64,000 bases of DNA from an uncultured Acidimicrobiales bacterium (GCA_963733765.1 CAVTEI010000003.1:501453-565452), one strand, 5' to 3'; shown: positions 1 to 64,000, counted from the first letter of the stretch. Numbers and translations: made by a program. Notes: generated by a model from the letters alone, not told the origin.

Positions 1-454
1 GCGCCCACTCCTCGAAGATCACGTTCTGGAGTGCGCCAAGCACCGTGAACCGTCCGTCGAGCGGTGTGCAGGCACGATCGATCTCGGTCGGCTCGAGGCC
101 GGTCAGCACTGTCCGGACGCGGGTGGCGGCACGTTTGCGTGCCGCCACCACCGCGTCGAGCGAGGGGTGGGCGCCGGCGTCGAGACCGAGCTCGACACCG
201 TTCGTGACGAAGTGGGGCGGCAGCCCGATCGGGTCGTACGGCTGCGGCTCTTCGAGGATCATCCAGCCGACCCACGCGTCCGACACAAACACCAGGTGGC
301 GAAGGTGTTCGATCAACGACCAGCCGTCACCGACGCGTTCGTCGAGCACTTCCGCCCGCAAAGTTGCGGCTTGATCGATGACGTCCGACCACGTGGCGTC
401 GACCGATCTCCAGACGCGCCGGAGTCCGTCCGGCTCGTCCGCGAGCAACCCCAT
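1..454 (-). CDS. DinB-family protein (3' end runs off the window)
   Basis: Not in the ORF track. Manual translation from ATG 454: MGLLADEPDGLRRVW...DERVGDGWSLIEHLRHLVFVSDAW...LQNVIFEEWA, with the DinB-type WS..E.LRHL and EEW.H motifs. Confidence 0.75.
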   Translation of the reverse strand, partial: MGLLADEPDGLRRVWRSVDATWSDVIDQAATLRAEVLDERVGDGWSLIEHLRHLVFVSDAWVGWMILEEPQPYDPIGLPPHFVTNGVELGLDAGAHPSLDAVVAARKRAATRVRTVLTGLEPTEIDRACTPLDGRFTVLGALQNVIFEEWA

Positions 455-588
455 GGGACGGATCAGCGCCGCCTGATGCTCGGTGAGCGGGGCCGCGACA
501 CGCGTCACGCCTTCGACCGTAACGCTTGAGCGCCAGAAGTCGGTATGGGACCTCTGGCGCTCAAGCCGTAGCCGTTCTGCGGCGGGCG

Positions 589-1074
589 TTAGCTGACTGC
601 GGCGCGCTCGAGCTCGGCGAGGTCGATCTTCTTCATGCCCAGCATCACGCTCATCACGCGCTGGGCCTTCTCTTGGTCGGGGTCACGGATGAGCTCGTCG
701 AGCCTCGTGGGAACGATCTGCCACGAGACGCCGAACTTGTCCTTCACCCATCCGCACGGCCCCTCGTCGCCGCCCTCCGACAACTTGGTCCAGAACGTGT
801 CGATCTCGGCCTGCGACTCGCAGTTCACCTGGAACGAGATCGCCTCGTCGATGGTGAATTCCGGACCACCGTTCAGGGCGACGAAGTCCTGACCCTCGAT
901 CTGGAAGTGCACGACCATGACCATGCCCGCGGGCCTCGGTCCCGCCGAGCCGTAATGGCTCACGTGCACGATGCGTGAGTTCTTGAAGATGCGCGTGTAG
1001 TGCTTCGCGGCATCCTCGGCGCACGTGTCAAACCACAGGCAGGGTGCGATCTTGTTCTTGTAGAGCGCAGCCAT
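589..1074 (-). CDS. VOC/PhnB-like (3-demethylubiquinone-9 3-methyltransferase family) protein
   Basis: KIAPCLWFD, ALNGGP, CGWVKDKFGVSWQIVP motifs. Confidence 0.9.
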   Translation of the reverse strand: MAALYKNKIAPCLWFDTCAEDAAKHYTRIFKNSRIVHVSHYGSAGPRPAGMVMVVHFQIEGQDFVALNGGPEFTIDEAISFQVNCESQAEIDTFWTKLSEGGDEGPCGWVKDKFGVSWQIVPTRLDELIRDPDQEKAQRVMSVMLGMKKIDLAELERAAVS

Positions 1075-1116
1075 AGGTTGCCCCTCTCCTCGACGACAAT
1101 TACGCGTACCCGAAGC

Positions 1117-1854
1117 TCAACGGGAGTAGACGGAGATGACGTTGTCGCTGTTCACGGTGAAGGCCTGCCGGTGCCAGCCGCCCCACCGCTCACGAAGCCG
1201 AAGCCCCGCGATGCGGGCCATCAGGTCGAGCTCGGTCGGCCATGTGTAGCGCTGCATGACCGGATTGAACGTGACACCGTCGGCGGTCACCCGCACATGG
1301 TTCTCGGAGAGGACCTGCGTCGAGGGGTCGAGCCGCAACAAGTCGAAGCGCACCGAATCGACGCCGATGCCCTCTGCGTCGACGTACTGACCCGCACGCA
1401 GGTGCTGCACGAAGTTGAACGTGCAACCCCCTTCGACGACGAACGAGCCGTCGTCGGTGAGGTGCGCGGCCACGTTCTCGAAGCAGCGGACCTGATCGTC
1501 CTGGGTGAGCAGGTTGAAGAACGAGTTGAACACGACATAGATGAGGCGGTAGGAGCCCGAGACAGCGACATCGGCGAAATCGCCGATCACGACATCGAGG
1601 TCCTCGCCTCCCGGCTTCGTCCGAAGCTGGGAAACCATCGGCTCCGAGAAGTCGATGCCGTCGACGCGCACGCCCGTCGCCGCAAGGGGAAGTGCGATCC
1701 GCCCCGTGCCGATCGCGAGCTCCAAGGCCGGGCCGCCGTCCGCGAGCGTCACGAGGCACGAGACCGTCGCGTCCTCGTCGCCGCGTTGCGCGAGGCGGTC
1801 ATAGATCTTGGCGTTGGATTCGTCGAACGTCATCCGCGGGTCGTAGTCCTTCAC
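1117..1854 (-). CDS. Class I SAM-dependent methyltransferase
   Basis: LELAIGTGR motif I and GIDFS. Start placed at GTG 1854 (uncertain). Confidence 0.85.
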   Translation of the reverse strand: MKDYDPRMTFDESNAKIYDRLAQRGDEDATVSCLVTLADGGPALELAIGTGRIALPLAATGVRVDGIDFSEPMVSQLRTKPGGEDLDVVIGDFADVAVSGSYRLIYVVFNSFFNLLTQDDQVRCFENVAAHLTDDGSFVVEGGCTFNFVQHLRAGQYVDAEGIGVDSVRFDLLRLDPSTQVLSENHVRVTADGVTFNPVMQRYTWPTELDLMARIAGLRLRERWGGWHRQAFTVNSDNVISVYSR

Positions 1855-1912
1855 GGCCGTGATGCCACTCGGCGGACACGCCCGACGCAATCGATATTCA
1901 GCGCTGCTTCTA

Positions 1913-2854
1913 ATGTCCGACCCCGTGCAAGCAACCAAGCCGCTCGTCTCGCTCCTCCTCCTCCTCTGCGCGGTGGGGTGCAGTTCGAACTCGGAGTCCT
2001 CTGTGCAGGCCGTGGCCGCAGAGATCGTGTCCGAGGGTCATGACGACGGGGACACCGACGGGCACGACCTCGCCGTGGGAGGCAACACCCCGACCGACTC
2101 GCTGGGCCGGTTCGTCCTGCACCACGGTGACCGCGGTCCAGATGTGCTCACACTGCAAGAGCGCCTCGTTGCGCTCGGCGCGTCACTCGCGGAAGACGAC
2201 GACTTCGGCGACGAGACGCTTCATGTCGTGCTTCAGTTCCAACGAGCGGAAGGGATCACGCCCGATGGCGTCGTGGGCCCTGCGACGTGGGCGGCGCTCG
2301 ATGCCCCAACCACCACAGTGGTGTGGGAGCAGCCGAACATCCCTGACTCGCACGCCACCGACGCCCCGACGGGGACGGTCCCCGAGACGCCGACACCGGC
2401 CTCAGCCCCGCCGCTCGAGGGCGACGCCGCGACAGTCGATCCCCAGGCTCCGCCAGACGACGATCCCGCAAAGGGCTCGGGCTCGTGGGCCAAGGCGGTC
2501 GTCACGCTGTCAGACGAGACGGCCACGTTCTACGACGCAGGGGGCAACGTCGTGCTGCAAGCACCCGTCTCCTCGGGGCACGATGGCTTGACGCCGATCG
2601 GCACGTTCCACGTGCAGTCGAAGAGCGAGCGGGCCTATGCAGGCGGACGAGGTGGCGTGTACATGAATTTCATGACTCGGTTCAACGGAGGAATCGGCTT
2701 CCACTCGATCCCGAAGACTGCGCAGGGCGAGGACCTTCCGACGCCGTTGGGGCAACGAGCGGTGAGTCACGGCTGCATTCGCATGGCCGACGACCAGGCA
2801 CAGCTCGTGTTCGAGAACCTCCCAATCGGAGCGCTTGTCGAAGTGCACGCCTAG
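1913..2854 (+). CDS. L,D-transpeptidase lipoprotein with peptidoglycan-binding domain
   Basis: Lipobox-like LLCAVGC, PG_binding_1 motif (LQERL...FQRAEGITPDGVVGPATW), YkuD catalytic motif IGFH...SHGCIRM. Confidence 0.85.
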   Translation: MSDPVQATKPLVSLLLLLCAVGCSSNSESSVQAVAAEIVSEGHDDGDTDGHDLAVGGNTPTDSLGRFVLHHGDRGPDVLTLQERLVALGASLAEDDDFGDETLHVVLQFQRAEGITPDGVVGPATWAALDAPTTTVVWEQPNIPDSHATDAPTGTVPETPTPASAPPLEGDAATVDPQAPPDDDPAKGSGSWAKAVVTLSDETATFYDAGGNVVLQAPVSSGHDGLTPIGTFHVQSKSERAYAGGRGGVYMNFMTRFNGGIGFHSIPKTAQGEDLPTPLGQRAVSHGCIRMADDQAQLVFENLPIGALVEVHA

Positions 2855-2884
2855 TACGTTTCGCCGGGTTGAAGGAGGTGACGG

Positions 2885-4027
2885 ATGCCCGAACGCCGTC
2901 GACCCACGATCACCTCCCTTGTCCGCGGTCGGCGCACCCCCGCTCCTCCACGCGAGCACCCACCTGATGGGCTGACCGACGACGACGCCGGCGCGCCGTC
3001 GGGGCGTTCGCGGCTCGTCGACAGCGCGATCTACGTGGACGGCATCCGGGTCGCCTCCCCGTCGTCGCTCGTCGAGACCTACGCAGCCCTCAGCGAACGG
3101 CCTGACGGAATCGCGTGGATCGGCCTCTACCGGCCGGAAGAGCACGAGGTCGCCTCGCTCGCCGACGCATTCCAGCTGCACGAGCTCGCCGTCGAGGACG
3201 CGATCGTCGCCCACCAGCGGCCGAAGCTCGAGCGCTACGGGGAAACACTGTTCGTCGTCCTTCGACCGGCGCGGTACCTCGACGAGACCGAGGAAGTGGA
3301 GTTCGGCGAGGTCCACGTCTTCGTCGGCACGAACTTCGTCATCACGGTGCGGCACAGCGAAGCACCCGATCTCGGTGCCGTTCGGCACCGGCTCGAGAGC
3401 GACCGCGACCTCCTGCGTCGTGGCCCTGAAGCCGTGCTCTACGCGATCGTCGACCGCGTCGTCGACGGGTACTACCCCGTCGTCGCGGGTCTCGCGAACG
3501 ACATCGACGAGATCGAGATCGAGGTCTTCGGCGGCGTTCCCCAGGTGTCTCGGCGCATCTACGAGCTGTCCCGCGAGGTCACCGAGTTCCAGAGGGCGAC
3601 ACGACCCCTCACCACAGTGCTCTCGTCCCTCACCGCGGGATTCGCGAAGTACGGCATCGACGACGAACTGCAGCGATATCTCCGAGACGTCGACGACCAT
3701 CTCACCCAAGTCATCGAGCGCATCGAGGAGTTCCGCCAGCTCCTTCGCGACATGCTCACGGTGAACGCCACCCTGGTCGCGCAGCAGCAGAACGACGAGA
3801 TGCGCAATCTTGCTCTCGCGAGCAACGTGCAGAACGAGGAGGTGAAGAAGATCTCCGCGTGGGCGGCAATCTTGTTCGCTCCCACGCTGATCGGCACGGT
3901 GTACGGGATGAACTTCGAGAACATGCCCGAGCTCGGCTGGCGCCACGGATACCCGGTCGCGATCGTCCTCATGCTGCTGACTTGCGTGACCCTGTACACG
4001 GTGTTCAAGCGGCGCGACTGGTTGTGA
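2885..4027 (+). CDS. corA: CorA Mg2+/Co2+/Ni2+ transporter
   Basis: HQRPKLE, YGMNF signature, MPEL.W and two C-terminal TM helices. Confidence 0.92.
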   Translation: MPERRRPTITSLVRGRRTPAPPREHPPDGLTDDDAGAPSGRSRLVDSAIYVDGIRVASPSSLVETYAALSERPDGIAWIGLYRPEEHEVASLADAFQLHELAVEDAIVAHQRPKLERYGETLFVVLRPARYLDETEEVEFGEVHVFVGTNFVITVRHSEAPDLGAVRHRLESDRDLLRRGPEAVLYAIVDRVVDGYYPVVAGLANDIDEIEIEVFGGVPQVSRRIYELSREVTEFQRATRPLTTVLSSLTAGFAKYGIDDELQRYLRDVDDHLTQVIERIEEFRQLLRDMLTVNATLVAQQQNDEMRNLALASNVQNEEVKKISAWAAILFAPTLIGTVYGMNFENMPELGWRHGYPVAIVLMLLTCVTLYTVFKRRDWL

Positions 4028-4048
4028 CCCTGGTTGTGATCGAACAGT

Positions 4049-4656
4049 TCAGCGCGCGATCACGCCGCGCAGCACCTCGGTGTCACTCGGCCGCGGATCG
4101 CCATCTCCTTTTCTGCCGTGACGCTCAGCTCCGGGTACTTGCTCGGGTCGACCGCCGCAGTGAGCACCACGTCGGTGCGCCCGAGTTCGTCGGGGTGGAA
4201 CGTGCCGGCGGAGATGCGGTTCGGCGAGAGCGGCGAGTCGCCCGGTCCCACGAACCAGACCTCGTAGTACTCGCCGGTGGGGAGGATCGGCAGCTCGTCG
4301 GTGCGGAGCCCGAGCACTCTTCCGATTCCGGTCCTTGTGCCAGTCACTACGGCCGTCGCTCCCCCGTCGGGAGCTTGCAAGGTGGCGCTGAACTCGCGCA
4401 CACCGTCGGCGACCTGCTGGGAGCCTGGCCGTCGCGTCACCAGTCCGATGCCGAGCCCGACGACGATGGCCGCGGCTGCGCCAAGAACCAGGGCGCGCGG
4501 CGCTGATCGCCGCGCATGAGGAGGGGGTGTCGTGGAAACGGTTGCCCGCGCGTCTGCCGCGGCCTCGCGAAGCGCGGTGACACGCGCCGTTTCGGGTGTG
4601 CGGTCAACGACAAGTGCGTCGCCGAGGCGCCGGAGCATCTCGTCGTCAGCGGACAT
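4049..4656 (-). CDS. RskA-like membrane anti-sigma factor (apparent frameshift near 4110)
   Basis: Single TM helix, YYEVWFV and ISAGTF motifs; overlaps the ECF sigma stop. One extra base at the T-run near 4110 restores the typical end VTAE.GDGDPRPSDTEVLRG. Confidence 0.75.
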
Positions 4657-5209
4657 CGGTCGCCCCCTCGTAGAGGACGCGTAGGCGCCCGAGTGCACGG
4701 GACTGCGCCATCCGAACCGCACCAGGCCGGCGGCCGAGGATCTCCCCGGCTCCCTCCGCCGTGAGTCCCGCGACGACCCGAAGCTCGAGCAGCTCCTGGT
4801 CTTCCGGCGTGAGACGGGCGAACGCCTCCCGCATGAGCGAACGGTTCGTCGCCTCGATGATCGCCCCGAGCGCGTCACACGAACCGTGTTCGGCGGTCTC
4901 GGGGGGTTCGGCGACACTCACGAGCCGAGCGCGATGCCGATGGCTTTCGCGCACCACGTTGCGCAGGATGCCGAACAGCCAAGCATCGAATCCGGCACCT
5001 CGCCAGGTGAACGTGTCGATGCGATGCAACGCGCGCAGCATGGTCTCGCTCACCACGTCGTCAGCAGTGCCATCGGAGGGCACGCGGCGCCGCGCGTACG
5101 CGAAGAGTCGGGAGTAGGACCGGCGATACAGCTGCTCCCATGCCTCCGGCTCGCGAGTGCGAGCACGCATCACGAGTTCGCGGACATCCGTCTCGACTCG
5201 TTCGGTCAC
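4646..5209 (-). CDS. ECF RNA polymerase sigma factor
   Basis: Region 2 (AWEQLYRR...ADDVVSET...FDAWLFGILRN) and region 4 (LTPEDQELLELR...GAVRMAQSRALGRLR). Confidence 0.9.
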   Translation of the reverse strand: MTERVETDVRELVMRARTREPEAWEQLYRRSYSRLFAYARRRVPSDGTADDVVSETMLRALHRIDTFTWRGAGFDAWLFGILRNVVRESHRHRARLVSVAEPPETAEHGSCDALGAIIEATNRSLMREAFARLTPEDQELLELRVVAGLTAEGAGEILGRRPGAVRMAQSRALGRLRVLYEGATDVR

Positions 5210-5362
5210 ATCACTGCCCCACGTCGCGTTCAAGACGACGGGTATACGGCGGAGCCGCACGCGGTGGATGGTTTGAATCGGGCTGTGACGCGCGCCCGAC
5301 TCCGCGCATGAGAACGATCAGACGTCGGGACCTGCCGACGCACGATCATTCGAGGAGTCCAA

Positions 5363-6292
5363 ATGCGCAATCTCAAGAAGGCATTCGCCGCGGTCGCGGC
5401 CGCGGTCGCAATCGGTGCCGTCGGCGGCACCGCCGCCGCGCAAGGCGACAACGGCGGTGACGGCTTCGGCATCGGCGGCCTGTTCCGTGACCGTGACGGC
5501 GGGGCATGCGCGAGCTCGTTCCCCGGCTTCCGCTTCCGCCTCAACGTCATCGGACTCACGAGCGACGGACGGTTGATCTGCTTCTCGGAGAACCGCCCGG
5601 ACAACGCGCGTGACATCGGCAATGTCACGGGACTGGTCGGAGACACCTCGCTCGTCGGCATCGACTTCCGCCCGGCGAACGGTGAGCTCGTCGGCCTCGG
5701 CAACGCGGGTGGCGTCTACGCCGTCGACCCAGCCTCCGGCGCGGCGACCAAGAAAAGCCAGCTGAGCGTGCCAATGACCGGCACTTCGTTCGGGGTGGAC
5801 TTCAACCCGACCGTCGACCGCCTGCGCATCGTCAGCGACGCCGGCGAGAACCTGCGAGTGAATGTCGACACCGGCGCGGCGAACGTCGATTCGTCGCTCA
5901 CCTACACCGCACCGCCCGCCGCGCCTGTCACCGCGACGGGCGTCGTCGGAGTGGCGTACACGAACAACGACGCTGATCCGAACACCGCGACGACGCTGTA
6001 CGACATCGACTCGATGCTCGACCAGGTGGCGATCCAGTCCCCACCGAACAACGGGATCCTCGGTGCCACGGGCAAGCTCGGTGTCGACACGAGCCCGGTC
6101 GTCGGCTCCGACATTTACTCCATCGTCCGCAACGGCTCGACCGTCGACGTGCTCGGGTTTGCGTCACTCACCACAAGTGATCGCTCGGGCTTCTACTCGA
6201 TCACCCTCGCCACAGGGCGGGCTACCCCGCGCGGCACGTTCGCTCCCAACAACCAGGTGATCGGGATCGCGATCCCGCTGAACCAGCTGTAA
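5363..6292 (+). CDS. Secreted DUF4394-like beta-propeller protein
   Basis: Signal peptide, LVGIDFRPA, GVDFNPTVDRLRIVS, AYTNN and QSPPNNG motifs; GAGGAG RBS upstream. Confidence 0.8.
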   Translation: MRNLKKAFAAVAAAVAIGAVGGTAAAQGDNGGDGFGIGGLFRDRDGGACASSFPGFRFRLNVIGLTSDGRLICFSENRPDNARDIGNVTGLVGDTSLVGIDFRPANGELVGLGNAGGVYAVDPASGAATKKSQLSVPMTGTSFGVDFNPTVDRLRIVSDAGENLRVNVDTGAANVDSSLTYTAPPAAPVTATGVVGVAYTNNDADPNTATTLYDIDSMLDQVAIQSPPNNGILGATGKLGVDTSPVVGSDIYSIVRNGSTVDVLGFASLTTSDRSGFYSITLATGRATPRGTFAPNNQVIGIAIPLNQL

Positions 6293-6394
6293 GTCATCCG
6301 CCCCAGCGGCCGCCCTGCTTCCGTCCCGTGACGGAACTCGGGCGGCCGCGCCGGCGCGTGGTGCGGGCATGAGCGCCCGTGGTAAGCGTGGGTC

Positions 6395-7438
6395 ATGACG
6401 GCGCTGCCGCTCACGTCGCTGCTCTCACAGGTGCTCGTCGCGCTCACGATCGAGACCGACAACGAGTACGAACACCGCGCTCCCCGCGGCGCGGGCGCGT
6501 GGCTGACCTCGACCGCGATGTACGTGAACTTCCTGCGGTTCGTGCCGCCCGAAGGTGTGCGGATGGCCGAGGTCGCCGCGAACGCCGGCGCACCGACACC
6601 CGTCCACACGGCGTTTCACGGGATGCGCCGATGGGGCTACGTTCGCTACTCGCCCGACATCACGGGAACACCGAAGGTTCGCGACGGCGAAGCGATCGTG
6701 CACCTCACGCCGGCGGGCGCTCACGCGCAGCGACTCTGGCAACAGGTCATCACGGATGTCGAGGCGCGCTGGGCGGATCGGGAGCTCGACACGCTCCGCG
6801 CCGCGCTCGTCCCAGTCGCGGCAGCCATCGATCGACCCCTGCCCGAGTACTTCCCCGTTCTCGGAAGCGACTTTGGTGCGCCTGCACTGGCCAACCCCAT
6901 GAGCCGTCCCGCCGCCGAGCTCGGGCTCCTCGGCCTGTTGTCTCAGGTGTCTCTCGCGATGACGTACGACTTCGAAGCGGAGTCGGGACTGTCCCTCGGG
7001 ATGTGCGCCAACCTGCTGCGGCCGCTCGGATCCGACTCCATACCGCTGCGGGACCTCCCGGACATCAGCGGAGCAGCCAAGCGGGTGTGGAGCGCGGCGG
7101 TTGGGCGTCTCGAGAAGCTCGGCCTGCTCGTGTCGGAGACGGCCGCATCTGGCCGCGGCAAGTCGCTGCGGCTCACCGACGACGGCATCGAAGCGCAGCA
7201 CGTGGGCGTGGTGTTGCTCACCGAAGTCGACGAGCGTTGGCGCAAGCAAGGCGGTCTCGACGTCGCCAAGCTCCGCGCAGAGCTCGAAGCGATCGTCGGC
7301 GACGGACGACCCGGCGCGCCGGTGTTCGACGGGCTCACTCCCTACCCCGAGTGCTGGCGAGCAAAGCTCGAACCCATCAGCGCACTCCCCCATCAACCGC
7401 TTGTGATGCACCGCGGCGGCTACCCGGACGGCAGCTGA
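6395..7438 (+). CDS. Conserved hypothetical protein with two MarR-like winged-helix repeats
   Basis: Internal duplication (LLSQVLVALTIE / LLSQVSLAMTYDFE; VHLTPAG / LRLTDDG); ends HRGGYPDGS. Confidence 0.6.
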   Translation: MTALPLTSLLSQVLVALTIETDNEYEHRAPRGAGAWLTSTAMYVNFLRFVPPEGVRMAEVAANAGAPTPVHTAFHGMRRWGYVRYSPDITGTPKVRDGEAIVHLTPAGAHAQRLWQQVITDVEARWADRELDTLRAALVPVAAAIDRPLPEYFPVLGSDFGAPALANPMSRPAAELGLLGLLSQVSLAMTYDFEAESGLSLGMCANLLRPLGSDSIPLRDLPDISGAAKRVWSAAVGRLEKLGLLVSETAASGRGKSLRLTDDGIEAQHVGVVLLTEVDERWRKQGGLDVAKLRAELEAIVGDGRPGAPVFDGLTPYPECWRAKLEPISALPHQPLVMHRGGYPDGS

Positions 7439-7439
7439 C

Positions 7440-7958
7440 TCACTCCTCCTCCGGCGCTCTCGCTATGAGCGCGATGCGAACAACCACCGTCGGTTCGACC
7501 CGCAGCATCAGGATCCTCGGAGGGTTCAGGCCGAAGTCGCGGATGTCGAACGTCGACTCGCCTTCGAGCCGGATCGTCCGAGCGTCGACGGGAGTGATCC
7601 GCATCACGTCCTGGCACGGCCTCGAGACGCCCCGCAGCGCCAAGTCTCCGGAGATCCGGTAGCGCTCACCCTCCACTCGCTCCATGGCCGTGAGCACCCC
7701 GTCGATCGTCGGGTAGCGAGCGATGTCGACGAACTTCTGCAGCTCGCGATCCTCCAACGAGTTGCCGGATGTCAGTCGCCGCACCGGAAGCGACAGCCGC
7801 CCTGCCGGCGGCTTCGTGGGATCGATCCCATCACCGTCCATGAAGTCGAGCTCAACGAAGCCGTCGATGCCGTCCGCGGTCGAGTGGATCTTGTGCACGC
7901 TCGACCGCGCGTCGACCCACACACGGGACTCGTCGGGCACGATCCGGTAGTGGGTCAC
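7440..7958 (-). CDS. YceI-family (polyisoprenoid-binding fold) protein, no signal peptide
   Basis: S.V...ARSSVH.I, LTSGNSLEDREL, YPTI, GDLALRGVSR, DIRDFG motifs. Start overlaps the upstream microprotein stop. Confidence 0.8.
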   Translation of the reverse strand: MTHYRIVPDESRVWVDARSSVHKIHSTADGIDGFVELDFMDGDGIDPTKPPAGRLSLPVRRLTSGNSLEDRELQKFVDIARYPTIDGVLTAMERVEGERYRISGDLALRGVSRPCQDVMRITPVDARTIRLEGESTFDIRDFGLNPPRILMLRVEPTVVVRIALIARAPEEE

Positions 7959-8065
7959 ATCCCGCGCATCTTCAGGTACCGCGCGACGTCGGGGAGGGAC
8001 TTCACGATGAGCACTGCGACAGCCGCCATGACGACCGACGTCACCATCTTCCGTATCGCGCGCAC
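7955..8065 (-). CDS. Small membrane protein, 36 aa (DUF6893-like), copy 1
   Basis: MRAIRKMVTSVVMAAVAVLIVKSLPDVARYLKMRGM: one TM helix plus PD..RY..(M/L)R.M tail; coupled to YceI. Start codon uncertain. Confidence 0.7.
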   Translation of the reverse strand: MRAIRKMVTSVVMAAVAVLIVKSLPDVARYLKMRGM

Positions 8066-8096
8066 CAGCAATTGACTACGCCACATCGATGTCCGT

Positions 8097-8121
8097 GTAA
8101 ATCGGTGCGATTCACACCGAT
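8097..8121. promoter_or_regulatory. Palindromic operator candidate ATCGGTG-N7-CACCGAT (hydrogenase-locus motif, site 1)
   Basis: Perfect 7-bp inverted repeat at 8101-8121 preceded by GTAA, in the divergent gap; related copies at 19965-19989 and 25684-25708. Confidence 0.7.
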
Positions 8122-8157
8122 GGCGCCACTCGGAGTCGTGTCGTACGGTACCGAGCA

Positions 8158-9267
8158 GTGGAGGAGGCCTCGTCGACGACTGGTACGGACAGCCCACTCG
8201 CGTCGAGATTCGAGCTCGCCCCACCCCGCCGGTTCGTGCTTCCCGCTGTGCTCCTGCTCTTGTCGGAGCAACCAGGCCACGGGTACAGCCTCGACAAGGA
8301 CCTGCGCGATCTCAACTTCGGGAAGATCGATCGACCAACGGTCTACCGCGCCCTGGCGCAGCTCGAGAAGGACGGCCTGGTGCAGTCCCGCTCGGAGGTC
8401 CCCGCGGCCGGGCACGAGCGGCGGGTGTACGGCGTCACGCCGCTCGGCGAGCGTGCCCTTCGCGTCTGGATGAGCGTGATCAAAGAGGAGCGCGACCTGC
8501 TCGGTCGGGTCCTGCGGCGCTACCAAGCGACGGGCACCCTCGACGCGATGCTCTCTGAGGTCGAAGGCGGATGGGCCGCCGGTCTCGGGTCCGGCTGGTC
8601 GCCGGTGTCTCCGACCTCGATGGCACCGCGGCACCTCAGACCTGTCGTCATCGATCCGGACGACCTCCTGAGCGCTGACTTCGAGGACGCTCCGCTCGAG
8701 GTCGAGACCATCACCGTGACGGCGCCGGCGGAGAACCGGGGCACCGACTCGCCGCGGCGATTCGCGCTGACACCCGATCGTTCGGTCGCGTTGATCGAGG
8801 TCCGCTCAACGGTCGGGCCCATCAGCTTCGGGGCTGTTGGCATCACCGGTCACGTCGAAGCGGCCGTCACCGAAGGCAAGGTGAACCCCGAGCCGCCACC
8901 GTCGGCGCACATCGAGATCGCGGTCGACGGCTTGCGTTCCGGCAACAGCCTCTACGACGCGGAGCTACTGCGACGCATCGACGCCCGCCGCTTCCCGACG
9001 GCAACGATCGACCTTTCCGAATGCATGGTCAGCAGTACGAGCGGCCGCTACCGCGTGTCCGGTGAGCTCACCTTCCACGGAGTCACCCGCTCGGCGCATG
9101 GAACCGTGAACGTCGCCGAGCGCCCGGGCGGAAGGCTCGTCATCACCGGCGAACAGGTCTTCGACATTCGTGACTTCGACGTCCCGTCGCCGACAGTGCT
9201 CATGCTGCGCATCTACCCGGACGTGCGAGTCCACCTTCACGTCGAAGCCGAACTCGAGGAGGAGTAG
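8158..9267 (+). CDS. PadR-family winged-helix regulator fused to a C-terminal YceI-like domain
   Basis: N-terminal LLLLSEQPGHGYSL...PTVYRALAQLEKDGLV...RRVYGVTPLG (PadR); C-terminal LRSGNSLYDAEL...FPT...GELTFHGVTR...DIRDF (YceI). Confidence 0.85.
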   Translation: MEEASSTTGTDSPLASRFELAPPRRFVLPAVLLLLSEQPGHGYSLDKDLRDLNFGKIDRPTVYRALAQLEKDGLVQSRSEVPAAGHERRVYGVTPLGERALRVWMSVIKEERDLLGRVLRRYQATGTLDAMLSEVEGGWAAGLGSGWSPVSPTSMAPRHLRPVVIDPDDLLSADFEDAPLEVETITVTAPAENRGTDSPRRFALTPDRSVALIEVRSTVGPISFGAVGITGHVEAAVTEGKVNPEPPPSAHIEIAVDGLRSGNSLYDAELLRRIDARRFPTATIDLSECMVSSTSGRYRVSGELTFHGVTRSAHGTVNVAERPGGRLVITGEQVFDIRDFDVPSPTVLMLRIYPDVRVHLHVEAELEEE

Positions 9268-9269
9268 CG

Positions 9270-9539
9270 ATGATCGCGTTCGTGGCGCTGCTGGTCGGAT
9301 ATGTCATCGGAGCAAAGGCGGGCAGCAAGGACCTCGACGACGTGGTCGGGGCCCTGAAGCGGCTCGGCGGAACCCAAGAGTTCGCAGATGTCGTCACCGC
9401 GACCCGTAGTCACCTCGGTCACACGTTGCGCGAGCTCGCGTCAGTAGTGGACTCACCAGGAGCGGCGACAGAGGAAGCCTCCGACCTCGTCGACCGGGTC
9501 AGACATCTCTTCGCTGGAGACGCCCAGTCCGTCGGCTAG
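9270..9539 (+). CDS. Small membrane-anchored hypothetical protein
   Basis: N-terminal hydrophobic MIAFVALLVGYVIGAKAG, GGAG RBS, 2 nt after the PadR-YceI stop. Confidence 0.65.
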   Translation: MIAFVALLVGYVIGAKAGSKDLDDVVGALKRLGGTQEFADVVTATRSHLGHTLRELASVVDSPGAATEEASDLVDRVRHLFAGDAQSVG

Positions 9540-10319
9540 GCGCGGTCCGTGACGTCCTGGCCGATGCCGCGCAGTCCGACCACAGAGCCATCCGACCCGA
9601 TCATCGGTTGACCGCGCGCGTGGACGGTACGGACGGCCTCGTCCGGTCGGACAACGCGGTACTCGTGCTCGAACGCGCGGCCTGACTCGACCGACGCCTC
9701 CATAGCGGCTCGCACCGAGTCCCGGTCGTCAATGTGGATGGCGCGGAGATGAGCATCGAGCGTGCCGTCGAACGACAGCGGGTCGACGCCGTGAATGCGG
9801 TGGTACTCGTCGCTCCACTGCACCGCCCCGGTCCGGAGGTCCCACAACCAGCTCCCGACGCTCGCCAACGACTCGCTCTCGCGAACCCTCGCCTCGACCT
9901 CAGCCAAGCTCGCCTGTGCGAGACGCTGCTCGGTGATGTCGCGCGCGATGAGGACCGCCGCCGCCGGTACGCCATCGTCGCCAAACACCGGGCAGAGCGA
10001 GAGCGAGATCGGCACGGGCATGCCATCCTTGCGCAGGATCTCCGTCTCGAAGTGGTCGACGCGATCCCCCGCCATGGCGGTCTCGATCATGGCCTCCACC
10101 TCGCCCCGGAGATGATCGGCGAACACGTCGATGCACTGGTGGCCAACGATCTCTTCGGCGCTGAACCCGAAGAGCCGCTCGGCAGTCAGGTTCCACGTCA
10201 TCACCCGCGCGGCTCGCGTCCTGGCTCAAGATCGCGTCCTCGGACGTCTCGAGCACCGCGTCGAGCACGGCTCTCGCCGAGACCGCGGAGACCGACGTGG
10301 ACGGGCGGGGCTTGGTCAT
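9536..10319 (-). CDS. Tandem PAS-PAS protein without output domain (apparent frameshift near 10210)
   Basis: N-terminal SEDAILSQD in one frame joins MTWNLTAERLFGFSAEEIVG...RKDG...RDITE; second PAS_3 (GSWLWD...WSDE...IH.DDR...QDVTDR) then stop. Confidence 0.8.
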
Positions 10320-10347
10320 CTGGGCGTCATGCTCTCAGATGGAACGC

Positions 10348-11119
10348 CTATCGTCCGGCGGCTCCGAGCCAGGCGCACCACTCGTCGACGCCCTGCCCGG
10401 TCTGCGCGCTGACCTCGATCACGCGGACATCGGGGTTCACGTCTTGCAGGTGCGTGAAAAAGCGATCCAGATCGAAGTCGAGGTGCGGAAGCAGATCGAC
10501 CTTGTTCACCAGCACGACGTCGACCGAGCGGAACATCACCGGGTACTTCAGGGGCTTCTCCTCACCTTCGGTCACCGCGTACACCATCGCTCTTGCGTGC
10601 GCTCCGACGTCGAACTCCGCGGGACATACGAGGTTGCCCACGTTCTCGATGAGCAAGACAGTCAATGGCGTCGAGCGGCAGCCTGCTCAAACCCGAGCGC
10701 ACCATGACCGCATCGAGGTGGCACTCGCCACCGAAGCCTGCGCTGGTGTTCACCAGTGAGATCGCGGCCCCGAGCCCTGAGAGCTGGTCGGCGTCGAGGC
10801 TGGTGGCGATGTCGCCCTCGAGCACACCGACCCGACACTTCTCGCCGAGCGCGACGAGTGTTTGCTTCAGCAGGGTCGTCTTGCCCGCGCCGGGAGACGA
10901 CATGAGGTTCACCGCCCACACGCCGCTTCTGTCGAGGTCGGCGCGGTTCCGCTCGGCAACCCGGTCGTTCTCGGACAGGATCGACTGGAGCACGGCCACT
11001 CGGGATGGGCCGGTCTCGACATAGCCGCTGTGGTCTCCCACGTCCCGATGGTCGTGCTCGTGCTCGGGGTCGTCGTGCTCGTGCTCGGTGCCGTCAGCGT
11101 GACGATGGAAGCGCCCCAT
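10348..11119 (-). CDS. hypB: Hydrogenase nickel-incorporation GTPase HypB (apparent frameshift near 10660)
   Basis: His-rich N-terminus, SSPGAGKTT, GGECHLDA; then IENVGNLVCPAEFDVG, EGEEKPLKYP, NKVDL in the next frame. Confidence 0.92.
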
Positions 11120-11463
11120 CAGCGATCGCCCCCGACGAGATCGAACGAGGCGAGCTGGAGCTCGTCTCCGCTCACGAGCTCGACGTTGTGGCTTTCACAT
11201 TCCGAGCAGGCCAGGACCGGCCACGAGAGCGTCGTCTCGGCGCCGCACTCTCGACAGCACACAACCGCCGGCACGTGCTCGATCGCCAGCGCACAGCCCT
11301 CCAGCTCGGTGCCCTGCGTGAGCATCTCCCACGAGAACTGAAGGGAGCCGGGCACGACCTGTCGCAGGTAGCCGATCCGCACGTCGACGCGGCGAACCGG
11401 TCGGCCTGTCGCGCGCTGGCCGACCGTGTCGAGGATGGCCTGGCACAGAGACAGCTCGTGCAT
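11119..11463 (-). CDS. hypA: Hydrogenase nickel chaperone HypA
   Basis: MHELS start, CxxC...CxxC, GDEL. Confidence 0.93.
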   Translation of the reverse strand: MHELSLCQAILDTVGQRATGRPVRRVDVRIGYLRQVVPGSLQFSWEMLTQGTELEGCALAIEHVPAVVCCRECGAETTLSWPVLACSECESHNVELVSGDELQLASFDLVGGDR

Positions 11464-11479
11464 CAGCGCCACCCCATCG

Positions 11480-12613
11480 TCACACCGACGCCCGACCGAG
11501 GGTGACCGCGGCCTCGCGATGTAGCCGTCCGAAGTTGTAGTACGCGGCGCACGCTCCCTCGGACGACACCATGCACGTGCCGATCGGCGTCTCGGGTGTG
11601 CACGCGGTGCCGAAGACCTTGCACTCCCACGGCTTGATCACACCCTTCAGCACTTCGCCGCACTGGCACGCCTTGGGGTCGGCGACGCGAACTCCGGGCA
11701 CCGCGAAACGCAGCTCCGCGTCCCACGGCGCGAACTCCTCGCGGAGCTTGAGCGCGCTCTGCGCGATGAAGCCGAGGCCCCTCCACTCGAAGTGCGGTCG
11801 TAGCTCGAACACCTCGGCGAGGAACTGAAGCGCGCGGGGGTTGCCCTCGTCGCGAACGATCCGCGTGTACTGGTTCTCGATCTCGCAACGCCCCTCGCGG
11901 ATCTGAGCCAGCAACATCGCGATGGCTTGCAGGATGTCGAGCGGCTCGAAGCCGGCCGTCACGAGCGGCTTTCCGTAGTCACGCGCCACGAACCGATACG
12001 GGTGGTTGCCAACGACGGTCGAGACGTGGCCGGGGCCGAGGAAGCCGTCGAGACGCAGGTCGGGCGAGTCGAGGATCGCCTTGATGGGCGGCACGATCGT
12101 CACGTGGTTGGAGAAGACGCTGAAGTTCATCACCCGGTCATCGCGGGCCTTGACGAGGGTGACGGCGGTGGAGGGCGCCGTGGTCTCGAAGCCGACGGCA
12201 AAGAACACAACCTGCCGGTCGGGGTTGTCGACCGCCACCTTCAGCGCATCGAGCGGCGAGTAGACGAACCGCACGTCGGCGCCGCGAGCCTTCGCTTCGA
12301 GCAACGTCCCGTTGCCTCCGGGCACGCGCATCATGTCGCCGAAGCTCGTGAAGATGACACCCGGGGTTTCGGCGACGGCGATGGCGTCGTCGATCCTCCC
12401 CATCGGGATGACGCAGACCGGGCAGCCCGGGCCGTGCACCAGCTCGACGTTGCGAGGCAGCACGTGCTCGATCCCGTGCCGGTAGATGGTGTGCGTGTGG
12501 CCCCCGCACACCTCCATGAACTTGTAGTGGCACTCGGTGCCGGCGAGCTCGGCGATGGTCGCGAGCACGCGGCGCGAGGCGACCGGATCGCGGTACTCGT
12601 CGACGAACCTCAT
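11480..12613 (-). CDS. hypD: Hydrogenase maturation protein HypD
   Basis: MEVCGGHTH, GPGCPVC, GFETT, PGHVS, CMVSSEGACAAYY. Confidence 0.97.
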   Translation of the reverse strand: MRFVDEYRDPVASRRVLATIAELAGTECHYKFMEVCGGHTHTIYRHGIEHVLPRNVELVHGPGCPVCVIPMGRIDDAIAVAETPGVIFTSFGDMMRVPGGNGTLLEAKARGADVRFVYSPLDALKVAVDNPDRQVVFFAVGFETTAPSTAVTLVKARDDRVMNFSVFSNHVTIVPPIKAILDSPDLRLDGFLGPGHVSTVVGNHPYRFVARDYGKPLVTAGFEPLDILQAIAMLLAQIREGRCEIENQYTRIVRDEGNPRALQFLAEVFELRPHFEWRGLGFIAQSALKLREEFAPWDAELRFAVPGVRVADPKACQCGEVLKGVIKPWECKVFGTACTPETPIGTCMVSSEGACAAYYNFGRLHREAAVTLGRASV

Positions 12614-12879
12614 GGCGCGGTGCCTCTCAGCATCTCCATCTCGTCGTCGAGGCCCGACCCCATCAGCCGAAGCGAAGCCAGTGCAACCGCCGCCTCCTCC
12701 TCGTCGATCTTCGACATCGCGAAGCCGACGTGGATCAGCACCCAGTCACCGACCTCGAGCGCCTCGTCCTCGAGCAGTCCGATGTTGATCATCCGGCGCA
12801 CGCCCGACACCTCGACGCGCGCGAGCTGGTCGTTGTCCGGAACGAACTCGACGAGCTGACCGGGTATGCCAAGACACAT
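12610..12879 (-). CDS. hypC: Hydrogenase chaperone HypC
   Basis: MCLGIPG start and GDWVLIHVGFA. Confidence 0.96.
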   Translation of the reverse strand: MCLGIPGQLVEFVPDNDQLARVEVSGVRRMINIGLLEDEALEVGDWVLIHVGFAMSKIDEEEAAVALASLRLMGSGLDDEMEMLRGTAP

Positions 12880-12909
12880 GTCCGAAGCTCCTACTGCTCG
12901 GTCATCGGG

Positions 12910-13029
12910 TCACATCCGCCGGAGACGGCGATACCGCGAGATGTCCGGTATCGAGATGAGAACGAAGACGATCGCGGCGAGCACCAGCACCACGACGATG
13001 CTGATGAAGACGATCCCGAGTACTTCCAT
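12910..13029 (-). CDS. Small membrane protein, 39 aa (DUF6893-like), copy 2
   Basis: Not in the ORF track. MEVLGIVFISIVVVLVLAAIVFVLISIPDISRYRRLRRM; fills the gap in the operon. Confidence 0.75.
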   Translation of the reverse strand: MEVLGIVFISIVVVLVLAAIVFVLISIPDISRYRRLRRM

Positions 13030-13032
13030 GGG

Positions 13033-13137
13033 TCACATCCTCTTGAGGTTGAGGTAACGGCGGACCTCGGGCGCGATCTCTCTCAACACGACGACGGCAC
13101 CGGCGAGGAGGGCGAGCATCATCAGGCGACGGAGCAC
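13033..13137 (-). CDS. Small membrane protein, 34 aa (DUF6893-like), copy 3
   Basis: Not in the ORF track. GTG start after a strong [10 protein letters not shown]; MLRRLMMLALLAGAVVVLREIAPEVRRYLNLKRM. Confidence 0.75.
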   Translation of the reverse strand: MLRRLMMLALLAGAVVVLREIAPEVRRYLNLKRM

Positions 13138-13595
13138 GGGTCACTCCTTTCTGCGAGGAAGTCCTGGACGACGCGGACGGCGGGCTCCACGGCAGCGGCG
13201 ACGGCCGGCGACAGCCCGATGCCCTCGCCTACGTCGGCGGGCTGACACCCGACGATGACCACCCTGCCGACCCCGCCGCCGAGCTCGGCCACCATCCTGA
13301 GCACGGCATGGGGGTCCATCCGGTGGGCGTCGAGCGGTTCGGCGTCGGCGCCTTCTGGGTCGGGCTCCAGCACACACACGGTGCCGGCACCGTCGCCAGT
13401 TGCCATCGCGTCCACGAGCACCAAGAGGTCCACGCCTTCAAGGAGATCGAGCGCGAGATGCAGCCCTCGGATGCCGTAGTCGATGACGGTCACCTCCGGG
13501 GGGAGAGGACGATCCTGCAGGTGTCGGGCGACCTCGCATCCGAAGCCGTCGTCACGGTTGAAGATGTTCCCGATCCCCGCGACGAGCGTCTTCAC
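13122..13595 (-). CDS. Hydrogenase maturation endopeptidase (HybD/HupD family)
   Basis: LVAGIGNIFNRDDGFG, DYGIRGLHL, VDA, DAH.MDP, VGCQP, GLS. Confidence 0.92.
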   Translation of the reverse strand: MKTLVAGIGNIFNRDDGFGCEVARHLQDRPLPPEVTVIDYGIRGLHLALDLLEGVDLLVLVDAMATGDGAGTVCVLEPDPEGADAEPLDAHRMDPHAVLRMVAELGGGVGRVVIVGCQPADVGEGIGLSPAVAAAVEPAVRVVQDFLAERSDPCSVA

Positions 13596-14926
13596 AGCGG
13601 CTCGACTTCGTCGGGGTGGAAGTACATGTAGCGGCCATGCCACTGATGCAGATCGGCGGCTTCGTCGTCGTCGAGGACGACGGCAACGTGCTGGTCACCG
13701 TCGACATCGAAGAAGACACCCTCGACGGTCGCCTCGCGTCCCGCGAGGAACAAGTCCTGCGCATCGGTGCGTCGCCCCGCGACCTGGCCGGGACGGAGCC
13801 GCACCTTGCTTCCCTTGCTCACGTCGACGCCGCCGATGCAGATCGAGTCCTCCCACGGGTTCACCGACCCATCCACGGCCGGCTCCCACCACGGCAACGC
13901 CGCGTCGGCGGCCGTCGAGAGGCCGAGCGCTCGCATCTCACCATGAAGGCTCGCGAACACATCCGGAGAGAATCCCTCGATGCGGTCGACGATCGCCGCG
14001 GCGCGCGGGTCAGTGCTGCGGGCGAGACGCTTCTCGTCATCGGTCAACGTCAGGATGCGCAACGCGAGGATCTCGTCGATCTCGGTGGCGTCGCACATGT
14101 CGCCCGGGCTTTGCGCAGCGACCGCGGGATAGTCGTAGAGGATGATCGGCGAGGACAGCACCGTGCTCGCCTCGCCCGGCTCGCCGACGAGGACCGGAAA
14201 CGTGCCCTCGTTCTTGCAAGTGTCGATCGCGGCCCTCGCGAACTCTGGAGGCTCGAGCAGCGAGATGAAGCGCGCGTCCTCGGAGTGCAACAGCGTGTGG
14301 ACCGCGACGAGCGATCGGCGCATGGCGTGGTCGCGGGCTACCTGGGGCTCGCACCCGTCGGTGACGTTCTCCACCGTAACCCTCAGCTTGGTCAGCGGGT
14401 ATGGCCCCGGACAGTGCTCGGTCTCGAGTCGGACCAGACCGTGCACCGGCCACCGCTCGCGCACGACGCGGCCCCGCCCACCGAGCAGCTCGACCTCGCG
14501 CCCACCACCGAGCACGATCGGGACCTCGCGCATCCCTGGTCGGGTGAGGTCGAAGCCGGGGACGTCGAGTGAGTGCTCCACGGCCTCGTCCCAGCTCGCC
14601 CACAGCTCGCCGTCGACTTCGAGCTCGGCCACGGGCTTGTAGTCAGTGGCGACCGCTTCTTCAACGGTGCGGGCCTGCACCTGGAGGAACCGCAGCCGGA
14701 TGTCGACCTTGGCCTCGAGCCCGAATTCGAGCACGCATTCGGTTTGCATCGTCCAGCGCTCGTAGCCGTCCGCTTCGCTGAATGCTCGAGGAGCGAGGAC
14801 TCCGTACTGCCACCGCACCTGGTTCTTCGCCGCTGAGGCGCGGTAGGGATAGAGCACGTATCCCTCCCACAGCACCGCGTCCGCGACCTGCTGCGCGCGA
14901 ACGAAGAGATCATCGTGGCCGCTCAC
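13592..14926 (-). CDS. Conserved accessory protein of group 1h hydrogenase clusters
   Basis: ADAVLWEGYVLYPYR, SSPIILYDYP, DATEIDEIL, DAQDLFL and GRYMYFHPDEVEPL motifs; coupled to neighbouring genes. Confidence 0.75.
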   Translation of the reverse strand: MSGHDDLFVRAQQVADAVLWEGYVLYPYRASAAKNQVRWQYGVLAPRAFSEADGYERWTMQTECVLEFGLEAKVDIRLRFLQVQARTVEEAVATDYKPVAELEVDGELWASWDEAVEHSLDVPGFDLTRPGMREVPIVLGGGREVELLGGRGRVVRERWPVHGLVRLETEHCPGPYPLTKLRVTVENVTDGCEPQVARDHAMRRSLVAVHTLLHSEDARFISLLEPPEFARAAIDTCKNEGTFPVLVGEPGEASTVLSSPIILYDYPAVAAQSPGDMCDATEIDEILALRILTLTDDEKRLARSTDPRAAAIVDRIEGFSPDVFASLHGEMRALGLSTAADAALPWWEPAVDGSVNPWEDSICIGGVDVSKGSKVRLRPGQVAGRRTDAQDLFLAGREATVEGVFFDVDGDQHVAVVLDDDEAADLHQWHGRYMYFHPDEVEPL

Positions 14927-15552
14927 TCCGCCTCCTTGAGGAGGCGTTCGAACGTGTCCTCCCAAGAGGTCAGTGCGCGCTCGGCCTTGTAGCGAGTGAG
15001 CGCGTCGATCGTCTCGCGGCTGACGCGGATCCAACCACTGTTCGGGAAGAAGCTGTCCATCGTCGCCCGCCACACCGCGACCGGCAGGCGGTGCTCCGCC
15101 TCGACGTTCCAGGGAACCGGCTGCACGACGAGCCCCCCGTTGCGATAGCTGAACACCGTGCCGCTGAACAGCAGGACGATCGGGATCTCGCCGTCGCCGA
15201 TCGAGTGCAGGTACTTCGCTGCCGCCACCTCGAAGTCGTACGAGCACGGAACGGGGAGATCGACCTCGACACTGCCCGCGAACTCAGCGACCGTCGTCGA
15301 CACGTGTGTCCACAGGAACGGCTTGACGGTCTCACCCCAACGAGGCGCCTCGCCGAAGAGCTCGACCATCCGCTGCTCTTCCGCTTCGGAGTAGCGACGG
15401 CGCTGCGGTTCGATGCGAATCTGCACCTTCAGCACCATCGCGTGCACAGGCTCGGCTTCAGGTGCCTCGATGCGCAGCCGCAGCTGCAGCGTGGGCGACG
15501 CGGCGTAAGGGTCGGGCTGGCTCGACAGCACCGTGACCGCGAGATCGGTCAT
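14923..15552 (-). CDS. DUF6084-like hydrogenase accessory protein
   Basis: QIRIEPQRRRY, ELFGE..RW, PCSYDFEVAAAKY, LLFSGTVF. Confidence 0.75.
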   Translation of the reverse strand: MTDLAVTVLSSQPDPYAASPTLQLRLRIEAPEAEPVHAMVLKVQIRIEPQRRRYSEAEEQRMVELFGEAPRWGETVKPFLWTHVSTTVAEFAGSVEVDLPVPCSYDFEVAAAKYLHSIGDGEIPIVLLFSGTVFSYRNGGLVVQPVPWNVEAEHRLPVAVWRATMDSFFPNSGWIRVSRETIDALTRYKAERALTSWEDTFERLLKEAE

Positions 15553-16160
15553 CGCGCTCGCTCCCGGAGACGCTCGAAGAACGCGTCCATCGCTTCGCGC
15601 GCTTCGGTACCCCCGTCGAATCCTTTCCAAAGGCGACGCAGCTCGCCGACGAGCTCGTAACACGCGTCGATCGGAACGAGGAACGCGTCCCCGTGCTTCG
15701 CGTCGCGTCGGACCAACAGGGCCTCGACGTCGGCCTCCATGGTGCCGAGCACCTCGTTGTCGGCGACCAGTCGGTCCCAGGCGTCGAGCGGGAGCAGCGA
15801 CTCGGTTGCACCGGCAGGGCTCGGGTAGAAGGCAGCGACGGAGCCGAGCGTCGAGTTGAAGAAGAAAAACGCGACGCTCACCGGTATCTGCAGCTCGTCC
15901 CACGCCCCCGGTGCGATCGACAGCTCGCCGAGCGCCAGGTAACGATCCGGGACGGCGCGGTACTTGCCGCCCCCAGCACCGTGGCTCGTGAACAGCAGCC
16001 AGCATCCCCGACACGTGCACATGAGCGAACGGCTCTCGGTGTTGACGACGTGCTCGTGCTCGTCGGGAACGAGCTCACCGCACATGTCGCACCGCTCGCC
16101 GGGCCGCGGTCGAGCCGGCGCTTGGCGGATCCGCTGGAGGACGGCGAGCGGGTCCTTCAT
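15549..16160 (-). CDS. DUF5947-like hydrogenase accessory protein
   Basis: ERCDMC...H.H...LMCTCRGC, YPSPAGATES, PIDACYELVG..R..WKGFDGG. Confidence 0.75.
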   Translation of the reverse strand: MKDPLAVLQRIRQAPARPRPGERCDMCGELVPDEHEHVVNTESRSLMCTCRGCWLLFTSHGAGGGKYRAVPDRYLALGELSIAPGAWDELQIPVSVAFFFFNSTLGSVAAFYPSPAGATESLLPLDAWDRLVADNEVLGTMEADVEALLVRRDAKHGDAFLVPIDACYELVGELRRLWKGFDGGTEAREAMDAFFERLRERAR

Positions 16161-17020
16161 CGAACCGCCGCCACTGCGATGCGGACCTCGCCACCCTCCT
16201 CGATCAGTGGCAGCGGGTCGAGATGAGTGGTGTTGCCGTCGAGGCTGCGCCCGGCGCGGGGCAGGTCGTATGCCGCCCCGCACACGGCGCAGCGCAGGAC
16301 GGGACCGTCCACCGTGGCCGTATCGAGGACGCTGTCGCAGGTCGGGCAGGCACTGCGATACGCGTACAGCTGCGACTCGACCCTGCACACGATGAGCTTG
16401 TTGCCCTCGATCTCCAGCGGCCCGACCCGTCCGGGGGCGAGCGCACGCAGCCCGTAGATCGGTGCCATCGCGGGTGCGGGAGCGGGCTTGCGTCCGAGCG
16501 TGACGGGCATCCATCCGTCCGCGGCCTCGCCGGTCGTCGGCTCCCCTCCCTCCACAGAGATCGAGGTGATCTCCGGCGCCGCCTCCTCGATGGCTCGCTG
16601 GACGGCGAGCTCGAGCGTGACCGACGACGACGCGCACCCGTCACAGCTTCCGAGCATCCGCAACGTGACCACGCCCGCGTCCGCGTCGATGGAGATCACC
16701 TCGACGTCGCCGCCGTGCGACCCGAGATAGGGCCTGACCGACTCGATCGCCTCGTGGACGCGCTCGGCCAGCCCGAGGGGGTGGAGGTCGTGAAGGACGA
16801 GCAGAGACGCGACGAGATCGTCCCCCGCCATCTTGTGCAGAAGCGCGTCATCCTCGCCCGCGAGCTCGAGGATGCGGGCGAGTCCGCCGCCGTACAGCTC
16901 GGTCACGAGGCTGACGACGTCTTGCACCTGCTCCCAGCTGCGCCCGTCCAGTGACGATTCGAGCTGGTCGAGCATCTGCTCGATTCGGTCACCGATGGCT
17001 CGCAGGTCGATCGGTTCCAT
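16157..17020 (-). CDS. NifU-domain/Rieske-like Fe-S protein (HhyE-like)
   Basis: VRPYLGSHGGDVE and GSCDGC (NifU_C); C-terminal CPTC...CAVC Rieske-like domain; directly after the large subunit. Confidence 0.85.
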   Translation of the reverse strand: MEPIDLRAIGDRIEQMLDQLESSLDGRSWEQVQDVVSLVTELYGGGLARILELAGEDDALLHKMAGDDLVASLLVLHDLHPLGLAERVHEAIESVRPYLGSHGGDVEVISIDADAGVVTLRMLGSCDGCASSSVTLELAVQRAIEEAAPEITSISVEGGEPTTGEAADGWMPVTLGRKPAPAPAMAPIYGLRALAPGRVGPLEIEGNKLIVCRVESQLYAYRSACPTCDSVLDTATVDGPVLRCAVCGAAYDLPRAGRSLDGNTTHLDPLPLIEEGGEVRIAVAAVR

Positions 17021-17050
17021 GCGCTCCTCTCGGCGGCCGGGGATTGCTGG

Positions 17051-18829
17051 TCAGCTGTCGATGGTGGGGAATGCCGTGGGGGAGTGCTCCTTGTGCAACA
17101 CCTTGCCCTTGCCGAGATACATGTGCACACCGCACGGGAGGCACGGGTCGAAGCTGCGTACCGCCCGCATGATGTCGATGCCCTTGAAGTTGTCGAGGGA
17201 GTTCTCCTCGAAGATCGGCGTGTTCATGACCGCGTCCTCGTACGGTCCGGGCGTGCCGTAGCTGTCGGTGGGATTCGCGTTCCATGGCGTCGGGGGATAC
17301 GGGTGGTAGTTCGCGATCTTTCCGCCCTTGATCACCAGGTGGTGCGAGAGCACGCCCCGCACCGCTTCGGTGAAACCGCAGCCGATCGCCTCGTCCGGCA
17401 CCTTGAACTCGGCCCAGGTCTTCGTGTGGCCGGCCCGGATCTCCTCGAGGGACTTCTCCGCGAAGTGGAGGGCGGCCGCGGCGGCGTACGCCTGGAAGTA
17501 GGTGCGGGCGCGGTTGCGCTCGATGGTGTTCGACCACTGCGGGATCTTCCACTCGAGGGAGACCTCGGGCTTCAGTGCCGTCTTCGGAAGATGGATCTCG
17601 ACGCTGGTGCCGGTTGCCTTGATGTTGTTCGTGTTGACCAGGCCGGAGAGCGCGGTGGACCACAGCCGTGCGATCGGTCCGCCGCCGGTGTCGAGCGCGA
17701 GGTGATCCGTGCCGTCGAACCACCGCGGTGACATGACCCAGCTGTACTTGTCGGAGAAGTCACGCTTCTGCGGGTGCGGGTTCGTGTGCTGGTTCCAGGG
17801 ATGGCGCCGGTCGACCGGGTTCCCGAGCGGATCGGTCGTCACGAACATCTCCTGGCCTTCCCAGTCGTCGTAGTACGACGAGCCGAGAAGGATCCGGATG
17901 CCGAGGTTGATGTCGACGAGTGAGTTCGTCACGAGCTTGCCGTCGACGACGACGCCGGGCGTGACGAACATCGCCCGACCCCACCCGGCCATGTCGCGGT
18001 ACTCGAAGTTGCAGACGTCGGGGTCTTGGAACGCGCCCCAGCAGCCGAGCAGGACCCGGCGGCGGCCGTTCTCCTCGTAGCCCGGCATCGCGGTGTAGAT
18101 GAAGTCGAAGAGATCGTCGTGCATGGGCACGACCTTCTTCATGAACTCCACGTACCGCATGAGCCGCGTGATGTAGTCCGTGAAGAGCTGGATGGTCGCA
18201 GTGGTGCCGACCCCGCCCGGATAGAGCGTCGATGGATGAACGTGCCGTCCCTCCATGAGACAGAACATCTCCCGCGTGTACCGCGACACCTGCAACGCCT
18301 CGCGGTAGAACTCGCCAGAGAAGGGGTTGAGCGAGCGCATGATGTCGCCGATCGTGCGGTAGCCGTGCGCCTCGAAGTGCGGCGACTCCGTCCGGTTCGC
18401 CTGCTCGAGCACCCCTGGGTTGGTCTCGGCGACCATCTTCTCGCAGTAGTCCACTCCGACCAGGTTCTCCTGGAAGATGTTGTGGTCGAACATGTACTCC
18501 GCGGCCTCACCGAGGTTGACGATCCACTCACCGAGGTTCGGCGGACGCACTCCATACGCCATCTGCTGCGCGTAGCACGAGCACACCGCGTGGTTGTCGC
18601 CACAGATGCCGCAGATGCGGCTCGTGATGAAGTGCGCGTCGCGCGGGTCCTTGCCCTTCATGAAGATGCTGTAGCCGCGGAAGATCGACGAGGTGCTCTG
18701 GCACTCGGCGACCGTTCCCTTGCCGAAGTCGATCTTGGTGTAGATCCCGAGACTCCCGACGATTCGGGTGATCGGGTCCCACGCCATCTCGACGAGGCCG
18801 TTTGCGTCCGGGGTCTTGGTCATCGCCAT
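17051..18829 (-). CDS. hhyL: Group 1h [NiFe]-hydrogenase large subunit
   Basis: L1 TSRICGICGDNH and L2 SFDPCLPCGVH, characteristic of group 1h (former group 5); WDPITRIVG start; C-terminal extension. Confidence 0.95.
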   Translation of the reverse strand: MAMTKTPDANGLVEMAWDPITRIVGSLGIYTKIDFGKGTVAECQSTSSIFRGYSIFMKGKDPRDAHFITSRICGICGDNHAVCSCYAQQMAYGVRPPNLGEWIVNLGEAAEYMFDHNIFQENLVGVDYCEKMVAETNPGVLEQANRTESPHFEAHGYRTIGDIMRSLNPFSGEFYREALQVSRYTREMFCLMEGRHVHPSTLYPGGVGTTATIQLFTDYITRLMRYVEFMKKVVPMHDDLFDFIYTAMPGYEENGRRRVLLGCWGAFQDPDVCNFEYRDMAGWGRAMFVTPGVVVDGKLVTNSLVDINLGIRILLGSSYYDDWEGQEMFVTTDPLGNPVDRRHPWNQHTNPHPQKRDFSDKYSWVMSPRWFDGTDHLALDTGGGPIARLWSTALSGLVNTNNIKATGTSVEIHLPKTALKPEVSLEWKIPQWSNTIERNRARTYFQAYAAAAALHFAEKSLEEIRAGHTKTWAEFKVPDEAIGCGFTEAVRGVLSHHLVIKGGKIANYHPYPPTPWNANPTDSYGTPGPYEDAVMNTPIFEENSLDNFKGIDIMRAVRSFDPCLPCGVHMYLGKGKVLHKEHSPTAFPTIDS

Positions 18830-18833
18830 GGCG

Positions 18834-19892
18834 TCAGCTCCACGTCTTCGTGTGTCCGGAGGTCAGCTCTCGACCCTTGACCCGCCACGACGGCTCCTTG
18901 TTGACCGTGCGATTCGTCATCGACCGCAGTCGGCGCACCGCCGAGCCGTACAGCCCGCTGGCGACCGTCGAGACGCGAGCGCCCGGCGGCTCGTCCATGA
19001 AGGGCATGAACTTGTCGGGGAAGCCCGGCATGGTGCAGCCGATGCAGATGCCTCCGACGTTCGGGCATCCGCCGACACCGTTGATCCACCCGCGCTTGGG
19101 AACGTTGCAGTTCACGACCGGACCCCAGCACCCGAGCTTCACGATGCACTTCGGCGAGCCGTACTCCGTCGCGAAGTCGCCCTGCTCGTAGTACCCGGCT
19201 CGGTCACAGCCCTCGTGCACGGTCGCTCCGAAGAGCCACTGCGGTCGAAGCGCGTCGTCGAGCGGGATCATCGGGGCTTGGCCGGTCGCCATGTACAGCA
19301 GGTACAGGATCGTCTCGGAGAGGTTGTCGCCTTGCACGGGGCAGCCCGGTACGCACACGATCGGGATGCCGGCCTTCGATTTCCACGACCAACCGAGGTA
19401 GTCGGGCACGCCCATTGCGCCGGTGGGGTTGCCGGCCATCGCGTGCATGCCGCCGTAGGTCGCGCACGTGCCGACTGCGACGACGGCGAGAGCCTTCGGC
19501 GTGAGGCGGTCGAGCCACTCGCTCGTCGTCATCGGCTGATCGGTTTCGGGGTTGTTGCCGAACCCGCACCAATAGCCCTCGCGCTTGATCGCCTCGTTCG
19601 GAATCGAGCCCTCGACGATCAGCACGAACGGCTCGAGCTCGCCTCGATCCGCCTTGAAGAACCACTCGAGGAAGTCATCCGCACCGCCGTTGGGCCCGCA
19701 CTCGAAGTCGATGAGCGGCCAGTGGACAGCGATCTTCGGCAGACCTGGGAGAGCGCCGAGCGCGATCTCCTCGATGCTGGGCTGCGTCGCCCCGGTCAGC
19801 GCGACGGAGTCTCCATCACAGCTGAGGCCCGCATTGATCCACAAGACGTGGATCACGGTCTCCTCGGGTGGGGCTTCCTTGGTCGCAGGCAT
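18834..19892 (-). CDS. hhyS: Group 1h [NiFe]-hydrogenase small subunit
   Basis: WINAGLSCDGDS, GTCATYGG, PGCP, VHEGCDR, CIVKLGCWGP, GGICIGCTMPGFPD; no Tat signal. Confidence 0.95.
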   Translation of the reverse strand: MPATKEAPPEETVIHVLWINAGLSCDGDSVALTGATQPSIEEIALGALPGLPKIAVHWPLIDFECGPNGGADDFLEWFFKADRGELEPFVLIVEGSIPNEAIKREGYWCGFGNNPETDQPMTTSEWLDRLTPKALAVVAVGTCATYGGMHAMAGNPTGAMGVPDYLGWSWKSKAGIPIVCVPGCPVQGDNLSETILYLLYMATGQAPMIPLDDALRPQWLFGATVHEGCDRAGYYEQGDFATEYGSPKCIVKLGCWGPVVNCNVPKRGWINGVGGCPNVGGICIGCTMPGFPDKFMPFMDEPPGARVSTVASGLYGSAVRRLRSMTNRTVNKEPSWRVKGRELTSGHTKTWS

Positions 19893-19964
19893 TGGCGAAC
19901 CTCCCCCGCGCTGGTGAGTCGGCTCCCCGAGCGCAGTGTCACATTGCCCCCATCCGTGCAGCAG

Positions 19965-19989
19965 GTAAATGAGTGCATTTCTCACCTAG
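19965..19989. promoter_or_regulatory. Hydrogenase-locus motif, site 2 (upstream of hhyS)
   Basis: GTAA-ATGAGTG-CATTTCT-CACCTAG, same geometry as site 1 with three mismatches. Confidence 0.6.
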
Positions 19990-20025
19990 TGCCCGATTCG
20001 CGACGTCGGCGTACCGTGGCCGGGG

Positions 20026-20907
20026 ATGGCTCCGGTCGCGATCACGGCGGCCGAACGCACGGCGTTCAAGCGCTGCCGGCGCGCGTGGGACCTCGGAGCG
20101 CGCTTGCGCCGCGGCCTCGAGCCTGTCGGGACGGGACCCCGAGCCACCGACCATCCCGCTCGGGAGGCACTCGCGGTGCACTACTTCCCCGGCATGTGGC
20201 TGTGGGATCGCTCCATCGTGCGCCCGCTGGTCCTGAAGGCGGCCGGCGAGTCGGCGGCGTTCGTCGAGCGCTACGTCGACTGGGCCGAGAGAGTCGACGA
20301 CTTCGAGCCGCTGCGGGTCGAGTTCGACTACGACGCCCGCGTCCCGGATCCGAGCGGCAACGGCGACCTCGCCGCACCGGATGGACGCGCGGTGCACTAC
20401 GTGGGTCGCGCGCACGCTCTCGTCATCGATGATGATCGCGCGCGCTGGTTGCTCGTCCACCGTTTCGGTCCGTGGTCGTCACCCGAGGTGCTCCAACTCG
20501 ACGAGGAGGCCGTGACCGCGGCGTGGGCCTGGGAGCACACGTTCCTCGACGCCAGGATCCAGGGCGTGCTGTACAACGAGCTGACGCTCGATGCCCGCTT
20601 CCGACGCACGCGGGTGCGGCTGTCGCGCGGTGCCATCGCCCTCGCGGGCGAGCAGCTCGCGCGCGAGGCGGCCGAGATGCTCGACCCTGACCTTGCCGTC
20701 TATCCGACTCCCGCAACGGATTGCGAGAGCTGCGCGTTCGTGGCGCCGTGCATCGAGATGCAAACCGGAGGTGATGCGGAGGACCTGCTCACGCGCGACT
20801 TTCGCGCCCGGCCACCCGAAGAGCTCGAGGAAGGCCGCCTCGGCGGGAGCACTTGGAGCATGGGGCGGGGCGCGATGCCCGTCCGGTTCAGCGGCGACGG
20901 TCGCTGA
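20026..20907 (+). CDS. Cas4/AddB-like PD-(D/E)XK-fold protein with four Fe-S-type Cys and degenerate nuclease motifs
   Basis: N-terminal TAFKRCRRAW and C-terminal CESCAFVAPC; GRAH and LLVHR where GxxD and (D/E)xK are expected. Confidence 0.65.
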   Translation: MAPVAITAAERTAFKRCRRAWDLGARLRRGLEPVGTGPRATDHPAREALAVHYFPGMWLWDRSIVRPLVLKAAGESAAFVERYVDWAERVDDFEPLRVEFDYDARVPDPSGNGDLAAPDGRAVHYVGRAHALVIDDDRARWLLVHRFGPWSSPEVLQLDEEAVTAAWAWEHTFLDARIQGVLYNELTLDARFRRTRVRLSRGAIALAGEQLAREAAEMLDPDLAVYPTPATDCESCAFVAPCIEMQTGGDAEDLLTRDFRARPPEELEEGRLGGSTWSMGRGAMPVRFSGDGR

Positions 20908-20966
20908 AGTTCAGCCCTGCGGTGCAGCGGTCGAGGCCGCCGATCAGGTGGGCCGGCCGCTGGCGA

Positions 20967-23201
20967 TCAGACGATCGCTGCAGCGACTGCGGCTTGGCCG
21001 ATGCTGATGCCGCCGTCGTTCGGCGGGACGATTCGGTGGACGAGGACCTCGAGGCCGGCCGCGGTGAATGCCTCCTCGACAATGTCGCTCAGGCGCGGGT
21101 TCTGGAACACCCCGCCCGTCAAGGCCACGGTCCGCAGGCCGTACTCGCGGGCCAGGTCGGCACCAGCCGCCGCCGCCGCCCGACCGATCGATTCGTGGAA
21201 GGCAGCGGCGAGCACCGGCGTCGACACGTCCCGTGTCCGCCCGGCGACGAGCTCGGCAATGAGCGGCGACGGGTCGATCACGAGCGCGCCTGACGCGTTC
21301 CGGCCGATCTCGACCGGGAACGTCGGCGCTTCGGCGCGTGGCACCGATCGGGCCAGCGCCTCGAGCTCGATCGCTGCCTGCGCCTCGTAGGTGACGCGCG
21401 GACGAAGACCGAGCAGCGCGGCGACCGCGTCGAACAACCGTCCCATGCTCGTGGTCACGGGTCCGTGCCCGCGGGCAACGAGGTCGTGCACGGCGTCGCG
21501 GCGGGAGTCGACGAAGGAGTCATCGACACCAGCGCGATGAGCCCACGCGACGCCCATACGCCACGGCTCCAAGATCGCGGCGACGCCACCAGGCATGGTG
21601 ACCGGGGCGAGATGGCCGACGCGCTCGAAGCCACGGAGGTCGGCGACGAGGAGCTCGCCTCCCCACAGGGTGCCGTCGGTGCCGTAGCCGAGTCCGTCGA
21701 AGGCGAGGGCGAGCACCGGGCCGGTCCGGCCGTGCTCGGTCAGGCACGACGCGACGTGGGCATGGTGGTGCTGCACGCCGATGGACGGAAGGTCGAGGTC
21801 CGCCGCGAGCTTGGTCGAGAGGTACTCGGGGTGCAGGTCGTGGGCGACGAGCTCGGGGGCCACGGCGTAGAGCGCGCAGAGATGGTCGATCGCCTGCAGG
21901 AAAGAGCGGTACGTGGCGAAGTGCTCGAGGTCACCGATGTGGTGGCTCGCGACGACGTCGTCGCCCACCGTCACCGCCACCGTGCTCTTGAGCTCGGCCC
22001 CGACGGCCAGGATCGGCCGGCTCGCAGGCGTCACCATCGAGAGAGGCTGGGGAGCGAACCCGCGCGAGCGACGCAGCACCTGAGTGCGCCCCGCGCTCGT
22101 GGCGCGGACAACCGAGTCATCGCAGCGGATGTGAATGCCGCGGTCGTGGCCGAGCACGCCGTCCACAAGAGCGGCCAGACGCTCGGACGCGTCGGCGTCC
22201 TCGTGCGCGATCGGCTCGTCGCTCACGTTTCCACTTGTCATGACGAGGGGTCGGCCGACACCGCGCAACAACAGGTGGTGCAGCGGCGAGTACGCGAGCA
22301 GGACTCCGAGCTCGGGCAGGTTCGGAGCGACACCGCTCGCGACGGGAGCGTCTTCTCGACGCGGCGCAAGCACGATCGGGCGCCCAGCTGAGGTCAGCGC
22401 GTCAGCGGCGGCATCGGAGAGCGTGCACAGCGTGCGCGCCTCGTCGAGGTCGTGCACCATCACGGCGAACGGCTTGTCGTCGCGGGCTTTGCGTCGGCGC
22501 AGCTCGCCCACCGCCTCCTCGTTCGCAGCATCGACCGCGAGGTGGAACCCGCCGATTCCCTTGACCGCGACGATCCCGCCGACCTCGAGTGCAGCGATCG
22601 CGGCCTCGAGTGCGGCATCGCCCTCGAGGTGACCCCAGAGCAAGCGAGGCCCGCACTCCGGGCAGGCGTTCGGCTGCGCGTGGAAGCGGCGATCGAGCGG
22701 ATCGTCGTACTCGGCCTGGCACGCCTCGCACATCGTGAACCGGGCCATCGTCGTGCCGGGGCGGTCGTAGGGCACGCTGCGGACGATCGTGTACCGGGGA
22801 CCGCAGTCGGTGCAGTTCGTGAACGGATAGCGGTACCGGCGGTCGGTCGGGTCGTCGATCTCGGCGAGGCACGCGGTGCAGGTCGCAGTGTCAACGCTGA
22901 CCGCGGCCGTGGGTGCGCCCCCACTTTCGCTCTCGACGATCGCGAACTTCGTGTCGCCCTCGACGGGGACAGGAGTGGCGGTGATCGTTCCGATCCGTGC
23001 AAGCGGAGGAGGGTCGTCGACGAGCAGGCGCGACACCTCGAGCACCGCACCCTCGTCCCCTTCGATCTCGATCAGGACGCCCGCGCTGTCGTTCTGCACC
23101 CAACCGGCGAGGCCCAGTCGGGTGGCGTGGCGGTAGACGAACGGACGGAAGCCGACGCCCTGGACGGTGCCCGTCACCCGGATCTGACGGCGGACGGTCA
23201 A
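20967..23201 (-). CDS. hypF: Carbamoyltransferase HypF
   Basis: GTVQGVGFRPF acylphosphatase domain, two Zn fingers, KGIGGFHL, HDLHPEY, QHHHAH, PPNDGGISIGQ. Confidence 0.97.
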   Translation of the reverse strand: MTVRRQIRVTGTVQGVGFRPFVYRHATRLGLAGWVQNDSAGVLIEIEGDEGAVLEVSRLLVDDPPPLARIGTITATPVPVEGDTKFAIVESESGGAPTAAVSVDTATCTACLAEIDDPTDRRYRYPFTNCTDCGPRYTIVRSVPYDRPGTTMARFTMCEACQAEYDDPLDRRFHAQPNACPECGPRLLWGHLEGDAALEAAIAALEVGGIVAVKGIGGFHLAVDAANEEAVGELRRRKARDDKPFAVMVHDLDEARTLCTLSDAAADALTSAGRPIVLAPRREDAPVASGVAPNLPELGVLLAYSPLHHLLLRGVGRPLVMTSGNVSDEPIAHEDADASERLAALVDGVLGHDRGIHIRCDDSVVRATSAGRTQVLRRSRGFAPQPLSMVTPASRPILAVGAELKSTVAVTVGDDVVASHHIGDLEHFATYRSFLQAIDHLCALYAVAPELVAHDLHPEYLSTKLAADLDLPSIGVQHHHAHVASCLTEHGRTGPVLALAFDGLGYGTDGTLWGGELLVADLRGFERVGHLAPVTMPGGVAAILEPWRMGVAWAHRAGVDDSFVDSRRDAVHDLVARGHGPVTTSMGRLFDAVAALLGLRPRVTYEAQAAIELEALARSVPRAEAPTFPVEIGRNASGALVIDPSPLIAELVAGRTRDVSTPVLAAAFHESIGRAAAAAGADLAREYGLRTVALTGGVFQNPRLSDIVEEAFTAAGLEVLVHRIVPPNDGGISIGQAAVAAAIV

Positions 23202-24280
23202 CAGATCCGCGGGAGTGGATCGCCGACGAGCATGTCGACGATGCGCGTGCCTCCGAACGTCGTGAGCAGCACGACGATGCGTTCGTGATCGGCGTTGATC
23301 GATCCGATCGCCGCGGCCGCCCGGCCGAGAGGGTGACCATGGAGAGCGGCGAGCGCGGCTTCGGCTTCATCGGGCGCGACGACCGCAACGAGCTTTCCTT
23401 CGTTCGCGACATACAGCGGGTCGATGCCGAGCAGGTCGCAGGCCGCGGTCACCGCCGGATCGACCGGGATCGTGGCCTCGTCGAGCACGACCGCGAGGTT
23501 CGTCGCTTGCGCGAGCTCGTTGCACACTGTGCCGAGCCCACCCCGCGTCGGGTCGCGCAGCCATCGGGTGCTCGGGGCCGCGGTGAGCAGCGTCTCCACG
23601 AGGTCGCCCAGCGGCGCGGTGTCGGAGCTGATGTCCGCCTCGATGGCAAGGTCACCGCGGGCGAGCATCACCGCCATGCCGTGATCGCCGATCGTCCCCG
23701 ACACCAAGACGACGTCACCCGCCTGGACATGCTCGGGTCCGAGGTTGCGGTCAGCCAGCAGCACGCCGACCCCCGCGGTCGTGATGTACAGGCCGTCGGC
23801 CGCGCCCCGATCGACCACCTTGGTGTCTCCGGCCACGATCGTGACGCCCGCGGCCCGAGCGGCTTCCGCCATGTCGGCGACGATGTCGCGGAGCTCCGTG
23901 ATCGCGAACCCCTCCTCGATGACGAACGCGGCGGAAAGCCAGGTCGGGCGCGCGCCCATCATGGCGACGTCGTTCACGGTGCCGTGGACGGCGAGATGTC
24001 CGATCGAGCCACCGGGGAAGAAGCGGGGACGCACGACGAAGGAGTCGGTGCTGAACGCGAGGCGGTCACCGCCCGGCAGATCGAGACGGGCAGCGTCGCT
24101 CAACGACGACAGGGTGTCGTTTGCGAAAGCCTCCACGAACACCGCGTCGACGAGTGCGGCCGACGACTTCCCCCCGGCACCGTGAGCCAACGTCACGATC
24201 TCATCGGTGAGGCGCGGGCGACGCCGGCGGAACGCCTCGATGCGCTCGAGCACCTGTGCTTCGCGCGCCTCAGTGGCCAT
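23198..24280 (-). CDS. hypE: Carbamoyl dehydratase HypE
   Basis: LAHGAGG, STDSFVV, GDTKVV, RDPTRGG, ANEGK and terminal PRIC. Confidence 0.96.
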   Translation of the reverse strand: MATEAREAQVLERIEAFRRRRPRLTDEIVTLAHGAGGKSSAALVDAVFVEAFANDTLSSLSDAARLDLPGGDRLAFSTDSFVVRPRFFPGGSIGHLAVHGTVNDVAMMGARPTWLSAAFVIEEGFAITELRDIVADMAEAARAAGVTIVAGDTKVVDRGAADGLYITTAGVGVLLADRNLGPEHVQAGDVVLVSGTIGDHGMAVMLARGDLAIEADISSDTAPLGDLVETLLTAAPSTRWLRDPTRGGLGTVCNELAQATNLAVVLDEATIPVDPAVTAACDLLGIDPLYVANEGKLVAVVAPDEAEAALAALHGHPLGRAAAAIGSINADHERIVVLLTTFGGTRIVDMLVGDPLPRIC

Positions 24281-24924
24281 GCGCGCCGACCGGCTCACTG
24301 AGCGACTGCACGAGCTGCCAGAGCTCGAACACGACCGCGCTCTGCACTTCCTGGATGCGATGGACGCTGTCCGACCTCACCACGAGACAATGGTCGACCG
24401 TGCCCGCGGCTGCCATCGAGCCGCCGTCGTAGCCCGCCAACCCGATCGTGAGCAGTCCCAGCCTGCCGCGCTTCAGCGAACGCGCGCAGGAGGTTGGCCG
24501 AGCTGCCGCTGGTGGACAACCCGAATGCGATGTCGGTCGAAGTGGCCATGGAGATCAGCTGGCGCGAGAAGACGAGCTCGTAGCCGACGTCGTTGGCAAG
24601 CGCGGTGAGCACCGCCTGATCCGCCACGAGCGACCGAGCGGGGAAGGATCGGCCCGATGGCGGGCGGCTGAAGAGCGCGGCGACACCCGCCGCGTCGGTC
24701 GCGCTGCCGCCGTTGCCGAAAGCGTAGAGGCGGCCCCCGCCCGCGAAGCGCTGGGCTATGGCGTCGGCAGCCGCATGGAGGTCGGTGGCGAGTGTCGCGA
24801 GCGTCGACTGCCGCAAGGCGACACTCATCTCCATCTTCGTCTCGGCCGACCGTGCGAGATCGTCGACCAGTGCTCCGCCGTCGCGCTCGTTGCGCTCGAT
24901 GAACGGGTACAGGAAGTCCGTCAC
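24270..24924 (-). CDS. SIS-domain (GmhA/phosphoheptose isomerase-like) protein (apparent frameshift near 24460)
   Basis: FGNGGSATDA, TALAND, STSGSS; the shifted frame continues GLLTIGLAGYDGG...SVHRIQE to TGA at 24270. Confidence 0.85.
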
Positions 24925-25622
24925 GGCTCGACCACAGTGATCGCACTCCCTGCGTGGACGAGCACGAGATCACCGGGCTGCACTGGTCCGACGAGTGTGG
25001 TGTCGACGGTCTCGACCCCCACGGACGTCCGCACCGCCGCTGTCGCCCCGGCGTCCAACGCGCCGATGACCTCGGCCAGCCTTCCCTCGTCCGAGCATGT
25101 GACGCAGGCAGTGGGCTCGGCCGCGGTGTCGAGCAGCCCCGGATGTTCGAAGCACACGTGCGTGAGCTCCCAAAGCACGTGATAGCCGCGGACGACCCGC
25201 CCGTCGTGCCGAGCGCACTCGTCATCGCCGACCCACAGGAGGTGATCCACGGCGACTTCAGCTGGCTGCGGACCCCAACCCATCCAGACAGTCAGGAGCC
25301 CCCACACTGCCGCTCGGCGCATCGTGTCGGCGACCGGCGCGCCGGCGTCGGCGACGACGAGCAGTGCATCGCCGGGGCGGGCGCCGACCCGGAGGGCCCC
25401 GACCGCGTCGTCGTCGCCGAGCGCCACAGCAGGGAGCGCACGGGTTCCGACGATGACGGGGTGGACGAACTCGACGGCCACGTGCTGCGCGTGGTGAGGC
25501 GCTCCTGGTGCCCAGCACCACAAGGTGCCGCCGTGAGCGAAGCGGCGCGCGAGCGCGAGCGCGGCAGTCGCGAGAGAGGCGGCGACGTCCCCGGGGGTCT
25601 CCTCGCGGCGAGCTTCCGACAT
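24921..25622 (-). CDS. Degenerate SIS domain fused to a HypC/HupF-like domain
   Basis: HVAVEFVHPVIVG.RALPA, YHVLWELTHVCFEH, then CVTCSD and GDLVLVHAG (HypC-like). Confidence 0.8.
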   Translation of the reverse strand: MSEARREETPGDVAASLATAALALARRFAHGGTLWCWAPGAPHHAQHVAVEFVHPVIVGTRALPAVALGDDDAVGALRVGARPGDALLVVADAGAPVADTMRRAAVWGLLTVWMGWGPQPAEVAVDHLLWVGDDECARHDGRVVRGYHVLWELTHVCFEHPGLLDTAAEPTACVTCSDEGRLAEVIGALDAGATAAVRTSVGVETVDTTLVGPVQPGDLVLVHAGSAITVVEP

Positions 25623-25660
25623 GTCGCTCCCCATGCGCCCCTCTCCCAGGACAGGCGCGC

Positions 25661-25708
25661 ATGGTACGTCGTGGTGACGAGGCGTCAATCGGTGCAATCG
25701 GCACCTAT
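25661..25708 (-). promoter_or_regulatory. Promoter TTGACG-N16-TACCAT for the SIS-hypC/hypEF operon, adjoined by hydrogenase-locus motif site 3
   Basis: -10 at 25661-25666, -35 at 25683-25688; ATCGGTG-CAATCGG-CACCTAT at 25688-25708. Confidence 0.65.
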
Positions 25709-25723
25709 CGACCCACGGCCGTA

Positions 25724-27103
25724 ATGTCAGCGCCCGTGGTGGGGGCTCAGACGCAGTACGCGAAGAGCGGCGACCGGTACATCGGCTATCGGGTGCTGGG
25801 CGACGGTCCCATCGACCTCTTGGCGCTGAACAACGGCAGCAACATCTGGATCGATCGCGACGACGAACCGCACTGGGCTCGCTTCGACCGCCGCTTAGCC
25901 TCCTTCACCAGGCTGATCCGATTCGACCCGAGCGGGGTCGGGCTCTCCGACCCGCTCGGCGGCGGCGAGCTGCCGACGGTCGAGCTCTGGACGCAGGACG
26001 CCCTGGCGGTGCTCAACGCGGTCGGGTCGGGACACGCGGCACTCCTCGGCGTCTCCGACGGAGGTCCCGTCGCGATGCTGCTCAGTGCCATGTACCCCGA
26101 GCGCATCTCTGCGCTCGTCTTGATGAACAGCTCCGCGCGGATGGCACGCGACGACGACTATCCGTGCGGAATTCCCCAGCATCTGCTGGATCGATTCGTG
26201 AACAGCGTGAGCGACCCGGCACGGGGCGACGACGGTGTGGACGACCTTGCGCTCTTGGCTCCGAGCCTCGCGGGTGATCCCGAGTTCCAGCGGTGGTGGA
26301 AGAGTGCGGGCGAACGTTCCGCCGGGCCGACGATGGCGAAGGCATTGGACGCGCTGGCGACCGGCTTCGACGTGCGGGGCATCTTGCCGCTCATCAGCGT
26401 GCCCACACTCGTGATGTACCGGGCCGACCACGTATTCATGCGACCCGGCCATGCGCACTACCTCGCCGAGCACATCGCCGGCGCCAAGCTCGTCGAGCTT
26501 CCGGGGCGCGATCACCTCGCCTATGTCGGCGAGACCGAGCCGCTGCTCGACGAGGTCGAGGAGTTCCTCACGGGGACACGAGGAGGGTCGGACACGGAGC
26601 GGGTGCTCGCGACGATCCTGTTCACCGACATCGTCGACTCGACGAGAAGAGCGTCGATGGCCGGGGATCGGCTGTGGCGTGAGCAGCTCGACAACCATGA
26701 CCAGATGGCCGGTCGGCAGGTGCAACGGTTCGGCGGCCGGCAGGTCAAGTCCACTGGTGATGGCCTGCTCGCCACGTTCGACGGGCCCGCCCGAGCGATC
26801 CAATGCGGCCTGGCGATCTGCGACGGCGCGCGCCAGCTCGGCATGGAGGTGCGAGTCGGCGTCCACACCGGCGAAGTCGAACGACGCGGCGCTGACATCG
26901 CCGGCATCGGGGTGCACATCGCGGCGAGAGTCCAGTCGTGTGCCGAGCCGGGCGAAGTGTGGGTCTCGCGCACGTTGACCGATCTGCTCACCGGATCGGG
27001 CATGACCTTCGCCGACAGAGGCGAATACACGCTCAAGGGCGTGCCCGGAACCTGGCACCTGTTCATGGTCGAGGGCCAACGACAAGTCGAGGGGAACCGA
27101 TGA
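25724..27103 (+). CDS. Alpha/beta-hydrolase - class III nucleotide cyclase fusion (LipJ-like)
   Basis: GVSDGG nucleophile elbow and GRDH; cyclase motifs LFTDIVDST, KSTGDG, RVGVHTGE, VHIAARV. Confidence 0.88.
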   Translation: MSAPVVGAQTQYAKSGDRYIGYRVLGDGPIDLLALNNGSNIWIDRDDEPHWARFDRRLASFTRLIRFDPSGVGLSDPLGGGELPTVELWTQDALAVLNAVGSGHAALLGVSDGGPVAMLLSAMYPERISALVLMNSSARMARDDDYPCGIPQHLLDRFVNSVSDPARGDDGVDDLALLAPSLAGDPEFQRWWKSAGERSAGPTMAKALDALATGFDVRGILPLISVPTLVMYRADHVFMRPGHAHYLAEHIAGAKLVELPGRDHLAYVGETEPLLDEVEEFLTGTRGGSDTERVLATILFTDIVDSTRRASMAGDRLWREQLDNHDQMAGRQVQRFGGRQVKSTGDGLLATFDGPARAIQCGLAICDGARQLGMEVRVGVHTGEVERRGADIAGIGVHIAARVQSCAEPGEVWVSRTLTDLLTGSGMTFADRGEYTLKGVPGTWHLFMVEGQRQVEGNR

Positions 27104-27924
27104 CCGGGGACGCGAGTTGGGAATTCCTCAACCCTTCGAGCAAAGGCCGCGTCCTCGAGGTGCTCGACCGGCAAGCCGAGGCGATGTTCGTGCTCGCCGG
27201 AGACCCTGCGCACTGGCAGATCCCGACTGCGTGTGCCGGTTGGGACGTCGGCGACATGGTGGGGCACCTCGTCGATGCGACGGAAGCGTCGCTGTCGGCT
27301 TTCGACCTCGCTCGTCGGGGCACGCCAGGCCCCGAGGCCGTCGGCGTGGCCGGCATGGCCGCCTCCTCCGACAACGCCGCCCGCGCCATGCGATCCGTCC
27401 CGCGAGAGGATCTCCTCGCTCGCCTTCGCGACAAGACGGCGCAGCTCATGGCGGAGTTCGAGTCGTTGTCCGACACCGACTGGTCAGGACACGTGATCCC
27501 GGACCCGTACATGGGCCCGTTGCCCGCCTCAGTGGTTGCGACGGGATTGCTCGGCGGGTACACGGTGCACGGCTGGGACGTGCGCCAGGGCCTCGGTGCG
27601 CCTCACGAGATCGCCGGCGATGCGGCCGACCTCCTGGTGCCTTTCGTCTACCTGCTCTGGTGGGCGACGGCCGACCCCAGCTCCGTCGACGAGCCCTATG
27701 CGATCGGGATCAGGACGACCGGCGTGAACGGAGGGGAGACGAGATTCGACGTGTCACCCACCGAGGTGCGATTCGCCGCGGGCGCCATCGATGACTGCGC
27801 CGCGATCCTCGAGCTCGATCCGGGGAGCCTGGTGCTCACCGCGTACAACCGCATCAACAGCGGCACGATTCGCGGTGACGAGCGTGCGGCGACCCGCTTC
27901 AGATCGTTGTTCGTGGCGATCTGA
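27100..27924 (+). CDS. Maleylpyruvate isomerase family mycothiol-dependent enzyme (MDMPI)
   Basis: PTACAGWDVGDMVGHL and VHGWDVR; ATGA overlap with the cyclase. Confidence 0.82.
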   Translation: MTGDASWEFLNPSSKGRVLEVLDRQAEAMFVLAGDPAHWQIPTACAGWDVGDMVGHLVDATEASLSAFDLARRGTPGPEAVGVAGMAASSDNAARAMRSVPREDLLARLRDKTAQLMAEFESLSDTDWSGHVIPDPYMGPLPASVVATGLLGGYTVHGWDVRQGLGAPHEIAGDAADLLVPFVYLLWWATADPSSVDEPYAIGIRTTGVNGGETRFDVSPTEVRFAAGAIDDCAAILELDPGSLVLTAYNRINSGTIRGDERAATRFRSLFVAI

Positions 27925-27927
27925 CGG

Positions 27928-28371
27928 TCAGGTGTTGCCGGGCTCCGGGATGTCCGGCCCCGGGTCTCCACCGGTCGCCCGAATCGAGAGCCGCTCGAGG
28001 TAGTGGTCCCATCCCTTCGTGTGGTCACTCACCGCGTCCGCGGGAAGCCCGCTGTGCACGAGGCGCAGGCGCGTCTTGCTTCCCTCCGCCGCCAGCGTGA
28101 TCTCCACGCGCGTTGAGCCCGGCGTGATCGGGTTGCCCTCTTGCTCCCACCCGAACGTGTAGACGACCTTCTGCATCGGGACGACCTCGACGAACTCTCC
28201 CGCGGCCATGTGCCGGCCGGCGACGAGCACGCGATAGATGCCGCCCGGGCGAGGGTCGAGCTCGGCTTCGGTGCCGTCCCACTCGATGTGCTTCTCGGCC
28301 TGGGTGAGGTACGGCCAGATCGTTTCGGGGGTTGCGTCGATCATGATCTCGCGCACGAGCTCAGCCATCAT
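27928..28371 (-). CDS. SRPBCC/AHSA1-domain protein
   Basis: IDATPETIW, DPRPGG, YTFGW, TRLRLVHSGL, GWDHYLERL. Confidence 0.88.
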   Translation of the reverse strand: MMAELVREIMIDATPETIWPYLTQAEKHIEWDGTEAELDPRPGGIYRVLVAGRHMAAGEFVEVVPMQKVVYTFGWEQEGNPITPGSTRVEITLAAEGSKTRLRLVHSGLPADAVSDHTKGWDHYLERLSIRATGGDPGPDIPEPGNT

Positions 28372-28684
28372 CTGTCTCCTTCTCTCGTTGTGCGGTCTCA
28401 GCGACGTCTCGCAGTCGCTCGAGGCCCGTGGTCCAGTACTCGTCGAGGAACTTCCGGAGCTTCCTCATCTCGTCACGCTCGGCTCGGTAGAGCCGGCGCG
28501 TGCCATCGCGTCGTTCCGACACCAGGCCTGCCTCCTTGAGGACGCCGAGGTGCTGCGAGATCGCGGAGCGGGTGACCTCGCTGAAGTGCTCGGCGATCTC
28601 GGTGGCCTGTCGCTCCTGCGACCAGACCAGCCGCAGGATCTCGCGCCGCCGGGGTTCGGCGAGTGCTTTGAGCGCGGCGTCCAC
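28361..28684 (-). CDS. ArsR/SmtB-family regulator
   Basis: ALAEPRRREIL, SAISQHLGVLKEAGLV, G.RRLY. Confidence 0.9.
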   Translation of the reverse strand: MDAALKALAEPRRREILRLVWSQERQATEIAEHFSEVTRSAISQHLGVLKEAGLVSERRDGTRRLYRAERDEMRKLRKFLDEYWTTGLERLRDVAETAQREKETDDG

Positions 28685-28690
28685 CCATCT

Positions 28691-28719
28691 ATTTAAGCAT
28701 CGCCTTACGTAAGTGTCAA
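28691..28719 (-). promoter_or_regulatory. ArsR promoter/operator
   Basis: TTGACA on the minus strand (28714-28719), perfect palindrome CTTACGTAAG (28704-28713) and TAAG-N6-CTTA just before the start codon. Confidence 0.6.
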
Positions 28720-28750
28720 CTGAAATACTTGGCGGAAGCCAACATGACGC

Positions 28751-28784
28751 CCCGCTGATGCCCGCTGATGCCCGCTGATGCCCG
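28751..28784 (+). repeat. 10-bp tandem repeat (CCCGCTGATG)x3 plus partial copy
   Basis: Three exact copies followed by CCCG, between ArsR and the desaturase. Confidence 0.9.
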
Positions 28785-28910
28785 GCGGATCCCGGGCGGT
28801 ACTGTCACAGGACCGCGCCGGGTCACTCCGGCGCACTTCGTGCGGCTCTAGCCCTTGGTCGCGTGGTCCGTTCCGGCTCGGAACGGACGGAATCGTCACC
28901 AGGAGCGCTC

Positions 28911-29855
28911 ATGCCCACCGACCTTCTCCCGGCACCAAGCACGATCGCCGCGCTCCCCGAGCCTCCCCCGGGCGCTCCCGCGCCGGTCGGCGGGGCCGAA
29001 AAGTGCGTCACCGCCCTCATCGTGGCCGCGCCATTCGGCGCGTTGCTCTACGCCGTGGTCGCCCTCTGGGGACACGGGATCCACACCCGCGACGTGGTGC
29101 TCGCGGTTGTTCTCTTCTTTCTCGTCGGCCACGGCATCACGATCGGCTTTCATCGATTGCTCGCGCATCGTGCGTTCGTCGCCGTTCGTCCGCTCAAGCT
29201 CGCGCTCATCGGAGCGGGTTCGATGGCCTTCGAGGGCGGCCCCATCGGCTGGGTCGCGGACCATCGCCGCCATCACGTGTTCTCCGACGCCGACGGTGAT
29301 CCCCATTCACCGCACGGAGCTCGGCCCCCGTTGCGCGGGCTGTGGCACGCGCACGTCGGTTGGCTCTTCCACCACGAGCCGACCTCGTGGCCGCGACACG
29401 CGAGCGACCTCATGGCCGACCGCGATCTCGTCGTGATGAACGCGCTGTTCCCCGTGTGGTGCGTCGCCTCGCTCGCCATTCCGTTCGGGCTCGGTTGGAT
29501 CTTGGGCGGCAACGTCGGAGCCGCGCTCAGCGCGCTGCTGTGGGCCGGTGGTGTGCGCATCTTCCTCGTGCACCACGTGACGTGGAGCATCAACTCGTTG
29601 TGTCACGTGTACGGTCGCCGACCGTTCGTCACGACTGATCGCAGCACGAACGTCCCCGCTCTCGCGGTGTTCACGATGGGCGAGTCGTGGCACAACGGCC
29701 ATCACACGTTCCCGCGATCGGCGCGACACGGCCTGCTGCCACACGAGTGGGACACATCCGCTCGCGCGATTCGATGCTTCGAACAGCTCGGTTGGGCGAC
29801 CGATGTTCACTGGCCGACACAGGCCGCACTCGCACGACGCCGATCGTCAGGCTGA
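28911..29855 (+). CDS. Acyl-CoA (delta-9-type) fatty acid desaturase
   Basis: His boxes HRLLAH, HRRHH, HNGHH; DPHSP; AGGAG RBS. Confidence 0.92.
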   Translation: MPTDLLPAPSTIAALPEPPPGAPAPVGGAEKCVTALIVAAPFGALLYAVVALWGHGIHTRDVVLAVVLFFLVGHGITIGFHRLLAHRAFVAVRPLKLALIGAGSMAFEGGPIGWVADHRRHHVFSDADGDPHSPHGARPPLRGLWHAHVGWLFHHEPTSWPRHASDLMADRDLVVMNALFPVWCVASLAIPFGLGWILGGNVGAALSALLWAGGVRIFLVHHVTWSINSLCHVYGRRPFVTTDRSTNVPALAVFTMGESWHNGHHTFPRSARHGLLPHEWDTSARAIRCFEQLGWATDVHWPTQAALARRRSSG

Positions 29856-30801
29856 GCCGGCCTCGATCTGAGCGACGAGCGCCAGGATCTGCTCGACGAC
29901 CTGCTCGCTGCGCTCGAAGGGCAACATGTGTCCCGCGCCTTCGAATACCTCCATGCGAGCGCCGGGGATCAGCGCGACCGTCCGTCTCGAATCGGCGGGG
30001 GGGACGACCGCGTCGGCCGCTCCGACCAACACGAGAACGGGCACGTCGACTCGTGACAGCGCCCGAGTCAGATCGATCCCGAGCAGGCGACGGGCGAAGC
30101 CTCGACGGCGTTCGACGGGGCTGTCGATGCCGATCGTCAGCGCCGCGTTGACATGACTTCGTGTTGGCTCGGGCCCGAAGTTGGCGCGCGCCAGCACGAG
30201 CCCGTGACGAGGATGGCGTCCCAGCCGCTCGAGAAACCGCAAGTCGAGTGCGGTCACCTTCGCGCGGGTCACCGGCCGGTCCGCCGGCCCGCGTCCCGAG
30301 CTGTTGACCAGCACGATCGCGGCGACTCGTTCGGCGACGGTCTCGGGGGAGTCGATCGCGAGGCCGAGGGCGACGCCGCCCCCCATCGAATGGCCGACGA
30401 CGACCGTGTCGCGGAGGTCGAGCGCGTCCAGAACGGTGGCCGTGTCTCGGACGAGCCCCGAGAACCCGAACAGCGGTGGTACCGGAGACGACCGGCCGAA
30501 GCCCCGTTGGTCCATTGCGATCACACGGGCAGCCCGCGGCCGCCAACGGGCCGGCCATCAACGAGAACGTCCGCATCGACGCGCCGTGTCCATGGAGTAG
30601 CAGCACAGGGCGACCCGACCCACATTCTTCGACGTGGAGGTGTCCGCCATCGCCGGTGTCGACCACATGCGTCTGCGCACCGGGAAAGCGGAACTCGCGA
30701 TCAGCGTCGGGGTCGGGCCTGGCAGAGAGCTGGAGCAACACCCGGAGCTCGTAGAGGACCAAGCACCCGACCACGATCGCGGTGGCACACATCGGCACCA
30801 T
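29847..30801 (-). CDS. Membrane-anchored alpha/beta hydrolase (apparent frameshift near 30530)
   Basis: N-terminal TM and LLLHGHG in one frame; DQRGFGRS, GHSMGG, D..VP and GAGHM in the next. Confidence 0.8.
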
Positions 30802-30906
30802 CACGCGTCGTCGGTGCACCAAGCCATCCTCTGCGGCGTCCTCGGGAGCTGTCCGCTCGACGAGCCCGCACGCGGGCACCGACGCTATCGGCTAGCCATC
30901 AGGTAC

Positions 30907-31782
30907 ATGAGAATTGGTGTCGTCTTCCCCCAGACCGAGCTCGGCGGCGACGTTGGTGCCGTACGCGCCTACGCCGAAGCGGTCGACGGTCTCGGCTACG
31001 AGCATGTCCTGGCGTACGACCATGTGCTCGGCGCCGACCCGTCGGTGCACGAGAACTGGCGCGGGCCCTACGACCTGTCGACGACGTTCCACGAGCCGTT
31101 CGTGCTGTTCGGATTCCTCGCCGGCATCGTCCCGTCACTCGAGCTCGTCTCGGGCGTCATCATCCTCCCCCAGCGACAGACCGCCCTCGTGGCGAAGCAA
31201 GCGGCTGAGATCGACCTCCTCACCGGGGGTCAGTTCCGGCTCGGGGTCGGCGTGGGCTGGAACCACGTCGAGTACGAAGCGCTCGGCCAGCGCTTCGACC
31301 AGCGCGGCCGGCGCGAGTCGGAGCAGATCGAGCTCATGCGGCGACTCTGGACCGAGCCCTCAGTCACGTTCCGCGGCGAGTTCGACACGATCACGGGCGC
31401 TGGTCTCGCACCCATGCCGATCCAACGCCCGATCCCCGTGTGGCTCGGCGGTCGGTCCGACCCCACCTACCGACGCATCGGTCGCCTCGCCGAGGGATGG
31501 TTCCCACAGGTCCGGCCGGGAGAGGACCTCGACCACGCCCTCTCTGTGATCCGCGAGTCGGCCTCGGCCGCCGGACGAGACGCCTCGGCGATCGGCATGG
31601 AAGGACGCGCGAGCTGGAGCGACGACGACCCCGACAAGTTCGTCCGCCAGGTCGAGAGGTGGCGGGCCGTCGGGTCCACCCACCTCGGCATCGACACGAT
31701 GTATTCGGGCCAGGTGACCGTCGACGATCACATCGCCGCGCTCACGCGCGCCGCGGAGCTCGTCGGTGTCAGCTCACGCTGA
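30907..31782 (+). CDS. LLM-class F420-dependent oxidoreductase
   Basis: MRIGVVFPQTE, YDHVLG, FHEPF, LPQRQTALVAKQAAE, GVGWN..EYEALG. Confidence 0.88.
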   Translation: MRIGVVFPQTELGGDVGAVRAYAEAVDGLGYEHVLAYDHVLGADPSVHENWRGPYDLSTTFHEPFVLFGFLAGIVPSLELVSGVIILPQRQTALVAKQAAEIDLLTGGQFRLGVGVGWNHVEYEALGQRFDQRGRRESEQIELMRRLWTEPSVTFRGEFDTITGAGLAPMPIQRPIPVWLGGRSDPTYRRIGRLAEGWFPQVRPGEDLDHALSVIRESASAAGRDASAIGMEGRASWSDDDPDKFVRQVERWRAVGSTHLGIDTMYSGQVTVDDHIAALTRAAELVGVSSR

Positions 31783-31788
31783 CGCGAC

Positions 31789-32031
31789 TCACTGCTGGTA
31801 GCCCTCGACCATGCCTTCGGGCCGCACCTGTGCTCCCTCGGGATCCTCGCCTGCGTTCCGCCGCGCCCGACGCTGGCGCAGTAGGTCCCAACACTGGTCG
31901 AGCGCGACCTCGATCTCCTGAAGGCGCCGAAGCTCTTCGTCCGACGGTGCCGTGCCCGCGTGGGCACGTTCCAACGCGTGTTCGTCTTCGACAAGGGCGC
32001 TGATACGCCGCACGATCTCGGTCTCATCCAT
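31789..32031 (-). CDS. DUF2630-like small protein
   Basis: LDQCWDLLRQRRARR and VEGYQQ motifs. Confidence 0.8.
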   Translation of the reverse strand: MDETEIVRRISALVEDEHALERAHAGTAPSDEELRRLQEIEVALDQCWDLLRQRRARRNAGEDPEGAQVRPEGMVEGYQQ

Positions 32032-33007
32032 GGCGCGTCTCCTCAATGTCGGGGGCAATGTGCGACCGGCCGAGGACTGCGCCGTCGCGCAGCACCGACA
32101 CGGGTCCGTCCTCGCTCACCGCGATGACAGTGGCGGCCGGGTCGTCGCGGCTGTAGCGGCGACCGGACGTGTGACGAGTCCCGCCGAGCGCGTCGACGGT
32201 CTCCTCCGCGGTCGTGCTCGGGATGAGCCGCACGCCGAGGCGACGCAGGACACCGCGTTGATCGAAGATCGCCGCGCCGTCGACTTGCGAGAGCGAGTGG
32301 CGGAGCGCGGCGAGATGCGTCGGACGGCGGATGTCGAGCGGAGGCGGCGTCGGCAGACGGTCCTCGACGGGCGGGCCGCCATCCGCCTCCGGTCGGTACA
32401 CGAGGAGTGCCCCGATGCCCATCGATCCGAGGTCGTGGACCGCGAACTCGAGCATCGCCGTCAGCACATCGGGATCACCCTGCGCGCCGCCCGCCGTGAC
32501 TGCCGCGATCCAGGTGTCGACGGGAGGTTCGTAGTGCCAGCCGTAACCGTCCCAGCGCGCGACGCCGAACGGGCCCACGACCCGGACGGCCCCCCCGGGG
32601 TGGCGTTGCACGAGGGACGCTTCGAACGCGTCGGCCAAGACGACCAGATCGCGCTCCGATCCGGCCGGCCGATCGAAGATCACCCACTCGTTGTCATCGT
32701 CGACGCGGCGCAGCAGCCAGCTCGACAGCCCGTCGGCGAACCGACGGGCTGCGGGCAGAGGCTGATGATCGAGGGGCTTCCGGGTGATCTCGAGCCCACT
32801 CGTCTCTGACCAGTGGCTGGGATCAGCGAGCGGCTCGACGATCGTCCCGCTGCTCGGCACCCGGCGCTCGTGCACCGGAGGCCTCAGCGCGAGGTCGATC
32901 TCTTCGAGCAACAGGTCCCGGACTCGGCCCGACGTGTCCCAGCGGACACCACTCTCCTCGAGCTCCTCGGCGAGACGGCGGCGCCGCCTCGCCCCGGCGT
33001 CAGGCAT
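32024..33007 (-). CDS. DisA_N/diadenylate cyclase-domain protein
   Basis: C-terminal IGALLV...VDGAAIF...GGTRHTSG...AVSEDG; N-terminal region not recognised. Confidence 0.75.
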   Translation of the reverse strand: MPDAGARRRRRLAEELEESGVRWDTSGRVRDLLLEEIDLALRPPVHERRVPSSGTIVEPLADPSHWSETSGLEITRKPLDHQPLPAARRFADGLSSWLLRRVDDDNEWVIFDRPAGSERDLVVLADAFEASLVQRHPGGAVRVVGPFGVARWDGYGWHYEPPVDTWIAAVTAGGAQGDPDVLTAMLEFAVHDLGSMGIGALLVYRPEADGGPPVEDRLPTPPPLDIRRPTHLAALRHSLSQVDGAAIFDQRGVLRRLGVRLIPSTTAEETVDALGGTRHTSGRRYSRDDPAATVIAVSEDGPVSVLRDGAVLGRSHIAPDIEETRHG

Positions 33008-33060
33008 GGCCGGGACGCTATCCCCGAGATCGGGTGGCACCTACCGGGCGTCGCGCCGCT

Positions 33061-33630
33061 TCACTCGGCCGCGGGAGCGACGAACTGCACGTCGAGTTCG
33101 ATCTTGACGACGTCGGCAAGGGCGAGGCGGTCGCCGCCGAGCGGCAGGAGGCCGAAGTCGATACCGAACTCGCTGCGGCGCAGCTCGCCTTGCCCGCTGA
33201 AACCTGCGTGCAGCTCCTTGCCCATGTACTCCTCGACGCCGTGGAACTCGACCGGGAGCTCGAGCCGGCGGGTGATCCCGTTGAGCGTGAGGTCGCCCGC
33301 CATCACGTAGCCGTCATCAAACGGAGTGACCGACGTGCTCACGAACTGCATCTGCGGATTTGTCTCCACGTCGAAGAAGTCGGTGGAGCGGAGATGGGCG
33401 TCGCGGTCGGGGTGGTTGGTGTCGACCGAGCTCAGATCGACGGTGGCCGTCACCCGGATGTCGCTGGGATTGGGGCCGACCTCGAGGGTGGCGTCGAAGC
33501 GGTCGAAGCGGCCGCGCACCTTGGAGATCCCGAGGTGGCGGATCGAGAAGGTCACGGCGGAGTGGCTGGGGTCCAGCGTCCACGTGCCGGTCGTCAGGGC
33601 TGGGCGGTCAATCGTGCTGGGGGTAGTCAT
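33061..33630 (-). CDS. Canonical YceI-family protein
   Basis: WTLDPSHS.V.F.IRHLG.SKVRGRF, RDAHLRS.DFF, GDLTLNGIT. Confidence 0.93.
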   Translation of the reverse strand: MTTPSTIDRPALTTGTWTLDPSHSAVTFSIRHLGISKVRGRFDRFDATLEVGPNPSDIRVTATVDLSSVDTNHPDRDAHLRSTDFFDVETNPQMQFVSTSVTPFDDGYVMAGDLTLNGITRRLELPVEFHGVEEYMGKELHAGFSGQGELRRSEFGIDFGLLPLGGDRLALADVVKIELDVQFVAPAAE

Positions 33631-33643
33631 CGTTCCTCCTAGT

Positions 33644-33670
33644 AACTGAGTTCATAAACAGAAGTCAGTT
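33644..33670. promoter_or_regulatory. Inverted repeat AACTGA-N15-TCAGTT, candidate HxlR operator
   Basis: In the AT-rich divergent gap between yceI and the HxlR gene. Confidence 0.45.
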
Positions 33671-33712
33671 CTCTCTTGTTCCTGACCCCATCATCTGTCA
33701 CTATTGAGATCG

Positions 33713-34174
33713 ATGGAAGACGGCACTTCTGCGTCACCGAGTCACACCGAGGGAACCCGCGAGGGAACCAACGACTGGTGGGAGCGAGCGCGTCTCTCGG
33801 GCGCGTGTCAGACCCGGGGAACCCTCGACCTGATCGGTGACAAGTGGTCGTTGCTCGTCATCGGGCTGCTCGGGCAAGGCCGGCGCCGGTTCAGCGAGCT
33901 CAAGCGCGAGATCGAGGACATCAGCCAGCGCATGCTGACCCTCACGCTCCGCCACCTCGAACGGGAGGGGCTCGTCGAACGGACCGTCTTCCCTGTCGTC
34001 CCGCCGAGGGTCGACTACGAGCTGACGGATCTGGGACGCACACTTCTCGAGACGGTGCAATCCCTCATCGACTGGGCGATCGCGAACAACGAGCGCATCG
34101 TCGCTGCCCGGGCGCGGTACGACGCCGAGCACGCGGCACCGGGCGACTCACCGGCGGCGCAACGATCGGCCTGA
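33713..34174 (+). CDS. HxlR-family transcriptional regulator
   Basis: C.....LDLIGDKWSLLVI, RFSEL, ISQRMLTLTLR.LER.GLV, PPRVDYELT. Confidence 0.92.
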   Translation: MEDGTSASPSHTEGTREGTNDWWERARLSGACQTRGTLDLIGDKWSLLVIGLLGQGRRRFSELKREIEDISQRMLTLTLRHLEREGLVERTVFPVVPPRVDYELTDLGRTLLETVQSLIDWAIANNERIVAARARYDAEHAAPGDSPAAQRSA

Positions 34175-34188
34175 GTCCGGCCCCCTGA

Positions 34189-34599
34189 TCAGTCCGCGCT
34201 GACGGCGTTCGGGCGCGCGATCTCGTAGGTCCGCACCGACTTCACGTCCGCGAGCACGCGGTCGATCGTCAGGTCTTCGAGGCAGCCGACGAGCTTGAGC
34301 TCGCCGTGGCGGCCGAGCGCGGGCCGGAGACGCACGCGGTAACGATCTCCACCGAGCGACTCGAGGCCGCTGTTGCCATCGACGACCCTCGACGAGGTCT
34401 GCGCGGCGCACACCGCCCACAAGGCGTCGGCCGCCGCATCTTGACCGGGGCCGAACCGGTCCTCGTTGACAGCGACAACGAGCTCGGTGACCGAACCCTC
34501 TCGAACCGGATCAGGGCGGCTCTGCGTGAGATCGCTCAGCTCGCCGATCGCGACCACCGCGACGACGATCACCGCCACGACGATCGCCAAGCGCTTCAT
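34189..34599 (-). CDS. Hypothetical membrane-anchored/exported protein
   Basis: MKRLAIVVAVIVVAVVAIG N-terminal TM; two Cys (LWAVC, LVGCLED); coupled to the upstream gene. Confidence 0.6.
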   Translation of the reverse strand: MKRLAIVVAVIVVAVVAIGELSDLTQSRPDPVREGSVTELVVAVNEDRFGPGQDAAADALWAVCAAQTSSRVVDGNSGLESLGGDRYRVRLRPALGRHGELKLVGCLEDLTIDRVLADVKSVRTYEIARPNAVSAD

Positions 34600-35090
34600 C
34601 GCGGTCGGTACGGGTCCACCGGTGCCTCGCCGAGGAGGCCGCCGGGCAGGGGATGGAGGGAGGACAGCTGGCGAGCCAGGCGCTTGTCCAATCCGGGACC
34701 GGCCGTGGCCCGCGCGATGCGGTCGACCATCCACGCGAGCGCCGACAGCACGGCGCCGGCGCCGAGCAGCACCGGGATGAAGACGTTGGTGTGGGTGCCG
34801 TCCATCCACGCAAAGGGGTTCGCGGGCTCGGACGGATGAGCGCGGAGCTGGCGCAGCACGCGCTCCTCCGTCGCCGCGTCGCGGCGGTCGAGCTCGTCCA
34901 TGCGATGCCCGAGCTTCGACAATCGGTCGACAAGCGCAGCACCGAGCAAGCCGATCTCCGCCGCAAGGAAGATGATCCCGGCGACGATCGCGCGGTTCCA
35001 CTCCCAGCGGTACAGGTACACGAAGACGTACCAACCCGATACGGCCATCACCACGCCGGCGAGTGCCACGCCCACCTTTCGCCCGTTCAT
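34596..35090 (-). CDS. Hypothetical membrane protein (about 3 TM)
   Basis: YVFVYLYRWEWNRA and VFIPVLLGAG segments; ATGA coupling on both sides. Confidence 0.65.
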   Translation of the reverse strand: MNGRKVGVALAGVVMAVSGWYVFVYLYRWEWNRAIVAGIIFLAAEIGLLGAALVDRLSKLGHRMDELDRRDAATEERVLRQLRAHPSEPANPFAWMDGTHTNVFIPVLLGAGAVLSALAWMVDRIARATAGPGLDKRLARQLSSLHPLPGGLLGEAPVDPYRPR

Positions 35091-37116
35091 GCCGCACCCC
35101 ACTCTCCGTCGGTCAGACCCGACACCTCACCCGTCGTACCGTCGACCACCACCCAAGCTCCGGTGCTGAAACGTCTCGGTTGCGTTCGCGAGCCCGACGA
35201 CCGTTGGCACTCCGTACTCGCGGGCGAGGATCGCCAGGTGCGACAGCACGCTGCCGGTCTCCGAGACCAAGCCAGCGAGACCGGGAAGAACCGCGGCGAG
35301 GCCGGGGTCGAGCGTGCGGACCACGAGCACGGCGCCTGGCGCCGGAGCGATGTCGGTGTCCAAGTGGACCGGACCGGCACCGCGCCCACCGCCGGCACCT
35401 TTTCCGGCTTCGTCGTCGCGCTGTTGACGAACGGGAACGACGATGCCGTCGTCGGTCAGGCGGAATGCCGCGGGCAGCGGCGGCCCCGCGCTCGACGCCG
35501 CGTCGTAGGTCGAGGGCGACCGTGCCCGGCGAGTCGAGCACCGCCGCCAGCTCGTCGAGGCGCAGGTTGACGACGTCGCTCGGTGATTCCAACACGCCGC
35601 GATCGACGAGCACACGACCGAACGCCAGCGCCGCCCGAGATGTGAGCTCTTGTACCCATCGCACGCGCAGTCGCAACGACTCTCGCACCGGCACGTCATC
35701 TGCCTCGGTGTCGTTGGTTGCCGGCAACGAGGCAGGAGGCGCCGGGAGCTCGAGGACGGTGCCGATGCGGGGCGGCAGGAGGCTGAGCAGCACGGGATAG
35801 CGCGCAACGAGGACCTCGTCGTCGAGGTCGTTGTCGTTCTGGGCGAGGATGCGGAGCGCCGCCGACGCGGCGGTCGGGCGATCCGTGGCTTCGACGAGAA
35901 GCAGCCCCGCGAGCGCCTCGTGACCGTGCAAGGACGCAAGGGTCTTGTGGGAGCGACGCAACAGCCGCAGCAGATCCGCTGCGGGCAGGGTCCGCAGGTC
36001 TGGCAGCGACCTGAGGTCGCGGTCGACCTCCGCGATCAGATCGTCGGCCAGCGCGGGAAGCGCGACCTTGAGCCGGCCGACTCGCCATGCCGCCTTCAGC
36101 CGGCGCGCGGGTGGGCGGGGATCGAGCTTGGCGAGCACCGAACGGCGCCGCCGCGTGAGCCCGAGCAAGCCCAGATCGGCCGCGACCCATCCTCCGACGG
36201 TCACGACCACGGGGGAGCTCCGGAGGGGGCGTGCCGGCGTGGCGCCCGCGATCGTGAGTGCCTCACGGAGACCGTCGCGCAGCGGCGCGACCCAAAGGTC
36301 CTCCTCGAGCGGACGAAGCGCAAGACCGAACGTCTCGGCGACGGGACCCGGGCCGAAGACCGGCCCCGTTGCGTCGGCTTCGTCGCCCAGCGCGGTGATC
36401 GGCCGGCTCTGCAGGAGGACGAGCGATCCGTTCGCTTCGATGGCCCACTCGATGTCTTGCGGAGCGCCGAACGTGAGCCGCGCCTGGCTCGCGAGGCGAG
36501 CGAGCGGACGACGCATGCGGCGGCTCCGCAACGCGGCTGGCGCGTCAGCACTGGCGTCGCGCAGACGGCCGCGAGGCGACAGGGTGAGCTGGGCGCCGTC
36601 GACGTGACCGCTCACCAAGCGGTCAGGACCGCCGGGCACCGCGGCGACCACGAGTCGGTCCGTGCGTCCGGTGACGGGGTCGGCGCCGAACAGCACGCCA
36701 CCCCATGCCGGCTGCAAGAAGGGTTGCACGAGCACTGCCATCGGAGCGTTGTGTCCGGAGCGCGCGACTTCCTGCACGGCGTCGAGGAACGACGGCCACC
36801 CCTGCACGTCGAGGATCGAGGTGAACATCCCCGCCATCGATTGGGACGCGCCATCCTCCTGCGGCGACGACGATCGCACCACCAGCGAGATCCGGCCATC
36901 GTCGGAGAGGTGACGCCATGCTTCATGGACGGCGAACGCGTCGGCGCCCCGAGCGCTTCGCTCGGCGAGCACCCGGGCGCCCTCGACGGTGATGACGAAG
37001 CCGGGAAGGGCGGGCAGACTCGCCGCCCGTGCCCGAGCGAGAGATGCGGCCTTGGCGCCGGCCACGTCGGGGTTCTGGGCCCGGTCGTCGTCGAGGTCGA
37101 GGACCGACGTCAGCAC
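35087..37116 (-). CDS. PEP synthase/rifampin phosphotransferase-like protein (ATP-grasp + phospho-His swivel); two apparent frameshifts near 35500 and 35170; start uncertain
   Basis: GAKAASL, VVRSSS..EDG...SMAG.F.S, QDIEWA, LQSRPIT; C-terminal ETGSVLSHLAILAREYGVP and VDGTTGEV in shifted frames. Confidence 0.8.
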
Positions 37117-37340
37117 CGAGGCCCGCGCGGGAGTGGTGTGGACCCACGCTCGGCCATACCGCACACCTTGAGGCTCGGACAACACAGCTCGCCCCCTACG
37201 TCTCTCTCTGTTTCCCTCCAAGTCCCGGCGACGGCGATTCGTCAGCGAGGTGGCAATTGCAACGTGAATTTTGGGCTACGTCATCCCAAATAGGGGGGTG
37301 CGTTCCGTCACAGACGCTCGGTGCGTAACATCACACAGCG

Positions 37341-38153
37341 ATGCCGTCGCCTCCCCCCGCTCCCTCGGCAGCGCCTCCGGCAGGGCTCCCGACCGCATCA
37401 CAGAACGTCTCAGTGTTGCCCGTGGTCCCCCATGCCCGGCGGTGCCTGCACTGCGATCCTCCCCTCACCCCCGCGGGCTTCTTTGCCAGGCGCCAACCGG
37501 CGCTGGTCGGTCTCGGGGCGGTGTTCCTTCTCATGGCGGTGGCCGCACTGGTCAGCGGTGGCGCGGTGCTCCTGACGTGGGACGAACCCATTCAGCGGGC
37601 TGTCGAAGCGAGCCGCACGTCTCTGTTCGATGGCATCTTCAGCCGCGTCTCGTTCCTGGGCTCGACCGTGTTCGTCCTCACCTTCGGTTGCGTGCTCGCC
37701 GCGGTCGCGTGGCGGCGATGCCGCACGGTCGGCGTGGCGGTGATCCTCGCGATGCTGAGCCGGCCGCTGCTCGAGTTCACCCTGAAGGCCATCGTCGGTC
37801 GCGACCGTCCGGATCTCGAGCGCATGGTCGACGGCACCGGTCCCTCGTTCCCGAGCGGGCACGTGATGGCGGCGGTCGCAGTGTGGGGGTTGTTGCCGCT
37901 CGTGGTCTCGCTCTACACGAGCAACCGTCGAGTGTGGTGGAGCACGACGGTGGGGTCAGCCGCCTTGATCGTCGCGATCGGCGCGAGCCGCATCTACCTC
38001 GGTGTGCACTGGTTCTCCGACGTGATCGGCGGGCTCATCGTCGGCGCGTTCTTCCTCCTCGGCACGGAATGGGTGCTCACGCGCCAACATCGCCGCGACC
38101 CCTGCGTGCGGGGTTGCGCGTGCGTGCACACTGAGGAACCCGCCAGGCTCTAG
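37341..38153 (+). CDS. PAP2-family membrane phosphatase
   Basis: K....R.RP, SFPSGH, SRIYLGVHWFSDV. Confidence 0.9.
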   Translation: MPSPPPAPSAAPPAGLPTASQNVSVLPVVPHARRCLHCDPPLTPAGFFARRQPALVGLGAVFLLMAVAALVSGGAVLLTWDEPIQRAVEASRTSLFDGIFSRVSFLGSTVFVLTFGCVLAAVAWRRCRTVGVAVILAMLSRPLLEFTLKAIVGRDRPDLERMVDGTGPSFPSGHVMAAVAVWGLLPLVVSLYTSNRRVWWSTTVGSAALIVAIGASRIYLGVHWFSDVIGGLIVGAFFLLGTEWVLTRQHRRDPCVRGCACVHTEEPARL

Positions 38154-38422
38154 CCCTCCCCGACCATCGCTGCGAGCTGCTCTCGGGTGATGTGCATCTG
38201 GATCTCGTGGACCTCGTCGTAGGGGAAGCCGAGGCGCTCGAACTCCTTGATCACCATCTCTTCGCTGTCGGCTTCGTAGAGCGTGACGATGAAGCCCTCG
38301 AAGATGTTCACGGTGACGCTGACCATGGTCGCGTGCGTCCCTTTCAACACGTCGGGCGCGTTCTGCATGAACTCCTCTTGAGAGAGGCCGGGAGCGCGGT
38401 GGATCGTGGCGTACTGCGGCAT
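38150..38422 (-). CDS. DUF4242-like (SCO4226 nickel-binding family) small protein
   Basis: LYEADSEE.V...ERLGFPYDEVHEI pattern; AGGAG RBS. Confidence 0.6.
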   Translation of the reverse strand: MPQYATIHRAPGLSQEEFMQNAPDVLKGTHATMVSVTVNIFEGFIVTLYEADSEEMVIKEFERLGFPYDEVHEIQMHITREQLAAMVGEG

Positions 38423-38466
38423 GGGTTCTCCTCAGGCTCGACGGGAACGAGTCCCACACTACGTCG

Positions 38467-38513
38467 TAGCGATATTCAGCACGCTTGACCCGTAAATCGG
38501 GACGACTTACGGT
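38467..38513 (+). promoter_or_regulatory. Promoter TTGACC-N17-TACGGT (probably leaderless) overlapped by tandem operator pair A
   Basis: -35 at 38485-38490, -10 at 38508-38513, ATG 7 nt later; boxes TAGCGATATTCAGCA (38467) and ACCCGTAAATCGGGA (38488). Confidence 0.75.
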
Positions 38514-38520
38514 CGGGACC

Positions 38521-39720
38521 ATGAGCGCGCTCGCAGAGCGACCCGACCTCGATTTCGCCGAGCGCGACCGCCGTTGGAGTCGCGTGCGCGCCGGCATGGC
38601 CGAGCGAGGCATCGACCTCCTCATCGTGCTCCCCCAATCCGACCCCATCGACGTGCTCTACCTCAGCGGTGGCGAACAGGGTGCGGTGCTCTTCCCGGTC
38701 GATGAGGATCCGTGGATCCTGCTCGGCGGCGAGGACAGCAACCTGGCGGTGGAGCGGGAAGGCTGGATCACTCAGCGCGAAAGCGCGACGCCGTTCGGCT
38801 CGACCAAGGTCCCCTATGGAGCGGCCGTCGCCGACAAGCTGCAGCGGCTGAAGCTGAAGCCGCCGCGGGCGGGCATTGCCGGGCTCGACGGCGACCTGTA
38901 CTCGCACGTCCGGTCGGCTGACGGCTACGCGGTCTACTCGAGCGTGCATCGGATCATCGGCGCGCTCGACGGCTGCGAGATCGTCAACGGGGCGCCGGTC
39001 ATGTCGCGTGCTCGCTACGTGAAGAGCGAAGCCGAGATCGCGGGGTTTCGGGCGGGCATCGAGGTCGCCGAGGCCGGCGCTCGTGCCATTGGTGAGGCGT
39101 ACAGCATCGGGAAGGCACAGGCCGACGCCTACCGCGCCGGCATCGCCGCGATGCTTCAGCCTGGGCTCGGTGTCCCATCGATCGCCTGGTGTCCAGGACC
39201 GTGGAAGACCCCACGGCCGCGGATCGTCGGCACCCCGCCCGGCGACATCTTCGACGGCCTCTGCGTCGCGGCCGAGATCATGCCGGGCTCGCGGATGATG
39301 ACCCAGGTCGCGGAGCCGTTCTTCGCGGGCAGCATCCTCCCCGAACAGCAAGAGGCGTTCGACCTCAATGTCGCCGCGTTCGAAGCGACGCGGGCCGCGT
39401 TGGTGCCGGGCGCGACCTGGCGCGACGTCGAGACCGCGGCGCTCGCGGTCGCCGACGGCACCGATTGGCAGGTGAGCTTCCTCCTCCACGGCGGCTTCGA
39501 CGGACCGCTCTTCATCCCCGTCGACAGCCACGACGACGTTCTCGACGATCGCATCGAGGCCGACACGATCTTCATTGCCAAGCCCACGGTGTTCCCAAGA
39601 GATGCGGAGCGTGTCGTCACGCGCAGCCACGACGTCAGCTGGGGCGACATGGTGGTCGTGAAGGAAGGCGGCGCGGAGCGACTGGGCACCCGCCCCCAGC
39701 GCCTCATCTCCTACGGCTGA
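38521..39720 (+). CDS. M24/creatinase-fold protein
   Basis: ERDRRWSRVR..M...GID, RYVKSEAEI, PGATW.DV, GDMVVV...GAERLG; canonical peptidase metal ligands not evident. Confidence 0.75.
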   Translation: MSALAERPDLDFAERDRRWSRVRAGMAERGIDLLIVLPQSDPIDVLYLSGGEQGAVLFPVDEDPWILLGGEDSNLAVEREGWITQRESATPFGSTKVPYGAAVADKLQRLKLKPPRAGIAGLDGDLYSHVRSADGYAVYSSVHRIIGALDGCEIVNGAPVMSRARYVKSEAEIAGFRAGIEVAEAGARAIGEAYSIGKAQADAYRAGIAAMLQPGLGVPSIAWCPGPWKTPRPRIVGTPPGDIFDGLCVAAEIMPGSRMMTQVAEPFFAGSILPEQQEAFDLNVAAFEATRAALVPGATWRDVETAALAVADGTDWQVSFLLHGGFDGPLFIPVDSHDDVLDDRIEADTIFIAKPTVFPRDAERVVTRSHDVSWGDMVVVKEGGAERLGTRPQRLISYG

Positions 39721-39736
39721 GGCTGCGCTCGGTCCG

Positions 39737-39792
39737 TTGACCGCAGAGAGGGCTAGACCTACGATTCGGGAACTCAATCCTGTTATTCGGTG
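39737..39792 (+). promoter_or_regulatory. Promoter TTGACC-N17-TACGAT overlapped by tandem operator pair B
   Basis: -35 at 39737-39742, -10 at 39760-39765; boxes ACCTACGATTCGGGA (39757) and TCCTGTTATTCGGTG (39778). Confidence 0.75.
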
Positions 39793-39828
39793 CAACCAAG
39801 CCGGATCGTGAAACCAAGGGGGACACAG

Positions 39829-41121
39829 ATGACCTGGGAGCGCAGCGCGATCGCGGATCTGTTCTCGGTCGCACAGAAGGCAGGGCCATACGGTGATCTG
39901 CCGGCGACCCCCGCCGGCCTGGATCCCCAGATCCACGTGTCACGCAACGAGGGCGTCCAGCCCTTCTTCCTCACCTGCGAGCGTGACTCTCTCGTGGTGA
40001 CGCTGAGCGGCGAGGGCTTCGTCGAGTTCCGCGACTCGAACGTGCTGCACTTCCGGATCACCCCGGGCGACTTCGTCTACGTGCCGGCAGGGACGCCGCA
40101 CCGCATCCGGGCCGAACGCTCGATGGTGCAGCTCCGCTACAAGGCGCTCGACCCTGGCAAAGAAGTCGTGTCATGGCACTGCCCCGAATGCAACACGGAG
40201 CTGTGGCGCCGCGAGTTCGACGCCACGAGCGAGATCCCTCAGCGCGTGTATCTCGAGACGACTGCCGAGTTCAACGGCAGCGATGATCTCCGCCGCTGCG
40301 CGAAGTGCAGCGCGGTCCACCCCCCCGTCGACGTCTCGGGCGCGCAGTGGGGAGAGATCGCAACATGGCTCGACGCCGAGCGCGCGGACGCACCTCCCCG
40401 CGCCACCAACAGCGATCGTCTCCCGCCGGCGAACGACCGCGAGCCGCTGCGCACGAACGTCTTCGAGCTCATGCGCACGACGACCACGCAGCTGCTCCCT
40501 CTGTTCCCCTACCTCGGCCCGGGGGCGATGCTGCCCGCGGGCGCGCTGTTCCAGGGGCGACCCGGAGCGCAGTACGGACGCTTCTTCCACCGCAACAGCG
40601 AGGAGGAGGTCTCGGTCTGCTTCGGTGGTCAGAACGCACTCGGGGCCGCCGGCGTGATGTTCATCGGCGGGAAAATGCACGAAGTGCAGGCGCCGCTGCT
40701 CGACACGAACGATCCCAGCGCCTTCCTGATCTCGGTGATCACCCAGCGGCAGCAGGACGAAGGACGCGAGCAGCGTGAGTCAGTGATCTTCCGCTGCTCC
40801 GAGTGCAACAACAAGCTTCACCAGGTCGACTACTCGGCCGAGCTCCCCGACCCCGACCGCCCCGACCTCGTGACCGGAGGACAGGCCGACGACGAGTACG
40901 AGATGTTCCCCACCATGTGGGGCAGCATCCTCTCCACTGACTCGTTCAACTCCGACGAGAAGGCGCGCACTTGCACCCGGTGTGGCCACGTCAATCCCCC
41001 CTTCCCCGCCGAGGCCTGGGGCTGGCAGAACTACGTCGACCGCCACGGGGTCGTCAACGCGGCGCGCCATCTGCTCGACGAGACCGCGAGCAAGGCCGAC
41101 GCCGCGGCGTCAGCTGTCTGA
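39829..41121 (+). CDS. Two-module 3-hydroxyanthranilate 3,4-dioxygenase-like cupin fusion
   Basis: Each half is a cupin plus a rubredoxin-like site (WHCPEC...RRCAKC; FRCSEC...RTCTRC). The halves match the separate genes at 48121-48675 and 48679-49404. Confidence 0.7.
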   Translation: MTWERSAIADLFSVAQKAGPYGDLPATPAGLDPQIHVSRNEGVQPFFLTCERDSLVVTLSGEGFVEFRDSNVLHFRITPGDFVYVPAGTPHRIRAERSMVQLRYKALDPGKEVVSWHCPECNTELWRREFDATSEIPQRVYLETTAEFNGSDDLRRCAKCSAVHPPVDVSGAQWGEIATWLDAERADAPPRATNSDRLPPANDREPLRTNVFELMRTTTTQLLPLFPYLGPGAMLPAGALFQGRPGAQYGRFFHRNSEEEVSVCFGGQNALGAAGVMFIGGKMHEVQAPLLDTNDPSAFLISVITQRQQDEGREQRESVIFRCSECNNKLHQVDYSAELPDPDRPDLVTGGQADDEYEMFPTMWGSILSTDSFNSDEKARTCTRCGHVNPPFPAEAWGWQNYVDRHGVVNAARHLLDETASKADAAASAV

Positions 41122-41833
41122 AGCCGAGCGCGGCCTCGCCCAAGTAGCTCACCTCGAGCAGGTCGCGCCGGTCGCGGAGGTCTTCGGCCCGGCCTTCGAG
41201 CACGAGCTCGCCGTGGTTCAGCACATACGCGCGGTCGGAGATCCCCAACGACAGGTGGGCATGCTGCTCGACGAGCAACAACGCCGTGCCGGTGTCAGTG
41301 ACGACCTGCTTGAGCAACGCGAGCAGGCGCTCGACGATGAGCGGCGCGAGGCCGAGACTCATCTCGTCGACCACCAGCAGACGAGGTCGCGCCGCAAGCC
41401 CGCGCGCGATCGCCAGCATCTGCTGCTCTCCGCCCGACAGCAGACCAGCCTTGCGCTTCGCGAGCGCTGCCAGCTCCGGGAAGAGCTCGAACATGTGGGC
41501 AGCTGCACTCTTGTTGCCACGAGCGCCGAGACGGATGTTCTCCTGCACGGTGAGGTCGAAGAACAGCGCGCGATCTTCGGGCACGAGTGACACGCCCATG
41601 CGCGCGATTGCGCTGGCGTGGATCGAATCGAGCTTGGTCCCGCCGATCCTGATCTCGCCGGCGATGGGCGGCAGCAACCCACACGCCGTGAGCAGCGTCG
41701 TCGTCTTGCCGGCGCCGTTCGGGCCGAGGAGGGCGACGACCTCGCCTTCCGAGACGTGGAGCGAGACGTTGCGGACGACCGCGAGCTGCCCGTAGCCGGC
41801 GAGGAGGTCTTGCACGGCGAGCAGCTCGTTCAC
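41054..41833 (-). CDS. Branched-chain-type ABC ATP-binding protein (LivF-like)
   Basis: GPNGAGKTT, LSGGEQQM, VDEMSLGLAP, LVEQ. Confidence 0.92.
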   Translation of the reverse strand: MNELLAVQDLLAGYGQLAVVRNVSLHVSEGEVVALLGPNGAGKTTTLLTACGLLPPIAGEIRIGGTKLDSIHASAIARMGVSLVPEDRALFFDLTVQENIRLGARGNKSAAAHMFELFPELAALAKRKAGLLSGGEQQMLAIARGLAARPRLLVVDEMSLGLAPLIVERLLALLKQVVTDTGTALLLVEQHAHLSLGISDRAYVLNHGELVLEGRAEDLRDRRDLLEVSYLGEAALGFRQLTPRRRPCSRSRRADGAPR

Positions 41834-42616
41834 GCCGCACCGCCGGCAGGCTCGACCCGGGCGGGATCCTCGCCTAGGTAGGAATGCAGCACATCGGCGT
41901 TGCCGCGGATCTCGGCCGGCGTGCCCGAGGCGATGAGACGTCCGGCGTCGAGCACGTGGATGTAGTCGCAGACCGTGAGCACCAGCGCCATGTCGTGGTC
42001 GACGAGGAGCAGACCGAGCCCCGACGCCGCGACCTGACGGAGGCGAGTCCCGAGCTCCTCGGTCTCGATCCGGTCGAGCCCTGCAGCAGGCTCGTCGAGC
42101 ATCAGGAGAGTGGGCCGGGCGACGATCGCGCGCGCGAGCGCCACCGACTTGCGCTCGGCCTGTGACAGCGAGCTCGGCAGACGATCGGCGACGCCGTCGA
42201 GGCCGAGCAGCGACAGGGCACGGGCGACGTCGTCGCTGTCCTTTCGCGCGCCACCGGAGGATCACGTCAGTGAGCGACCTCCACCACTGCGGGCTCTCGG
42301 TCGTGACCCGCACGTTGTCCGCGACCGTCATGTCCTCGAACAACTCGAGCGACTGGAACGTACGTGCGAGCCTGCTCAGCGCGCGCCGATGGGCGCGCAT
42401 CCGAGTGATGTCCCGGCCTTCGAACCGGATCGAACCGCCCGCAATCGGCGCGAAGCCGGTGACCGCGTCGATGAGCGTCGTCTTGCCCGCGCCGTTCGGC
42501 CCGATCAGGCCGGTGATCCCCTCGCAGGGCACGCGCAGCGACACGTCGTCGACCGCTCGAAGACCGCCGTACACGACGCAAAGCCCCTCGATCTCGAGAA
42601 AGGGCGACGCGCTCAC
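41830..42616 (-). CDS. Branched-chain-type ABC ATP-binding protein (LivG-like; apparent frameshift near 42243)
   Basis: GLIGPNGAGKTT and RTFQ in one frame; LDEPAAGL, VDHDM, YLG in the next. Confidence 0.88.
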
Positions 42617-44656
42617 GGGCTCACTCCCACCGTCGACCGCTCGGGCGCGGGCACCTCGCCGTCGGACGCCGCGGGCTTCGACCCCCGCGACGTCACCGCC
42701 GCCTTGATGCGGCGCAGGCCGCGCTCGAGAGAGTCGGACAGGCCGTCGGGATGGAGGATCGTCGTCGCGACCAGCCCGAGGCCGCCGATCAGGTAGGCGT
42801 ACCGGCCGATGCCGAACCACTGGTCGAGCAACGTCGGGCCGAAGCCGTTCGGCGCGAAGAACAGGCCGGCGACGATGGCGCCCGAGATGCGGGCGACGCC
42901 ACCGATGTAGATGAGTGCGACGAGGAGCAGCGAGGTCAGCACCGAGAACTGCTCACCCGAGAGGTTGCCCGTGAGCAGCCCGGTCATCGATCCCGCCGCG
43001 CCCGCGATGAAGCCGGAGGCCGCGAACGCGAAGAGCTTGGCGCGCCCGAGGCTGACGCCGGACGCGACGGCGGCGCGCTCGTTCGCCCGGATCGCGAGCA
43101 GCTGGCGGCCGATCCCGCTGTTGCGCAGGAAGGCCACCAACACCCCGAGGAGCACGGCGACGATCAGCACCAGGACGCCGAACTGGGGACGCGGATAGGC
43201 CGTCGCATCGGAGGTGCGGATGTTGAAGTCGATGCCGAACAGCTTCACCGCGGGGATCAGGCGGCCGGAGGCGCCGCCGGTGAAGGTGCCGCTGCTGAAC
43301 AGGAACGCATCGAGCGCGACCGCGGCGGCGAGCGTGAGCACGGCGAGGTGGATGCCGCGAGTTCGAAGTGCAGGCAACCCGACCACCAAGGCGAGCGGCG
43401 CGGTGGCCAGGCTCGCGAGCAGCAGCGCGAGTGGGAAAGGCACGCTGAGCTCGGCACTCAGGATGCCGTACATGAATCCGCCGAACCCGGCGAACGCCAT
43501 CTGCGCGAGCGAGATCTGGCCGGCGAACCCGGTGACCACGACGAGCGACAAGCCGAGCACGATCACGATCAGGCTCTGGATCAGCCCGAGCCGCAGGCTG
43601 CTGCCGAGCGTGAAGAGCGCGACCGTGCCCGCGGCAAGGCAGAGCACCGCCGAGAGCACGACCTGCTTCGGGCGCCCAGCGACCGGCATCGCTCGATCGA
43701 TCAGCGTGCCTCGCCACGGGATCGACCGTCCGAACACGACGAGGGCGACGATGATCGCGAGGAACGGCAGGCCCTCCTGAAGGCCGCTCTCGGGCAGCCA
43801 GTCGAACTCGAGGGTGAGCTTGGTCACCTCCGACTGCGCCATGCCGATCGCAAGACCCGCGATGACGGTCACCGAGAACGACGTCATCCGCCCGAGGAGC
43901 GCGGCGCCGAGCGCGGGGACGATGAACAACGTGAACGACGTGGGGTTGAGGCCGGAGATGGGTGTGATGAGGATGCCGGCGAACCCGGCGAGCGCCGTCG
44001 CCACCATCCAGTTCACCGCGCCGAGACGAGTCGACGAGTAGCCGCACACCGCCGCGCCCTTCTCGCTCTCCGCCGCCGCGCGCGTCGCGAGGCCGAACGT
44101 CGTGAACTTGAACACGGCCCACAGCGCGACGCCGATCGCGACAGTGAGCGCAGCGAGGTAGAAGCGATCGCGCGGAACGCTGGTGCCGAGCACGTCGAGC
44201 GGATCGTTCGGCAGGATCGTGCCCGCGGTCTGGCCGGAGATGTTGAAGGCGTCGTCGCCGAGGTTCAGCACGACCATGGCCTGCACGACGATCATCAGGC
44301 CGACCGACGCGACGAGGCGCGCGAGCGGCGGCGAGTTGCGCAGCGGCCGGAAGATGACGAGGAAGATGACGAGGCCGAGCCCCGCCCCATAGAGCAGCGC
44401 GATCAGGAGCGCGGGGATCGGTGGAGATGCCGTCGCCGAAGACCCGAACCCGAGACGGGATGCCGACGACCGGCAACATGAGGTAGCCGGTCGTGCGGAG
44501 GTCGATGTACGCGTACGCGATGAACATCGCGATCGCGCCCTGAGCGAAGTTGATGACGCCCGAGCTGCGGTACTCGAGCACCAGCCCGAGGCCGAGGATG
44601 GCGTAGACCGCGCCCGCGCCGAGCCCGAGAAGGAGGAAGAGGACGTACTGCGACAT
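42613..44656 (-). CDS. Fused LivH-LivM-type ABC permease (apparent frameshift near 44420)
   Basis: YRSSGVINFAQGA at the N-terminus; GQISLAQMAF, AIRANERAA and HPDG after the shift. Confidence 0.88.
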
Positions 44657-44688
44657 CCGCTACCGCTCAGGAAGCGACAAGTCGGCGA

Positions 44689-46014
44689 TCAGCCCGCCGC
44701 ACCCCAGAGCGTGTCCATCGCCACGTAGTCACTGAGCTTCGTGACCGTCCCGTCGACGAACTGCACGAGGTACGCGGACCCTGCGCAGATGCCCGGGAAG
44801 TTGGCCACCGGCGGCGCCGAGCACGAGTAGGGCACGTTGAGGAAGCTCGGCTGGTCGGCCGTCGCCTTGAACGCCGCGAGCACGCTCTCGTGGGTGAGCG
44901 ACGCCGGGTCCATGTCGTCGAGGAGCTCGTGGATGTTCATGATCGTGCCGAAGCCACCACGGGAGAAGTCGGTGTCGGCGGCGTCGGGAGCCTCCTCCGC
45001 CATGACCTCGTTGTAGAGCACCACGTCGGGATCGTCGGGGAAGACCTCGACACCCTTGTAGAGCCCGACGAAGTACACGCCGTCCGCAGCATCGCCGGCC
45101 GCGGCCAGGGTGTCGGGGTCGCCGCAGTTGTCAGGCATGATCATCGGCACGTCGGTGCCGAGGCTCGAGTACGCCTGGAACGCCGGCTGGCACGGCAGGC
45201 CGTAGGCCAGCAGCGCGTCGGGGTTGGTGTCGAGCGCGGCTGCGAACGTCGCGGTGAGGTCCGCGGAGCCCACGGGCGCGTTCACGGGAGTCGGCGCGGG
45301 GATGCCGGCCGCCGTCGCAGGCGCGTCCATGAACAGCGCCCGGATGAACGCGTTGGACGGAAGGTCGAGGGCAAGCGCGGCGAGGTTCGTCGCCTGCAGC
45401 TCAGAGATCGCGAAGTGCACCATCGCCGGGAACAGCGACGCCGACCACCCGTTGAACAGGGAGCGGGTCGGTGACGTGTACTCCGGCGGCGTGAACGACG
45501 CGCCGCCGATCAGCGGGATGCCGGTCGCGTCGATCGTGGGCTGCACGGAGAGGGCGCCCGCGTCGGGGCCGGGGATGATGATCAACGGGTCCTTCTGGAA
45601 GAGCTCGTTCACGCACGCCGTCAGCCCCGGGGGCGTGTAGTCGGTCGTGCACGACTCGAGCTGGATCGGCCGACCCCCGATGCCACCGAGCTGGTTGTTC
45701 ACGTACTCGACGGCGGCCTCGGCCCCGTCGATCAGCTCGGGCGCCGTGAACGACTGGTTGTCGGCCGGCGTGTAGATGCCGATGACAATCGGTTCGCCGG
45801 TGGCCTGCTCGCCGGCCGCAGTTGTCGCCGCGCCCGCGGCGGTGGTGGCTGCGCCCGCGGCAGTTGTCGCCGCGCCACCGGTGGTCTCAGAAGCGTCGCT
45901 GCCCGAATCATCGTCGCCGCAGGCGACCAGGGTCATCACGCACACGGCAGCAACGAGGCCACCGACCACCCGCCTAGGTGCCCGCTTCCTCCGCGCTCCA
46001 ACCCGTGCGCCCAT
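44689..46014 (-). CDS. ABC substrate-binding lipoprotein (LivJ-like fold)
   Basis: Lipobox LVAC, Ala/Thr linker, GEPIVIG, YVNNQLGGIGGRPIQL..C. Confidence 0.88.
   Translation of the reverse strand: MGARVGARRKRAPRRVVGGLVAAVCVMTLVACGDDDSGSDASETTGGAATTAAGAATTAAGAATTAAGEQATGEPIVIGIYTPADNQSFTAPELIDGAEAAVEYVNNQLGGIGGRPIQLESCTTDYTPPGLTACVNELFQKDPLIIIPGPDAGALSVQPTIDATGIPLIGGASFTPPEYTSPTRSLFNGWSASLFPAMVHFAISELQATNLAALALDLPSNAFIRALFMDAPATAAGIPAPTPVNAPVGSADLTATFAAALDTNPDALLAYGLPCQPAFQAYSSLGTDVPMIMPDNCGDPDTLAAAGDAADGVYFVGLYKGVEVFPDDPDVVLYNEVMAEEAPDAADTDFSRGGFGTIMNIHELLDDMDPASLTHESVLAAFKATADQPSFLNVPYSCSAPPVANFPGICAGSAYLVQFVDGTVTKLSDYVAMDTLWGAAG
45811..45877 (-). repeat. Coding 21-bp repeat x3 (GAATTAA linker)
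   Basis: Protein reads GAATTAAGAATTAAGAATTAAG after the lipobox. Confidence 0.8.
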
Positions 46015-46036
46015 CTGATCCCCCCAGGTAGCCGAT

Positions 46037-46072
46037 TACCGAATAACAGGACTCGAGTGCCGAATATTAGGC
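46037..46072 (-). promoter_or_regulatory. Tandem operator pair C upstream of the ABC importer
   Basis: Minus strand GCCTAATATTCGGCA-N6-TCCTGTTATTCGGTA; 14 bp identical to pair B. Confidence 0.75.
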
Positions 46073-46096
46073 ACCTGTGCCGAGACGGGCAAGACG

Positions 46097-47128
46097 TCAG
46101 ACGACGGCGCCACTGACCGCCGCGTGGATGTCGAGCAGCGGGAGCACTTGCTCGGGCGGCCGGCGACCCATCCCACATTCGGTGGCCACCCCGAACGACG
46201 GAACGACTTTCGATGCCGCGGCGATGCGGCGCTCGGTGCCCTCGACGCCGTCGGTGAAGTGCACCAGGCCGAGGTAGAGCTCGGTGTCGTCATGCAGCGC
46301 GAGGTCGCCGAGCGGCGCGAAGTAGCCGACGTCGTCGCGGTCGCGCGGCACCGGCAGATGGATCCACGTGAGGGGCCGGTTCACACCTGCGCTCAGCGCG
46401 TTCGCGATGTCGGCGAGCTTGCCTGCGTCGACGGGCTGCTTGAAGTGCTCGTGCTCATAGTCGCCGTAGCAAAGGTGGTATCCGAGCTCGATGTCCGGGG
46501 GCACCCAGCTCGCATAGCGGATGAGACGATCGAGCACTCCTTGGCGAAGGTCACCCTCGAAGTAGGGAGGGAAGACCTCCTCGAGGATGCCGAACTCGGC
46601 CGCGGTGTCCCACTGGAACGCGAGCTTGTCGTGAGGCACGACGGCCGCGATCCGTTCGATCTCACGCTCCATCGCCATCTCGTACGCGGCTTCGAGCGTC
46701 AGTTCGAGGCCGGGCACGACGAACGCACTGATCGGCGCGAACGGGGTGGGGAGACTGACCTGGAACCGCCAGTGCGACGGAAGGTCCCCAGCGGCCTGCA
46801 GGTCCGAGAAGAGCTCCCATGACGAGACCGCGCTCTCCGCGTAGCCGAGCGCTCCGAAGTCGACGTCGTCGGGAGACTCCCCCTCCCTGACCGCGATCCG
46901 CGGGTTCGGGGCGTAGTTGCGCGGACCGGGCGGGATGACCTCGAACTGCGGGTCGGCCATGAACCGGTGCAGCTGCCACACGATCCAATCGAGCCGTGGC
47001 CCGGTCTCCCCGTCGGTCACCCGGCGGAGTCGATCACCGAGCCGCTCCGCGCACGCGCGGAACACGGCCTCGGCGTCGGGCAACGACACCGAGCCGACGA
47101 GGTGCGCGCCATTCGGATTTCCAGCCAT
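46097..47128 (-). CDS. MetE/UroD-superfamily-like Zn TIM-barrel protein of unknown function
   Basis: HLVGS, DGETG.R, RFQVSLPTP, QWD, HLCYGD (HxC) and ATECGMGR (Cys) Zn-type ligands. Confidence 0.7.
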   Translation of the reverse strand: MAGNPNGAHLVGSVSLPDAEAVFRACAERLGDRLRRVTDGETGPRLDWIVWQLHRFMADPQFEVIPPGPRNYAPNPRIAVREGESPDDVDFGALGYAESAVSSWELFSDLQAAGDLPSHWRFQVSLPTPFAPISAFVVPGLELTLEAAYEMAMEREIERIAAVVPHDKLAFQWDTAAEFGILEEVFPPYFEGDLRQGVLDRLIRYASWVPPDIELGYHLCYGDYEHEHFKQPVDAGKLADIANALSAGVNRPLTWIHLPVPRDRDDVGYFAPLGDLALHDDTELYLGLVHFTDGVEGTERRIAAASKVVPSFGVATECGMGRRPPEQVLPLLDIHAAVSGAVV

Positions 47129-47149
47129 GTCTCCCCCTGTGTCGTGAAG

Positions 47150-48121
47150 TTACGAACCGAGCTCGTCGTAGACGCGCGCCGCCGCGGGGTGCAGCGGGAT
47201 CGGCGTCGCACGCATGTGCTCGGGCACGAATGGATAGTTGAGCGGGCTGCGCTCGGACGGGATGTGGTGGTACTGCCGCTCGATCGCGTGCGCCGTGTGC
47301 ACCATGCACCAGGTGAGCAAGTACGCGACGTCGTCGGGCATGTCCTCGTGCACGAGCACGAGGAAGCTGCTGAAGTCGAGCGTCAGCAGGTCGTCGTCGC
47401 ATCCAGGGAGGTACCCACCGCGAAGGATGGCTCGCGGCCAGCGCAGCTCGTGCTCGAGAGCGCTGAGAGCGGCGTCCTCCATCGGGACGAAGTTCGTCTG
47501 CCGGGCGACGCCGACCTCCTGCCAGGGGGGCGTCATGATCGCCTCGTGGAACACCGCGTCGGCGAGGCCGTCGCGGTACCAGTGGAGCGGCGGGAACGGG
47601 CGCTCGTCCTCCAGGAAGCTGCCACCCCACCCGAGGAACTCGTCGCGCGAGATGCCGTGGGCGGCCATCACGCGGTTCACTCCATATCCGACCGTGTTCA
47701 CTCCGTCGTTTTGGGAGGTCGCGATCTTGAGCGGCACCTTCTTCTCACGCAGATCCTCGAACGTGCGCACGCCGTGCTCGGCCCCGACGGCGAAGACCAA
47801 CCGATCGTCTTGGGGCATCACGCCCAGCGCCCGCACCTCGGGGAGGGGTGTGCCCTCGAACATGCCGACACCGGCAACGGCCGAGTAGCCGACGTAGGCG
47901 GGGACGACCATCGAGAGATCGACCTCGTGCTTGACGATCGCGTCGACGGCGTCGGTGCCGCCGCGACCACTCCAGATCGCGGTGCGCGACCCGGGCCCCG
48001 CGCGATCGTTGAACTCCTGGGCGAGCCAGCCGCAGATGCGATGAAGGTTCGCCTGTCCCCAGTCACCTTGGAACTGGAGCGTGACGGCGCGGTCGATGTG
48101 GGGCTGCCCCGGCTTGGGCAT
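47150..48121 (-). CDS. TAXI/NMT1-like periplasmic-binding-fold protein lacking a signal peptide
   Basis: GVRTFEDL, LLVLVHEDMPDDVAY and PIPLHPAAARVYDELG (TAXI-type end); ATG overlaps the upstream TGA; hydrophilic N-terminus. Confidence 0.7.
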   Translation of the reverse strand: MPKPGQPHIDRAVTLQFQGDWGQANLHRICGWLAQEFNDRAGPGSRTAIWSGRGGTDAVDAIVKHEVDLSMVVPAYVGYSAVAGVGMFEGTPLPEVRALGVMPQDDRLVFAVGAEHGVRTFEDLREKKVPLKIATSQNDGVNTVGYGVNRVMAAHGISRDEFLGWGGSFLEDERPFPPLHWYRDGLADAVFHEAIMTPPWQEVGVARQTNFVPMEDAALSALEHELRWPRAILRGGYLPGCDDDLLTLDFSSFLVLVHEDMPDDVAYLLTWCMVHTAHAIERQYHHIPSERSPLNYPFVPEHMRATPIPLHPAAARVYDELGS

Positions 48122-48675
48122 CACGCGGTCCGGATGGCCTCGGCGACCTCGGGCCAGCGAATGCCATCGAGCTCGACGACATCGTGGACAGTGCCACACG
48201 ACCCGCAGCGGCGGAGGTCGACGTCCGCGTTGAAGGCGTTGCACGCGCGCCAATAGGCGTCTTGCGGCAGCTCCTGCTCGGTGTCGAACTCGTCGCGATG
48301 CACCTCGGCGCCGCACGCGGAGCAGAACCACGCCACGGCCTCGAGGCCCGCGTGCAGCGCCTTGTAGCGCACGTGAATCGACGGCTCGTCGGGGCGGATG
48401 CGACTCGCGGTGCCGGCCGGCAGGTAGACGAGGTCACCCGGCTCGAGGCGGTGGTAGCGAACCGGTGAGTGCTCGAGGTCGAGCGTGGCGGTGCCCGACA
48501 CCTGCGCGAGCACGCTGTCGGCCGAGCAGATCAGAAAGAAGGGCTGCGGTCGATCGTTGCGCGAGACGTGCACCTGCGGGTCGCGGCCGTCGACGAGCAC
48601 CGGCAGCTCGTCGTAGGGCCCGCACTCCTTCGCGGCGTCGAACACCTGCACCAGCTTCTTGCGAGTGAGCTCCAT
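48121..48675 (-). CDS. 3-HAO-like cupin, 'A' subunit (iron-ligand residues apparently absent)
   Basis: GPYDELP, DPQVHVSRN..QPFFLIC, PGDLVYLPAGT, WFCSAC...RRCGSC; homologous to the N-half of 39829-41121. Confidence 0.7.
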   Translation of the reverse strand: MELTRKKLVQVFDAAKECGPYDELPVLVDGRDPQVHVSRNDRPQPFFLICSADSVLAQVSGTATLDLEHSPVRYHRLEPGDLVYLPAGTASRIRPDEPSIHVRYKALHAGLEAVAWFCSACGAEVHRDEFDTEQELPQDAYWRACNAFNADVDLRRCGSCGTVHDVVELDGIRWPEVAEAIRTA

Positions 48676-48678
48676 CGG

Positions 48679-49404
48679 TCAGGCCGTCGCTTGCGACTCG
48701 GCCGCCTTTGCCAGGAAGACGGCGCGCGCGTCGTTCACGGTGCGCTGATGCATCGACCACTTCGCCCAGCCCCACTCGTCCATCGGGAACGGCGGGTTCA
48801 GATGGCCGCATTTCCCGCACGTGCGCAGGGACTCATCCGAGTTGAAGCGGGCGACCGGCTCGACCGACTCGTTCAATGTGGGGAACGCGGGGAAGCGATC
48901 CTCGTGGTCCTCAGTGGGGCGATCGGTGAACTCGTGCGCGAAGAGGTGCTCGTGGCACTTCACGCACTTCCAGATCAACCGCTCGGTCTGCGCGTCGGTG
49001 TCGCTCTGCCGCTGCACGATCGTCACGAGCAGGAAGCTGTCGGGCGACTGAGGATCGCGCAGGAAGCTGTTGACGCCGTGCAGGTTCGGCTGCGCCATGA
49101 TGCGACCGGTCTCGAGCAGCGCGCCGTTCGCACCCCACACGAACGTGATCTCGTCGACGGTGTTGAAGTGAAAGAAGTGCCCGACGTCGTAGCCCGGGCC
49201 ACCGCGGAAGAGCGCGCCGGAGTACACGATCGCCCCCGGCCCGTAGTAGGGGAACAGGGGCACGAGTTGGGTGTTCGCGTGCTGCATCCGCTCGTAGACG
49301 TTGACCTTCAGCGGCTCGCGCGCACCGGTCGGCGGTGGGATGCGGTGCTCCTCGGCGGGTGCCGTCGAAGTCCGTGTCATCGAAGCCCGTGTCATCTGCA
49401 CCAT
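48679..49404 (-). CDS. 3-HAO-like cupin, 'B' subunit (H-x5-E...H triad present)
   Basis: EPLKVNVYE, QLVPLFPY, FFHFNTVDE, NLHGV, WKCVKC...RTCGKCGH.NPPFP; homologous to the C-half of 39829-41121. Confidence 0.7.
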   Translation of the reverse strand: MVQMTRASMTRTSTAPAEEHRIPPPTGAREPLKVNVYERMQHANTQLVPLFPYYGPGAIVYSGALFRGGPGYDVGHFFHFNTVDEITFVWGANGALLETGRIMAQPNLHGVNSFLRDPQSPDSFLLVTIVQRQSDTDAQTERLIWKCVKCHEHLFAHEFTDRPTEDHEDRFPAFPTLNESVEPVARFNSDESLRTCGKCGHLNPPFPMDEWGWAKWSMHQRTVNDARAVFLAKAAESQATA

Positions 49405-49429
49405 GGGTTCCCCCTCGGGCCGTGAGCTG

Positions 49430-49465
49430 TCCTGATTGTCAGGATGTCTCTCTTGTATTTCAGCA
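49430..49465. promoter_or_regulatory. Tandem operator pair D, including the perfect palindrome TCCTGA-TTG-TCAGGA
   Basis: TCCTGATTGTCAGGA (49430) and TCTTGTATTTCAGCA (49451), 21-bp period. Confidence 0.75.
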
Positions 49466-49494
49466 CTCGTGGGTGGAACGTGCAACGCCCGAGG

Positions 49495-50289
49495 TCAGCC
49501 GATCTCGGCAAGGCGATCGGTCACGCGTTTCGCCGCCGCCTGCGCGGCCTGAATGACCGCGGGAAAGTCGTCCTCTGTGATTTCGAACGCCAGGCACGCC
49601 ACGCTGATACCGGCGGTCAACTTGCCGTCAGGCCCGAAGACCGGGGCGGCCACCCCTCGCACGCCGACGTCGCGCTCGCCATTGCTCAGGGCATAGCCGC
49701 GCTCTCGAATGTCAGCGAGTTCGCGGCGCAGATCATCCGGATCGGTGATCGTCGTGGCGGTGAAGCGCTCGAACGGCGCAAGCGAATCGACGACGCGGTC
49801 GGCGTCCTCTTCGTACGCGAGCAGCACCTTCGCCGGCGCTCCCGCGTGCAAGGGGAGCAGGTGGCCTCTCTCGTAGCTCAGCCGGATGGGCCGGGCGATC
49901 TCGACGCGCTCGACGCACACCGCCATGTTCCCGGAGCGTCGGGTGAGGAGCACCGTCTCGTCGACCTCACGGGCGAGGTCGCGCATGATCGGCAGCGCGA
50001 TCTCAGAAAGGCCGAGTCCCTCACGCGCGATGCGAGCGAGCTCGAACACGCGCGATCCGAGCCGAAAGCCACCCCGCACGGCGTCTTCCTCGAGGAGGTT
50101 CGACGTCCGCAGGCTCTGCAGGTAGCGATAGGTCGTGCTGCGCGACATCCCGAGCCGCTCGGCGATGTCACCCGCCGAGAGGACCGGCGTGTTCAGGTCG
50201 AACAGGAAGAGCACGTCGATCGCACGATCAGCGGTGCTGTTGCGCCCCGTCGTGGATGCTCCCGTTTCACTGGGCACCTGTCCCATCAT
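49495..50289 (-). CDS. IclR-family transcriptional regulator
   Basis: ADRAIDVL, IAERLGMSRSTTYRYL, PLHAGAPAKVLLA, IRERGYA....E...GVRGVAAPVF. Confidence 0.95.
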   Translation of the reverse strand: MMGQVPSETGASTTGRNSTADRAIDVLFLFDLNTPVLSAGDIAERLGMSRSTTYRYLQSLRTSNLLEEDAVRGGFRLGSRVFELARIAREGLGLSEIALPIMRDLAREVDETVLLTRRSGNMAVCVERVEIARPIRLSYERGHLLPLHAGAPAKVLLAYEEDADRVVDSLAPFERFTATTITDPDDLRRELADIRERGYALSNGERDVGVRGVAAPVFGPDGKLTAGISVACLAFEITEDDFPAVIQAAQAAAKRVTDRLAEIG

Positions 50290-50316
50290 ATGGGTCAGCC
50301 ATCTGGGCGAGCATCT

Positions 50317-50363
50317 TCACGATATTCAGGACGCTTGACCCGTTTTTCGGGAGTCGTTACCGT
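50317..50363 (+). promoter_or_regulatory. Promoter TTGACC-N17-TACCGT overlapped by tandem operator pair E
   Basis: Boxes TCACGATATTCAGGA (50317) and ACCCGTTTTTCGGGA (50338); nearly identical to 38471-38502; GAGGAGG RBS downstream. Confidence 0.8.
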
Positions 50364-50385
50364 GAGATCGACCTGAGGAGGATCG

Positions 50386-51459
50386 ATGGAGTTCGGTGTG
50401 CAGTTCTTCCCATCGGTCGGGCCCGAGACGACGCCGGCGAGCCAGTACTTCGCGGAGGCGCTCCGGCTCACCGAGCAATCGGAGGCCCTCGGGTTCACGA
50501 ATGTCCGCACTGTCGAGCACTACTTCCATCACTACGGCGGATACTCGCCGAACCCGCTCATCTTCCTCGCGGCCGCGGCAGAGCGCACGACGACGATGCG
50601 TCTCATCACCGGCGCGGTGCTCCCCGTCTTCAACCACCCCCTGAAGCTCGCCGGCGAGATCGGCATGCTCGACGCGATCTCGGGCGGTCGACTCGAGGTC
50701 GGCTTCGCACGCGCGTTCCTGCCGCACGAGTTCCAACGCTTCGGGGTGAGCCTCGACGAGAGCCGCGAGCGCTTCGACGAGGGCATCGCGATCGTCGACC
50801 GCCTGCTCTGCGAGGAAGACGTCGCGTTCGAAGGTCGGTTCCACCGCTTTCCCGCAACGACCTCACTGCCCCGGCCGACCCAACAGCCGCGGCCTCCGTT
50901 CTGGGTTGCCGCGCTCGCGACTGAGGCCTCGTTCGTCAGCGCCGGCACGCACGGCTACTCGATCATGGCGATCCCGCTCGCCGGCGCGAAGCTCGCGTCC
51001 CTGCTGTCGGCCTACCGAGACGCTTGGCGCAGCGCCGGTCATCCCGGTGATGGGCGAGTGATGCTCGCGTTCCACATGCTCTGCCACGATGACGAAGCAA
51101 CCGCGCACGATCTCGCTCGCGACCTCATCAATCAGTACCTCGCGAGCCTCGTCGACGGCGCGAGCGGTTGGCTCGACGGCTCGAGCTCGGACGACTACCC
51201 CGGGTACGACGCGATCATCCGAGGCCTCAAGGCCGACTCATTCGAGTCGCAGCTCGCGCAGGGCGCAGTGTGGGTCGGCTCCCCCGACTCGATCTCCGAG
51301 CAGATCGCCGCGTACGCCGAGGCCGTCGGGGGATTCGAGATCGCCTCGATGCAAGTGAACTTCGCGGGCCTTCCCTATGAGGTCGCCACCCGCTCGCTCG
51401 AGCTCTTCGGGCGCGAGGTCTTGCCGAAGTTCAGCCCGCTCGCTGTCACGACGCCGTGA
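50386..51459 (+). CDS. LLM-class (luciferase-like) flavin-dependent oxidoreductase/monooxygenase
   Basis: VEHYFH.YGGYSPNP, LDAISGGRLEVG, PRPTQQPRPPFWVA, LELFGREVLP. Confidence 0.9.
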   Translation: MEFGVQFFPSVGPETTPASQYFAEALRLTEQSEALGFTNVRTVEHYFHHYGGYSPNPLIFLAAAAERTTTMRLITGAVLPVFNHPLKLAGEIGMLDAISGGRLEVGFARAFLPHEFQRFGVSLDESRERFDEGIAIVDRLLCEEDVAFEGRFHRFPATTSLPRPTQQPRPPFWVAALATEASFVSAGTHGYSIMAIPLAGAKLASLLSAYRDAWRSAGHPGDGRVMLAFHMLCHDDEATAHDLARDLINQYLASLVDGASGWLDGSSSDDYPGYDAIIRGLKADSFESQLAQGAVWVGSPDSISEQIAAYAEAVGGFEIASMQVNFAGLPYEVATRSLELFGREVLPKFSPLAVTTP

Positions 51460-52343
51460 AGCTGGCGCTCTTCGACGACTGGCGGCTCGGAGTTGTCGAT
51501 GCTGACGCGCAGATGATCTGGGACGTGACTGACGGACTCACCGGACCGCGCGATCCCGATCCCTTTGGCGCCGGATGGTGGGTGCGCATGTGCCGCGACT
51601 TCGACCGGGTGCGGCCGAAGATCGATCGCTTGGTCGCGTCGAGCGACGCCCGTCCGCTCGGCGATGTCACGCTCCGTGCCCCCGTGCTGAACCCCGGCAA
51701 GGTGCTCGCGACCGCATCGAACTACGGCGAGCATGTCGCCGAGATGCGCGAGGTCGTCCTGGACCGCGTGGCTGGGCACGTGGACGGATGGCTCTTGAGC
51801 TTCGACGTGTTTCTGAAAGCGCCTTCGTCGATCGTCGGTCCGGGCGACGCGGTGATCCTCCCCGCCTCGGAAGTCGAGAACGGCCGCGAGATCCACCACG
51901 AGAGCGAGCTGGCGGTGGTCATCGGCCGGGAGGCCTCGCACATCCCTGAGGCGGATGCCCTCGAGCACGTGCTCGGCTACACGGTCGCTCTCGACATGAC
52001 GGTGCGCGGCGAGGGCGATCGCTCGCGTCGCAAGAGCTACGACACGTTCACTCCGATCGGACCATGGTTGGTCACGAGCGACGAGATCGGCGACCCGGGT
52101 GGGCTCGACGTTCGCCTCGACGTCGATGGCGAGTGCCGGCAACGAGCACGTACCGGCGACATGCTCGTCAGCGTTGCTGGGATCATCTCGTACGCGTCTG
52201 CGGTGATGCGCCTCGATCCCGGTGATGTCATCCTCACGGGCGCACCCCCCGGAGTCGGCGAGGTGCACGCGGGAGAGGTGATGGTGTCGCACATCAGCGG
52301 CATCGGCACGATGCGCAACCCAGTGCAGATAGGAGCGCGATGA
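51456..52343 (+). CDS. Fumarylacetoacetate hydrolase family protein
   Basis: NYGEH, FLKAPSS, HHESEL, RKSYDTFTPIGPW, PGDVILTG.P.GV. Confidence 0.92.
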   Translation: MKLALFDDWRLGVVDADAQMIWDVTDGLTGPRDPDPFGAGWWVRMCRDFDRVRPKIDRLVASSDARPLGDVTLRAPVLNPGKVLATASNYGEHVAEMREVVLDRVAGHVDGWLLSFDVFLKAPSSIVGPGDAVILPASEVENGREIHHESELAVVIGREASHIPEADALEHVLGYTVALDMTVRGEGDRSRRKSYDTFTPIGPWLVTSDEIGDPGGLDVRLDVDGECRQRARTGDMLVSVAGIISYASAVMRLDPGDVILTGAPPGVGEVHAGEVMVSHISGIGTMRNPVQIGAR

Positions 52344-53443
52344 ACGGCCCCCGAGACGACCCCCGAGACCTGCAAGACCGGCTCGACTCCTTCTACGCCG
52401 ACCTCGCATCGGTCGACCTCCAACCCCTCTGGACCCAGACCAAGAACCTGCTTCCGGCGTTCCCCGCTCCCGCCGCCATCCCGTGGTTGTGGCAGGGGGC
52501 GACGCTCCGCGCGCTCGCGGCGCAAGCACGCGACCTCATCACGATCGAACGCGGCGGCGAACGACGCGTGCTCGCCCTCGCGAACCCCGGGCTCGGCGGC
52601 GCGCCGTTTGCGACGCCGACGCTCTGGGGCGCGATCCAAGCTCTCGGTCCGCACGAACGCGCTCCCGCGCATCGCCACACGGCCTCAGCGATTCGCTTCG
52701 TCCTCGAGGGCGACGGCGTGTGGACAACTGTCGACGGCGACGCGTGCCGCATGCATCCGGGCGACCTCGTGCTGACCCCCGCGTGGACATTCCACGACCA
52801 CACGAACGAGGGCGACGAAGCCATGACCTGGTTCGACGGCCTCGACCTCCCCCTCGTCAACACCCTCGATGCCGTCTTCTACGAGAACCATCCCGACTTC
52901 AACCAGCCGGTGCGGGGATACGACCTGTCGGAGCAGACCTATGCCGGCAGCGGCCTTCTGCCGTACGGAACGTCGAACGACGCGCCCCACTCGCCGCTCC
53001 TCGTGTACCGGTGGGCACAGAGCGACGCGATGCTCGCCCGCCTGCTGGCCTCCAACGGAGGGGTCATGGCGAGCATCGAGTTCGCCGACCCCACCTCGGG
53101 CGGACCGGCGCTGCCGACGATGACCTGCGCGCTGCACCGCGTTGTTCCCGGCGGGCGGTCCATCGCGACTCGCAAGTCCGGCAGCTCGATCTTCGTGGTG
53201 TATCGCGGTGCCGGCCGAAGCGTGATTGATGGACAGGCCTTCGACTGGACTGCGGGCGACATGTTCGTCGTTCCGTCGTGGAAGTCCGTCGACCACGAGG
53301 CGGAGACGACCAGCGAGCTGTTCGAGGTGAGCGACGAAGCCGCGCTCCGCGCGTTGCGCCTGTTCCGCAGCGAGACGGTCGACGAGCCTCAGGACGTGAA
53401 GGCCGTCTTCCGACCCCGGGCCCTCGAAGCGATCAGGACGTGA
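52340..53443 (+). CDS. Gentisate/salicylate 1,2-dioxygenase-family bicupin
   Basis: ERRVLALANPGL, APAHRHTASAIRF, GDLVLTP.W..HDH, WFDGLD.P, GDMFVVPSW. Confidence 0.88.
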   Translation: MNGPRDDPRDLQDRLDSFYADLASVDLQPLWTQTKNLLPAFPAPAAIPWLWQGATLRALAAQARDLITIERGGERRVLALANPGLGGAPFATPTLWGAIQALGPHERAPAHRHTASAIRFVLEGDGVWTTVDGDACRMHPGDLVLTPAWTFHDHTNEGDEAMTWFDGLDLPLVNTLDAVFYENHPDFNQPVRGYDLSEQTYAGSGLLPYGTSNDAPHSPLLVYRWAQSDAMLARLLASNGGVMASIEFADPTSGGPALPTMTCALHRVVPGGRSIATRKSGSSIFVVYRGAGRSVIDGQAFDWTAGDMFVVPSWKSVDHEAETTSELFEVSDEAALRALRLFRSETVDEPQDVKAVFRPRALEAIRT

Positions 53444-54135
53444 CCCAAGCGATCGACGAGGTGGTGCGGGCAAACCGCGCCCTCGCTGCGGCTGGACAGT
53501 CCGATCTGATCTGGGGACACGCGTCGGTTCGTGACCCCGCGGGCCGAGGCGTGTGGATGAAGGCAGCCGGCTGGGGCTTCGAGGAGGTGACGGCGGAGCG
53601 AGTCGTGCTCGTGTCCGACGATGGTGAGGTGCTCGCCGGCACCGGCGCGCGCCACATCGAGTACCCGATCCACAGCGAGGTGATGAAGCGACGCCCCGAT
53701 GTCGGCGCCGTGGTTCACACCCACGCCCTGTCGGCGGTGGCGTTCGCATCACTCGACGTGCCCCTGCGCGCGCTGTCCCACGATGGGGCGTGGTTCGCGG
53801 AGCCCGACATCCCGAGGTTCCGCGCCTCTGGGAGCTTGGTCCGGACAGCGGAGCTCGGCGCGGCGCTGGCCTGTGCGGTCGGCGACGGACCCGGGTGCCT
53901 CATCCCGAACCACGGGCTCGTGACGGTCGGCGCATCGGTCGCACAGGCCGTGATGGGCGCTGTCGTCCTCGAGCGCGCCTGCAAGGTGCAGCTCGCGGCG
54001 ATGGCCGCCGGCGGGCCGCAGGTGTGGTCGGACAAAGAGGAAGTCGAGCTCAAGCAGCGCGAGGTGTGGACGCCGGAACAGATCAGCGCCGGCTTCGACT
54101 ACCTGTGCCGCGCTGCGGACGCCGGCCGCAGCTAA
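53440..54135 (+). CDS. Class II aldolase/adducin-family Zn protein
   Basis: WGHAS.R, EYPIHSE, VVHTH, NHG. Confidence 0.88.
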   Translation: MTQAIDEVVRANRALAAAGQSDLIWGHASVRDPAGRGVWMKAAGWGFEEVTAERVVLVSDDGEVLAGTGARHIEYPIHSEVMKRRPDVGAVVHTHALSAVAFASLDVPLRALSHDGAWFAEPDIPRFRASGSLVRTAELGAALACAVGDGPGCLIPNHGLVTVGASVAQAVMGAVVLERACKVQLAAMAAGGPQVWSDKEEVELKQREVWTPEQISAGFDYLCRAADAGRS

Positions 54136-55781
54136 CGCCGCGTCTCGACGAGCTCGTGTTCGAACGCGAACGCCGTGGCGCCGGAGCGCGATGTGACACC
54201 GATCTTCGTGAATATGTTGGAGAGGTGGCGTGAGACCGTCTTGACGCTGAGGTAGAGCTCACTGGCGATCTCGCTGTTCGACTTCCCCGCGGCAATCAGC
54301 CGCAGCACTTCGACCTCTCGTTCGGTGAGCCCCGCCGGCAGCGACCGCCGCTTCTCGACCAGCAGCCGAGAGTCGAGGGACGCGCCGATGTGGTCGAAGA
54401 GCGACGCGGCGGCGGTGAACGATTCCGTCGCCCCGGCTTCGTCGCCCGTCGCGCGCAGTGCCTGGCCGAGAAGGGTGCGCACGGTGGCGACCTCGTAAGG
54501 CACGTCGAGCGCGACCCAGCACTCGAGCGCACCCTGCAGGCTCGTGCGCGCCGCCTCGGCATCGCCCTGCGCGAGCTCGACACGTCCTCGGGTGGACAAC
54601 ACGGTCGCCGTGAGCAAGGGCGTGCCGAACGCGGCGGCGATCCCCTCGAGCTCGACGAGCCTGTCGTGGGCGGCATCGAGGTCGTCCGCCGCAATCGCGA
54701 CGTGGACGTAGATGGGCAACAGGGCCGAGCGAGCGAGCCGATTTGTCGTCTCCCGCAGGCACGCGGTCACGATCGCCATCGCGGAGCCCGTGCGACCCTG
54801 GGCCAAGCGCAGCAGCGCGAGCTCAGCGCACGGTCGGCCGCACAGCGCTTGTGCGCGCTCGAACGCCTCCTCGGCCCGGTCGAGCTGGCCGAGGCGGCGC
54901 CGAATGTCGCCGACCTCGGCGTGGGCGACCGCGCTGTTGCCGATGTGGCTCCCGATCAGCTCGTCGCAGGCCTGCAACGCTTCGCGTTCGGCGGCGGCGA
55001 ACTCGCCGCGGCGTTTGAGCACCACCGCCCGATGAACTCGACAGATCCCAGGGAATATCGCGAAGGGATGGTCCTGCGCCCAACGCATGGTGGCCTCGGT
55101 CCACTCCGACGCGCGGTCGAGATCACCGAGCTCTTCACAGGCGCTGATGAGGCTGCAGTACACCTTGCCCGTGGAATACGGCCCGAGGCGCCCTTCCACC
55201 GCGAAGAGCATCGCCTCGTCGAGGTGTGCCATCCCCTCGGTGACCTCACCTCGATCGATCAGGATCCGGCCCACCGTCTGGAGCGCCTCGGCCTCGAGAT
55301 CGGGTGACCGGAGGCGGCGGCCGAGCGCGATCACCGGTGTCGCGAGCGCTATCGCGGCGGGGAGGTCTCCACCGCCGTGCGCGGTCTCGGCTTCCCGGAG
55401 CATCAAGGCCCCGTGCTCGACGCACTCGGTGTCGCTGTCGAGGGAGCGCCGCGCCCGTCGGAGCCACGCCTGTGCCACCGACGGACGCGCGCCGATGGCA
55501 TGGTGCTCCCACAACCACACCGCGCACTGCCCGGCTCGGCGCTGGTCTCCGAGTTCGTCATAGGCGCGGTAGGCGCGCTCGCGCGCCTCGATGCATTCGT
55601 TCAGACGGCCGAGCCACCACGCAGCTTCCGCGATGAGATCGGCCCTCTCCGCCTCGAGCTCCAACGAGTCGACCGTGGCTGCGGACGCGGCGTCGAACGC
55701 CGCCTGCCAGTCGTGCCGCGACAGCGCCTCTCGGGCATCGACCAGCATCGGACGAAACCTAGCCATCGGCGATGAGGCCAC
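54132..55781 (-). CDS. Large LuxR-family regulator (TPR-like region + C-terminal HTH)
   Basis: GLTEREVEVLRLIA.GKSN.EIA.ELYLSVKTV.RHLSNIF.K. Confidence 0.9.
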   Translation of the reverse strand: MASSPMARFRPMLVDAREALSRHDWQAAFDAASAATVDSLELEAERADLIAEAAWWLGRLNECIEARERAYRAYDELGDQRRAGQCAVWLWEHHAIGARPSVAQAWLRRARRSLDSDTECVEHGALMLREAETAHGGGDLPAAIALATPVIALGRRLRSPDLEAEALQTVGRILIDRGEVTEGMAHLDEAMLFAVEGRLGPYSTGKVYCSLISACEELGDLDRASEWTEATMRWAQDHPFAIFPGICRVHRAVVLKRRGEFAAAEREALQACDELIGSHIGNSAVAHAEVGDIRRRLGQLDRAEEAFERAQALCGRPCAELALLRLAQGRTGSAMAIVTACLRETTNRLARSALLPIYVHVAIAADDLDAAHDRLVELEGIAAAFGTPLLTATVLSTRGRVELAQGDAEAARTSLQGALECWVALDVPYEVATVRTLLGQALRATGDEAGATESFTAAASLFDHIGASLDSRLLVEKRRSLPAGLTEREVEVLRLIAAGKSNSEIASELYLSVKTVSRHLSNIFTKIGVTSRSGATAFAFEHELVETRR

Positions 55782-55784
55782 CGG

Positions 55785-56156
55785 TCAGCCGAGCGGCAGG
55801 AGCTGCGCGCCCACATGCTCGAGCACCGGCCGCAGCTCCTCGGCCGGGCTGAACTCGACGAACGTGACGCCTTCGTCTGTCCAACCTGTGTGGCCGCCCG
55901 GCCAGTAGTACATCTCGCCGGCGCGGCTGAGCTCCTCGCTTCCGTCGACGTAGCGGAGGTGCATCGAGCCGGAGATCACGTAGCCCCAGTGCGGGCAGTT
56001 GCACACATCGCCCGGGAGCCCCTTCAACAGTGGAGTGAAGTCGGCGCCCGGGGGCAACGTGAGGTGACGGACGAGCTGGCCGCCCCAATCCTCGCCTCGG
56101 GTCACGATGTCGCCTACCTCGAGCTCGATCGCGAGGTGGTTCTCGGAAGCGTGCAT
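55785..56156 (-). CDS. Small cupin-domain protein
   Basis: LLKGLP.D.CNCPHWGYVISG, YYWPGGH, VEFSP; GGAGG RBS. Confidence 0.8.
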   Translation of the reverse strand: MHASENHLAIELEVGDIVTRGEDWGGQLVRHLTLPPGADFTPLLKGLPGDVCNCPHWGYVISGSMHLRYVDGSEELSRAGEMYYWPGGHTGWTDEGVTFVEFSPAEELRPVLEHVGAQLLPLG

Positions 56157-56277
56157 GGCATGTCCTCCCGTTCGAGCGGACCAGGATGATCCTGGCGCCG
56201 CTCCCCAATCGTCCTCCTCACCACTCCCGGTCGCATCGACCGCCGCCACCAACGTCGTGTCTGTTGCCTCGCCGCTG

Positions 56278-56295
56278 ATGGGGTGTTCGTCCCAT
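56278..56295. promoter_or_regulatory. Inverted repeat ATGGG-N8-CCCAT, candidate LuxR-type site
   Basis: In the roughly 310-bp divergent gap; a related ATGGGG box lies near 56323. Confidence 0.35.
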
Positions 56296-56469
56296 TCGGG
56301 CGCGGTCGCGGCACCGTGAGAAATGGGGCACACGGCGGACGCCGAGCGAGCGCCGTTCCCGGATGATCGAGCCGTGACCAACGACAACCGAACCGACGTG
56401 ATCGGGCTGATCGAGATCGGCCGCGACCGCGAGGCCGCCCACCGCGGAGCGCTCAAAGACGGAGGACCC

Positions 56470-57027
56470 ATGGAGCCCTTGACCCAGCTCAGCCAGCTCG
56501 CGCCGCTCCTCAGCGGTGTGGTCGCGGGCGTGAAGCCCGACCAGCTCGACCTGCCCACGCCGTGCGCCGAGTTCAGCGTGCGCGGGGTGTTCGAACACAT
56601 GATCGATGGAGCGACCGCGTTCGCCGCCGCCTACCGGGGCGAGGCCCCGTCGGAGCCCGACGTGAGCGATGTCCTCGCGGGCTTCGGGCCGGCGTTGCAG
56701 AACCTCGGAGCGGCGATGAGTGCACCCGGCGCTCTCGACAAGACCGTCGCGGCTCCCTTCGGGGACGTGCCGGGCGAGACCTTCGCCCGCTTCGTCGTGC
56801 TGGACGGCCTCGTACACGGCTGGGACATCGCTACCGCGACCGGTCAGACGTATGACCCGAGCGATGAGCTGGTCGCGGCGGCCGACGCATTCGCCCATCA
56901 AGCGCTCGATCCCTTGCGCGACGGCACGACCTTCGCCGCCGCAGTCCAACCCGCCACCGACGCGTCGCCCATCGAGCGACTCGCCGCCTACACCGGACGT
57001 CATCTCTTGACAGGAGCAACCCGATGA
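56470..57027 (+). CDS. TIGR03086-like DinB/MDMPI metal-binding protein
   Basis: PTPCAEFSVRGVFEH, VHGWDIATATGQ, RLAAYTGR; GGAGG RBS. Confidence 0.85.
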   Translation: MEPLTQLSQLAPLLSGVVAGVKPDQLDLPTPCAEFSVRGVFEHMIDGATAFAAAYRGEAPSEPDVSDVLAGFGPALQNLGAAMSAPGALDKTVAAPFGDVPGETFARFVVLDGLVHGWDIATATGQTYDPSDELVAAADAFAHQALDPLRDGTTFAAAVQPATDASPIERLAAYTGRHLLTGATR

Positions 57028-57852
57028 GCACTCAGACCGACCAGACCATCGACCTCGAAGCCATCAAGTCGCGTCAGCACGCGACCTGGTCCTCCGGTGA
57101 CTACGCCGTGATCGGGACCACACTTGCAGATCGTCGGCGAGTCGCTGTGCGAAGCCGTCGACGTGAACGCCGGCTGGCGCGTGCTCGACGTGGCCGCGGG
57201 CAACGGCAACGCCTCGCTCGCGGCGGCTCGCCGCGGCGCCGAAGTCACCGCCACCGACTACGTCGATGAGCTGCTCAAGCGAGCAAAGCGCCGTGCCGAT
57301 GCCGACGGCCTGCTGCTCGAGACTCGCGTGGCCGACGCGGAGAACCTCCCCTACGAGGCCGGCACGTTCGACTGCGTGCTGTCCACGTTTGGAGTCATGT
57401 TCACGCCGAACCCCGAACAGGCCGCGTCCGAGCTGGCGCGGGTGTGCCGACCGGGCGGACGCATCGGCCTCGCCAACTGGACTCCCGAGGGATTCGTCGG
57501 CCAGATGTTCAAGATCATCGGCCAGCACGTCGCGCCGCCCGCGGGTGTGCCCTCGCCGCTCGCGTGGGGCAAAGAGGATCGGCTCCACGAGCTGTTCGAT
57601 GGGGCGGCGACGGTCGAGGTGCAGCGACGCCACTTCACGTTCCGCTTCCGTTCCGCGACGGACTTCGTCGAGACGTTCAAGACCTTCTACGGCCCGATGG
57701 TCAAGGTGTGGGACGCGCTCGACGACGACGGCCGGGCATCGTTGCGCACGCAGCTCGTCGCACTGGCCGAAGGTGCCAACCGCGGGACCGGGCGCGCGCT
57801 GGCCGTTCCGTCCGAGTACCTCGAAGTGGTGGCCACGCGCTCGAAAAGGTGA
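57024..57852 (+). CDS. Class I SAM-dependent methyltransferase (apparent frameshift near 57122)
   Basis: KSRQHATWSSGDYAVIGTT then LQIVGE.LCE, VLDVAAGNGN, DAENLPY, STFGVMF. Confidence 0.88.
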
Positions 57853-57907
57853 CCTTGGGGCGGGCTTCGGCCCGCCCCAACCCACGCCACGGGCAATCAT
57901 TCGCGGC

Positions 57908-59074
57908 GTGGTCACCGACGCACACGAGGAATCGGAAGGCCGGCTGAGGCGGTGGTGGAGTCGATTCACCTCGGCCGTCTCCTGGACCCGTCCCACCTCG
58001 ACCGAGGTCGGCATCGTCCTGAAGGCGGGCCTCGCCGCCGGACTCGCATGGGCAGTGGCCAGCCTCGTGACCGATGTCCCCAGCCCGCTCCTCGCGCCGC
58101 TCACCGCCATCGTCACCGTGCGCGTGTCGGTGCGCTCGTCGGTGGCGAGGGCGGTCGGGCGCAGCGCGGCCGTCGTGCTCGGTGTGCTGCTCGCCCTTGC
58201 GATCGGTGACACGATCCATCTGAACGGTGTGACGATCGGACTGCTCGTCGCGGGATCACTGGCCATCGCCGAGCTGCTGTTCCGGCTTCCGCTCTGGGCC
58301 GCGACGCAGGTGCCCATCAGCATCCTCGTCGTGCTCGGTGCCGTCGCCTCGCCAGACCGCACCGACGCTCGAAGGCGCGCCGCGGACACGCTGATCGGCG
58401 CGGCAGTCGGGGTGGCAGTTTCGCTCCTGCTGCCGGCATCGCGGCGCGTCGACGCCCGACAGACCCTCGACCGGCTCGCCGAGGGGCTCGAGCACACTCT
58501 GGACACGATGGGTCAGGGACTCGGCGAGTCGTGGACGAGGGACGACACCGCCGAATGGCGACGGGACGCGCACGTCGCCCGTGATCGATTGGTCCAACAA
58601 GCACTCGAAGCGGTCGGCGACAGTCGCGAGGCCGCTCGATGGAATCACCGCGATCGCCGCCACATCGACGAGCTCGGACGCTACGAGGAGCTCGCGCAGC
58701 GCGCTGAGCGAGCAGCGATCGGTGTCTCTTCGATCGCGCGCACCTTCGACGAGTTCGCCCACGGCTCGGACGAAGCGCATCAACCTCTCCCGAGGCTGGC
58801 CGCGCTGATGCTCGCCTTGGCTCGAGGCATCCGCGCCAACGTCAGCGCGGGACTGGGCCAGATCGACGCCGCGGAAGCGGACGCCGCGATCACCGACGTT
58901 CGAGCGAAGCGCGAGGAATGCATGGCCGGCGCGAGGCGTCGAGCGCGGCTGGCGCTCGAGAGCGACGTCGCGTCCGACGACGATCGGTCCGCGGCGGAGT
59001 GGCTCGGGTATGCCGCGGTGTTGGTGCACGTCGACCGGATCGTCCACGACCTCACCGGACCTCTCCCGGACTGA
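57908..59074 (+). CDS. FUSC/aromatic acid exporter family membrane protein
   Basis: LKAGLAAGLAW, LLAPL.A, TLIGAAVG N-terminal TM block followed by a helical soluble domain. Confidence 0.75.
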   Translation: MVTDAHEESEGRLRRWWSRFTSAVSWTRPTSTEVGIVLKAGLAAGLAWAVASLVTDVPSPLLAPLTAIVTVRVSVRSSVARAVGRSAAVVLGVLLALAIGDTIHLNGVTIGLLVAGSLAIAELLFRLPLWAATQVPISILVVLGAVASPDRTDARRRAADTLIGAAVGVAVSLLLPASRRVDARQTLDRLAEGLEHTLDTMGQGLGESWTRDDTAEWRRDAHVARDRLVQQALEAVGDSREAARWNHRDRRHIDELGRYEELAQRAERAAIGVSSIARTFDEFAHGSDEAHQPLPRLAALMLALARGIRANVSAGLGQIDAAEADAAITDVRAKREECMAGARRRARLALESDVASDDDRSAAEWLGYAAVLVHVDRIVHDLTGPLPD

Positions 59075-59115
59075 AACCACGCCGAGGTCGACACGGGCCT
59101 TCATACACTCGTTGC

Positions 59116-59724
59116 GTGGGTGACGACCGGCGCATCCGATGGGCGCCGATGCTGCCGGCCGGCAAGCTGATCCAGCTCTACGAAGCCAACGCCGCCGGAT
59201 TGCTCGACGACGAGCTGCTCGATGACGTCGGCTGGCGACTTTGGGAACGACTCGGCGACGTCGTGCGCGTGACGAACGGGCGGGTTCGCTGTCCGAGCTG
59301 CGGCACGGAGTTCCAGGTGCGAACGCCCGAGCGACACCGTGATGACCTCGTCCCGTGTCCTGGCTGCGACTGGACGGTCACCCCCCGGGCGTGGCACAAG
59401 AGCTGGGAGCATCGCGATCTGAACGGATCGTGCCCGGAGTTCCAGCCGTACGTCGACAAGTGGCCGGCGGCGAGATCCGTGCGCCACCGGATGCTCCTGA
59501 TCGACGAAGTCGTGCACGCGCTCCACCTTTCGTCGCGAGACGACGCTCCGGGGAACTTCGCGGCGCGGAACTTCCTCGAAGGGTCGCGACCGAAGATCGT
59601 CGCGCTGCTCGAAGAGCTCGCCTACGGCCCCGGCAGTCACATCGCGGACGGCGCCCGAGCCCGTTGGCAGGGGGCGCAGCAGCACTACCGATCGAATCAG
59701 GTCAGGCGGGGACCGACGCCCTGA
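59116..59724 (+). CDS. Hypothetical Zn-ribbon protein
   Basis: CPSC...CPGC; motifs [33 protein letters not shown]. Confidence 0.6.
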
Positions 59725-62296
59725 AGAACCCGCGCAGCGCTTCGCCCATCTCCGCTCGCACCGGCACGCTCGACAGCACGAGGCCGACCATCGTGAGCGA
59801 CGTGTGCGTGTGGCCGCGAGCGAACACGTGCTTCGTCGCAACACCGGCCTTCTCCAGCGCCTCTGCGTAAGCCGCGCCTTCGTCGCCCAGAGGATCGAAC
59901 TCGCTCGTGACGATGACCGCCGGGGGAAGTCCCGACAGATCCTCGGCTCTCAGCGGCGCCACCCTCGGGTCGGTGCGATCGGCACCGTCCATGTAGTGAT
60001 CGAAGAACCACTCCATGAGCGGCTTGGTGAGGACGTAACCGTCGGCGCACTCGCGGTAGCTGGCTCGGTTCATGTCGGTGTCGGTCACCGGGTTCATCAA
60101 CAGCTGGCCCACGATCTCGGGACCACCCGCGTCGCGCGCCATGCGCGCCGCGACAGTCGCGACGTTGCCGCCTGCGCTCCAACCGGCGACGGCGAGCTGG
60201 CCGGGGATGCCGCCGAGCTCGATGGTGTGGTCGGCGATCCACTGCACCGCGGCGAACGCGTCCTCGGCGGCGGCTGGGAACTTGTGCTCGGGGGCGTGCC
60301 GGTAGTCGACCGAGACGATGACCGCGCCCGAGCGATCGCAGAGGTCGCGGCAGAACGGATCGTCGGATTCGTGGCTGCCCAACACCCATCCGCCTCCGTG
60401 GAAGTAAGCGACGACCGGATGGGGGCCCGGGGTTGCGGGTCGGTAGAGCCGGTACTGAAGGTCGCCGCCGGCGCCGGGCAGCACACCGTCGACCACCTCG
60501 CCGACATCCGGTCCCGGCGGCCGCATTGCTGCGGAGGCGTCCATGAACGCGCGAGCGTCAGCCGGCGACATCGACTCGAGCGGCGGCAACTCGAGCGACG
60601 CCATCATGTCGAGCACCATCGCGACGTCGGGCTGCAGCCGGCGGATCACCCCGTCGTTGCATTGCGAACCATCGGCACCGGCCAACTGGAACCCGACGTA
60701 CCCGGTGGCGACGACCTCGTCACAGATCGCGCGGTATGCGTCGACACCGCCGATGTAGGGCAAGAACACGCGCGGCTTTCCGGGCACGTTGGCGCCCATG
60801 TACCAGGAGTTCGCGGTCGGGTGGAGCGTGATGTCGGCACAGTCGTTGACGTGCTGCACCCAACCGGCTTCCGCTTGCGGAGTCGGCTCGATCGTGTCGA
60901 AGCCGCGCGCCTTCATGTCCGCGAGGGTGTCGGTGATCCAGTCGACATGCTGTTCGATCGAGACCGACATGTTCGAAAGCACCGACGGGCTGCCTGGACC
61001 GGTGATCGTGAAGAAGTTCGGGAAGCCGACGGTGGTGAGTCCGAGATAGGTCACGGGGCCGTCGGCCCACTTCTGTTTCAGCGTCACGCCGTCGCGACCG
61101 GCGATGTCGACCGAGACGAGTGCGCCCGTCATCGCGTCGAACCCGGTCGCGTAGACCACGGCGTCGAACTCGAACGAGTCACTCACGGTGTCGATCCCGG
61201 TCTCGCTGATCGTCTTGATCGGGTCCTTGCGCAGATCGACGAGACGGACGTGCGGAAGGTTGTAGGTCTCGAAGTAGCCGGTGTCGAGGCACGGCCGCTT
61301 CGTGCCGAAGTAGTAGTCCTTCGCACACAGCGACTCGGCCGTCTCGGGATCGTTGACGATCGACCGGACCTTCTCCCGGATCATCTCGGCGACGATCTCG
61401 TTGGATTCGGGGTTCACGGCCTGATCGGCGAAGATGCCCAGAATGCTGAAGAGCTCTCCCGCCTCATACGCGGCCTCGAACCGAGCCCGGCGCTCCTCCT
61501 CGGCGCACATCGCGGCCGTGAGCTCGGTCGGCACGACGGGGATGCCGCCCCGCGAGCGCTTCGCCGCTTCGCGGTACGCAGTGCGGTCGGCGTCGATCTC
61601 GGCGAGCCGGTCGGCCGGCGGGGCACCGTTGAACGCGGGGACGGAGAATGCCGGCGTCCGCTGGAACACGGTCAGCTGAGCGGCTTGCTCGGCAATGAGC
61701 GGGATTGATTGCACGGCCGACGAACCGGTGCCGATGACCGCGACGCGCTTCCCGCTGAAGTCGACGCCTTCGTGTGGCCAACGGCTGGTGAAGTACACGT
61801 CGCCGGCGAAGCGGTCGGCACCTTCGATGTCGACCTCCTTCGGCATCGACAGACAGCCGGTCGCCATCACGTAGTAGCGGCACGACAGATCGCCGCCGCC
61901 GTCTGTGCGCACTCGCCACACCGACGTCGACTCGTCCCATGCCGCCGCGGCGACCCGAGTCGAGAAGTCGATGTCCTTGCGTAGGTCGTACCGCTCGGCG
62001 ACGAACTGGAGGTACGACAAGATCTCGGGCTGCGTCGCGTACTTCTCTGACCACGTCCAGGCGCGCTCGAGCTCAGGATCGAAGCTGTACGTGTAGTCGG
62101 TCGTCGGGATGTCGCACCGGGCGCCGGGATAGCGATTCCAGTACCAGGTGCCCCCGACGTCGTCGGCCGCCTCGAGAAGGCGGGCCGAGAAGCCGAGCTG
62201 CCGCAGCCGGCGGAGCAGGTAGAGACCAGAGAACCCGGCCCCGACGACGACCACGTCGTAGTCCGGCCGATCCTGCGAACCGTTGCTTCCAACCAC
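59702..62296 (-). CDS. Baeyer-Villiger monooxygenase fused to an HSL-family esterase/lactonase
   Basis: [41 protein letters not shown]; C-terminal HGGGW, GWSAG, DPL...G. Confidence 0.92.
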
Positions 62297-62345
62297 GTTC
62301 GTTCCCCCTTGTGCGGGCCTTCAGGGTGTTCTCGCGAGGCGATTC

Positions 62346-63308
62346 TCACACGTCCGGTCGGGGCGGCGACCCCGCTGGCTTCGCTCGACTGCGAACGCGT
62401 GCCCAAAGACGGCGTTGAGCGACCAGCCCGACCACACCCACCCCGAGCAGGATCGCGACGTTCAACAGAAGCTGGATGAGGGATCCCCGGGCCTCAGTCC
62501 AGTTCTCGAATGCACTCGACACCCCAATGTCCGCGGCGGCCGGGATCGTGGTCACCGAGATGAACACGCCGATGAGGGCGCCGGCCCGAGCTTCGACGAG
62601 CGACACGACACCGACGATGCCCGCAAGGGTCGCGACGGCGATGGAGAAGAAGTCCGGCGTGTTGATCAGGTTGGACACGGGTCGGACTCCCGCCCGGAAC
62701 AGCTCCGGTTCCAGCCCGAACGCGCGGACCACCAGGCTGAAGGCGAACGTCACGACGATCGCGACGAGGAAGCCGATGAAGAGGGCGACCAAGCCAGCGC
62801 GAATCCGCAGGCGGTCGCTCTTGTTGACGCCGAGGGCGACGCTGATGATCGCCCCGTATTCGGGGCCGACGACCATGGCGCCGACGACGAGGATCTGTGA
62901 GTTCGTGAAGATGCCCACGGACGCGATCAGCCCGGCAATCGTCATCAACGCGAACCAGCTCAGCGGGTACTGCCCTCCCGCTCGAATGCGAGCCTCCGCC
63001 TGCTCCCAGACCGGCGCAAGTCTGAGAGCAAGTGCGCCCGCCGCCTCGGCCTCGTCTGCTCGATCCGACAGCTCGGCGGTGACGTCTTCGATGACGATCG
63101 AGCCGCGACGCGCAACACCGAGCGAGCGCATCTCATCCAGCACTTCGTTGGCGTCCGCAGTGACCACGTCGAACAGCACGGCATCACCGTCGGGTTTTCG
63201 CGCCACCCCGTCGAGCACGATCATGTTCAACACGCCCGGCTTGCTCGACAGTGACATGACGAGAGCGGGCGTGATTTCGGGTGGGCTCACCGCGCGGACG
63301 TGGATCAC
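62346..63308 (-). CDS. DUF389 membrane protein
   Basis: VVGAMVVGPE and GVFISVTTIPAA, multiple TM helices. Confidence 0.85.
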   Translation of the reverse strand: MIHVRAVSPPEITPALVMSLSSKPGVLNMIVLDGVARKPDGDAVLFDVVTADANEVLDEMRSLGVARRGSIVIEDVTAELSDRADEAEAAGALALRLAPVWEQAEARIRAGGQYPLSWFALMTIAGLIASVGIFTNSQILVVGAMVVGPEYGAIISVALGVNKSDRLRIRAGLVALFIGFLVAIVVTFAFSLVVRAFGLEPELFRAGVRPVSNLINTPDFFSIAVATLAGIVGVVSLVEARAGALIGVFISVTTIPAAADIGVSSAFENWTEARGSLIQLLLNVAILLGVGVVGLVAQRRLWARVRSRAKPAGSPPRPDV

Positions 63309-63376
63309 TCCGACAGGCTCGCGCGGCCTCTGTCGGCGAGTCGGGTGAGCGCACCGACGGCCGCCTCCAGATCAGC

Positions 63377-63772
63377 TCACAGGTCGTAGGCGAGGACGAA
63401 CGCGTGCCGGTCGATGCAGTGGAAGAACCGCGTGACTTTGCCGTCGTCCCCGAACGTCCAGAGATGGATCTCCAACGCCTCGACCGCCTTGCCTGTGCTC
63501 TTCACGGTCACCTTCACGTTGATCGTGGCCGCGACCTGGTCGCCGCCGACGAGGAAGTTCGTGGGCTCGAAGCGCTCGAACTCGAGCCCTGCTAGTGCCT
63601 CGAAGAATCGACCCACGTGCTCTTTGCCCGCACCCGGCTCGTAGATCGGTACGCCGTATCCCGGGGCATCCTGATCCCACGCGACGTCATCTGCGAGCTG
63701 GTCGAGAATGACGGGAATGTCACCTCGACCAAAGGCCTCGTAGATCAGCTGCGTCGTCTTGACGTTGTCCAC
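63377..63772 (-). CDS. SnoaL/NTF2-like protein
   Basis: IYEAFGRGDI..ILD.LADDV.W, HLWTF...GKV..F. Confidence 0.85.
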   Translation of the reverse strand: MDNVKTTQLIYEAFGRGDIPVILDQLADDVAWDQDAPGYGVPIYEPGAGKEHVGRFFEALAGLEFERFEPTNFLVGGDQVAATINVKVTVKSTGKAVEALEIHLWTFGDDGKVTRFFHCIDRHAFVLAYDL

Positions 63773-63828
63773 GGCTCTCACCCTCCCGTAGGTCCTGCCG
63801 CCTTTTCGCAGCGATCGAGGTCGCCGGA

Positions 63829-64000
63829 TCAGCCGCGGGGTTCGTCGTGCCAGATCCACCACTGATACGGCGGCGTCTGCGGGTAGCCCTCCGGCGAGTC
63901 CTCCCACTCCTCTTGGCGCCCCAGGGCAGTCAGGTCGAGGTAGCTCCAGGTGCTCCCCATCGCCTCGTCGCCGCGGACATTGATGAAGTAGGTGCGGAAG
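63829..64000 (-). CDS. DUF899-family protein, C-terminal part (5' end outside window)
   Basis: Manual translation FRTYFINVRGDEAMGSTWSYLDLTALGRQEEWEDSPEGYPQTPPYQWWIWHDEPRG*. Confidence 0.75.
   Translation of the reverse strand, partial: FRTYFINVRGDEAMGSTWSYLDLTALGRQEEWEDSPEGYPQTPPYQWWIWHDEPRG

Follow-up and report, generated by a model that had tools for sequence, protein, structure and literature searches.

A 64,000-nucleotide stretch of the genome of an uncultured Acidimicrobiales bacterium (hereafter the window) carries, once as a fused gene and once as two separate genes, a pair of cupin modules (A and B) that, judging from sequence comparisons and structural models, appear to be distantly related to 3-hydroxyanthranilate dioxygenase (3-HAO) and not to be 3-HAO itself. 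We think it fairly probable that A and B form an obligatory unit in which B is catalytic, and that this unit is an O2-dependent aromatic oxygenase other than 3-HAO. The computations establish the homology of the modules, their fold and conserved residues, the linkage and fusion of their genes, and a predicted interface between them. The modules are located as follows:

39829-41121, + strand: fused gene, 430-aa protein, A N-terminal, then B
39829-40383, + strand: A module of the fused gene (residues 1-185)
residues about 186-198 of the same protein, + strand: linker, low confidence in the AF2 model
40423-41118, + strand: B module of the fused gene (residues 199-430)
48679..49404, - strand: split B subunit, 241 aa
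48121..48675, - strand: split A subunit, 184 aa

The ATG at 39829 agrees with the N-termini of homologues. Residues 1-178 of the fused protein align without gaps to the 184-aa split A (44% identity, E 2e-54) and residues 199-427 to the 241-aa split B (40% identity, E 2e-57), similarities that by these alignments lie far above chance level and mark the split B-A pair as a paralogue of the fused A-B gene. A previous interpretation, made without database searches (the sequence-only reading), had proposed that the two-part set is present twice, with the gene order reversed in the split copy, and both points hold: on the minus strand B precedes A, the reverse of the order in the fusion. The split B stop codon is separated from the split A ATG by a 3-nt spacer, and an SD-like stretch (GAGGGGGA) precedes the split B ATG at 49404. 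In a comparison with six close orthologues, dN/dS was 0.07-0.15 for split A, which lacks both metal-site His, and 0.11-0.18 for split B.

Reading the Cys positions in each translation located a CxxC...CxxC ribbon in all four window modules, as had been claimed (C118/C121/C157/C160 in both fused and split A, C323/C326/C382/C385 in fused B, C147/C150/C196/C199 in split B). The H-x5-E...H triad is likewise confined to the B modules in the window, where it is complete both in the fused (H254, N256, E260, H284) and in the split copy (H79-x-N81-x3-E85...H109); H79, E85 and H109 would be close in space according to their positions in the cupin motifs. The complete triad is missing from both A halves: the first-His position 47 is Phe in both, and position 91 is His in fused A and Ser in split A, so that the earlier statement that split A also lacks the last His was correct. 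The suggestion that A modules lack the first His and the Glu was right for the His only, as a carboxylate is present six residues past position 47 (Asp53, kept in both window copies and invariant in 81/81 A modules). With the first His lost in both window A modules and the second too in split A, A would be a structural or partner half here. All 206 of the near-full-length B domains examined have H79, N81 and E85, 205 have H109, and each of the four Cys was kept in 205-206. The stretch from the carboxylate to the last His measures 24 residues in B vs. 38 in A. As a family rule, the idea of a pseudo-catalytic A fails, because 27 of the 81 A modules retain a full H-x5-D...H and may, in that part of the family, provide a second active site.

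Linkage was analyzed in 79 B loci, drawn from about 67 assemblies. In 69 of them the gene for A comes after B in the same orientation at a distance of 0-203 nt, five are A-B fusion types, three end within 147 nt past B, one has A divergent to B, and in one A was not found; among the loci extending past B, A is thus adjacent or fused in 74/76, with one more adjacent on the opposite strand. This co-occurrence, with A missing from a single locus, is accompanied by repeated fusions: 16/206 B domains begin beyond residue 150 of their protein, and in a FastTree phylogeny of B domains (support values not shown) fused forms occur at four separate places. The fused and split window copies fall in different clades of this tree, and 11 assemblies have 2-3 loci each.

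The fused protein was modelled by AF2 with a pLDDT of 92.8 and a pTM of 0.91, B alone with lower values (77.1 and 0.67). For the split subunits, complex prediction gave an ipSAE of 0.90 (runs 0.91, 0.90, and 0.88; best of 3 controls 0.01), a mark attained by 58/80 solved complexes and 2/110 mismatched pairs, counts that are only approximate here because the analysis used its own alignments. Contacts agreed between runs by at least 86%, the pLDDT of the partners was at least 93, and each module is predicted to donate an N-terminal strand to the barrel of its partner, with the N-terminal arm of split B (residues 20-37) pairing with a strand of A. The tool itself warns that such a score may partly mirror resemblance to solved 3-HAO homodimers and bicupins. 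Taken with linkage and fusions, the fused model and the complex prediction make the A:B heterodimer well supported in silico, and the pairing that the earlier reading anticipated is predicted with high confidence by both models, in the form of one bicupin-like unit.

All-beta barrels were predicted in both halves, and their structural matches were cupins throughout; Cupin_2 matched the fused A module with 28.5 bits (cut-off 27.2). The profiles of A and B align to each other over 113 columns (hhalign probability 98%, E 7.6e-14), and BLASTP finds 27% identity in the ribbon part. We read the two as paralogues that separated long ago and share one fold, a cupin barrel of the 3-HAO type with a Cys4 metal ribbon behind it. 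The A profile matched bacterial 3-HAO chains in the PDB (E 3.3e-9, PAGTPH His aligned to a 3-HAO His), while the B profile found no 3-HAO there by sequence; kinship of B to 3-HAO is suggested by its predicted structure together with a sub-threshold NCBIfam match. With the B-alone model, Foldseek ranks 1-22 were all 3-HAO (E 7e-9), as were the first 20 VIA entries (Z 9.4-6.6, with 4.7 for the one after them). The solved structures nearest to the modules support the proposal of 3-HAO-like cupins, each with a Cys4 ribbon.

Membership in the 3-HAO family itself was rejected. The best NCBIfam matches of all three proteins are 3-HAO models, yet the fusion, A, and B reach only 61.2, 40.1, and 25.9 bits with NF009763 (cut-off 220) and 47.4, 34.5, and 19.8 bits with TIGR03037 (cut-off 145.95), and the Pfam model PF06052 gave no match at E ≤ 1. 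In the alignment of the A profile to 4WZC, the columns facing the substrate-binding Arg and Glu of 3-HAO (which we take to be Arg99 and Glu110, after the second His, in C. metallidurans) hold a hydrophobic residue and Lys. The gene context differs as well: no kynurenine/nitrobenzoate pathway gene (ACMS decarboxylase, aminomuconate semialdehyde dehydrogenase, kynureninase) was seen among the Pfam/NCBIfam matches of the annotated genes (window 16-63 kb). Scores this far below the cut-offs and the lack of kynurenine-pathway genes nearby argue that neither module is 3-HAO.

Bacterial 3-HAO (NbaC/HAO, Cupriavidus metallidurans, 1YFU, 4WZC) has the same single cupin barrel with a rubredoxin-like Cys4 ribbon after it, and is the best structural match of the individual modules, with Z 13.7 for the A domain (fused model 6-168 vs. 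6X11, rmsd 2.5 Å, 160 residues) and 9.0-9.4 for B alone; it also shares with B, here in silico, the 2-His-1-Glu site and its H-x5-E spacing. In 3-HAO two identical subunits form a homodimer, whereas the present unit consists of two paralogues, related only at profile level and obligatorily paired or fused, in which B has a shorter carboxylate-to-last-His stretch and an N-terminal arm. Animal HAAO (2QNK, 5TK5, 3FE5) is, like the fused protein, a single-chain bicupin, belongs to the 3-HAO lineage and carries metal in one barrel but not in the other. The fused protein finds its best structural match here (Z 18.0-18.2, 249-250 residues, rmsd 3.9-4.0 Å; Z 18.2 for model residues 7-312 vs. the human enzyme), with 9-10% identity in the structural alignment. 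Unlike in animal HAAO, the complete triad of the fused protein is in the C-terminal barrel, Cys4 ribbons are present in both barrels, and there is also a split form with two genes, the commoner of the two (69/79 loci). The second-best structural group (Z 15.3-16.6, identity 8-11%) comprises the gentisate and salicylate 1,2-dioxygenases (3BU7, 2PHD), bicupin Fe(II) enzymes that cleave rings in aromatic-acid catabolism, use three His and have no Cys4 ribbons. A three-His site of their type was considered and discarded, since B has His-Glu-His plus Asn and window A is incomplete.

The genes surrounding the two copies are the following:

38150..38422, - strand: SCO4226-like small protein, 90 aa, beside the fused copy (PF14026, E 1.8e-5)
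38485..39720, + strand: M24/creatinase-like protein, directly upstream of the fused gene (weak PF00557 and PF01321 matches, below cut-off)
41054..46014, - strand: Liv-type ABC transporter genes, last in the same run of minus-strand genes (PF13458)
46097..47128, - strand: 343-aa protein, downstream of the TAXI-like gene, same operon
47150..48121, - strand: TAXI/NMT1_3-like protein, no signal peptide (PF16868, E 2.5e-19)
49495..50289, - strand: IclR-family regulator, directly upstream of split B (PF01614, PF09339)
50386..54135, + strand: divergent catabolic genes, namely the next four
50386-51459, + strand: luciferase-like monooxygenase
51456-52343, + strand: FAH-family hydrolase
52340-53443, + strand: gentisate-1,2-dioxygenase-like bicupin (TIGR02272, 284.6 bits, cut-off 442.1)
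53278-54135, + strand: class II aldolase

Two of these are recurrent neighbours of B, as homologues of the TAXI-like and SCO4226-like proteins were found within 6 kb of it in 50/79 and 48/79 loci, respectively. The ATG of the TAXI-like gene overlaps the split A stop by one base (TGATG); its product matches PDB TAXI proteins (E 1e-6), scores 69.6 bits with TIGR02122 (under the cut-off of 84.35), and the hydrophobic N-terminus is missing from 51/52 of its homologues. The SCO4226-like protein reaches 25.2 bits with PF14026, under the cut-off of 28.5. Other neighbours are less frequent: an IclR homologue is near B in 22/79 loci, a homologue of the 343-aa protein, which had no Pfam, NCBIfam or PDB sequence match, is present in 16/79, and the M24/creatinase-like gene adjoins the fused copy or a B-A pair in 10/79. 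The Liv set comprises a binding protein (44689-46014, PF13458), permeases, and two ATPases, with ATPase and permease reading frames that appear broken. Elsewhere, the loci contain flavin hydroxylases, dienelactone hydrolase, aldolases, and ferredoxin with its reductase.

What metal is bound, which reaction runs on which substrate and what the neighbours contribute are our inferences from these data. A and B, made from two translationally coupled genes (B, A) or as one A-B polypeptide, would assemble into one obligatory unit of bicupin architecture, with B as the catalytic half, holding a mononuclear metal, probably Fe(II), on His-Glu-His with the invariant Asn beside it, plus the Cys4 site. 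The reaction is most likely an O2-dependent oxygenation in an aromatic or heteroaromatic catabolic route, our best single guess being extradiol-type ring cleavage of an ortho-substituted hydroxy- or amino-aromatic acid, and the enzyme probably works with the cytosolic TAXI-fold protein and the SCO4226-like protein encoded alongside. The same logic, a catalytic subunit with a related or accessory partner that has lost its metal ligands, is known from the two-subunit extradiol dioxygenases AmnAB (2-aminophenol 1,6-dioxygenase), LigAB and PnpCD (hydroquinone dioxygenase), whose genes likewise lie side by side in clusters for the breakdown of aromatics. The fold of AmnAB and LigAB is another one, the LigB type, and we know of no paired Cys4 ribbons in any of the three; none was among the sequence or structural matches listed, though a distant likeness may exist.

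A possible, though rather unlikely, alternative is that the A:B unit is a non-ring-cleaving oxygenase or cupin enzyme (hydroxylase, demethylase, decarboxylase, isomerase) that is supplied with electrons by a ferredoxin or a Rieske partner, through iron in its Cys4 sites, and leaves ring cleavage to its neighbours. A separate ring-cleavage-type gene is indeed present in the window, where the gentisate-dioxygenase-like gene lies 3 kb away, and in 19 other loci (tblastn E ≤ 1e-5; some matches weak, 23-26% identity). Since several clusters, that of the window among them, already hold such an enzyme, be it a bicupin like gentisate dioxygenase or a dioxygenase of the VOC type, B-A may do something other than ring cleavage. 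Moreover, the fused forms P0028 and P0196 end in a C-terminal Rieske [2Fe-2S] domain, all four scored fusions of their B-tree clade (P0023, P0024, P0196, P0209) have lost three or four A Cys, and 8 loci share a ferredoxin reductase gene and a 4Fe-4S ferredoxin gene (clusters 14 and 15), which together with the Rieske-tailed fusions hints at electron input, something that extradiol dioxygenases need for reactivation only. Against this alternative, small ferredoxins are known that merely re-reduce inactivated extradiol dioxygenases; no dedicated redox partner was found within 6 kb in most loci, the window included, and every one of the closest structures is a 3-HAO, an extradiol ring-cleaving enzyme whose H-x5-E spacing the 2-His-1-Glu site shares.

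It is considerably less probable that the unit is a non-enzymatic metal-handling or ligand-sensing cupin complex with zinc ribbons and SCO4226-like and TAXI-fold partners. TAXI proteins do bind ligands, cupins include binders devoid of enzyme activity, and PMC4186839 describes the SCO4226 family as nickel-binding, but the canonical catalytic triad is invariant in 205-206/206 B domains, the genes sit in catabolic operons with IclR, MarR or GntR regulators, and neither module is fused to a DNA-binding or signalling domain. That the modules are ordinary, homodimeric 3-HAO paralogues of tryptophan or nitroaromatic breakdown with incidental A-B adjacency is hardly credible, despite the closest solved fold and the top NCBIfam models being 3-HAO, given the scores, substrate-site columns, missing first His of window A, linkage and gene context described above and a genome (85% complete) with no match exceeding the 3-HAO cut-off.

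The two-part aromatic oxygenase that we favour is an undescribed enzyme, and its A/B family, which comprises 224 clusters among 1.84 billion representatives, is uncharacterised and rare. It is plausible, from their places in different clades of the B tree and from the 11 assemblies with 2-3 loci, that the two paralogues of the window act on different substrates or steps. That the two halves are hardly ever found apart in bacterial genomes suggests a two-part enzyme that serves to degrade aromatic compounds.

Three genes of the window encode the two unlike modules, A and B, each a relative of 3-hydroxyanthranilate 3,4-dioxygenase (3-HAO) with a four-cysteine (Cys4) ribbon:
39829-41121, + strand, fused A-B gene (430-aa protein)
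48675-48121, - strand, split A (184 aa)
49404-48679, - strand, split B (241 aa)

The N-terminal half of the fused protein was aligned with split A without gaps (44% identity, E 2e-54) and its C-terminal half with split B (40% identity, E 2e-57), while the likeness between A and B was limited to the C-terminal ribbon parts (27% identity, E 3e-6). The split copy has B upstream of A with a 3-nt spacer between them; the stop codon of A is overlapped by the ATG of the following gene (TGATG), and the stretch GAGGGGGA precedes the ATG of split B. No copies beyond these three were found in the organism's own genome. The GC content of the window was high (65-71%), and in the genome collection the window was closest to Acidimicrobiales MAGs. 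The sequence-only reading had ascribed a CxxC...CxxC ribbon to all four modules, an H-x5-E...H triad to the B modules only, the loss of the first His and the Glu to both A modules and that of the last His to split A; reading the translations showed all of these statements to be correct, and we add that the A modules retain an Asp (D53), six residues past the site where the first His has been lost.

The fused gene and a convergent ATPase ORF on the opposite (-) strand overlap at their 3' ends by 68 nt (41054-41121), the latter extending ~30 residues past where such proteins usually end. In this region, Liv-type ABC transporter genes (41054-44656, -) look frame-broken: the N-terminal half of the ATPase is found in the long ORF 41054-42820 and its C-terminal half (LMLDEPAAGLD onward) in another frame (41830-42144), and the permease begins in ORF 42953-44656 and goes on in ORF 42613-44295. 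The breaks stem from faulty assembly of a long-read MAG, or else the genes are true pseudogenes. The window also encodes the large and small subunits of a [NiFe]-hydrogenase together with NifU-like, HypF, HypE-like and HypC-like maturation genes (16157-25697, -), a 531-aa fusion of an alpha/beta-hydrolase domain with an adenylate/guanylate cyclase catalytic domain (25508-27103, +), and an 864-aa fusion of an N-terminal flavin-monooxygenase-like part (FMO-like, Pyr_redox_3) with a C-terminal esterase-type alpha/beta-hydrolase (Abhydrolase_3; 59702-62296, -).

By sequence, the relation to 3-HAO was distant. Pfam gave a marginal Cupin_2 match on the fused A module and none on B. Two NCBIfam 3-HAO models were the best matches for the fusion, A and B alike, with scores (61.2, 40.1 and 25.9 bits for the three proteins) far below the cut-off of 220; nothing in the own genome (85% complete) exceeded this cut-off. 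Single-protein searches of the PDB returned weak matches only. A profile of 27 A subunits matched bacterial 3-HAO chains in the PDB (E 3.3e-9), a profile of 23 B subunits had no PDB match by sequence, and the protein atlas gave no match at ≥ 0.9 and no named cluster. PMC3765361 lists the four solved 3-HAOs. The Foldseek comparison proposed in the sequence-only reading placed 3-HAO entries at ranks 1-22 for the model of B alone (pLDDT 77.1), making them its nearest structures, and in VIA the 20 best entries were also 3-HAO (Z 9.4-6.6 over ~150 residues), followed by the next cupin at Z 4.7. The model of the fused protein (pLDDT 92.8, pTM 0.91), built on an alignment of fused forms together with split A and split B rows, found its best matches in the single-chain bicupin 3-HAOs of animals (Z 18.0-18.2, 249-250 residues, rmsd 3.9-4.0 Å), with gentisate and salicylate dioxygenase bicupins as the second-best group (Z 15.3-16.6); bacterial 3-HAO covered the A domain including the ribbon (Z 13.7, rmsd 2.5 Å, 160 residues). 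As the predicted structures settle the fold, A and B are both modelled as 3-HAO-type cupins with a Cys4 ribbon, in a family separate from 3-HAO itself. When the A profile was compared with the B profile in hhalign, only the C-terminal 113 columns were aligned, and the alignment seems shifted near the second cupin motif; metal residues were not equated on its basis.

Residue conservation was strict in B. Among 206 near-full-length B domains, H79, N81 and E85 (split B numbering) were present in all; H109 and E141 were each kept in 205, Q139 in 204, and the four Cys individually in 205-206. In 81 distinct A modules, Q34, F46, D53, Y84 and R103 were invariant, all four Cys were kept in 76 and His91 in 70, and position 47 was occupied by His (27), Tyr (21), Phe (28) or Trp (5). 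The full H-x5-D...H was found in 27/81 modules, 43 had another residue at position 47 and retained His91, and 11 had lost His91 too. The description of A as pseudo-catalytic consequently holds for both A modules of the window, which fall in degenerate classes (F/D/H and F/D/S), and fails as a rule for the family, given the 27 modules with H-x5-D...H. Purifying selection acts as strongly on split A, devoid of both His, as on B: dN/dS of split A was 0.07-0.15 against six close orthologues (0.37 against the locus L011), and that of split B 0.11-0.18. The fused A half (0.28-0.50) was less constrained than the fused B half (0.07-0.22).

The genome scan yielded 95 relatives, of which 79 loci were kept (~67 assemblies, judged by contig names; 11 assemblies supply 2-3 loci apiece). 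The expectation that A and B co-occur was borne out: in 69/79 loci A comes after B on the same strand, at a distance of 0-203 nt, the two are fused as A-B in five, and A is divergently adjacent in one; a solo B was seen once, in a Streptomyces with B-A pairs elsewhere, and in the last three loci the contig ends within 147 nt past B. All five fusion-type loci belong to Acidimicrobiales and share a contig with a split copy; the fused gene is intact in three of them. In the other two, L069 and L081, its orthologue is frame-broken between the A and B parts as assembled, probably through sequencing error, a recent split being possible. Unusual arrangements were B-A-B in a Spirillospora (L061, 6001-8018), a 3-kb stretch with one B-A pair on each strand in an alphaproteobacterial MAG (L031), and, in Nocardia albiluteola (L067), A and B in divergent orientation.

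A search with the B profile in 1.84 billion representatives returned 224 proteins at E ≤ 0.001 (50%-identity clusters), and the 150 listed of these include the window's own clusters and the earlier matches. The family ranges over Actinomycetota, Chloroflexota, Binatia, Alphaproteobacteria, Eremiobacterota and others, and its cultured carriers include Amycolatopsis sacchari DSM 44468 (L012), Kribbella orskensis (L014) and Streptomyces yaanensis (L049). The B domain started past residue 150 of its protein in 16/206 cases, and every fusion was ordered A-B. Fused forms stood at four separate places in a FastTree of B domains, a count of fusion events that is only indicative because support values were not printed; the window's fusion was nested among split B proteins. 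A metagenome scan for gene order around the closest split relatives of the fused clade (P0017-P0022) gave only two loci, L083 and L084, the latter with an A module. The window's two copies are old paralogues from different clades of the B tree, and the earlier proposal that they act on different substrates or steps is plausible.

Prediction of the split pair with ESMFold2 gave an ipSAE of 0.90 (runs 0.91, 0.90 and 0.88), the best of three controls reaching 0.01. The benchmark mark was reached by 58/80 solved complexes and 2/110 mismatched pairs, a calibration that holds only roughly because self-made alignments were used. At least 86% of contacts agreed between runs, and the partners had pLDDT of at least 93. 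In the predicted pairing, B 20-37 meets A 80-84, and A 7-12 meets B 100-104. The fused model contains short strands at residues 8-10 and 207-210, which match this reciprocal exchange of N-terminal strands. Part of the high score may reflect likeness, as a similar arrangement is seen in solved 3-HAO homodimers and bicupins. D53, Y84 and P86-G88, all invariant in A, lie in the modelled interface, where their conservation can be explained without catalysis.

Partners were counted with tblastn of the window's own proteins within 6 kb of B in the 79 loci. An all-against-all ORF comparison was run on a reduced set with greedy choice, which took some wrong-strand ORFs, and therefore the neighbour counts rest on tblastn. 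An SCO4226-like small protein was found in 48/79 loci and a TAXI/NMT1_3-like protein in 50/79, with at least one of them in 62/79 and both in 36/79. The TAXI-like proteins start a few residues ahead of a conserved GDWGxANLHRICGW motif, and because a hydrophobic N-terminus is absent from 51/52 homologues, they are predicted to be cytosolic and no components of a transporter; the window's gene (47150-48121, -) and its 52 homologues would form a signal-peptide-free cytosolic branch of a transporter binding-protein family.

In the window, the TAXI-like gene comes after split A, SCO4226-like and M24/creatinase-like genes flank the fused copy, an IclR regulator lies upstream of split B, and divergent genes encode a luciferase-like monooxygenase, FAH-family hydrolase, gentisate-dioxygenase-like bicupin and class II aldolase. 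Other loci contain MarR and GntR regulators, flavin hydroxylases, dienelactone hydrolase, DHDPS-family and aldolase genes, VOC dioxygenase, ALDH and ADH, and TRAP or MFS transporters. This neighbourhood is a setting of aromatic catabolism, without naming the substrate. A further operon member, a 343-aa protein (46097-47128, -) with homologues in 16/79 loci, had no Pfam, NCBIfam or PDB sequence match; in L018 its homologue adjoins a cobalamin-independent methionine-synthase-like gene.

The best-supported reading is that A and B form an obligatory bicupin-like oxygenase, in which B is the catalytic half and A, in the window, a degenerate partner. As to its chemistry, extradiol-type ring cleavage is the foremost guess, since every near structural relative does so and the triad spacing is the same. 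A non-cleaving oxygenase stays a rival, because redox partners recur and other ring-cleavage genes are present in the loci: ferredoxin reductase and 4Fe-4S ferredoxin genes occur in eight loci, and a Rieske [2Fe-2S] domain is fused to the C-terminus of two fused forms (P0028 and P0196). We consider it unlikely that the SCO4226-like protein, B, A and the signal-less TAXI-like protein constitute a new multi-component cupin oxygenase, in which a cytosolic protein with the TAXI fold, recruited from among the binding proteins of transporters, would capture an aromatic or heteroaromatic substrate for the A:B bicupin and two Cys4 iron sites would act as an internal electron relay, allowing chemistry beyond O2-only ring cleavage. 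This reading also takes in one A-B fusion clade of metagenome proteins (P0028, P0196, P0023, P0024, P0025 and P0209), in which three or four of the A-ribbon Cys are lost (scored for P0023, P0024, P0196 and P0209) and two members, P0028 and P0196, carry the fused Rieske domain. An ordinary 3-HAO was rejected on family scores, gene context and A-site residues.

Enzymes in which one half is catalytic and its paralogous partner has decayed have precedents in animal 3-HAO and, among other folds, in the AmnAB/LigAB type. What appears to be new is a discrete, unannotated family of two 3-HAO-like Cys4-ribbon paralogues that are obligatorily paired or fused, with the A site at several stages of loss and a recurrent cytosolic TAXI-fold neighbour; our literature search, which covered subscription journals incompletely, found neither a heteromeric 3-HAO-like cupin nor a cytosolic TAXI partner described. 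The analysis defines an uncharacterised and rare enzyme family whose architecture is clear-cut and testable, and names for several hundred 'hypothetical proteins' would follow from it. With the triad invariant in B and variously lost in A, the family offers a natural series in which to study the passage from a homodimeric enzyme through a catalytic/structural pair to a bicupin. If the TAXI-fold partner without a signal peptide is functional, a binding protein of transporters would have been reused in an unusual way, and the family as a whole flags a likely missing step in the aromatic catabolism of soil bacteria.
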